From positions 1 to 17,717 of the forward strand of contig JAWXTK010000027.1 of NCBI GenBank assembly GCA_044433645.1: 17,717 nt of DNA. Reading direction: 5' to 3'. Positions 1 through 17,717 of the stretch are shown in pieces. The notes under the pieces are model-generated. The model saw nothing but the letters and a program-made list of their open reading frames with translations, searched no databases and was not told the origin of the DNA. How positions within the stretch are numbered: the stretch's first letter is position 1; each line of letters opens with the position of its first letter. Both the position numbers and the translations under genes were made by a program. This DNA comes from Rikenellaceae bacterium (GTDB lineage: Bacteria > Bacteroidota > Bacteroidia > Bacteroidales > Rikenellaceae).

Positions 1-273
1 TCAAAAAACAAAGCTATAAGAGTTGATGTGCTTTACACTAATAACGGTGGAGCTAACGATGAGGAATGGTTTAGAATCAAGGATGTAAAATTCGCTAATG
101 GTCGTGCTGAGTGTACTTTGCCTGAGGATGCTACTCATTATTTGTGGGGATTGGTTGATGATGCTAACTTCTATTATAGCTATCCAGATATGGGCGCAGC
201 TAAAGACTTTAGTGTTAAAAAAGGCACTAAGTTCTCAAGCAAAGCCTTAAAAGTTAAAGAAAATGAATTTTAG
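1..273 (+). CDS. Hypothetical protein, 5'-truncated (C-terminal ~90 aa only)
   Basis: Frame 1 is open from nt 1 with no stop before 271..273, so the ORF most likely continues upstream of the window. The listed M at 28 is probably internal. No recognisable motif. Stop overlaps the start region of the sulfatase gene (263). Confidence 0.45.
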   Translation, partial: SKNKAIRVDVLYTNNGGANDEEWFRIKDVKFANGRAECTLPEDATHYLWGLVDDANFYYSYPDMGAAKDFSVKKGTKFSSKALKVKENEF

Positions 274-1708
274 AGTTAAAGAAAACTATCCGTGTTTAAT
301 CACGCTTTTGCCGTGCGTGACTTTTATTAGTTGCTCGCAGTTGGAGAATAGTGTCACTAGTGCAGGTAGTTTGAAAAACTCTAAGGCTAATATTATTTTT
401 ATTTTTGCTGATGATTGGGGTTATGGAGATCTCTCGGCTCATGGTCATAGTGAGCTGAGAACTCCTAATTTAGATAAGATGATAAGCGAGGGCATGGATT
501 TTAAACAATTTAATGTTTGTAGTCCAGTGAGCTCTTCGTCGAGGGTGGGGGTTATTACGGGTAATTTTCCCTCTAGGCATGGTATTCATCAACAATTATC
601 AACTTTAGAAACAAATAAATCTAGGTGTATGCCGCATTGGCTATCAAATGATGCTGATATGGTATTGCTACCCAGGCTTTTACAGAGCGCAGGTTACAAA
701 ACGGCACACTACGGTAAGTGGCATTTGACTAGCAACCATGCTGTGGATATTGCTCCTATTCCTAAAGACTATGGTTATGATGATGCCATAGTGTATAACG
801 GAGGTGGTGCGCAGGTAGAGGATGGACCTGTGGGTTACGAATCATCTGTTTGGACAGAGTATTGTGTGGACTATACCATAGATTTTATAGAGAAAAATAA
901 GGCTAATCCTTTCTTTGTGAATCTGTGGATACACGAATCTCATCAAGACATACAGCCAACACCTCTAATGCGCGAACAATACCCTAATACAGCTGAGCCT
1001 TATCAATCATATTATTCTGTGATTACTTCGGCTGATAGTCATATAGGGCGTTTAATGGATTACTTAAAAGAGGCTGGTTTAGATGAAAATACCTTGGTGA
1101 TTTTCTCCTCAGACAATGGACCAGAGACCCCTGATGATGGTGATAACTGGACCTCGCGAGGACAAACAGCAGGTCTAAGAGGACAGAAACGTAGCTTGTA
1201 TGAGGGAGGCGTGAAAGTGCCTTTTATAGTCTATATGCCAGGGACAGTACCCAAGGGTAAGGTTAATGATGTTACTCAGTTTGCTGCAGTGGATTTACTG
1301 CCTACCTTTGCTAGTATTGCAGGTGTAGATTTACCTGATGATTATGAGTGCGACGGCGAGGATGTATTAGATTTGTTTGAAAATAAATCTTTTGAGAAAA
1401 CCAAACCTGTGTTGCAATATTGGCAGGGATTATCTGATACAGATACTTGGCCTAGACTCTCGGCTAAGGATAATACATATAAATTGGTTAGTGATGAATA
1501 TGAGGAAATGTTTATGGGAGGAACAACCAAACTTTATAATCACTTAAATGATTGGGGTGAGGATGTGAATTTGCTAGAGGATACAACTAACCCTAGTTAT
1601 GATAAATATTTAAGCAAGGCACAGGAATTATATGGTTTAGTTCAAACTTATTACAATGAGATAGACTTTGAATATTGGGGAACAACTTGGCACGAAGAAA
1701 ATCCTTAG
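263..1708 (+). CDS. Sulfatase (S1 family, arylsulfatase-like) lipoprotein; FGly-site motif is S-S-S-S-R instead of C/S-x-P-x-R
   Basis: N-terminal lipoprotein signal (..LLPCVTFISC). Metal-binding IIFIFADDWGYGD. Block TPNLDKM..F.NVCSPVSSSSRVGVITGNFPSRHG aligns gap-free to the canonical sulfatase signature (SPV-CSPSR-AALLTGRYPHRTG). GKWHL, SDNGPE and YEGGVKVPF motifs are all present. Confidence 0.85.
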   Translation: MNFRVKENYPCLITLLPCVTFISCSQLENSVTSAGSLKNSKANIIFIFADDWGYGDLSAHGHSELRTPNLDKMISEGMDFKQFNVCSPVSSSSRVGVITGNFPSRHGIHQQLSTLETNKSRCMPHWLSNDADMVLLPRLLQSAGYKTAHYGKWHLTSNHAVDIAPIPKDYGYDDAIVYNGGGAQVEDGPVGYESSVWTEYCVDYTIDFIEKNKANPFFVNLWIHESHQDIQPTPLMREQYPNTAEPYQSYYSVITSADSHIGRLMDYLKEAGLDENTLVIFSSDNGPETPDDGDNWTSRGQTAGLRGQKRSLYEGGVKVPFIVYMPGTVPKGKVNDVTQFAAVDLLPTFASIAGVDLPDDYECDGEDVLDLFENKSFEKTKPVLQYWQGLSDTDTWPRLSAKDNTYKLVSDEYEEMFMGGTTKLYNHLNDWGEDVNLLEDTTNPSYDKYLSKAQELYGLVQTYYNEIDFEYWGTTWHEENP

Positions 1709-2776
1709 ATGATGAGAAAAATAGTTTACATATTAGTTAATTGTTTGCTTTGTTTAGCTTGCCAAAAAGAGTTAAGTGTAAGTGATGATGTTTTTATCTC
1801 TATTGATAATGTTGCTAGTTTGAGTGATTTTTCTCAGTATTCTTATCCTGAGATGGAAAATACGTGGATAATTACAGACCAAGAGGCAAGTTTAGAGTCT
1901 TTACAGGGGCTTTGCTCTGCGCTAAAGGCTGCTCAAGATAGAGAGATAAGTTTAGAGTTTGTAAATTTGGTGGAGTTTCCTAGTTCTATAAGTTTTGAAA
2001 TTGCTCCCTTTAGAGACATTGTTTCTTTGGTTAGTGTGTCTTTGCCTAAAGCAACAAGCATAGGTAGCTGGGTGTTTTTTGAGAGTAATTCTCTACGAGA
2101 AATATATGCACCTAAGCTTAATTATGTAGGGGAGTATGCTTTTTACAATAACCAGAATCTTGAGAACATAGTTTGTTCTTCTGTGCTTAGTGTGGGAGAT
2201 TATGCTTTTTATTTGTGCTCAAACTTAGCGAGTGTATACCCACTAGAACAAGAGATTACTAGCTCTAGTGAGACAATAGGCTGTTATGCGTTTTATGAAT
2301 GTGATTCGTTGAGACAGTTTCCTATGTGGTCGGTGAGTGAAGTGGGCGAGGCTTCGTTTTATGGGTGTAATGTGTTGAGTGATTTAAACTTTTTGTCGCT
2401 CAGCAAAATGGGAGAAAAGGCTTTTTATAATTGTTATGCTTTATCAGAAATTATTTTGCCTATGTTGTCTGTATTGCCCAATAGTGCTTTTAGAGGATGC
2501 TCATCTTTAATTAGTGTTGTGGCAGGGATGTGTGGTGAACTTCACTATGATGCTTTGACAAAGTGTAAAAATCTTACTACTTTGGAGCTATCAACATCGC
2601 TTAATGCTTTGCTTAGTTATGTAGACGAGGGATGTTTTACGGGATCTAATACCCAAACTAAACCTTCGTCTATAAGTCTTAGCTTAGGTGCTTATAGTAA
2701 AGATTTTACGGTTGTAGACAAACAACTAGATTGTGGTGATTATAGTATTGTTTTTAAGGAGATTCTACTAAAATAA
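1709..2776 (+). CDS. Lipoprotein with BspA-type leucine-rich repeats (LRR_5-like)
   Basis: Signal + lipobox (LLCLACQKE). At least six ~23-aa repeats of the form G(E/D)YAFYxCxxLxxI (GEYAFYNNQNLENI, GDYAFYLCSNLASV, GCYAFYECDSLRQF, GEASFYGCNVLSDL, GEKAFYNCYALSEI, PNSAFRGCSSLISV). ATG directly abuts the sulfatase TAG. Confidence 0.7.
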   Translation: MMRKIVYILVNCLLCLACQKELSVSDDVFISIDNVASLSDFSQYSYPEMENTWIITDQEASLESLQGLCSALKAAQDREISLEFVNLVEFPSSISFEIAPFRDIVSLVSVSLPKATSIGSWVFFESNSLREIYAPKLNYVGEYAFYNNQNLENIVCSSVLSVGDYAFYLCSNLASVYPLEQEITSSSETIGCYAFYECDSLRQFPMWSVSEVGEASFYGCNVLSDLNFLSLSKMGEKAFYNCYALSEIILPMLSVLPNSAFRGCSSLISVVAGMCGELHYDALTKCKNLTTLELSTSLNALLSYVDEGCFTGSNTQTKPSSISLSLGAYSKDFTVVDKQLDCGDYSIVFKEILLK

Positions 2777-2782
2777 ATATAA

Positions 2783-5095
2783 ATGAGAAAAGGAATAATA
2801 TATATATTTGCTTTACTTTTGGGCGTTTTACTCTCGTGTACAACAGAGGAAGTAGTGTATAGACAGCTTAATATTTACCCTGAACTTGCTAGTTTTGGTG
2901 GTATAGTGCGTGAGAGGATGTATTACAGTGGTGATGATTCATGTCCCTACGTAGCAGTGCCTTACTTAAACGACTCAGAGCAAATAATCGAAGTAGAAAT
3001 CAATAATAGTTATCCCTCCTCATCCTCTATTATGGTATCAAACAGTGCGCAAACCCTAGAAAAGGGTGAGGGTGAGTTGAAAGTTCCAATTTATGGTAGC
3101 CTAGATGATGCCAATGCTAGTTTTAGCCTTGATTTTGATATTATTGCCTATGGTAGTTATTCTTGGAATGTTTGCTTAGATGATATTGAGGTTTATGCTA
3201 AGGATTATCTTTTGCCCGATATTGAGCTTGAGATTATCTCTCAGCCTAGTATAGTTAGAGGAGTGAGTCTTAAACAAGCGCAAATAGAGCTAAGCTATAA
3301 TAATGGATTTGCTAGAGAAGGTGATTTTAGTTTTGAGATTCAAGATGCCGTGGGTTTGAGCATAGCTTCGCTCTCTGAGGTAGAACTAGTAAATAATGCT
3401 CAAAAGACAACTCTAAGTTTTGATATTGAGGGCGAATATAACGGTGATTTATCACTACTTAACTTTACGGTGAAATTTACTACCACCCAAACTCAAGTGT
3501 TTAGTGTGGTGGGCGAGTTAGAGGTTAAAGATGCGAGTGAGTTAGTGTTTGAAACTCTTACTAGTTCTGTGGATTTAGAGCAAGCGCGAAGCCTTGATAA
3601 CGAGTATCTTATCTTGTCGTATAAGGGTGGAGACAATAGATTAATTACTCTGGGCGCAGAGTTTGAATCGGGCTTTGGACTTAGTGCAATAAGCTCTAAG
3701 GAATATGCTCTTGAGAGCGATGAGGGTAAGATTTATTTGTATTTTAACTCAGAATCTCCTTTGCTTTCTGGGCAGATGAAAGTTGATATTCAGTATTCGG
3801 GTGAGGCTGTGGAGTCTAATCAGAGTGAAACTTTTGAAATAGAAGTGGCAGAGAAAACGCCAGATATTTTGATAAGCGAGATAAGATTATTAGGCTCTAT
3901 AATTGAAGGTGGTGTGCAGGATGATGACTTTATTTTAGAGGTAGATTACTCTAATGGTACACAGGGCAAAGAACTATTTGTTGAGGCTCTTTCGCAGTGC
4001 TTTGATTATGATAGCGAAGCCTTGGCTGAGGTGTCTAGTTTTCTTATTAAGGAGCAGAGCGCTACGGCTAGGTTTAATTTAGGCTCTGATGTGATTTTAA
4101 ATAGCAAAAATATCAGCTCGTCAACAGGCCTAAGTGAGCAAAATATTGTTTTAGTTAATTTAAATTATAATAAATCCTCGTTAGATGAGCAGCAAAGCGA
4201 GCAAATAAATTTCTCGGGTCTGATTTTTAATAAACTTCCTTATTACACTATCACGCTAGCTAACGGCCAGCTGTGGTTAGATAGAAATTTGGGGGCAAGT
4301 AGCATAGAGCCTAGTGATGAATACGCCTCAAGCGTTGGTTGTGAGTATAATTGGAAGGCTTATGGAGATTTTTATCAGCGAGGTCGCTCAACGGGACTTA
4401 AACTAAAAGTTGATAGTAATAATCCTTATGCAGCTAACTCGCTCCAGAGCTATACAAAACCTTATTTAGACCCTACAAGTGGCGATTGGGAAGATGGTTA
4501 TTGGACTAATCCTTCAACTGATGATTTGGCTGTGCCTACATATTCATCGGGCTATGAAACCACGCTAGATAATATGTGGAATAGCGAGAATGGAGGTGAG
4601 AATAATCCCTGCCCCGAAGGTTATAGATTACCCACTCTCTCTCAGGTGCAGAGTATGTTTATTACCGTGAGTGGTGTGGATTATTCACAATCCACGGTTA
4701 GCTCGTTAAATAAATTAATTACTAAGATGAACTTTGCTTATTCTGGCTATATTCATCATATAGGACTTGTTAATTCAACGCTGTATTACAGCTCGAATGC
4801 AGACGCATTTTATAATTCTCATAATTACAGAGGCTCGCAAGGTGGTGTAGGTATGATAGTTAACGGTAATAATGATGTTATTTTGCCTTATTGGAAAGGC
4901 GAGGGTGGTTTCACTCTGGGTGATTTAAGTAACCCTGAGAGCGTGGGTGAAATTGCAATTTTAACTTGTGATTACTTAACTACCACAGCTAGCACTTATG
5001 TGCAAACAGTAGTTGGTAAAGCAAGTGGCGAGATTGCAAACCAAACTATGAGATATGAGAGAGCAATGCCTGTTAGATGTTTATTAAATAAATAA
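2783..5095 (+). CDS. Large surface lipoprotein with C-terminal Fibrobacter succinogenes major paralogous (FISUMP, TIGR02145-like) domain
   Basis: Signal + lipobox (LLSCTTEEVV; acidic residues after the Cys resemble the Bacteroidota surface lipoprotein export signal). C-terminal ~280 aa carries the FISUMP hallmarks: ITLANGQLWLDRNLGAS...YGDFYQRGR...NPCPEGYRLPTLSQV. N-terminal 480 aa look like beta-rich repeated domains of unknown family. Confidence 0.7.
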   Translation: MRKGIIYIFALLLGVLLSCTTEEVVYRQLNIYPELASFGGIVRERMYYSGDDSCPYVAVPYLNDSEQIIEVEINNSYPSSSSIMVSNSAQTLEKGEGELKVPIYGSLDDANASFSLDFDIIAYGSYSWNVCLDDIEVYAKDYLLPDIELEIISQPSIVRGVSLKQAQIELSYNNGFAREGDFSFEIQDAVGLSIASLSEVELVNNAQKTTLSFDIEGEYNGDLSLLNFTVKFTTTQTQVFSVVGELEVKDASELVFETLTSSVDLEQARSLDNEYLILSYKGGDNRLITLGAEFESGFGLSAISSKEYALESDEGKIYLYFNSESPLLSGQMKVDIQYSGEAVESNQSETFEIEVAEKTPDILISEIRLLGSIIEGGVQDDDFILEVDYSNGTQGKELFVEALSQCFDYDSEALAEVSSFLIKEQSATARFNLGSDVILNSKNISSSTGLSEQNIVLVNLNYNKSSLDEQQSEQINFSGLIFNKLPYYTITLANGQLWLDRNLGASSIEPSDEYASSVGCEYNWKAYGDFYQRGRSTGLKLKVDSNNPYAANSLQSYTKPYLDPTSGDWEDGYWTNPSTDDLAVPTYSSGYETTLDNMWNSENGGENNPCPEGYRLPTLSQVQSMFITVSGVDYSQSTVSSLNKLITKMNFAYSGYIHHIGLVNSTLYYSSNADAFYNSHNYRGSQGGVGMIVNGNNDVILPYWKGEGGFTLGDLSNPESVGEIAILTCDYLTTTASTYVQTVVGKASGEIANQTMRYERAMPVRCLLNK

Positions 5096-5101
5096 TGAGC
5101 T

Positions 5102-6388
5102 ATGAGATATTTGTTAATTATATTTTCTTTGTTGCTGCTCTCGTGTGAGAGCGAAGAAATAGTTGAGTTTGTAACCAACGGCGAAAAGTATGAGGACACT
5201 GAGCTAGATTTGAGCTATGCCCCTGAGTGTTACCCAGTCTTTTCGTGGGATAAAGTGCCTTTGAATGGTCACTTTAGCAAGGATACTGATAACTTTACAG
5301 ACGAGGAGGCTGAGTTTATCGCCAACACTTACAGCTTTGTGACTTTAGAAAAAAATCAAGGTAACCCAGATGTGGGGGCTGATATTGAGACTCCTAAGGA
5401 TGCTGCCTTGATTAAACAATATAATTCTGATTGTAAGGTGCTATTGTATTGGAACACTCGTAATGATTATGGTGATATGTGGTCTACGGGTTCAAATTTA
5501 ATTTATAACCCTACGACCAAGGATACAGCCTCGGCTAAGAATTTTGAGTGGATACTCTATGACGGAGTTACCTATTATAATGATGGAACGGATTATCGCC
5601 ATAGGTTTGATCCTAGAAACGAAGAAATGAGCCTGTGGTGGACTTCTGTTGCTGTGGATATGATAGCTGAGCATAGCTCGCTTGACGGAATTTTTGCAGA
5701 CGGTGTTATGAGCTATGTTGAAAGTAGCTCTACTGTTATGACGCGCCTAGATACTTATTATGGCGCAGGGCAGGGTGATGCTTACCGTTATGAAGGGCTA
5801 GATATGTTAGGTAATGTTACCTCTAGTTATAATAATCAAAATCTTGTAATTGCTAATTGTATTCGTGCTCAGCGTAGTGCCTTGCCTGATAGCGAGGGTA
5901 GAGACGGATTCTTAGGTCTTGATTATTGTCACGGAGGTATGTTAGAGCATTTTGCTTGCCCAGGTACAGCCTCTTATACTAAAGATTATATACTCCAAGA
6001 TATAGAGTATATAGAAACAGCCTCATCCATAGGCAAAATCACTGTGGTGAAGGGCTGGCCTAGATATAAATGGACAGATGATATATTAGACACAATGAGC
6101 GATGCTGAAAAAGAGGCTATGCTTAGAGAAGATATAGTTTTCCCATTGGCTTGCTACTTACTAGGGGCAGGTGAGTACAGTTACTTTGCTTACTCGTGGG
6201 GCTATCGTATGGAGCACGGTTGGATGTATGACTATGAAGAATTTAATAAACCCCTGGGTGCTCCTCAGGGTGCTAAGGTAAAGGTTAAACCTGGCGATAG
6301 TAGTAGTTATGAGTACACTCGCGAGTTTGAACATGCTCACGTTTGGGTTGATATTGAGAGCTTCACAGCCGAAATAACTTGGTTGTAA
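5102..6388 (+). CDS. Putative TIM-barrel glycoside-hydrolase-like lipoprotein (GH114/GHL-type), paralog A
   Basis: Signal + lipobox with strong acidic export-signal-like tail (LLSCESEEIVEF). Shares blocks with the next ORF: FSWDKV, LEKNQG, DG(I/V)F(A/I)D, EDIVFPLAC(Y/F)L(L/V)GAGE..YF.YSWGY, NKPLG, YTREFE.A.VWVD.ES. The DG-hydrophobic-F-x-D block is typical of the GH114/GHL clan. Exact family not determinable by eye. Confidence 0.55.
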   Translation: MRYLLIIFSLLLLSCESEEIVEFVTNGEKYEDTELDLSYAPECYPVFSWDKVPLNGHFSKDTDNFTDEEAEFIANTYSFVTLEKNQGNPDVGADIETPKDAALIKQYNSDCKVLLYWNTRNDYGDMWSTGSNLIYNPTTKDTASAKNFEWILYDGVTYYNDGTDYRHRFDPRNEEMSLWWTSVAVDMIAEHSSLDGIFADGVMSYVESSSTVMTRLDTYYGAGQGDAYRYEGLDMLGNVTSSYNNQNLVIANCIRAQRSALPDSEGRDGFLGLDYCHGGMLEHFACPGTASYTKDYILQDIEYIETASSIGKITVVKGWPRYKWTDDILDTMSDAEKEAMLREDIVFPLACYLLGAGEYSYFAYSWGYRMEHGWMYDYEEFNKPLGAPQGAKVKVKPGDSSSYEYTREFEHAHVWVDIESFTAEITWL

Positions 6389-6411
6389 ATACAAAACTTT
6401 AAAATGTTTTT

Positions 6412-7578
6412 ATGAGATTAAATTTAATTGCTTTTTTCACACTCATTTTATGTAGTGTAAATCTTTTTGCTCAAAAGCCAACAGAGGCCTATCCCGATTT
6501 TTCGTGGGATAAAGTGTCGGTTTGCATACACCTGGGCAAGAGTACAGATGATTTTACGGCTAAGGAAACGAAATTTCTTTCGAGATTTCCCATAGTGTGC
6601 TTAGAAAAAAATCAAGGCCTTAATAAACACGGAGCCATGGAACTTGGCACTATTGCAGCTGGTAAAGCTATTAAAGAGTATAACCCAGATACAAAAATCT
6701 TATTTTACTTTAATAGCTGTATAGATTTTGGCGAAATGTATATGACAGGTTATATGCTCAGCGATGATGCTAACCCAGATTGGGCTGTTAAAAGCCTTAA
6801 TGGCGAGTATGTGTTAATTAGAAACAGAACCAACAGACGTATGTATGATTATTCAAACGATAATATGCGCGAATGGTGGGTTTCGACAGCGAGAAAATGG
6901 ACTAGAAATAAATATATAGACGGTGTGTTTATAGATGCAATTCCAAAGTATGCAGCATCAACACCAACGCGTAAAAAACAATGGGGCGAGGAGAAATTTA
7001 ATGCTATTTACGCAGGTCTTCACTCAGCTTTAAGTGAGCTAAAAACCGAGCTTAATGGCGAAAAACTTATGATAGGTAATTTTTTAAGAGGAAACGAGAA
7101 AATTATGCCTGATATGGGAACTCACTTCCATGACTACACCGACGGAGGTATGATAGAACATTTGGGTATTTTAACCTGTTCGCCAAAAGAGCATATCGCA
7201 AAGGATATAGAGCTAATTCAGGATGCAGCCAAAAGAAAGAAAATTGTAGTTGTAAAAGCATGGCCTACTTTTAACTTTATGGAGATGGGAGATATGAAAA
7301 ACAAATCTCAGAAGGTAAAAGAGACAAAAGCAAGGGAGGATATAGTCTTTCCGTTGGCGTGTTTTTTAGTTGGAGCAGGTGAGTGGGCTTATTTCTGCTA
7401 TTCGTGGGGCTACGAACACACCCAAGGGGGTTTGGTTGATTACGCTGAGTATAATAAACCTTTGGGTAAACCCTTAGGCGATGCCGTTAAAACAGACTGG
7501 GTTTACACGCGCGAATTTGAGAGAGCAAGCGTATGGGTAGACTTAGAAAGTAGACAAGCAAAAATTAATTGGAGATAA
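6412..7578 (+). CDS. Putative TIM-barrel glycoside-hydrolase-like protein, paralog B (SPI-type signal, not a lipoprotein)
   Basis: About 35-40% identical to 5102..6388 over conserved blocks (AYPDFSWDKV, CLEKNQG, IDGVFIDA, EDIVFPLACFLVGAGEWAYFCYSWGY, YNKPLGKPLG, YTREFERASVWVDLES). N-terminus MRLNLIAFFTLILCSVNLFAQK looks like a type I signal peptide. Confidence 0.55.
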   Translation: MRLNLIAFFTLILCSVNLFAQKPTEAYPDFSWDKVSVCIHLGKSTDDFTAKETKFLSRFPIVCLEKNQGLNKHGAMELGTIAAGKAIKEYNPDTKILFYFNSCIDFGEMYMTGYMLSDDANPDWAVKSLNGEYVLIRNRTNRRMYDYSNDNMREWWVSTARKWTRNKYIDGVFIDAIPKYAASTPTRKKQWGEEKFNAIYAGLHSALSELKTELNGEKLMIGNFLRGNEKIMPDMGTHFHDYTDGGMIEHLGILTCSPKEHIAKDIELIQDAAKRKKIVVVKAWPTFNFMEMGDMKNKSQKVKETKAREDIVFPLACFLVGAGEWAYFCYSWGYEHTQGGLVDYAEYNKPLGKPLGDAVKTDWVYTREFERASVWVDLESRQAKINWR

Positions 7579-7608
7579 TTTTTTTTATTAGTGTATGTAT
7601 TAAGGAGC

Positions 7609-7645
7609 AAAGGCGAGGAAATTAAATTTTCCTCGCCTTTGTGAT
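7609..7645 (+). terminator. Rho-independent terminator closing the 263..7578 gene block
   Basis: Perfect 10-bp stem (ggcgaggaaa / tttcctcgcc) at 7612..7637 with a short AT loop, followed by tttgtgattt. Confidence 0.55.
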
Positions 7646-7672
7646 TTATCTAAGAAATAAATATTATATTTG
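7638..7672 (+). promoter_or_regulatory. Candidate Bacteroidetes sigma-A-type promoter (-33 TTTG / -7 TAtaTTTG) for the 7734 gene
   Basis: TTTG at 7638..7641 and TATATTTG at 7665..7672, about 60 nt upstream of the ATG at 7734. Spacing (23 nt) is slightly longer than the usual 19-21, so confidence is low. Confidence 0.3.
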
Positions 7673-7733
7673 TAACTTACTAGTAAATAAACCCTTTGAC
7701 CTCCTATTGGTAGACAATACTTGTATTTGATTT

Positions 7734-8168
7734 ATGAAAAAATATATAGTTTATTTAATATTATCGGCACTGATTTTTGCTGGGTGTCAAGAAGATTTAG
7801 AGTTTGAGGCAATAGTTGTGCCTGAGGCCTTGCTTTTAGTGTCACTTCCTGGGGGAGATAACTCATCACGTGTGAGCTTTGCTGATAGTAATGGTGAAAT
7901 ATCGCTTACGTGGAAAGGTGGCGATACTTTTGGGGTGTATGATAGCGCTGGTGAAAGAGTTTCAGATTATAAATATACGGCAAATAGTTCGGGTGGTGCA
8001 GCTTTGTTTGAAGCTAGTGATAACACTAATTTGTTGGTTAATGGTAGCAGTTACACAGCCGTTTACCCTGCCGTAGATAATGCTACAAACCTTGATGAGC
8101 ACAGAGAAATATTAGTAGGCAGAGTCTTAGAGCAAACACAAGGGGCTATAATTCTATGGACCATTTAA
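7734..8168 (+). CDS. N-terminal fragment (signal peptide + lipobox + first domain) of a surface lipoprotein; 5' part of a frameshifted gene
   Basis: MKKYIVYLILSALIFAGCQEDLEFE is a classic lipoprotein signal with an acidic surface-export-like tail. The ORF ends at TAA 8166..8168 only 13 nt after the next ORF's ATG, and the frame-2 ORF is open from 8099. Confidence 0.5.
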   Translation: MKKYIVYLILSALIFAGCQEDLEFEAIVVPEALLLVSLPGGDNSSRVSFADSNGEISLTWKGGDTFGVYDSAGERVSDYKYTANSSGGAALFEASDNTNLLVNGSSYTAVYPAVDNATNLDEHREILVGRVLEQTQGAIILWTI

Positions 8169-9061
8169 ACGATGCGCTATGTATGGAGGCTAATTTTACT
8201 TATTCTTCTAGCTCTAGCACAAAAGTTAGTTTTGCACATAGTTTTGCCACTATGCGCATGACTTTTTCTTTGGAGGATAATCAGATTCCTGCAAAATTAG
8301 AATTTACAGATGGTGATTACGCTACATACACTATTAATATGAGTGATGTTAGCTCGTCGGATAGTTATACTGTGTATTATGTGATTTTCCCACACGAGGG
8401 TGGTGAGAGAAATTTATCGTATGGCATCACAACTATACACGACGAATTATATTATTATAAGTTAGTTTGCTCTACAACTTACTATGAGGGTCAAAATTAT
8501 ATAGCTACTATACCAGGACTTACTTTGTTTTATATCCCAGATGGATATACCCCTATTTACTTTGACGTGGACTTATACAATATTAGAGATGATCTTTCGG
8601 GGCAATATATTTTGATGAATGATATTACTTTGTCTGGTTATGATAATTGGACACCGATAGGCACTAGTTCTAATTATTTCTCTGGTGTTTTCTCTGGTGG
8701 AGGTTTTACTATCTCGGGCCTTAATATTAATTCTGAGGATGATTACCAAGGACTATTTGGCTACGTGAGTGGCGCAACTATTAAAAATGTTATTGTCAAA
8801 GAGCCTTCTATTCAAGTAGGTCAATACTCAGGCGCAGTTGTCGGATATTTTTCTGATTACTCTGTTACATCTTGTTATTATTTAGAGATAACAGGCACTT
8901 CTTATACTAATGAGTATGGCACAGCATCTAGTGAAGCGACTATGAAAGCTTCTAGTTTTGTAACTACACTTAACTCGGCTGCTGGCTCAACTTACTTTAA
9001 ACAAGATACAAACAATTATAACGACGGCTATCCTATACTTGTTGGGTTAGATTACAATTAA
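8156..9061 (+). CDS. C-terminal portion of the same surface protein: GLUG-like (beta-helix) repeat region; most likely fused to 7734..8168 in the intact gene
   Basis: No signal peptide of its own, although the content is clearly extracytoplasmic. GLUG-like repeats: NYFSGVFSGGGFTISGLNINS, YQGLFGYVSGATIKNVIVKE, QYSGAVVGYFSD. A +1 G in the G4 tract at 8142..8145 would join both ORFs into one ~445-aa lipoprotein. Confidence 0.5.
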   Translation: MDHLNDALCMEANFTYSSSSSTKVSFAHSFATMRMTFSLEDNQIPAKLEFTDGDYATYTINMSDVSSSDSYTVYYVIFPHEGGERNLSYGITTIHDELYYYKLVCSTTYYEGQNYIATIPGLTLFYIPDGYTPIYFDVDLYNIRDDLSGQYILMNDITLSGYDNWTPIGTSSNYFSGVFSGGGFTISGLNINSEDDYQGLFGYVSGATIKNVIVKEPSIQVGQYSGAVVGYFSDYSVTSCYYLEITGTSYTNEYGTASSEATMKASSFVTTLNSAAGSTYFKQDTNNYNDGYPILVGLDYN

Positions 9062-9106
9062 TTTGATTATTAGGATGAATAAATTATAAAAATAAACTAA
9101 AATATT

Positions 9107-10291
9107 ATGGCATTATTTGATAAATCGACTCAGGCCTATGACGGTCAACAGTCAAAAGGAACTAACAAGGGAATGGTGGGCTCTACTATATTCTGGCGCC
9201 CTGAATCTAATGAGGCAATGGTTTATAAATATGCTCACGATGATATTCGTAACGGAGCTATTGTTGTAACTCACCAATCTCAAAGAGCGTATTTGTTTCT
9301 TAACGGAGCACTTGCTCACAGTATTCCTCCCTCAGGGGGCCAATACAAACTTGAAACTGCAAACATCCCCTTGTTTGCTAAGTGGCTTAATGCTGCTACC
9401 GGAGGTACAACTCACAGCCCTGCTGAGATTTGGTTTGTAAATGTAGAAACTGAGCGAGCTGCTCTGTGGGGTTTGGGCGATTTGCCAATTATGGACCACT
9501 CTATGGGTGTAGAATTTATTATCGGAGCTAGAGGTGGTTACAATATTAAAATCGTAGACGGAGCATTGCTATTGATGAAATTAGTGGGTGCACTTGATGA
9601 TTTCTCAACTAATGAATTTCTTAGTTATTTCAAACAAAAAATTCGCTCTATCGTAGCTCAGGCTATTTCAGATGTGGTTGAGACTGAGAAATTGTCTATG
9701 CTTTCACTTCAAAGAAACAGAAAAACGCTTGAGATAAAGGTTGAGGAATTTATTAATCGCGAGCTAGAGGCCTATGGTGTTTGTATTAAAAACTTTGCAG
9801 TTGAGAATTTTAATATCCCAGAAGAATATCGCGAGGTTCTTAAAGAGCAAACTAAAGGCCTAGCAGAAAGAAAACGCCTTGATCAACTTGGTGTGGCTTA
9901 TGCTCAGGAGCGCCACTTTGATATTATGGACAATGCTGCCAAAAACGAAGGTGGCACAGTAGGCTCACTAATGGGAGCAGGCATGGGACTAACCATGGGC
10001 GCTGGCGTAGGTCAGGCTATGGGTAACAGCCTTAACCAAGGCTTTAGTCAGGCATCTTCGCCCACTGCACCTCCTCCGATTCCTCAGGCTAAGGAATACT
10101 ATCTAGCTATTAACGGACAGCAAGCAGGGCCTATGGGCGTGGCAGGGATTCAAGAAATGATTAATCAAGCTCAGGCAAATTCTCAAACACTTTATTGGTG
10201 TCAAGGAATGGGTGACTGGGAGCCAATCTCTAGTTCAACAGAATTAACTGGAGCCCTTAAATTCTTACCACCAGCTATCCCTACACTTTAA
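9107..10291 (+). CDS. SPFH/Band-7 family protein (Band_7_1, PF13421-like) with C-terminal DUF4339 (GYF-like) domain
   Basis: N-terminus MALFDK...IFWRPESNEAMVYKYAHDDIRNGAIVVTHQSQRAYLFLNGALA matches the conserved start of Band_7_1 proteins. A central SPFH-like region is followed by a Gly/Met-rich segment and a Pro-rich linker (PTAPPPIPQA). C-terminal EYYLAINGQQAGPMGVAGIQEMINQAQANSQTLYWCQGMGDWEPIS is the DUF4339 signature. Confidence 0.75.
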   Translation: MALFDKSTQAYDGQQSKGTNKGMVGSTIFWRPESNEAMVYKYAHDDIRNGAIVVTHQSQRAYLFLNGALAHSIPPSGGQYKLETANIPLFAKWLNAATGGTTHSPAEIWFVNVETERAALWGLGDLPIMDHSMGVEFIIGARGGYNIKIVDGALLLMKLVGALDDFSTNEFLSYFKQKIRSIVAQAISDVVETEKLSMLSLQRNRKTLEIKVEEFINRELEAYGVCIKNFAVENFNIPEEYREVLKEQTKGLAERKRLDQLGVAYAQERHFDIMDNAAKNEGGTVGSLMGAGMGLTMGAGVGQAMGNSLNQGFSQASSPTAPPPIPQAKEYYLAINGQQAGPMGVAGIQEMINQAQANSQTLYWCQGMGDWEPISSSTELTGALKFLPPAIPTL

Positions 10292-10318
10292 TATTCATTA
10301 CTTAAAAAAACTAAAGAT

Positions 10319-11008
10319 ATGAAACTAAAACAATTAAATGTAATAATAACAGTAATCTGTGTAATTGCAACTTTAGGTATAGAATACTTGCTTAGACCAG
10401 AGCAAATCGGTAGTTTGTATAAATTCAATATGGCAGCAATTATCTTGTTAGAAGTGCTGTTTATCAATGCTTTATACCTAACAGCTAAAAAAGAAAACTA
10501 CTCTCCTCAGAGCATAACCGTGGCTGTGCGTGTGCTTAAGTATGGTGTGTTTGCAGCTCTGTGGCTTGTGATTTATGCTGTGGCTCTTCGCAAAAATGTT
10601 GATATTAAGTGGTATTATGTTGTGCATATTGCCCTTCTTGCATGGTTTGCTATATCAGCCTTTGTGCTTAATAGCGCAGGCGCCAAACAAATAGAGGTGA
10701 ACGAGGCTCAGCAGGCTAGAGTAGAGGAAAGAGCAAAAACCACTGCAAAAGTATTTGTTTCTAAAAGCGATATTGAAAGAAACATTACAAAATCATCTCT
10801 GTCGGTTGAGGCTAAACGCGATATAAATTTGCAGGTTAATACTATATACGACAAACTTCGTTTTTCTCCAGCTAACTTAGGTGAGGACGATCTTGCGCAA
10901 AGCTACCTTGAACAAATCAATACTCTATCCTCAGATAACGACTCAAGCGAAGAGGCTATAAAAGAAAAAATCGCCGACCTTATTAGTTATATTAATTCTA
11001 GGAACTAA
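10319..11008 (+). CDS. Integral membrane protein (4 predicted TM helices) with a C-terminal soluble helical domain; unknown function
   Basis: Four hydrophobic ~20-aa segments in residues 8-120, then a charged, coiled-coil-like tail (EVNEAQQARVEERAKTTAK...). Only 27 nt downstream of the SPFH gene on the same strand. Confidence 0.55.
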   Translation: MKLKQLNVIITVICVIATLGIEYLLRPEQIGSLYKFNMAAIILLEVLFINALYLTAKKENYSPQSITVAVRVLKYGVFAALWLVIYAVALRKNVDIKWYYVVHIALLAWFAISAFVLNSAGAKQIEVNEAQQARVEERAKTTAKVFVSKSDIERNITKSSLSVEAKRDINLQVNTIYDKLRFSPANLGEDDLAQSYLEQINTLSSDNDSSEEAIKEKIADLISYINSRN

Positions 11009-11051
11009 TATAACGCAACTCAATTATAATTTAAAAAAAAACTTAAATATT

Positions 11052-11462
11052 ATGTCAAAACAATCAAATTGCCCTAAGTGTGGCGCGAAAATGAATTTTG
11101 ATGAGGCGCAATACATTATGGTTTGCCCTTATTGTGAAGAGGAAATACGCTTAGAGAGACCTGCCACTCCTCCACCTGCTCAGCCTGCGCAAGCAACTCT
11201 TAGCGATGAACAGTTAAGAAGAATATCAGCGCAGATGAGACAAAATCAAGCTCCACCAAGACCTCGTAAAAGCAAATCTACGGCTATTATTCTGTGCTTT
11301 TTCTTAGGTATGTTGGGCATACATCAATTTTATCTTGGCAACACTTGGCGAGGTATAGGCTACCTTGTCTTAACGTGTTCGGTAGTTGGTGCTTGGCTAG
11401 CAGCTATAATTTTATTTATTGATTTTATCGTTCTTTGCTGCACAAGCGAAGATTCATTCTAA
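11052..11462 (+). CDS. Zinc-ribbon + TM2-domain membrane protein
   Basis: N-terminal CPKCG-x17-CPYC zinc ribbon, then a Pro-rich linker (PATPPPAQPAQA), then a C-terminal TM2 domain (PF05154 pattern): KSKSTAIILCFFLGMLGIHQFYLGNTWRGIGYLVLTCSVVGAWLAAIILFIDFIVL. Confidence 0.7.
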   Translation: MSKQSNCPKCGAKMNFDEAQYIMVCPYCEEEIRLERPATPPPAQPAQATLSDEQLRRISAQMRQNQAPPRPRKSKSTAIILCFFLGMLGIHQFYLGNTWRGIGYLVLTCSVVGAWLAAIILFIDFIVLCCTSEDSF

Positions 11463-11489
11463 ATTTAACCTTTTTTATAAATAAAAAAA

Positions 11490-11525
11490 CAGCAAATGAC
11501 ATTCTAGTCATTTGCTGTTTTTGTT
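11490..11525 (+). terminator. Rho-independent terminator for the 9107..11462 transcription unit
   Basis: Perfect 11-bp stem (cagcaaatgac / gtcatttgctg), 6-nt loop attcta, followed by tttttgttttg. Preceded by an A7 run, so it could also act on the opposite strand. Confidence 0.6.
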
Positions 11526-11540
11526 TTGTAGGGGTTGTAT

Positions 11541-11580
11541 ATATCAAAAAAAAAGCTCGCCCTAATTAGGACGAGCAAAT
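11541..11580 (-). terminator. Rho-independent terminator for rplU-rpmA (minus strand)
   Basis: Hairpin agctcgccct-aatt-aggacgagc (one mismatch) at about 11550..11577. On the minus strand it is followed by a T9 run (complement of the A9 at 11541..11549), directly downstream of the rpmA stop. Confidence 0.5.
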
Positions 11581-11603
11581 TTTGAACATCTTAGTGTTTT
11601 AAC

Positions 11604-11864
11604 CTACTCAGCGATTGGAGTGATTGAAACGTAAGATTTTCCAGAAGTCTTTTTGCAGAAAGAAACTGTACCGTTTGTAAGTGCAAAAAGTGTGTGGTCT
11701 TTACCCATACCCACGTTTTCACCTGGGTTGTGAACCGTACCTCTTTGACGAACGATAATGTTTCCTGCTTTTGCGAATTGTCCACCGAACAATTTCACGC
11801 CTAGTCGTTTACTTTCTGATTCACGACCATTCCTAGAACTACCAGCTCCTTTTTTGTGTGCCAT
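11604..11864 (-). CDS. rpmA: 50S ribosomal protein L27
   Basis: [29 protein letters not shown]...[23 protein letters not shown] is the universally conserved L27 sequence. 86 aa is the typical size. Confidence 0.95.
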
Positions 11865-11883
11865 TTCTCTTTAAGTTTTAACG

Positions 11884-12198
11884 TTAAGCAATAATAATAT
11901 CATCAATAAGGATTTGAGTTAGGAATTGTCTATGACCATTTTTTACTCTGTATCCTTTTCTACGTTTTTTCTTGAACACTATGACTTTGTCGTCTTTTAA
12001 GTGTTTAAGAATCGTAGCATTGATTGAGGCCCCTTCAATAACAGGTGTGCCTACATTTACCTGACCGTCGTTGTCTGTTAGCAGGATTTTGTCGAAACTC
12101 AAAGAAGAACCTTCCTCTCCTTTAAGACGGTGAACATAGAGTTTGCGACCTTTTTCAACTTTAAATTGTTGACCTGCAATTTCTGCGATTACGTACAT
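11884..12198 (-). CDS. rplU: 50S ribosomal protein L21
   Basis: MYVIAEIAGQQFKVEKG..L.V..L......V.FDKILL is the conserved L21 N-terminus. 104 aa. Lies 19 nt upstream of rpmA in the canonical rplU-rpmA arrangement. Confidence 0.95.
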   Translation of the reverse strand: MYVIAEIAGQQFKVEKGRKLYVHRLKGEEGSSLSFDKILLTDNDGQVNVGTPVIEGASINATILKHLKDDKVIVFKKKRRKGYRVKNGHRQFLTQILIDDIIIA

Positions 12199-12228
12199 CT
12201 GTATGCTTATTTACAAAAAATTAGTTCG

Positions 12229-12260
12229 CAAATATAATGATAATACTTGATATCGCCAAA
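12229..12260 (-). promoter_or_regulatory. Bacteroidetes-type promoter (-33 TTTG, -7 TATATTTG) for rplU-rpmA
   Basis: Minus-strand reading: TTTG (complement of 12257..12260), a 20-nt spacer, then TATATTTG (complement of 12229..12236), about 30 nt upstream of the rplU ATG. Matches the TTTG / TAnnTTTG consensus with canonical spacing. Confidence 0.5.
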
Positions 12261-12351
12261 ACTTATGAATCTTTTTTTTAAAAAAAATCTTGATTTTATG
12301 ATATAAGGAGCGATTTTTGATTTAACAAACTATCAAAAAATAATCAAACAG

Positions 12352-12717
12352 ATGAAAATACTGATAGTTAGCAATGATTTTATAGAGGGTGGCTTTCTTA
12401 GAGAGGCTCTCTACTTTGAGGGCTTGGATGTGTGTGGGGTGTGCCCTTTAGAGCAAGTTGAGCATTACTGCCATGAGCATGAGGTGGGCGTAATAATTAG
12501 TTTTTGTCATCACAGCCTGCTAAACGGGGGTTGGTGCAGTGAATTTTTTGAGCGTTTACAGCTAAAGGCTAGGCCTAAAATATTTTTGCTGAGCTCAATT
12601 TCTGATGAAAATACGGTGATAAGCATGTATAAGGGCAAGGTTAATCAATATTATATGCTACCCATGGATTTAAAGCGCATGGTTAAGAATTTGTCAAATG
12701 AAATTTCTAAAATTTAA
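12352..12717 (+). CDS. Pseudo-receiver (degenerate CheY-like REC) domain protein, Cys/His-rich
   Basis: MKILIVSNDFIEGGFLREAL...VGVIISFCHH...IFLLSSISDE...YYMLPMDLKRM aligns to a CheY-like receiver, but D12 is N, the phospho-acceptor D57 is F (IISF in place of VISD) and K109 is L. There are 5 Cys + 6 His in residues 28-62 (CGVC, HYCHEHE, FCHH, WC). Confidence 0.6.
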   Translation: MKILIVSNDFIEGGFLREALYFEGLDVCGVCPLEQVEHYCHEHEVGVIISFCHHSLLNGGWCSEFFERLQLKARPKIFLLSSISDENTVISMYKGKVNQYYMLPMDLKRMVKNLSNEISKI

Positions 12718-12723
12718 GCTGTT

Positions 12724-13677
12724 ATGGAGTTATTGCTGGGTGTGTTAATAGGCGTGTTTTTGATTATTTTTGTGTGCTATTCTATAAGATTTTTGTGCGT
12801 AAATAGCAATTTTAAGTGGATAAAACGCAGGCGAGAGTTAGCAATTAGCCGTCTGTTGAAATCATTTTATCAGTGGATTTATCAGGGTTATATTCCTCGT
12901 GGGGAGTTCTCTCACATGCTGCATCACAGGTCGCGCTCTTTGGCTATAAAAATCCTAGCGCAACTTCGCGAGGTAACTCATGGGCACATACCTATGCGAC
13001 TGGAAAGATTTGTGGCATGGCGTAAACTTGATAAATATTTGTTGCGTTTAGCTAATCGCAGGCGAGGATTAAAACGTGCGCTTATAGTTAAAACTTTGTT
13101 TCTTTTGCCGCTGCCCAGGTGGAGCGAGAAAAAGGTAATAAGGTTTGAGGATGATAAAAATGCTTATGTGCGTTTGTTTGCGCTTATGTCTCATCTGGAT
13201 TATGATTTTTCTAGAAGTATAGATATTCTGCACGAGTTCAAGGGCGAATATAGAACCTTGGATTATTGTATGTTGGCTAAGTATTTTCATCGTAGGAGCC
13301 TAACCAAAGATTTTCATCTTAGGCTTTTACGCCATGAGGATGAGAGGTTGCAGTTTTTTGCTCTATATATAATTAGAATGAGGAATTTATCTTCCTCAGG
13401 TGGGGATATCCTTAAATATTTGCCAACGGAGAATGATGATTTGGTTTTTGAAATGCTAAAGACTTTGGTTGTAGTGCATTATGATATGAATCACGAGAGA
13501 GTGGTGGCTCTAATGAGAGAGCAAAAAAGCGAAAAGCGCAAGTATTTATATCGCCTAGCAGCAAGCGAGGGCTATTCTCTGGGTGCACTGGAGAGGGTTT
13601 TGATGGTCGAAAAGCACGCTTTTATGGTTGATTATGTGGTGAGTTTGATTCAGGGTGGTAAGTATAAATTGGTTTAA
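12724..13677 (+). CDS. Membrane-anchored (single N-terminal TM) basic alpha-helical-repeat protein; unknown function
   Basis: N-terminal hydrophobic helix LLLGVLIGVFLIIFVCYSI. The remainder is rich in R/K/H with recurring amphipathic helix-like segments (HEAT/ARM-like by eye). Start is 7 nt after the pseudo-receiver stop. Confidence 0.5.
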   Translation: MELLLGVLIGVFLIIFVCYSIRFLCVNSNFKWIKRRRELAISRLLKSFYQWIYQGYIPRGEFSHMLHHRSRSLAIKILAQLREVTHGHIPMRLERFVAWRKLDKYLLRLANRRRGLKRALIVKTLFLLPLPRWSEKKVIRFEDDKNAYVRLFALMSHLDYDFSRSIDILHEFKGEYRTLDYCMLAKYFHRRSLTKDFHLRLLRHEDERLQFFALYIIRMRNLSSSGGDILKYLPTENDDLVFEMLKTLVVVHYDMNHERVVALMREQKSEKRKYLYRLAASEGYSLGALERVLMVEKHAFMVDYVVSLIQGGKYKLV

Positions 13678-13691
13678 ATAATTTATTTGCT

Positions 13692-14819
13692 ATGTTATTA
13701 ATTTGCATTACTGTTGGTTTGCTTGTTTTAGTTTGTTTAAGGATTTTTCTGCTTGCCTGTATTGGGGTGCGCTCTATGGGTGATTCTAGGTTAAATGATG
13801 CTTTGATGGAGTGTCGAAATGCTCGCCTCTCTGATGCTTATAATGAGATTGCTATATCTATTATAGTGGCAGATTTGGAGAGGGAAAGCGATTTGATATC
13901 TTTGCTTAGTCTGGATTTAAATCGTTATGAGGTGGTGCTTTTGTTAGATTTTAATGATAGTGCTCTGGTAGGAAATATCCTTGCGCGCTATAATATGCTA
14001 AAGGTTGATAAAGTACCAACTAGCGAACTTTCGTGTATGTCTGTGCGTGGGGTTTATCGTTCTAGAGAGAGTGTTTACTCGCGTTTGGTTATAGTGGATA
14101 TGAATAAAGGGGGTAATGCTCAAAGATTTAGTTGTGGGGCAAATATTGCTAGATATGAATATGTCATGGCCTTAGAAAAAGGTTGTTTGCTCACCCCAGG
14201 GGCAGTTTGCAGTGTGGTGCGTACTTTGTTAGAGCAAAATACGCAGATAAAATATTGCGCCGTAGGGGGCTTTCGTTTGGGTGAGTTGCCACGCAATATT
14301 TTTAAGATTGTGGATCTAAGTGTAAAGATGCTAATTGTGGGGGCTGGTTTTGCAAAACTTTCGCTTTGGGGCGAGAATGTGAGTGTGGTTTTTGATAGAG
14401 AATATTTGGTGCAGGCAGGTGGCTATGGTATAGACAAACATTTTGATTATGAATTAGTTAAGCGCATAGAAAGAATGAACGAGCGAACCAAGGACGATGC
14501 CAAAGTAATGCTTATGCCCAAGGTGATGCTAAGAGACAGAAATGCTAGTGGATTAGACATTAAGAAGTGTCTGTTTTCATCGGGTTTTGTGTTTGGGATG
14601 CTGCTTGTTTTGATGATGTTTTGCTTGCTTAGCGAGTATCTGAGTTTGGTGGTTTTGACTGTTGTTTTTGTATATATTCTTAGTGTTTGTGTGGCAGCTA
14701 TGAGCGTGTATGCTTGCTCTGGGATGCTTAGGCCAAAGAACTCTCTGGGTGTGATAGTGGCTGTTATATTTTATCCTTTTTTCTTAATTTTTAGATTAAT
14801 TCGCTTGATTAGGTATTAA
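13692..14819 (+). CDS. GT2-fold (family 2 glycosyltransferase-like) membrane protein with N- and C-terminal TM segments and a variant DxD motif
   Basis: N-terminal TM. ISIIVADLE...YEVVLLLDFNDSAL corresponds to the GT2 vsviiP...eiivvDDgStD block. VDMNKGGNAQRFSCGANIARYEYVMALEKGCLLTPGAV corresponds to NlGkaaArNaGlkaAkGeyilflDaDd..ep.al, with DaD replaced by EKG. VFDREYLVQAGGYGIDKHFDYELVKRIER corresponds to fRrealeevGGfde...EDlelslRl. C-terminal ~90 aa form 3-4 TM helices. Confidence 0.5.
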   Translation: MLLICITVGLLVLVCLRIFLLACIGVRSMGDSRLNDALMECRNARLSDAYNEIAISIIVADLERESDLISLLSLDLNRYEVVLLLDFNDSALVGNILARYNMLKVDKVPTSELSCMSVRGVYRSRESVYSRLVIVDMNKGGNAQRFSCGANIARYEYVMALEKGCLLTPGAVCSVVRTLLEQNTQIKYCAVGGFRLGELPRNIFKIVDLSVKMLIVGAGFAKLSLWGENVSVVFDREYLVQAGGYGIDKHFDYELVKRIERMNERTKDDAKVMLMPKVMLRDRNASGLDIKKCLFSSGFVFGMLLVLMMFCLLSEYLSLVVLTVVFVYILSVCVAAMSVYACSGMLRPKNSLGVIVAVIFYPFFLIFRLIRLIRY

Positions 14820-14866
14820 AAACCAATAAATTTTTATATCTTTATACAAAATTTTTTAGTTAAACA

Positions 14867-15172
14867 ATGTATAAAGTTAATACCTCCTTTGTTGTCGAGG
14901 GTTGTGAGAACAATCGTTGGCTCAATATTATAAACGAAAATTATATACCTTTTCTTAAAGAAAACGGATTTAACCAGGTTTGTCTCTCGCGCGTATTATC
15001 AGCTGAGAACGAGTCTAATTTCACCTATTCTCTACTAGTTGATATAGACAATATTGCAGACTACGAAAAACTTACAGGTGTTATCTTTGATGAATATACA
15101 GCCGTGGCCGAACCCTTGTTTGGTGCACGCGTTGTTTGGTTTACTACTGTAATGAAGGTGCTAAATGAATAA
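14867..15172 (+). CDS. DUF4286-family small protein
   Basis: MYKVNTSFVVEGCENNRWLNIINENYIPFLKENGF...FTYSLL...ADYEKL..VIFDEYTAVAEPLFGARVVWFTTVMKVL fits the ~100-aa Bacteroidota DUF4286 pattern (MiiyNvTv.v...eWl.wm.e.HIP.v..tG.F ... F.T.le.l). Stop overlaps the next gene's start (ATGAATAA). Confidence 0.45.
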   Translation: MYKVNTSFVVEGCENNRWLNIINENYIPFLKENGFNQVCLSRVLSAENESNFTYSLLVDIDNIADYEKLTGVIFDEYTAVAEPLFGARVVWFTTVMKVLNE

Positions 15173-16715
15173 GAAGTTAACATATATTATCCTTAGTTTA
15201 CTTTGTGTGTGCGCTACAAATAATCTTGGCGCAAAAACCACAGCTGTGAAATTCAAAAATAACGAGAAGTGGTGGGGCTTTTATGTCAATGACTCGCCCT
15301 CGCAACCTTTTATGCAGCCTTTTAGCGAAACGACTAATCAGTATAAAGAGGGTGGTGGGTTTACTAAAGCCGTGATGCTGTCTTCTGAGGGACGTTATAT
15401 GTGGTGCGCTGATGAGGCTCAGGTGCGTTTTACGGGTGATTCCCTGGTGGTGAAATCTGCTAGCGAAGTGAAAATTAATAAAGGTGGGCGTAATCTTCGT
15501 GAAGCCTTCTTGGTGTGTTGTCACAAAAATTTTCCTCCTTCAAATAAGCTCCCTTCGAGCGAACTTATAACCTCTATTGTATATGAAACATCCTCGGAGC
15601 TAGGTTTTGAGCAAGACCAACAGTCGCTTCTTGCTTATGCCAAGCGTTTGAAAGAAGAGGGTTACCCTACCGGTGTTATAGTTTTGGGAAATGGCTGGAG
15701 AAACCTTAGTGGTTCGTGCGATTTTAATAAACAGCTTTATCCCGATGCTAAGGCCATGGTGGAGACGCTGCATAAAATGGGATTTAAACTTATGCTAACT
15801 TACACCCCTCTTATTACTCCGGTGGGTGTGGATTACATGAATCTTAGAGATAAAAATCTGTTGCTCAAAAACAAGCGTGGCACAGTGCAAATTGTGCGCA
15901 ATGATGCTGGTTATCAGGCCTGTGTGAATATAGCTTTGTCTGAGGCATCATCTATGTTAAAATCTGAGGTTGATTACCTAAGAGATATGTATAACATAGA
16001 CGGTTTTAGATATGATGCTAGTGCCGTGTTACCTTTTTTGAACAACACGGGGGCTAAGGATGCTTTTATGCGCGAGTGGCTGAGCTTTGGTAAGAGCGAT
16101 AGAGTTAAAGAGTATATGCCTGGGCTTATGGATAAGTTTATGGTACACGTTAATTGCTTTGAGGATAATACGCCTATTAGCTATAAAACGCTTAATGCTA
16201 GGATAAATAATTTGATTTCCTCGGCTTTGTGTGGTTATGGCTACACCCATAGTTTGATATCTAAGAGCGTGGCTGAAGCTGCGTATGAGGATGAACTTTT
16301 AATGGCTTATTACTTGCAACTAGCGGCCTTTATGCCTGTGTGTTCGGTGGATTTTGCGCCTTGGAGAGTCGAGGATGAAAAATTAAGAGAGAGAATTAAA
16401 CAAATGTACACAATAAGAAGTTCAATAAGTGAGTTTTTAAATAAAGCCTTGGACGGACTTGGTGCTAGCTCTGAGCCTATAATTAGGAATATGGAGTATC
16501 AATTCCCACGCCTTGGATACTCTGATTGTATTAATCAATTTATGTTTATTGATAAATACATGGTTGTTTTGCCCGAGCAAAATTCCTCTAAAACTCTAGT
16601 GAGATTCCCTCGTGGAGTGTGGAAATCGGCTAAGGGTGAGATAATTAAAGGCCCTATTGTTAAGAGTATCAGTGCCGAAAAAGGCCAAATACTTTACTTT
16701 GAACTAACAAACTAG
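15165..16715 (+). CDS. Secreted glycoside hydrolase, GH31 / clan GH-D-like TIM barrel
   Basis: Signal peptide MNKKLTYIILSLLCVCATNNLGA. GVIVLGNGWRNLSGSCDFNKQLYPDAKAMVETLHKMGFKLMLTYTPLI resembles the GH31 and GH27/36 block (viDdgW....F.fd...FPdp..mv..Lh..G.k..l...P.i). IDGFRYDAS resembles the nucleophile block (vDGfW.DMnE / DYLK.D). The exact family is uncertain. Confidence 0.5.
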   Translation: MNKKLTYIILSLLCVCATNNLGAKTTAVKFKNNEKWWGFYVNDSPSQPFMQPFSETTNQYKEGGGFTKAVMLSSEGRYMWCADEAQVRFTGDSLVVKSASEVKINKGGRNLREAFLVCCHKNFPPSNKLPSSELITSIVYETSSELGFEQDQQSLLAYAKRLKEEGYPTGVIVLGNGWRNLSGSCDFNKQLYPDAKAMVETLHKMGFKLMLTYTPLITPVGVDYMNLRDKNLLLKNKRGTVQIVRNDAGYQACVNIALSEASSMLKSEVDYLRDMYNIDGFRYDASAVLPFLNNTGAKDAFMREWLSFGKSDRVKEYMPGLMDKFMVHVNCFEDNTPISYKTLNARINNLISSALCGYGYTHSLISKSVAEAAYEDELLMAYYLQLAAFMPVCSVDFAPWRVEDEKLRERIKQMYTIRSSISEFLNKALDGLGASSEPIIRNMEYQFPRLGYSDCINQFMFIDKYMVVLPEQNSSKTLVRFPRGVWKSAKGEIIKGPIVKSISAEKGQILYFELTN

Positions 16716-16737
16716 AAACTAAAAAAAAACTATAAAT

Positions 16738-17592
16738 ATGCTAAGCAACGAACAAAGAATATTTCTGCTAACTAAAGCATACAATGCAGCACTTAGAGCA
16801 GGCAAGGTTATACTTGAATTATATGAGCAGGGCGCTGATAAAAACCAAGATATAGACCTTAAAACAGATTTGACACCTATTACTTTGGCAGATTTGCGAG
16901 CTCACGCAACTATCAAAGAATATCTTTCGCAAACACGCATACCTCTCTTGTCGGAAGAAGGGCGCGAGATGCAATATTTTGAGCGTTCACATTGGGACTT
17001 GTTTTGGATGGTTGACCCCCTGGATGGAACTAAGGAATTTTTGAAACGTAACGGAGAATTTACGGTGAGTATAGCTCTTATGGTGGATAATAAACCTCAG
17101 TTAGGGGTGATTTATGTGCCTTATTTAAGCAAAATTTACTTTAGCGACACCCAAGAAGGTTCGTTTGTTAAAGTTAATGCAGTGGCTGATGAGAATGCTG
17201 ATTTTAGCTATGCAGACATAGTTGAGGGTTGTGAGTCTTTGCCACTTAAAACTGAGTGTAACTCGCCTATAAAAGTAGGGGTGAGTCGCTCACATATTAA
17301 TGAGTTGACCTATAAATATATAGACTCACTTAGAGAAAAATATCCAGATTTGGAGACCGTGATTCAGGGTAGTTCTTATAAATTTTGTTTGCTAGCCGAG
17401 GGTGTAATAGACTATTATGTGCGTACAACAAATACCTATGAATGGGATACGGCAGCTGGCGAAGTTATACTGCAAATGACTGGTGGTGAAACACTTGAGT
17501 TAGATTCGCTGAAACCTATGGATTATAACAAAGAGAGTAGCTTGCAAAATCCTTTCTTTGTGTGCAAAAGCAAATTTTTTAAAGAAAAATAA
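16738..17592 (+). CDS. cysQ: Inositol-monophosphatase-family phosphatase, likely 3'(2'),5'-bisphosphate nucleotidase (CysQ-like)
   Basis: Diagnostic IMPase motif WMVDPLDGTKEFLKRNGEFTVSIALMVDNKPQLGVIYVP, with the E..E upstream (LLSEEGRE) and WDTAAG near the C-terminus. Size (284 aa) and overall pattern match CysQ. Confidence 0.7.
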   Translation: MLSNEQRIFLLTKAYNAALRAGKVILELYEQGADKNQDIDLKTDLTPITLADLRAHATIKEYLSQTRIPLLSEEGREMQYFERSHWDLFWMVDPLDGTKEFLKRNGEFTVSIALMVDNKPQLGVIYVPYLSKIYFSDTQEGSFVKVNAVADENADFSYADIVEGCESLPLKTECNSPIKVGVSRSHINELTYKYIDSLREKYPDLETVIQGSSYKFCLLAEGVIDYYVRTTNTYEWDTAAGEVILQMTGGETLELDSLKPMDYNKESSLQNPFFVCKSKFFKEK

Positions 17593-17717
17593 CTAATAAC
17601 TTAAGGGGACTTCTAAAAATTAAGTCTTTGTAATTCAGTAAATTATCACTATCTTTACATTGTAATTAAAGCAAATGCAGATATGATTTTTAAGAGTACA
17701 GGTAAGCGAGGATTGTT

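Follow-up and report, generated by a model that had tools for sequence, protein, structure and literature searches.

A Rikenellaceae S1 sulfatase, most likely a working enzyme, from a clade with serine in place of the formylglycine-motif proline

The window analyzed here, a 17,717-nt stretch that is a single contig of a Rikenellaceae MAG, encodes at 263..1708 (+) a 481-aa S1 (formylglycine-type) sulfatase with S-S-S-S-R as its maturation motif. The same deviation characterizes a small clade of sulfatases with the motif (S/C)-S-(S/A)-S-R, in which Pro is replaced by Ser and less often by Ala. Judged by its conservation in this clade and its repeated origin, the rare (S/C)-x-S-x-R variant most likely belongs to a working enzyme and is neither a dead gene nor an error, although conservation as such speaks for constraint rather than for sulfatase activity. 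Specifically, the gene probably specifies an S1 sulfatase that is functional, exported, and formylglycine-dependent with a Ser-type site, and that would be matured by the radical-SAM enzyme anSME. The gene and its catalytic residues map as follows.

263..1708 (+), S1 sulfatase gene with a Pro-less motif (open reading frame, PF00884 and SGSH_C matches, AlphaFold2 model, and fold matches)
263..334 (+), putative N-terminal signal peptide with a probable lipoprotein cysteine (...TFISC24), as read from the translation
410..415 (+), Asp50-Asp51, first metal-binding pair (ADDWG), invariant in 14/14 clade members and 119/119 aligned homologues
716..724 (+), Lys152 and His154 (GKWHL), catalytic Lys/His pair, invariant in 120/120
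932..943 (+), His224 and His227 (IHESH), the former conserved in 119/120 and the latter in 120/120
1112..1117 (+), Asp284-Asn285 (SDNGP), second metal-binding pair, invariant in 120/120
1187..1189 (+), Lys309 (GQKRSLYEGG), conserved catalytic Lys, invariant in 120/120

The S1 sulfatase assignment made in a preliminary description of this DNA is borne out by domain content, catalytic residues, and predicted fold. A Pfam search with the 481-aa protein returned PF00884 (Sulfatase) at 4.5e-49 over residues 43-355, with 167.8 bits against a cutoff of 25 and profile positions 2-301 of 301 covered, i.e., across the whole catalytic domain; SGSH_C was also matched. The metal-binding Asp-Asp...Asp-Asn residues (D50, D51, D284, and N285), the Lys and His residues K152, H154, H227, and K309, and R94 are all invariant in the clade and in the 120 homologues, and His227 is by motif position the probable catalytic His of arylsulfatases. 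The motifs earlier described as intact were all located (ADDWGYGD at residue 49, GKWHL at 151, SDNGP at 283, and LYEGGVKVPF from ~312). The AlphaFold2 model (mean pLDDT of 90.2, with 10-residue block means of 96 across residues 81-100) predicts an alkaline-phosphatase-like fold with the nucleophile at the N terminus of a helix (residues 90-99) that begins at S90. Top Foldseek matches to the model were all S1 sulfatases (E down to 3e-34), the best being 3ed4, 7stt, 6psm, and 9fo1, with TM scores of about 0.70-0.75 normalized to the query. The Cys that ends the N-terminal hydrophobic stretch is also found in the closest relatives, P0002 and P0003. The putative signal peptide implies export, and maturation would then precede it, in the cytoplasm.

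The deviation resides in the segment 509..544, which reads TTT AAT GTT TGT AGT CCA GTG AGC TCT TCG TCG AGG and translates as F-N-V-C86-S87-P88-V89-S90-S91-S92-S93-R94. Its features are listed below.

518..544 (+), maturation/active-site motif C86-S-P-V-S90-S-S92-S-R94 (sequence, alignment, and model)
521..523 (+), S87 (AGT) in place of the usual Asn (alignment)
530..532 (+), S90 (AGC), the formylglycine precursor position (ungapped alignment)
536..538 (+), S92 (TCG) in place of the usual Pro (ungapped alignment)
542..544 (+), R94, the conserved Arg (alignment)
566..574 (+), P103-S104-R105 ("FPSR"), with S104 in place of the Ala of the canonical "PAR" (alignment)

Across residues 43-112 the alignment is free of gaps, both with all 119 full-length homologues and with the solved sulfatases 3ed4, 7an1, and 6psm. 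It identifies S90 with the formylglycine position and S92 with the Pro position, so both the Ser-type site and the Pro-to-Ser replacement proposed earlier hold, and the codons given for them (agc tct tcg tcg agg at 530..544) match the DNA exactly. S90 and R94 are included in the tryptic peptide Q82-R94 (residues 82-94), QFNVCSPVSSSSR. They provide the Cys/Ser nucleophile precursor and the Arg at +4, which are the two essential residues of the motif (PMC5066984). Against the sulfatase signature, which needs Pro or Ala at +2, the segment P88-V-S-S-S92-S-R-V-G-V-I-T-G deviates at S92 alone. This signature is a descriptive pattern and does not define the family.

To place the variant among its relatives, a neighbour-joining tree was built with the motif columns left out and bootstrapped with 200 replicates. 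The query belongs to a clade of 14 proteins (P0001-P0014) that are 50-61% identical and grouped in 199/200 replicates; the closest canonical C-S-P-S-R homologues of the same architecture are 45-53% identical to the query. Pro is absent from 13 of the 14 members, Ser taking its place in 11 and Ala in 2 (motif S-S-A-S-R). This settles the question raised in the preliminary description of whether S-S-S-S-R is a subfamily trait or a singleton: the singleton reading is rejected, and the orthologues, inspected for a canonical S-x-P-x-R that would have pointed to an error, share the Pro-less motif. A second occurrence, C-S-S-S-R in P0025/P0026, is nested within a clade of canonical 787-aa proteins that bear a type IX secretion (T9SS) tail (168/200) and never grouped with the main clade (0/200). 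These two proteins share 73-83% identity with their canonical neighbours versus ~50-55% with the main clade, and their motif flanks (81-83% versus ~54%) reject a large N-terminal gene-conversion block as the cause. The flanks of a third Pro-less case, P0046, are ambiguous in this respect. On this phylogenetic evidence, Pro-to-Ser has arisen independently in at least two lineages besides the query clade. Among more distant representatives, Ser occupies +2 in P0177, P0214, and P0245, and Thr, Val, or His in others.

Codon usage within the clade is informative at both positions. The nucleophile position is Ser in 11 members and Cys in 3, with nothing else; the Ser codon is AGC in the window gene and P0006, and TCA/TCT in P0003, P0008, P0010, and the paralogue of P0010. 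Each of these codon types is one step from Cys TGY and at least two steps from the other, which indicates repeated Cys/Ser switching. At the Pro position, all four TCN codons are in use across lineages, indicating that selection has maintained this Ser through synonymous turnover. The variant is nonetheless rare. A scan of species-representative genomes found 2 Pro-less motifs among 85 of the family (one C-S-S-S-R in a Chitinophaga MAG and one C-S-A-S-R) and did not recover the Rikenellaceae/Paludibacter clade itself. A metagenome DNA-pattern scan gave one exact hit, a P0011-like gene, but missed known JGI members and is thus a poor guide to prevalence. A mild disadvantage could account for this rarity.

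Two further positions covary with the substitution. Among unique motifs with Cys at -4, C-N...P occurs 34 times and C-S...S 15 times, and the mixed forms C-S...P and C-N...S are both absent. Residue 104, which is Ala in 78/120 proteins overall, is Ser in 14/14 clade members and changes in step with Pro-to-Ser. Rather than a simple tolerated substitution, these patterns may reflect a coupled remodelling of the formylglycine loop at three sites, recurring in at least three independent lineages, from C-N-P-V-C-S-P-S-R...P-A-R to C-S-P-V-(C/S)-S-S-S-R...P-S-R, a proposal that we put forward only tentatively and regard as rather doubtful. If true, the Pro-less form would be an alternative, selected maturation or active-site signature, which might reflect a change in how the maturase is presented with its target residue, or a substrate-tuned loop geometry. 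The substrate range of anSME would widen to (C/S)-x-S-x-R, and possibly that of FGE as well, given the Cys-type example in the Chitinophaga MAG.

The genomic surroundings of the gene point to glycan degradation and include the following features.

1..273 (+), 3' end of an upstream gene, probably of a different sulfatase and comprising only its C-terminal domain (weak similarity)
5102..6388 (+), putative glycoside hydrolase GHL15 (PF14885; Pfam 7.5e-30)
6412..7578 (+), putative glycoside hydrolase GHL15 (PF14885; Pfam 2.2e-40)

The upstream gene overlaps the sulfatase start by 11 nt. On a longer contig (L004), 274 aa of its product are available, with an SGSH_C match that is weak (7.9e-4) and misses the Pfam cutoff, and with weak similarity (25-32%) to C-terminal parts of the sulfatases in L091 and L006. 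The tandem GHL15 genes (5102..7578, +) are conserved neighbours of the Pro-less sulfatase: a polysaccharide-utilisation locus of a Paludibacter MAG (L006) contains the sulfatase and two GHL15 genes at 38-49% identity. This SusC/SusD locus, which has a hybrid two-component regulator, encodes two S-S-S-S-R sulfatases in tandem alongside a canonical Ser-type sulfatase (S-A-P-T-R), the GHL15 pair, a GH29 fucosidase, and an esterase. Other Pro-less members adjoin canonical C-x-P-x-R sulfatases. This side-by-side arrangement of Pro-less and canonical sulfatases implies that one maturase must serve both. No radical-SAM gene was found within the 17.7-kb window.

Published data on maturation bear on how such a site could be processed. 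The Pro, termed invariant in the preliminary description, is conserved in 87% of 4058 S1 sulfatases, with Ala in 369 and each other residue in <1%; ~4% of the sequences have neither Pro nor Ala at +2 (PMC5066984). The motif Arg is 99% conserved family-wide, and its equivalent in AtsA, Arg55, stabilises formylglycine (PMC5066984). The motif is accepted as (C/S)-x-(P/A)-x-R, and co-expression of a Clostridium perfringens C-I-A-S-R sulfatase with its anSME gave 100% conversion (PMC6189696). This maturase handles both SXPXR and CXAXR types, the latter being assigned to it (PMC2459300), and its contacts with the substrate mostly involve the backbone (PMC7771511). Only facultative or strict anaerobes possess Ser-type sulfatases (PMC5066984). 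The SXSXR motif of the query falls outside the documented anSME classes SXPXR, CXPXR, and CXAXR (PMC2459300, PMC6189696). Our literature search found no mention of C-S-S-S-R with a sulfatase and no formylglycine formation at S-x-S-x-R or C-x-S-x-R, the documented Pro-less substrates that it found all having Ala.

We propose that in the cytoplasm of the anaerobic Bacteroidales host (Rikenellaceae), anSME would oxidise Ser90 of the unfolded chain to formylglycine, and that the matured protein would then be exported, probably as a lipoprotein. The hydrated formylglycine would be held by Arg94, a Ca2+ site (Asp50, Asp51, Asp284, and Asn285), and Lys152/His154/His227/Lys309, and would hydrolyse a sulfate ester on a glycan that the neighbouring GHL15 enzymes may also process. 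Of the two alternatives offered in the preliminary description, we thus favour tolerance of a Pro-less site by anSME, by analogy with matured CXAXR sites and backbone-dominated contacts and in view of the conserved clade. The other, an unmatured pseudo-sulfatase or sulfate-ester-binding protein in which no maturase acts without Pro and Ser90 persists, so that the protein binds sulfated glycans or is idle, seems unlikely. The rarity of the variant and the missing precedent for a converted S-x-S-x-R site are what one would expect of it, as is the fact that no other non-catalytic residue in the motif is as conserved as Pro (PMC5066984). Yet every metal-binding and catalytic residue is invariant in a clade whose members are so diverged, which would be unexpected in a non-catalytic protein. 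Position 90 is restricted to the two formylglycine precursors, with repeated switching between them; the Ser at the Pro position is maintained by selection; anSME matures Pro-less C-x-A-x-R sites (PMC6189696, PMC2459300); and the substitution recurs independently, is retained, and sits in operon-like glycan loci.

Other enzymes of the alkaline-phosphatase superfamily use unmodified nucleophiles. The protein might likewise be an active hydrolase in which unmodified Ser90 (Cys in relatives) attacks another ester (a phosphodiester or phosphonate) or, slowly, sulfate esters. An unmodified choline sulfatase does perform many turnovers, with a low kcat (PMC6189696), the 481-aa protein matches Phosphodiest (PF01663) at 1.8e-11, and the NCBI name is "sulfatase-like hydrolase/transferase." We nevertheless consider this reading improbable. 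The PF01663 match is present in nearly all homologues listed and represents the usual sulfatase cross-hit, whereas the query keeps the full formylglycine-sulfatase catalytic set, including Arg94, the counterpart of AtsA Arg55 (PMC5066984). Ser/Cys interchange is a hallmark of formylglycine precursors in anaerobes, and the closest homologues of the same architecture are canonical.

Far less plausible is a register shift in which C86-S-P would be the true site, with Cys86 as the formylglycine precursor and four residues inserted ahead of the Arg. It draws on the identity of C86-S87-P88 with the first three residues of canonical C-S-P-S-R and on the occurrence of C-S-P at -4..-2 in Pro-less proteins only (15 versus 0). 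The preliminary description had allowed for this register with a 3-residue insertion, but four residues would be needed, and no homologue in the alignment supports an insertion of any kind. Moreover, position 86 is Gly in P0014, and many canonical relatives have N, A, L, V, or S there, whereas position 90 is strictly Ser/Cys and starts the predicted helix; an Arg at +4 from C86 is absent. C86 is accordingly rejected as the maturation site. The possibility that sequencing or assembly went wrong, or that one MAG recently acquired an inactivating mutation, has nothing but the motif's rarity in its favour and is refuted. Thirteen diverged clade members lack Pro, and the whole gene proved nucleotide-identical in at least four further, independently assembled runs (SRR26879385, SRR26879382, SRR27046594, and SRR27046589); in a fifth, the single differing base is well away from the motif.

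The C/S-x-P/A-x-R motif is what formylglycine sulfatases are recognised and annotated by, and it is also used to engineer them (e.g., as aldehyde tags). The conserved, recurrent (S/C)-x-S-x-R clade shows this motif to be looser than usually written, and annotation by pattern would overlook or misname such enzymes. The clade also offers a natural test substrate for the dependence of the radical-SAM maturase on Pro. The practical consequence is modest, since Ala sites are already known to be matured and rare other residues already figure in family-wide statistics.

Among solved sulfatases, the best matches to the query are 3ED4 (an E. coli putative arylsulfatase), 7STT (Pedobacter yulinensis), 6PSM (S1_19, kappa-carrageenan), and 9FO1 (S1_16), with sequence matches at E 4e-49 to 9e-39 but just 24-28% identity in structural alignment. 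The nearest structures include members of S1_15, S1_16, and S1_19 according to PDB descriptions, at similar distances from the query; 3ed4, 7an1, and 6psm carry S/C-x-P-x-R, whereas the query has S-S-S-S-R. The C. perfringens C-I-A-S-R sulfatase matured by anSMEcpe resembles the query in its Pro-less motif and anaerobic host and differs in having Ala at +2, a Cys precursor, and another sulfatase subfamily. A further close parallel is provided by the Ser-type S1 sulfatases of anaerobic Bacteroidota (S-x-P-x-R; anSME of the ChuR/AtsB type), with which the query shares the Pfam family, the fold, the full catalytic set, the Ser nucleophile position, putative export, a glycan-degradation neighbourhood, and an anaerobic Bacteroidales host. 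It departs from them in three serines, which replace Pro at +2, Asn at -3, and the Ala of the downstream P-A-R.

The sulfatase gene was delimited by translation of the open reading frame:

263..1708, forward strand: sulfatase, 481 codons

Its product matched PF00884 (Sulfatase; 4.5e-49) over the entire Pfam profile, with an SGSH_C domain at the C terminus. A second reading of the DNA at window positions 509..544 gave TTT AAT GTT TGT AGT CCA GTG AGC TCT TCG TCG AGG, i.e., F-N-V-C86-S87-P88-V89-S90-S91-S92-S93-R94, in exact agreement with the codons and coordinates of the preliminary description. Residues 43-112 aligned gap-free with 119/119 full-length homologues, and the motif was also free of gaps when 3ed4, 7an1, and 6psm, all solved sulfatases, were aligned by HMMER. 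Because these alignments are ungapped across the motif, S90 occupies the position of the formylglycine (FGly) precursor and S92 that of the usual Pro. The DNA reading and the alignment to the 119 homologues together confirm that S-S-S-S-R stands in place of the canonical C/S-x-P-x-R. The same protein was found on ten contigs, and in four sequencing runs, each assembled independently, the entire gene was nucleotide-identical. With a single base outside the motif differing in a fifth, a sequencing error is excluded. An AlphaFold2 model computed with 67 homologues as input is confident (mean pLDDT, 90.2, with means of 96 for the 10-residue blocks covering residues 81-100), and its predicted helix spanning residues 90-99 begins at S90. 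The top structural matches of the model were the S1 sulfatases 3ed4, 7stt, 6psm, and 9fo1 (TM about 0.75). Judged from the sequence, the protein has a signal peptide that ends in Cys24 and is probably a lipoprotein.

Inspection of the motif in the best 120 of 7369 scored homologues showed that nearly all of the nearest 13 proteins (50-61% identical) lack the Pro and carry S-S-S-S-R, C-S-S-S-R, or S-S-A-S-R; P0006 is the only one to keep it (S-S-P-S-R). Neighbor joining with the motif columns left out grouped 14 proteins (P0001-P0014) in one clade (bootstrap, 199/200). The Pro-less motif is common to nearly all of them, so the question of singleton or group trait is answered in favor of a clade trait. 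Pro-to-Ser replacement also occurs in P0025/P0026, which are nested (168/200) in a clade of canonical sulfatases that are 787 aa long and have a tail for type IX secretion (T9SS). These two never joined the main clade (0/200 bootstraps) and share 73-83% identity with their canonical neighbors, compared with about 50-55% for the main clade. The replacement is seen a third time in P0046. When 1.84 billion cluster representatives were searched, the 150 top-ranking diverse sulfatases gave, for the Pro position, P 159, A 12, S 3, V 2, and T 2, besides some spurious matches, and 85 family motifs from species-representative genomes included one Ser (a Chitinophaga MAG) and one Ala. Taken together, these counts indicate a rare yet recurrent variant. 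The Chitinophaga sp. sulfatase is Cys-type, with C-S-S-S-R encoded at 6127..6162 of contig L010. Chitinophaga is a largely aerobic genus, so one may ask whether FGE, the maturase that depends on oxygen, also acts on a Pro-less site.

Replacement of the Pro by Ser is accompanied by changes at two other sites of the FGly loop, as a comparison with P0025, P0026, P0046, P0177, and L010 shows:

521..523, forward strand: codon of S87 (position -3 from S90)
536..538, forward strand: codon of S92 (position +2)
569..571, forward strand: codon of S104

In every independent Pro-to-Ser lineage (at least three), the Asn at -3 is also Ser, always encoded by AGY, one step from Asn, and P-S-R or P-S-H stands in place of the downstream P-A-R. 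For the unique motifs that have Cys at -4, the counts were 34 for C-N…P, 15 for C-S…S, and 0 each for C-S…P and C-N…S, although Ser at -3 alongside Pro is common in other contexts (N-S-P-V, A-S-P-V). This pattern looks like coupled, convergent substitution in the loop.

No variation was seen at Asp50, Asp51, Arg94, Lys152, His154, His227, Asp284, Asn285, and Lys309, either within the clade (mean column identity, 59%) or across all 120 homologues. Position 90 is Ser in 11 clade members and Cys in 3, and nothing else. Codons for this position were located as follows:

530..532 of the window; 1100..1102 of contig L090; 1652..1654 of L092; 10265..10267 and 11924..11926 of L006 (a Paludibacter MAG); 2402..2404 of L091

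The window and P0006 use AGC for Ser90; P0003, P0008, P0010, and the tandem paralogue of P0010 use TCA or TCT, and a third group of clade members has Cys TGY. Both Ser codon types are one step from TGY and at least two steps from each other, so that the simplest history is repeated Cys/Ser switching between the only two FGly-convertible residues. At the Pro position, Ser is encoded by TCG, TCA, TCC, or TCT depending on the lineage, each one step from Pro CCN; by these codons, it is maintained through synonymous change. Judged from sequence, the invariant residues and codon patterns are unlike those of a decaying or merely binding protein. The pseudo-enzyme alternative of the preliminary description, i.e., a dead or binding-only protein, is therefore improbable, being at odds with an invariant catalytic set and a nucleophile position limited to Ser/Cys. 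We give equally little credence to hydrolysis by an unmodified Ser or Cys, for which there is general precedent and nothing further positive. A register shift making C86-S-P the true site is highly improbable, since the alignment has no gaps and P0014 has Gly at position 86.

The neighborhood of the gene comprises the following features:

1..273 (1..825 of L004, a longer contig), forward strand: 3' end of the upstream gene, overlapping the sulfatase start by 11 nt
1709..2776, forward strand: BspA-type leucine-rich-repeat protein, beginning at the base just after the sulfatase stop codon
2783..5095, forward strand: 770-aa protein, whose sole match, to FISUMP (TIGR02145) near the C terminus, is sub-threshold
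5102..6388 and 6412..7578, forward strand: tandem pair of GHL15 (PF14885) genes for putative glycoside hydrolases
7734..8168 and 8156..9061, forward strand: ORFs of 144 and 301 aa, without family match, overlapping by 13 nt in different frames
9107..10291, forward strand: SPFH/Band-7 protein with a GYF_2 domain
11052..11462, forward strand: zinc-ribbon plus TM2 membrane protein
11884..12198, reverse strand: 104-aa ORF, adjoining a ribosomal L27 gene (called on contig L002)
15165..16715, forward strand: 516-aa protein with a partial GH31 TIM-barrel match (8.6e-17)
16738..17592, forward strand: CysQ-like 3'(2'),5'-bisphosphate nucleotidase of sulfur-nucleotide metabolism (TIGR01331, 224.9 bits, just below the 228.8 cutoff)

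The upstream gene, known from 274 C-terminal residues, has a weak SGSH_C match and probably encodes another, unrelated sulfatase in tandem with this one. The Paludibacter contig L006 carries two tandem S-S-S-S-R sulfatases within a classical polysaccharide-utilization locus, together with a hybrid two-component regulator, SusC/SusD, an esterase, a GH29 fucosidase, and a canonical Ser-type sulfatase (S-A-P-T-R). Two GHL15 genes at L006 14573..17118 are homologous to those of the window, making this pair a conserved neighbor of the Pro-less sulfatase in the Rikenellaceae and Paludibacter MAGs. We found no literature report of biochemical characterization of GHL15. Canonical C/S-x-P-x-R sulfatases are also found next to P0005 (a Cys-type clade member), P0046, and P0006. 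The same maturase must then serve both kinds; otherwise, conserved operons would be carrying Pro-less genes of no use. Elsewhere in the window, the split between the 144- and 301-aa ORFs was called likewise on the independent contigs L001 and L002, pointing to either two genuine genes or a single surface-protein gene with a fixed frameshift. The 516-aa protein, by its partial match, is a divergent GH31-like enzyme with weak similarity to alpha-glucosidases/alpha-xylosidases. The 104-aa ORF is presumably ribosomal protein L21; it and the other housekeeping or unrelated genes at 9107..10291 and 11052..11462 lie between the glycan genes and the remainder of the window.

The Pro-less protein is thus likely to be a working Ser-type sulfatase, matured by the radical-SAM anaerobic sulfatase-maturating enzyme (anSME), exported, and active in glycan desulfation; we infer conversion, maturase, activity, and substrate. 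Cytoplasmic anSME would convert Ser90 to FGly in the still unfolded chain, and the sulfatase, then exported probably as a lipoprotein, would remove sulfate from a glycan co-processed by the adjacent GHL15 enzymes. The clade members bear the NCBI names of Rikenellaceae and Paludibacter MAGs, in line with the restriction of Ser-type sulfatases to facultative or strict anaerobes (PMC5066984).

The sulfatase motif is usually given as (C/S)-x-(P/A)-x-R (PMC6189696; PMC7771511). The Pro, described at the outset as invariant, is 87% conserved in 4058 S1 sulfatases, with Ala in 369 and any other residue below 1% each, and the updated S1 signature of the same authors permits [PA] (PMC5066984). Carlson et al. 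assigned two types, SXPXR and CXAXR, to anSME, and CXPXR to FGE (PMC2459300), and 100% conversion is listed for the C-I-A-S-R sulfatase of Clostridium perfringens co-expressed with its own anSME (PMC6189696). In the anSME-peptide structure, contacts are, according to a review, mostly with the peptide backbone, which explains the promiscuity of the enzyme (PMC7771511). Maturation of a C-x-A-x-R sulfatase and the Pro-less genes beside canonical ones favor the other alternative first raised, that the maturase may tolerate a Pro-less site. No literature report of a characterized (C/S)-x-S-x-R sulfatase was found; against this background, the Pro-less motif is a rare, uncharacterized variant in a well-known enzyme family.

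Follow-up and report, generated by a model that had tools for sequence, protein, structure and literature searches.

What holds together three adjacent genes for an SPFH protein, a 4-TM membrane protein and a Zn-ribbon TM2 protein, and what might their products do in common? The genes lie on contig JAWXTK010000027.1 of a Rikenellaceae bacterium MAG (GCA_044433645.1), whose stretch of 17,717 nt is termed the window here. All three ORFs are on the + strand, separated by gaps of 27 nt (gene 1 to gene 2) and 43 nt (gene 2 to gene 3), and the genes, the gaps and the Pfam domains given in an earlier note on this DNA (Band_7_1 with GYF_2; zinc ribbon with TM2) were all found in place. The features of the cassette are as follows.

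9107..10291, + strand: gene 1, 394 aa, a soluble SPFH protein of the Band_7_1 type that has GYF_2 as its C-terminal adaptor
9230..9853, + strand: Band_7_1 SPFH domain, aa 42-249 (Pfam PF13421, E 2.1e-28; pLDDT ~80-90)
9950..10024, + strand: Gly/Met/Ala-rich, glycine-zipper-like segment GGTVGSLMGAGMGLTMGAGVGQAMG, aa 282-306, with AAKNEG just before it
10070..10084, + strand: PPPIP motif, aa 322-326, directly upstream of GYF_2 and within PTAPPPIPQA
10097..10246, + strand: GYF_2 domain (formerly DUF4339), aa 331-380 (Pfam PF14237, E 1.3e-13)
10268-10282, + strand: PPAIP, a degenerate second copy of the motif, aa 388-392, at the gene 1 C-terminus
10319..11008, + strand: gene 2, 4-TM membrane protein, 229 aa; TM region ~aa 1-120, cytoplasmic helical C-terminal domain ~aa 121-229
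11052..11462, + strand: gene 3, 136 aa, with a Zn-ribbon head at the N-terminus, then a Pro-rich linker and the two-helix membrane domain TM2
11070..11135, + strand: Zn-ribbon head CPKCG-x14-CPYC, gene 3 aa 7-28
11157..11195, + strand: Pro-rich linker RPATPPPAQPAQA, gene 3 aa 36-48, read from the sequence
gene 3 aa 67-72, + strand: APPRPR, a second short Pro-rich stretch, read from the sequence
11265..11429, + strand: TM2 domain, gene 3 aa 72-126 (Pfam PF05154, E 7.1e-15)
11485..11522, both strands: bidirectional intrinsic terminator, a perfect 16-bp hairpin with A and T runs on either side

The three genes are not chance ORFs, since each has database relatives: 12 clusters at 46-100% identity for gene 1, relatives at 54-57% identity for gene 2, and one relative at 32% with an identical architecture for gene 3. 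Word-indexed protein searches returned three clusters for gene 2 and four for gene 3, and further homologues of both were gathered by synteny and with HMMs built here. The cassette is closed by the hairpin, which folds with a dG of -30 kcal/mol (z = -6.4 against shuffles), is followed by a T-rich tract and reads as a terminator on the - strand also. The perfect terminator claimed earlier exists, but at 11485-11522 and not at 11490..11525.

By sequence comparison, the gene 1 product is a YdjI/SamI homologue within the Band_7_1 subfamily. It scores 99.8 bits against the Pfam Band_7_1 model (cutoff 24) and aligns with Bacillus subtilis YdjI at 24% identity over 230 aa (BLASTP, E 2e-20), a relationship also recovered by the SPFH HMM built here (E 1e-50). 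Hydropathy analysis detected no hydrophobic helix, and hence no TM anchor, in this protein. Its AF2 model (pLDDT 71) matches subunits of stomatin, HflK/C, prohibitin, erlin and flotillin in Foldseek with E-values of 4e-9 to 1e-5, at an identity of only 9-16%. The helical region behind the SPFH domain is predicted to span ~45 aa, which is short relative to the cage-forming SPFH proteins, so that a closed cage is not assured. The Gly/Met/Ala-rich segment at aa 282-306 is disordered in the model; 55 of 77 Band_7_1 proteins, with every adaptor type among them, contain a similar stretch of 25 aa in which G, A and M make up at least 60%. Judged by eye, B. subtilis YdjI has a G/M-rich segment as well.

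To our knowledge, YdjI/SamI is the only Band_7_1 member to have been studied, it has been viewed via its link to PspA, and PspA is the sole client known for it. The earlier statement that Band_7_1 proteins lack an established function is out of date, as YdjI/SamI has been characterised (PMC8581546; bioRxiv 10.64898/2026.02.06.704340). YdjI is soluble, its membrane foci need YdjG and YdjH, YdjH binds both YdjI and YdjG, and PspA foci in turn need YdjI (PMC8581546); furthermore, Band-7 and PspA genes have repeatedly been linked in comparative genomics (PMC11237479, PMC10936438). With gene 1 a YdjI homologue, these reports would favour a PspA/ESCRT-III adaptor as in B. subtilis, one that recruits a PspA encoded elsewhere to damaged membrane, with the 4-TM and ZnR-TM2 proteins as sensors or receptors. 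However, a phmmer search with B. subtilis PspA found no match in the 17.7-kb window or within ~6 kb in 84 loci, and no homologue of YdjH (TPM domain) was found at the cassette; we regard this explanation as rather unlikely. Membership in SamGHI proper was rejected on the same two absences. The 4-TM family itself is not a disguised YdjH, the hhalign probability being 0.3%. True YdjG homologues do occur as the Zn-ribbon partner in four of the surveyed loci, cited here by number: in L023, L040 and L058 the YdjG homologue adjoins a 4-TM gene, and in L009 it adjoins a short 4-TM ORF that does not match the family HMM.

Hydropathy analysis places four hydrophobic helices within aa 1-120 of the gene 2 product, with which its AF2 model agrees, and the protein matches over its full length an HMM of 50 non-Bacteroidota homologues (E 2e-13). 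The HMM of this 4-TM family, whose members measure ~250 aa, matches 60 of 1285 ORFs, one per locus and each within the SPFH gene cluster; six loci needed re-calling of their ORFs, and members were confirmed in five of these. No relative of the family was found in Pfam, NCBIfam or the PDB. The AF2 model of gene 2, built from 3 sequences, is all-helical, with a low pLDDT of 65; no PDB structure matched it in Foldseek at an E-value under 0.7, and a profile search of PDB sequences yielded chance matches only. NfeD was considered as an identity for this protein and rejected, as Pfam gave no NfeD match at E <= 0.1 and the model is all-helical instead of an OB fold. We propose that the gene 2 product is a putative membrane anchor of the SPFH protein; given the low-confidence model, nothing structural backs that role.

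The genomic survey covered 83 Band_7_1 genes in 81 non-redundant loci, with counts that are approximate on account of crude ORF calling. The loci span more than 10 phyla, with members in Bacteroidota, Bacillota, Pseudomonadota, 'Deltaproteobacteria', Verrucomicrobiota, Lentisphaerota, Kiritimatiellia, Planctomycetota, Fibrobacterota, Acidobacteriota, Chloroflexota and WOR-3. A triad recurs across them: an SPFH protein whose C-terminal adaptor is a Zn-ribbon array, GYF_2 or SHOCT; a gene of the 4-TM family, which shares the operon with 62 of 83 SPFH genes and lies directly downstream in 54 of the 77 genes counted, with gaps of typically -4 to +30 nt; and a Zn-ribbon partner, usually membrane-anchored, no more than three genes away (68 of 83). 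The window has both partners, namely a 4-TM gene directly downstream of the SPFH gene and, in gene 3, a ZnR membrane protein in the operon. The order SPFH-GYF_2, 4-TM, ZnR-TM2 is repeated in Alistipes (L006, L008), and the metagenomic relatives L085-L087 keep it with additional ZnR-headed genes. The single operon suggested by the earlier note is borne out as a conserved co-directional unit, with a synteny of Band_7_1, 4-TM and ZnR genes that recurs across the 81 loci; the note's treatment of the 4-TM protein as a bystander, on the other hand, was mistaken, this being the most conserved partner. The three genes are a local version of a widespread and largely unstudied bacterial cassette, for which we found no description in the literature searched.

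The third gene is modular. Its product carries a Zn_ribbon_NUD match at aa 7-31 (Pfam, 27.9 bits) and a TM2 domain of 55.4 bits (cutoff 27.9) with TM helices near aa 78 and 111, an architecture shared with L006, L008, L057, L066 and L085-L088. ZnR heads at an equal position and with similar spacing open the third gene in many loci, and what follows them varies: TM2, one TM anchor, a soluble domain (TPR-like or other) or a YdjG-like body. L066 has the order SPFH (ZnR x4), 4-TM, ZnR-TM2; L085-L088 hold three to four ZnR-headed paralogues whose tails are one TM, with or without a Pro-rich stretch before it, TM2 after a Pro-rich stretch, or a soluble part; and L005, the closest genome relative (65% identity), encodes a ZnR-headed soluble and a ZnR-headed single-TM protein and no TM2. 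The N-terminal Zn-ribbon head is thus the constant part, and TM2 is one of several interchangeable tails. All TM2 ORFs in ~1 Mb of loci fall within the SPFH gene cluster, in 8 loci of ~5 lineages, and Pfam confirmed TM2 for seven other ORFs besides the window's own. TM2 genes in Band_7_1 operons also occur in Caulobacter, Geobacteraceae, Victivallaceae and Kiritimatiellia. The functional link between SPFH and TM2 proteins that was suspected from this locus holds insofar as TM2 genes recur in Band_7_1 operons, but it is not specific to GYF_2, as TM2 partners accompany all three SPFH adaptor types (ZnR, GYF_2 and SHOCT) and are missing from L005. We found no mention of a link between TM2 and SPFH operons in the literature searched.

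These counts also bear on a narrower explanation, in which the SPFH and 4-TM proteins are the sole functional unit and the ZnR-TM2 gene is unrelated and merely co-transcribed. It would account for the presence of TM2 in only 8 of 81 loci, for its lack in the closest genome relative and for the Tannerellaceae loci L001 and L010, which have no ZnR gene downstream. Yet a Zn-ribbon partner is found with 68 of 83 SPFH genes, the head stays while the tails change, TM2 turns up in this operon in ~5 unrelated lineages and nowhere else in ~1 Mb of loci, and the ZnR-headed YdjG is needed for YdjI foci in B. subtilis (PMC8581546), all of which make this an improbable account. Equally hard to credit is a conflict or abortive-infection system, with ZnR-headed tail-anchored and TM2 proteins as membrane-perturbing effectors that the SPFH/4-TM complex restrains or triggers on phage attack: the third position is indeed highly variable and sometimes multiplied (L085-L088), as effector modules typically are, phages also encode ZnR+TM2 proteins (phrog_10292, E 2e-18) and one Vibrio plasmid homologue adjoins TIR and TRAFs-binding-domain genes, but the PADLOC-DB 2.0 matches of the three proteins are noise (E 0.0014-0.016, 11-16 bits), searches of 50,697 phage genomes and of IMG/VR turned up no relatives, and the surroundings are stable and housekeeping (rpmA-rplU in the window, spo0B-obg in 9 Paenibacillus species, obgE in B. 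finegoldii), with no mobile-element genes seen near the cassette in the 17.7-kb window. A phage or mobile origin of the cassette was likewise rejected, as genes 1 and 2 have no PHROGs match, gene 1 has none in INPHARED or IMG/VR, and PLSDB matches are to megaplasmids or chromids only.

The adaptor at the C-terminus of gene 1 sets the GYF_2-type loci apart. The NCBIfam GltJ model matches gene 1 across its GYF region (E 5e-11), and Foldseek aligns its GYF_2 domain with the GltJ GYF structure 7z3c at 29% identity. For GltJ, the GYF domain was shown to bind a proline-rich sequence at micromolar affinity, and a ZnR lies next to the GYF domain in ~44% of bacterial GYF proteins (PMC11135422). In gene 1, P322, P323, P324 and P326 are near-invariant across phyla (alignment A1), and PPxP motifs are present in 11 of 13 GYF_2-type SPFH proteins versus none of 57 Zn-ribbon-type ones. 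Of the two Pro-rich linkers pointed out earlier, PTAPPPIPQA and RPATPPPAQPAQA, both exist, but the former is a conserved PPPxP motif flanking GYF_2 and not a mere linker. A Pro-rich linker behind the ZnR head also occurs in L008, L057, L085 and L088. Such linkers beside a Zn ribbon are found as well where the SPFH protein has no GYF_2 (L031, L051, L062, L076, L057), and some GYF_2-type loci (L002, L018, L006) have no Pro-rich ZnR partner. An enrichment in partners of GYF_2-type over other SPFH proteins is not demonstrable in the loci surveyed; the linkers may be plain spacers. A complementary pair of a Pro-tail SPFH and a GYF_2 SPFH protein at L023 was rejected, the two being GYF-bearing paralogues. 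Candidate ligands of GYF_2, with correlative support, are PPPIP/PPAIP in cis and RPATPPPAQPAQ of gene 3 in trans.

The earlier premise that GYF_2 and TM2 domains are often fused was not borne out by the searches made here. A GYF_2 profile search of 1.84e9 representatives returned 27,416 proteins, and TM2 is absent from the 150 best of them, a sample biased toward multi-GYF_2 proteins, such that GYF_2+TM2 fusions may still exist. In 110 of these proteins, analysed with Pfam, 41 families co-occur with GYF_2, and the 25 commonest of them do not include TM2. GYF_2 is joined instead to Zn ribbons and other small membrane modules; the domains seen in the 110 proteins include Zn ribbons (16 of 110), CD225, RDD, DUF805, DUF4234 and DUF2628.

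SPFH proteins are universal membrane organisers that generally oligomerise on membranes, and their bacterial clients are mostly unknown. From the domains, the YdjI homology, the conserved synteny and the modular third gene, we infer that the products of the cassette, on balance, form an SPFH scaffold of the YdjI/SamI type that is docked to the membrane. The gene 1 product would be a soluble SPFH protein that oligomerises at the cytoplasmic membrane face, with the gene 2 product as its dedicated anchor, in the position held by YdjH/SamH in B. subtilis or by NfeD in classical operons. The Zn-ribbon head of gene 3 would dock that protein onto the SPFH/4-TM core, by analogy with the ZnR-headed YdjG/SamG. 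The ligand of GYF_2 would be a proline-rich sequence: either the PPPxP motifs at its own flanks, which might link neighbouring subunits or auto-inhibit, or the Pro-rich linker of gene 3. The four parts ZnR, Pro-linker, GYF and membrane module would in that arrangement be distributed over two proteins of the same operon. The physiological role would likely be to organise or monitor the cytoplasmic membrane when the cell is stressed.

A broader reading is offered tentatively, as a serious possibility and not as the expected outcome: the Band_7_1/4-TM/Zn-ribbon-head cassette may be a third, unrecognised bacterial SPFH operon class beside NfeD-SPFH and HflK/C, spread over at least 12 phyla, in which a soluble SPFH oligomer, anchored by a 4-TM protein specific to the family, gathers changeable ZnR-headed tail-anchored clients, TM2 proteins among them, and in whose GYF_2 variants the split ZnR/Pro-linker/GYF set would act as a GltJ-like inter-subunit switch. 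More speculatively, the membrane partners could recognise the SPFH protein by its conserved glycine-zipper-like segment, MGAGMGLGMG.

Most of the sampled relatives have no PspA or YdjH nearby and carry different partners, namely a 4-TM family that has no database model and ZnR proteins with swappable tails. The 4-TM family may serve soluble SPFH proteins in general as their anchor, and the cassette would present a natural 'split' ZnR-linker-GYF switch with candidate ligands PPPIP (cis) and RPATPPPAQPAQ (trans). We know of no bacterial TM2 protein with a known function; the cassette provides a first genomic context for such proteins and, should the third-class reading be true, the first functional one. 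As the hosts include gut Bacteroidales (Alistipes, Bacteroides, Segatella), Paenibacillus and Clostridia, genetic models are at hand.

Several known systems resemble the cassette in part. In the NfeD-SPFH operons (YbbJ-QmcA, YuaF-FloT, YqeZ-FloA, YqiJ-YqiK), an SPFH gene is likewise tightly paired with a small multi-pass membrane gene; such pairs are often translationally coupled, and the membrane protein is thought to partner the SPFH protein. [quoted passage not shown] On the SPFH complexes that form cages or rings (HflK/C-FtsH, stomatin, prohibitin, flotillin, erlin), the modelled SPFH fold and its following helices superpose, and the expected action is the same, an oligomeric scaffold delimiting a membrane patch; gene 1 differs in having no TM anchor of its own and a much shorter helical wall region, and no protease or channel client is encoded near the cassette. 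Among TM2 proteins (PF05154; metazoan TM2D1-3/almondex; NCBI 'NINE protein'), the TM2 domain of gene 3 is bona fide, lying above the Pfam threshold; in metazoans, TM2D proteins have a part in Notch signalling (PMC8714088).

The YdjI/SamI protein of the B. subtilis pspA-ydjGHI system, since renamed samGHI, belongs to the same Band_7_1 subfamily as gene 1, is soluble and carries a low-complexity segment rich in G and M ahead of a small C-terminal adaptor, which is a Zn ribbon in YdjI and GYF_2 in gene 1. In both systems the SPFH gene is encoded with two membrane proteins, but it comes last in B. subtilis and first here, the second partner here is a 4-TM protein unrelated to the TPM-domain YdjH, and no pspA adjoins the cassette. 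YdjG, like gene 3, has an N-terminal CPxCG...CxxC zinc ribbon, similarly spaced and at the same place (its start reads MIISYKCPNCG-x14-CSSCG); only this head is common to the two, as the body of YdjG consists of ZnR2, an NTF2-like domain and a TM, and that of gene 3 of TM2. Finally, GltJ of Myxococcus has a GYF_2-type domain in common with gene 1, and serves gliding motility through MglA, MglB and AglZ, whereas no Mgl or Agl genes lie near the cassette. Its set of parts, a ZnR, a flexible linker, a GYF domain and a membrane module, is nevertheless present across the cassette: fused in one protein in GltJ, it is divided here between the SPFH protein and the TM2 protein.

The Rikenellaceae cassette belongs to a gene triad that is broadly conserved, and is also a variant of the already known YdjI/SamI-type SPFH system of Bacillus subtilis. 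The cassette lies on a 17,717-nt contig of a metagenome-assembled genome, and its three forward-strand genes, their spacing (27 nt between genes 1 and 2, 43 nt between genes 2 and 3) and their domains, as described in the earlier note, were reproduced by ORF calling and Pfam. The perfect terminator hairpin reported there is present as well, although its position had to be corrected by a few bases.

Features of the cassette and its surroundings (window coordinates)
5102-6388 and 6412-7578: two tandem GHL15 paralogues (hypothetical glycosyl hydrolase family 15)
7734-8168 and 8156-9061, + strand: two ORFs in different frames, overlapping by 13 nt
9107-10291, + strand: gene 1, 394 aa, SPFH protein with Band_7_1 (Pfam, E 2.1e-28) and GYF_2, the former DUF4339 (E 1.3e-13)
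9950-10024: glycine-zipper-like segment of gene 1
10319-11008, + strand: gene 2, 229 aa, no Pfam family
11052-11462, + strand: gene 3, 136 aa, zinc ribbon and TM2 (Pfam, E 7.1e-15)
11485-11522: bidirectional terminator hairpin at the cassette end, perfect 16-bp stem, dG -30 kcal/mol, z -6.4
11555-11576, - strand: GC-rich terminator hairpin of rpmA-rplU, additional to the bidirectional one
11604-11864, opposite strand: rpmA (L27), convergent with the cassette
11884-12198, opposite strand: rplU (L21), convergent with the cassette
15165-16715: GH31 gene

The comparison comprised 80 loci with relatives of gene 1, plus extra contigs obtained by exact-protein look-up, all analysed with our own ORF calls and purpose-built HMMs. 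An arrangement of SPFH, 4-TM and Zn-ribbon partner genes is kept across Bacteroidota, Bacillota, Pseudomonadota, 'Deltaproteobacteria', Verrucomicrobiota, Lentisphaerota, Kiritimatiellia, Planctomycetota, Fibrobacterota, Acidobacteriota, Chloroflexota and WOR-3. The finding is genuine and wider than first supposed, and no description of the triad was found in the literature searched.

For gene 2, hydropathy and a structure model predict four hydrophobic helices and, behind them, a soluble domain that is also helical. Starting from gene 2 and its two relatives in the database, an iterative HMM search settled on 60 of 1285 ORFs (~230-255 aa), one per locus and every one within an SPFH gene cluster. 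Including six loci with re-called ORFs, 62 of the 83 SPFH genes have this 4-TM partner, which follows immediately downstream for 54 of the 77 SPFH genes counted in this respect, often with a 4-nt overlap. The homology is no artefact of iteration, since a model built from the 50 non-Bacteroidota members only still matches gene 2 end to end (E 2e-13). No Pfam or NCBIfam model covers the family, and neither its sequence nor the fold of a low-confidence model led to a PDB relative. An NfeD-SPFH pair was also considered for the cassette and rejected on the basis of Pfam and the predicted structure of gene 2.

Because two GHL15 paralogues and a GH31 gene are found nearby, the cassette is placed inside a carbohydrate-utilisation region. 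The two overlapping ORFs upstream may represent a single frameshifted gene; the first carries a lipoprotein signal, MKKYIVYLILSALIFAGCQ, at its N-terminus, and the second matches phrog_30905 (function unknown) over its residues 138-257. Neither Pfam nor PHROG gave a match for three successive + strand ORFs at 12352-14819 (121, 317 and 375 aa). The rplU-rpmA-obg region also neighbours the cassettes of Paenibacillus (L048, L052, L054, L056, L067, L069, L071-L073, L075) and Bacteroides finegoldii (L091). In nine Paenibacillus species (all of these loci except L048, with rplU only) obg is just upstream of the cassette; rpmA or rplU is upstream in several, and spo0B was confirmed in L054 only. The convergent genes are pgeF-obgE in B. 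finegoldii and rpmA-rplU in the window. An old linkage could explain this recurrence, but so could chance.

The earlier note regarded Band_7_1 proteins as having no established function, yet the domain is not functionally blank, YdjI (SamI) having been studied in B. subtilis (PMC8581546). There, the membrane foci of YdjI and PspA need the membrane proteins YdjG and YdjH, and YdjH binds YdjI, PspA and YdjG (PMC8581546; bioRxiv 10.64898/2026.02.06.704340); the domains are described in PMC11237479 and PMC9239133. The operon used here (pspA-ydjGHI, L090) was located on a metagenome contig by searching with the sequence of a published primer. Gene 1 and YdjI share 24% identity over 230 residues (E 2e-20). 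One reading of this likeness would be a pure PspA adaptor role; however, no triad locus has a linked pspA gene within about 6 kb, and we consider that role rather unlikely. Neither PspA nor YdjH homologues were detected in any locus compared.

All SPFH proteins of the triad are Band_7_1 proteins with no TM helix. Behind the SPFH domain, a conserved 'AAxNEG' motif is followed by a Gly/Met-rich, glycine-zipper-like segment of the MGAGMGLGMG type (in 55 of 77 proteins), and both are common to all adaptor types (L005-L084, and YdjI in L090); in YdjI, the segment has been termed merely a low-complexity region in the B. subtilis papers. The adaptor, a short C-terminal module, is an array of one to five zinc ribbons in 57 genes, GYF_2 in 14, and SHOCT, a proposed oligomerisation module (PMC3581485), in L033 and L057 (Pfam-confirmed) and L035 (by eye).

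Of the 83 SPFH genes, 68 have a Zn-ribbon-bearing partner, which almost always contains TM helices. The Bacillota partner has two or three TM helices and carries its ribbon at the C-terminus; elsewhere an N-terminal head (M..CPxCG-x12-16-CxYCG) precedes very different bodies. All TM2 ORFs detected in ~1 Mb of loci fall within an SPFH gene cluster, namely those of the window, Alistipes (L006, L008), Caulobacter (L057), Geobacteraceae (L039), Victivallaceae (L042, L049) and Kiritimatiellia (L066), and the Pfam TM2 model confirms seven of these besides the window's own. The proposed SPFH-TM2 link is real, yet not exclusive, and it does not depend on GYF_2: TM2 partners accompany all three adaptor types. 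Indeed, L066 has the gene order of the window (SPFH, 4-TM, ZnR-TM2) with four Zn ribbons, not GYF_2, on its SPFH protein, and the closest genomic relative (L005, SPFH 65% identical) has two ZnR-headed genes and no TM2. The metagenomic relatives L085-L088 carry three or four consecutive ZnR-headed paralogues, whose tails are a single TM, a Pro-rich stretch with a single TM, a Pro-rich stretch with TM2, or a soluble domain. Since TM2, single-TM and soluble tails alternate across loci, the partner is best described as a constant zinc-ribbon head with an exchangeable tail. A VanZ-like 4-TM gene (131-133 aa; weak Pfam VanZ match, E 0.006) stands among the paralogues downstream of the SPFH/4-TM pair in L085 (3546-3941) and L088 (763-1164).

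Variable and multiplied third genes, together with the occurrence of ZnR-TM2 proteins in phages (PHROG match), would suit a role in defence or abortive infection. A distant SPFH-GYF_2 homologue on a Vibrio coralliilyticus plasmid (L092, 1045-1914) has a 352-aa hypothetical gene downstream and, on the opposite strand, adjacent TIR and TRAFs-binding-domain genes, so that this branch might reside in a defence island. Such a role is nevertheless improbable: PADLOC gave no match beyond noise, searches of phage collections with gene 1 found no relatives, and the cassette sits in a stable housekeeping neighbourhood. It is hard to regard gene 3 as a hitch-hiker unrelated to the SPFH/4-TM unit, as the ZnR head and TM2 recur in unrelated lineages.

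A profile search gave no support to the notion of frequent GYF_2-TM2 fusions: no TM2 occurs in the 150 best of 27,416 GYF_2 representatives, a sample biased to multi-copy GYF_2 proteins. Among 110 of these 150, Pfam found Zn ribbons (16), CD225 (5) and single cases of RDD, DUF805, DUF4234 and DUF2628. One paper lists a gut metagenomic clone on which DUF4339 and TM2 genes stand side by side (PMC3861447). The affinity of the GltJ GYF domain for a proline-rich sequence is micromolar; in about 44% of bacterial GYF proteins a zinc ribbon neighbours the domain across a flexible linker, and a membrane module usually comes next (PMC11135422). The window GYF_2 matches that of GltJ in sequence and fold (7z3c), but here the parts are split, with GYF_2 on the SPFH protein and the ribbon, Pro-rich linker and membrane module on gene 3.

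Both Pro-rich linkers of the earlier note are present, although the one in the SPFH protein is a conserved motif and not just a linker: PPPIP directly before GYF_2 hardly varies between phyla, most of these proteins end in a second PPP[ILF]P, and PPxP motifs occur in 11 of 13 GYF_2-type SPFH proteins versus 0 of 57 of the Zn-ribbon type. As Pro-rich sequence thus occurs in both the SPFH flanks and the gene 3 linker, there are two candidate GYF_2 ligands (candidate peptides SSPTAPPPIPQAK, KFLPPAIPTL and ERPATPPPAQPAQAT). The gene 3 linker may be a mere spacer, since Pro-rich linkers also stand beside the ribbon in partners of SPFH proteins that lack GYF_2. In Tannerellaceae (L001, 7194-7952; L010, 2121-3284), the gene directly upstream of the SPFH-GYF_2 gene encodes a membrane-anchored protein; its N-terminal domain is weakly protein-kinase-like, and it has a single TM helix. 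That of L001 has a Pro/Tyr-rich stretch, YPYPPNDYPPYPKP, before the TM helix, possibly another GYF ligand; that of L010 lacks the stretch and has WG repeats behind the helix.

From this parts list, the homologies and the synteny, we infer how the products might interact. The gene 1 model (pLDDT 71, good in folded parts) superposes on assembly subunits of stomatin, HflK/C, prohibitin, erlin and flotillin, so that, by default, a ring-like or cage-like oligomer at the inner membrane face is expected, even though gene 1, while sharing the subunit fold of cage-forming assemblies, has a short helical wall region. The 4-TM protein, usually adjoining SPFH, would be the best anchor candidate, and ZnR-headed proteins may act as co-receptors or clients. 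The adaptor (ZnR array, SHOCT or PPPxP-GYF_2-PPPxP) could close or regulate the assembly: GYF_2 binding its own flanking motifs would cross-link or auto-inhibit subunits, or it might instead bind the linker of gene 3. By analogy with SamI, the cassette probably serves membrane organisation or stress surveillance.

Finally, the likeness to the B. subtilis system extends to the partner proteins. The N-terminal ribbon of YdjG (MIISYKCPNCG...CSSCG) is of the same kind as the ZnR heads of the triad, and in L023, L040, L058 and L009 the third gene encodes a full-length YdjG homologue; it adjoins the 4-TM gene in the first three and, in L009, a short 4-TM ORF that does not match the family HMM. The 4-TM family is unrelated to YdjH, and the gene order differs from that of the B. 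subtilis operon. In having no pspA and no ydjH nearby, the cassette departs from SamGHI in two of the features that define it. The plan is nevertheless that of SamGHI: a soluble SPFH protein with two membrane partners, one of them ZnR-headed.

Follow-up and report, generated by a model that had tools for sequence, protein, structure and literature searches.

What do the three genes that stand beside rplU and rpmA in the Rikenellaceae encode, and what could they be for? An earlier note on this DNA, made from the sequence of the window (the whole stretch analysed here, 17,717 nt long), had read their products as a degenerate signalling domain, a scaffold and a synthase-like membrane protein that might be non-canonical or inactive. 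The reading that we favor, at a probability of about 0.65, is that the trio is the Rikenellaceae form of a conserved synthase module, now exapted as a non-catalytic inner-membrane complex.

The three-gene locus

The trio occupies the + strand (as do all features located below other than rplU and rpmA) at 12352-12717 (121 aa; the pseudo-receiver), 12724-13677 (317 aa; MID) and 13692-14819 (375 aa; the pseudo-GT2), with intergenic gaps of 6 and 14 nt, all exactly as first described. The rplU (11884-12198) and rpmA (11604-11864) genes are divergent and lie upstream. A motif at 12307..12320, GGAGCGATTTTTGA (consensus GGAGyGrTTTTTGA), is placed ~32-45 nt ahead of the start of the pseudo-receiver gene. 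It is present in the window and in loci L001, L004, L005 and L095 despite protein identities of 20-38%, and is not clearly seen in L096 and L098/L100; it is probably a promoter element or an operator of the divergent rplU/trio intergenic region. No convincing intrinsic terminator was found within the trio (weak matches at 13168-13183 and 13575-13595 fall inside the MID reading frame), and no structured RNA in the window reaches Rfam gathering thresholds. Scans of the three single sequences against Pfam, NCBIfam and PADLOC gave nothing above threshold, and database names of the relatives are 'hypothetical protein' throughout. A defence-system identity for the trio was rejected, there being no PADLOC match.

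A basic α-solenoid with a membrane helix

The middle protein, MID (12724..13677), is a single-pass, basic HEAT/ARM-type α-solenoid by its AF2 model, fold matches, hhalign and HMM comparisons, and in this the first reading of the sequence was right. Its one transmembrane peak is N-terminal (aa 3-21, 12730..12786; hydropathy 2.88) and coincides with the long first helix of the model; the protein has a pI of 9.96 and is 21.8% R+K+H. All of the modelled secondary structure is helical (18 helices, pLDDT 83), and the fold search ranks armadillo, alphaRep and CpcE/F HEAT proteins first, at weak E-values that start at 7.5e-3. The basic segment KWIKRRRE comes right after the transmembrane helix, so that the solenoid would be cytoplasmic by the positive-inside rule.

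MID has no Pfam family at E≤1, HEAT_2 and HEAT repeat included, and its profile has no match among PDB sequences. A word-indexed search gave only 1-3 relatives per trio protein and badly under-reported the MID family: when HMMER is run exhaustively the count rises to 239 cluster representatives (at 50% identity), mostly full length, and the matches extend to long partner-type proteins at E-values of 1e-13 to 1e-17. An HMM made from 115 short members matches the gene upstream of a canonical GT2 gene at ~70 loci, with E-values to 1e-28. These canonical HEAT partners match PF13646 at E 1.8e-10 to 5e-15, and hhalign scores MID against them at 76.6% (E 2e-5, over 183 columns). Judged by these profile comparisons, MID belongs, as one of the short members, to the family of partners whose genes directly precede those of PgaC-like GT2 proteins.

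The parent module

The HEAT partner and the PgaC-like GT2 directly downstream of it constitute a two-gene module found in many phyla. In ~35 Bacteroidota loci a receiver, the HEAT partner and a GT2 with intact motifs occur together; in the loci of that phylum the pair is usually accompanied by genes for a CheY-like receiver and for an outer-membrane barrel of the TPR/YaiO type, and a sensor kinase is often encoded as well. The operon is present in Flavobacterium, Chitinophaga and Salegentibacter. A metagenome scan with a three-sequence GT alignment gave two canonical loci only, and a genome scan with a two-sequence GT alignment, whose patterns were too specific, gave no match.

Thus the composition of the trio, held at first to be without precedent, recurs in Bacteroidota, its pair recurs across phyla, and the window carries a degenerate derivative. 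That the trio might be a stand-alone system type of a kind not seen before, with no relatives of the same composition, finds some encouragement in the failure of every trio protein to reach a curated Pfam or NCBIfam threshold and in the uniform 'hypothetical protein' naming; set against the same three-part set with intact motifs in other Bacteroidota, and against its widespread two-gene core, it is hardly credible. Profile searches had been named beforehand as something that might overturn the original interpretation: they assign the three proteins to related families, and the parent is, as far as we could find, uncharacterized. Co-occurrence of the three genes in other genomes is conserved.

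The top curated match of the parent GT2 is TIGR03937 (PgaC_IcaA) at E 1.6e-40, with 139 bits against an equivalog cut-off of 422, and the same family is the sole NCBIfam match of the window protein (13.8 bits, cut-off 422; E 0.021). The parent barrel is of the YaiO type (TIGR04390), with a weak match to the TPR region of PgaA (E 0.0046). Like PgaABCD/IcaAD, the parent combines a processive GT2 of the inner membrane with an outer-membrane protein made of TPRs and a β-barrel, and the proposed kinship of the regulator/scaffold/synthase-like set with the Pga and Bcs machines is borne out by this homology. The differences are as clear: the parent is devoid of PgaD and of the PgaB deacetylase, its barrel is not PgaA-type, and in place of a c-di-GMP site (PgaCD is regulated by a c-di-GMP mechanism) it has a CheY-like receiver and a membrane protein with HEAT repeats as accessories; the window version additionally has neither the catalytic motifs nor a barrel gene nearby. 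Among the window ORFs scanned against Pfam and NCBIfam there is no c-di-GMP receptor (PilZ, PgaD-type, PelD or Alg44), and the regulator position of the module is taken by a receiver or a pseudo-receiver.

In the E. coli yaiO-yaiP-yaiS locus a YaiO-family outer-membrane barrel is encoded beside a GT2 gene, an analogy which suggests that GT2 products are exported through barrels of the YaiO type; we know of no HEAT partner or receiver at that locus. The papers found to mention yaiO use it for the most part as a PCR marker for E. coli, and literature searches gave no description of either the parent or the Rikenellaceae-derived system. (The term "pseudoglycosyltransferase" refers in published work to the VldE/ValL enzymes, which are unrelated.)

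In the parent, the kinase would phosphorylate the receiver, which, by way of the cytoplasmic HEAT partner, would turn the membrane synthase on; the polymer would leave through the barrel.

A synthase-type GT2 stripped of its motifs

The third protein (13692..14819) belongs to the synthase-type membrane GT2 proteins by profile homology, model and motif alignment. No GT2 Pfam family matches it at E≤1, none of the Rikenellaceae orthologues has an entry in the precomputed Pfam field, and the GT-like profile has no match among PDB sequences. A three-sequence profile nevertheless reaches E 8e-34 against canonical GT2 proteins with PF13632, PF13641 and PF00535 domains, hhalign aligns the family with canonical GT2 at 99.8% (E 6e-30), and a canonical HMM matches the window protein itself at E 1.9e-18. 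The protein has a GT-A fold with an N-terminal transmembrane helix (aa 2-20, 13695..13751; hydropathy peak 2.89, within model helix 2-50) and a C-terminal bundle of three hydrophobic helices (aa 290-374, 14559..14813; model helices 290-313, 317-342 and 351-374, with hydropathy in support). The AF2 model, of mean pLDDT 75, may be drawn toward the canonical fold because 24 of its 26 alignment rows are canonical synthases.

Relative to canonical synthases, the protein has lost DxD, QxxRW, the Lys of GGK, a 14-aa loop and ~45 aa of the interface-helix/TM region; alignment gaps place the loss of QxxRW together with the interface-helix segment just ahead of the C-terminal bundle. E162-K163-G164 (14175..14183) stand where the DxD metal/nucleotide-sugar motif would be, and alignment confirms both this EKG and the missing QxxRW, as the earlier note had it. 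DxD is present in 92/93 canonical proteins and in none of six from Rikenellaceae, among which are the window, Alistipes and Gallalistipes versions (EKG, DGW, GHW, DRW, GEG and DSR), the second Asp being missing from all six. QRxRW, which nearly all of the 93 canonical proteins retain, is likewise found in 0/6. The Asp of xED, the catalytic-base column, occurs in ~92/93 canonical GT2 proteins; it is kept in the window (Asp252, 14445..14447), L001 and L095, and L004, L096 and L098 have Val, Leu or another residue there. Only the Asp of the NDG nucleotide-binding motif (Asp86, 13947..13949) has an equivalent in 6/6; NDG itself is found in 91/93 canonical proteins. In L096 and L098 the GT-A core is itself partly deleted, with much of its central region gone.

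Could the protein still be active through non-canonical residues, as a metal-independent or single-carboxylate enzyme for example, in a working, if unusual, glycan-synthesis system? The gene is under purifying selection (see below), Asp86 is invariant, the nucleotide-binding half of GT-A is moderately conserved, the first DxD position is acidic in 4/6 proteins, and the xED Asp is kept in 3/6. Yet apart from Asp86 no candidate catalytic residue is common to the clade, QRxRW and the interface helices that follow it are deleted in every lineage, two lineages have lost much of central GT-A, and the motifs are near-invariant in the 93 canonical relatives from many phyla, so that the active family appears intolerant of such changes. 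We regard a working enzyme as unlikely. The variation of the DxD-equivalent columns from lineage to lineage and the GT-A deletions in two lineages point instead to loss of catalysis: of the two options first put forward for this protein, 'non-canonical or inactive', the second is favored and a conserved alternative chemistry is not supported. The pseudo-GT2 is most likely inactive, judging from its motif losses, although the window protein keeps D86, E162 and D252.

Class I hyaluronan synthases (Chlorella virus HAS and Xenopus HAS1) and BcsA are 10-13% identical to the window protein, which differs from them in having no DxD, QxxRW, PilZ domain or BcsB-like partner and in its shortened TM/interface region. 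The synthase-type architecture matches that of HAS and BcsA, which form channels, and would also fit a pseudo-GT2 that keeps only its membrane part, as a conduit or anchor for a polymerase encoded elsewhere, with MID and the pseudo-receiver as cytoplasmic adaptors; each of the six lineages indeed keeps hydrophobic helices at the N and C termini, those with a deleted GT-A core included. However, few segments are less conserved in sequence than the TM region, which is also ~45 aa shorter than in the channel-forming relatives, and the conserved neighbourhood encodes no partner polymerase or outer-membrane exporter, all of which makes a conduit improbable. The best-kept segments of the pseudo-GT2 are instead the nucleotide-binding half of GT-A (YEV..D86), a subfamily-specific insert (ELxC..R.VYRSR) and FDRE/GGY.

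A receiver without phosphorylation chemistry

The first protein (12352..12717) retains a CheY-like (βα)5 domain that is recognisable by profile. Alone, it scores 16.6 bits against Pfam Response_reg (PF00072), under the cut-off of 30.2; the four-sequence receiver profile (A6) matches PDB response regulators over the full length at E 3.7e-7 and better. Orthologues stand at the same position in L001, L004, L005, L095, L096 and L098. The phospho-acceptor Asp column holds Phe51 (12502..12504; hmmalign to canonical-operon receivers, with which MAFFT agrees), and the conserved β5 Lys column holds Leu103 (12658..12660; hmmalign). Each of these residues is present in 46/47 canonical receivers and in 0/6 alignable Rikenellaceae receivers, where F, M, S, L, Q or V replaces the Asp, and Leu or Phe replaces the Lys in all six. 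The position of the acidic pair is Ser7-Asn8 in the window protein, and the pair is absent in most Rikenellaceae lineages. The description of this protein as a phosphorylation-dead receiver is upheld at each of these key positions.

The Cys/His cluster also remarked upon is present as a stretch (C28, C31, H38, C40, H41, H43, C52, H53, H54 and C62), but it is not conserved: of its positions, only C40 is shared by all four closest relatives, and none is constant across the family. A conserved metal site is thereby rejected; the cluster is lineage-specific. The best-kept part of the receiver is α4-β5-α5 (E86, T88, S91, Q99, Y100, L103, P104 and R109), the usual interaction face. The N-terminal domain of KaiA, the plant PRRs and FrzS are pseudo-receivers; compared by description, they likewise keep the CheY-like fold with the acceptor Asp and/or the Lys replaced. 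The window protein differs from them in being stand-alone, at 121 aa, and in having sister-lineage orthologues at the same operon position that are bona fide receivers.

Synteny and selection

The trio adjoins rplU in at least 7 lineages, including Gallalistipes aquisgranensis and Alistipes, so that the stable position claimed for it beside rplU-rpmA is confirmed. Trio genes overlap by 4 nt in L001, L004 and L096, and no sampled lineage shows a broken reading frame, protein identities of 20-35% notwithstanding. Between L100 and L098, the synonymous and nonsynonymous counts are 9 and 2 for the receiver (dN/dS 0.065), 13 and 9 for MID (0.22) and 19 and 5 for the GT (0.088), beside dN/dS of 0.04-0.16 for neighbour genes; these are small counts from one Alistipes-type pair (97% identical) outside the window lineage, other pairs being identical or nearly so. 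The GT counts for L001 and L007 are 7:1. The trio is under purifying selection similar to that on its housekeeping neighbours.

These data bear on whether the trio could be the functionless remains of an ancestral EPS operon, kept only by essential flanking genes or for a promoter that serves downstream genes. The trio does evolve much faster than its neighbours (26-36% versus 44-66% identity, window against L001), its functional motifs are all lost, and sizes and internal deletions vary by lineage. Relics would hardly be expected to keep intact frames at such divergence, dN/dS values (0.07-0.22) comparable to those of neighbours, start/stop overlaps, and a MID family of 239 distinct, mostly full-length clusters; we consider this very unlikely.

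Neither the window nor Rikenellaceae loci reaching up to ~10 kb on each side contain a YaiO-type ORF. Most canonical Bacteroidota loci have an outer-membrane exporter gene with the synthase and the visible Rikenellaceae loci have none, with the proviso that the window is 17.7 kb of a metagenome-assembled genome, elsewhere in which a barrel, a kinase or a second synthase could be encoded.

A proposed exapted complex

Our preferred reading, exaptation of a conserved synthase module, would run as follows. The ancestor would have comprised a CheY-like receiver, a membrane-anchored HEAT partner and a processive GT2 of the PgaC/HAS type. In the Rikenellaceae lineage the chemistry would have been lost from both the receiver and the GT2, with no barrel gene retained nearby. 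The three proteins probably still assemble at the inner membrane, where they would make no polymer and would serve as a scaffold or as a ligand sensor. The best-kept segments, that is, the GT-A half, the ELxC..R.VYRSR insert, FDRE/GGY, α4-β5-α5 of the receiver and the whole solenoid, look like binding surfaces rather than catalytic residues. Candidate roles for the putative complex are nucleotide-sugar sensing by the retained GT-A half and scaffolding of an envelope process by the strongly basic solenoid. Overall, the earlier interpretation of the locus is partly supported.

A broader proposition can be put forward tentatively, at somewhat less than even odds: that the receiver, HEAT partner and PgaC-like GT2 (with or without the TPR/YaiO barrel) represent an undescribed, multi-phylum class of synthase-dependent polysaccharide systems gated by phosphotransfer through a HEAT adaptor and not by c-di-GMP, and that the Rikenellaceae, human-gut Alistipes included, exapted the whole module into three pseudo-components with a new, non-enzymatic role.

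Implications

Three 'hypothetical proteins' of the Rikenellaceae (Alistipes, Gallalistipes and many gut MAGs) acquire a defined evolutionary identity. A synthase module that appears to have lost its chemistry and kept its selection would be a natural experiment on the non-catalytic roles of such complexes, and the keeping of a whole operon as pseudo-components is uncommon. The parent module, widespread and with near-invariant catalytic motifs, is a candidate route to biofilm or exopolysaccharide, together with its regulation, in the Bacteroidota, a phylum in which c-di-GMP control is, to our knowledge, thought to be rare.

The trio and its setting

The trio occupies three forward-strand reading frames, encoding a pseudo-receiver (12352-12717, 121 aa), the middle protein MID (12724-13677, 317 aa) and a GT-like protein (13692-14819, 375 aa); on re-examination these coordinates, and the spacings of 6 and 14 nt, match the earlier note exactly. 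The divergent rplU and rpmA genes lie upstream; DUF4286, GH31 and CysQ-type genes follow on the same strand, the start of the GH31 frame overlapping the end of the DUF4286 frame by 8 nt (15165-15172). The database records of the exact trio proteins are hypothetical proteins of a Rikenellaceae MAG. A perfect hairpin with a 16-bp stem and T-runs on both strands (11485-11522), between rpmA and a TM2/zinc-ribbon gene, looks like a bidirectional intrinsic terminator. The genes at 263-11462 include those for a sulfatase, a BspA-type LRR protein, two tandem GHL15 paralogues, a 770-aa protein without Pfam match (2783-5095), two small proteins without match (7734-9061), an SPFH + GYF protein, a 229-aa membrane protein and the zinc-ribbon + TM2 protein; none encodes a barrel or a kinase.

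The motif GGAGyGrTTTTTGA (12307-12320) also stands upstream of the pseudo-receiver gene in the Rikenellaceae loci L001, L004, L005 and L095, about 32-55 nt ahead of the start codon. Across these five lineages the proteins share just 20-38% identity. In L096 and L098/L100 the motif is not apparent. It may comprise a Bacteroidota-type -7 'TTTG' promoter element and an adjacent operator.

Fold assignments

Routine annotation could not confirm the folds called by eye in the earlier note, so that profiles and structures were needed: all three proteins fall short of every curated family threshold, with 16.6 bits (cut-off 30.2) for the receiver model against the window protein, and PgaC_IcaA at E 0.021 as the only curated match of the GT-like protein. 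The receiver fold is borne out by a four-sequence pseudo-receiver profile, which aligns along its whole length with response regulators of solved structure (E 3.7e-7 for 5uic). MID is, as proposed, a membrane-anchored, basic helical-repeat protein: it has a single N-terminal hydrophobic helix, a pI of 9.96 and 21.8% R+K+H, and its confident AlphaFold model (pLDDT 83) is an 18-helix solenoid; by fold it is linked best, if weakly, to designed armadillo proteins, alphaRep and the CpcE/F HEAT lyase. The GT2 assignment of the third protein is upheld by hhalign against canonical GT2 (99.8% probability, E 6e-30, residues 21-365). Its three-sequence profile matches a GT2 family of 472-483 aa (E 8e-34), and the window protein matches a three-sequence canonical HMM at E 1.9e-18; its AlphaFold input alignment consisted mostly of canonical synthases.

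Rikenellaceae relatives

A word-indexed search recovered almost no trio relatives, and those that it did recover are syntenic: L001/L007, L004 and L005 share the order rplU-rpmA, trio, DUF4286-GH31-CysQ, with window-to-L001 identities of 26-36% for the trio versus 44-66% for its neighbours. An exhaustive HMMER search with a MID profile yielded 239 cluster representatives, mostly of 305-320 aa and aligning end to end; the named ones all belong to Alistipes, Gallalistipes aquisgranensis or "Rikenellaceae bacterium" and carry only hypothetical-protein annotations. In the Gallalistipes-type locus L095 and in L096/L097 and L098-L101 the trio still adjoins rplU while other neighbours differ. The location beside rplU-rpmA recurs, and co-occurrence of the three genes is conserved across the Rikenellaceae loci. 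The Alistipes-type L096/L097 are without DUF4286 and GH31 (in L096 CysQ directly follows the trio) and have a GT-like gene of just 306 aa; in L098-L101 it is 364 aa. Trio genes overlap by 4 nt in several lineages. L098-L101, one Alistipes-type lineage, carry an OmpR-type response regulator and histidine kinase downstream of the trio-GH31-CysQ block (e.g., L100 14692-16711), a pair absent from the window.

The parent module

The earlier note knew of no described system of the trio's composition. It does have counterparts: among 80 loci fetched from species-representative genomes, REC-(YaiO)-HEAT-GT2 recurs in ~35 Bacteroidota loci (Bacteroidales, Cytophagales, Flavobacteriales, Chitinophagales), and the catalytic motifs of this widespread module are nearly invariant. 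The canonical operon encodes four proteins: a receiver of CheY type, a TPR + YaiO-family barrel of the outer membrane that weakly matches the PgaA TPR region, a HEAT_2 membrane protein of about 240 to 780 aa, and the GT2, which among curated models scores best with PgaC_IcaA but at 139 bits stays well short of the 422-bit equivalog cut-off. Loci L008-L094 carry the parent module (e.g., L008 5184-9419, L010 3362-7623, L027 and L029). Upstream there is often a gene for a large receiver-containing protein, a probable hybrid kinase. An HMM built from 115 short Rikenellaceae-type MID sequences alone matches the gene directly upstream of the canonical GT2 in ~70 loci (E down to 1e-28), including Bacillaceae, Paenibacillus, Actinomycetota and Caulobacterales, which makes MID a short representative of the partner family dedicated to this GT2 subfamily.

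In a variant of the parent operon (L039, L041-L044: Chitinophaga, Chitinophagaceae, Flavipsychrobacter and one record labelled Beijerinckiaceae), the HEAT partner gene is followed by two GT2 paralogues in tandem and then, downstream, by a ~3 kb gene with a weak YaiO-type match. In some MAG loci, YaiO is split into three fragments in adjacent ORFs (L009, 3349-4683) and GT2 into two (L038 5831-7260, L046 5962-7400, L048 5995-7423), the cause being either frameshifts introduced in assembly or a decay of the system that arose independently.

No account of either the REC-HEAT-GT2-YaiO module or the Rikenellaceae trio turned up in literature searches, which had many subscription papers outside their reach. 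Bacteroidetes go unmentioned in a 2020 survey of synthase-dependent operons.

Loss of catalytic motifs, probable retention of surfaces

The phosphorylation-dead receiver of the earlier note stands: the acceptor Asp and β5 Lys, each present in 46/47 canonical receivers, occur in 0/6 Rikenellaceae proteins (Phe51 and Leu103 in the window), and the window's acidic pair is Ser7-Asn8. Its Cys/His cluster is lineage-specific. The reported EKG in place of DxD and the missing QxxRW likewise stand, and the other Rikenellaceae proteins have neither motif: DxD (92/93 canonical) is found in 0/6, which read EKG, DGW, GHW, DRW, GEG and DSR, and QRxRW (nearly all canonical) in 0/6, while the Asp of NDGS (91/93) is retained in 6/6 (D86) and that of xED (about 92/93) in 3/6. 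The GT-like protein is also without the GGK Lys, a 14-aa loop and ~45 aa of the interface-helix/TM region; L096 and L098 have, in addition, lost much of the central GT-A region. By these motifs the GT-like protein does not qualify as a Pga/HAS/Bcs-type enzyme, nor the pseudo-receiver as a receiver open to phosphorylation. A less likely, rival reading of the GT-like protein is a still-active, non-canonical transferase.

The segments most similar to the canonical consensus are residues 76-90 (YEV..D86), 121-135 (VYRSR..., closing an insert that is probably specific to this GT2 subfamily and absent from E. coli PgaC) and 226-255 (FDRE..GGY); similarity is lowest at 181-225 and 256-300, the acceptor/processivity half. 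Conserved pseudo-receiver residues cluster in the α4-β5-α5 region. This pattern suggests loss of chemistry with retention of interaction surfaces and possibly also of nucleotide binding. The MID family has become strongly basic, with a median pI of 9.9 (80% >9), compared with 7.1 for canonical partners over their cytoplasmic part, and a median net charge of +14 (window 12724-13677 and members P0034-P0179), a shift that could signify a new anionic ligand.

That the trio is a set of functionless relics is countered by reading frames intact in every lineage sampled, at 20-35% protein identity, and by dN/dS of 0.065-0.22. Between two Alistipes-type loci (L100 vs L098, dS about 0.06-0.11), synonymous and nonsynonymous changes number 9:2 for the pseudo-receiver (dN/dS 0.065), 13:9 for MID (0.22) and 19:5 for the GT-like gene (0.088); the neighbouring GH31, CysQ, kinase and aspartokinase-homoserine dehydrogenase genes give 0.04-0.16. 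In the L001-L007 pair the ratio is 7:1 in the GT-like gene. The counts, small and from one related lineage, argue against neutral decay.

A proposed non-catalytic membrane complex

In the parent system, the receiver, once phosphorylated by a kinase, would turn on the synthase by way of the HEAT partner, the polymer presumably leaving through the barrel. The trio descends from, and would work like, a Pga/HAS/Bcs-type synthase module. Neither the window nor the Rikenellaceae loci, reaching up to ~10 kb to either side, contain a YaiO-type ORF. A further rival makes the trio a conduit for polymer made by another enzyme. The best-supported reading, which builds on the observed homology, motif loss, synteny and selection and in which assembly, topology and role are predicted, is that the three pseudo-components form a non-catalytic complex of the inner membrane, which would serve Rikenellaceae as a scaffold or ligand sensor.
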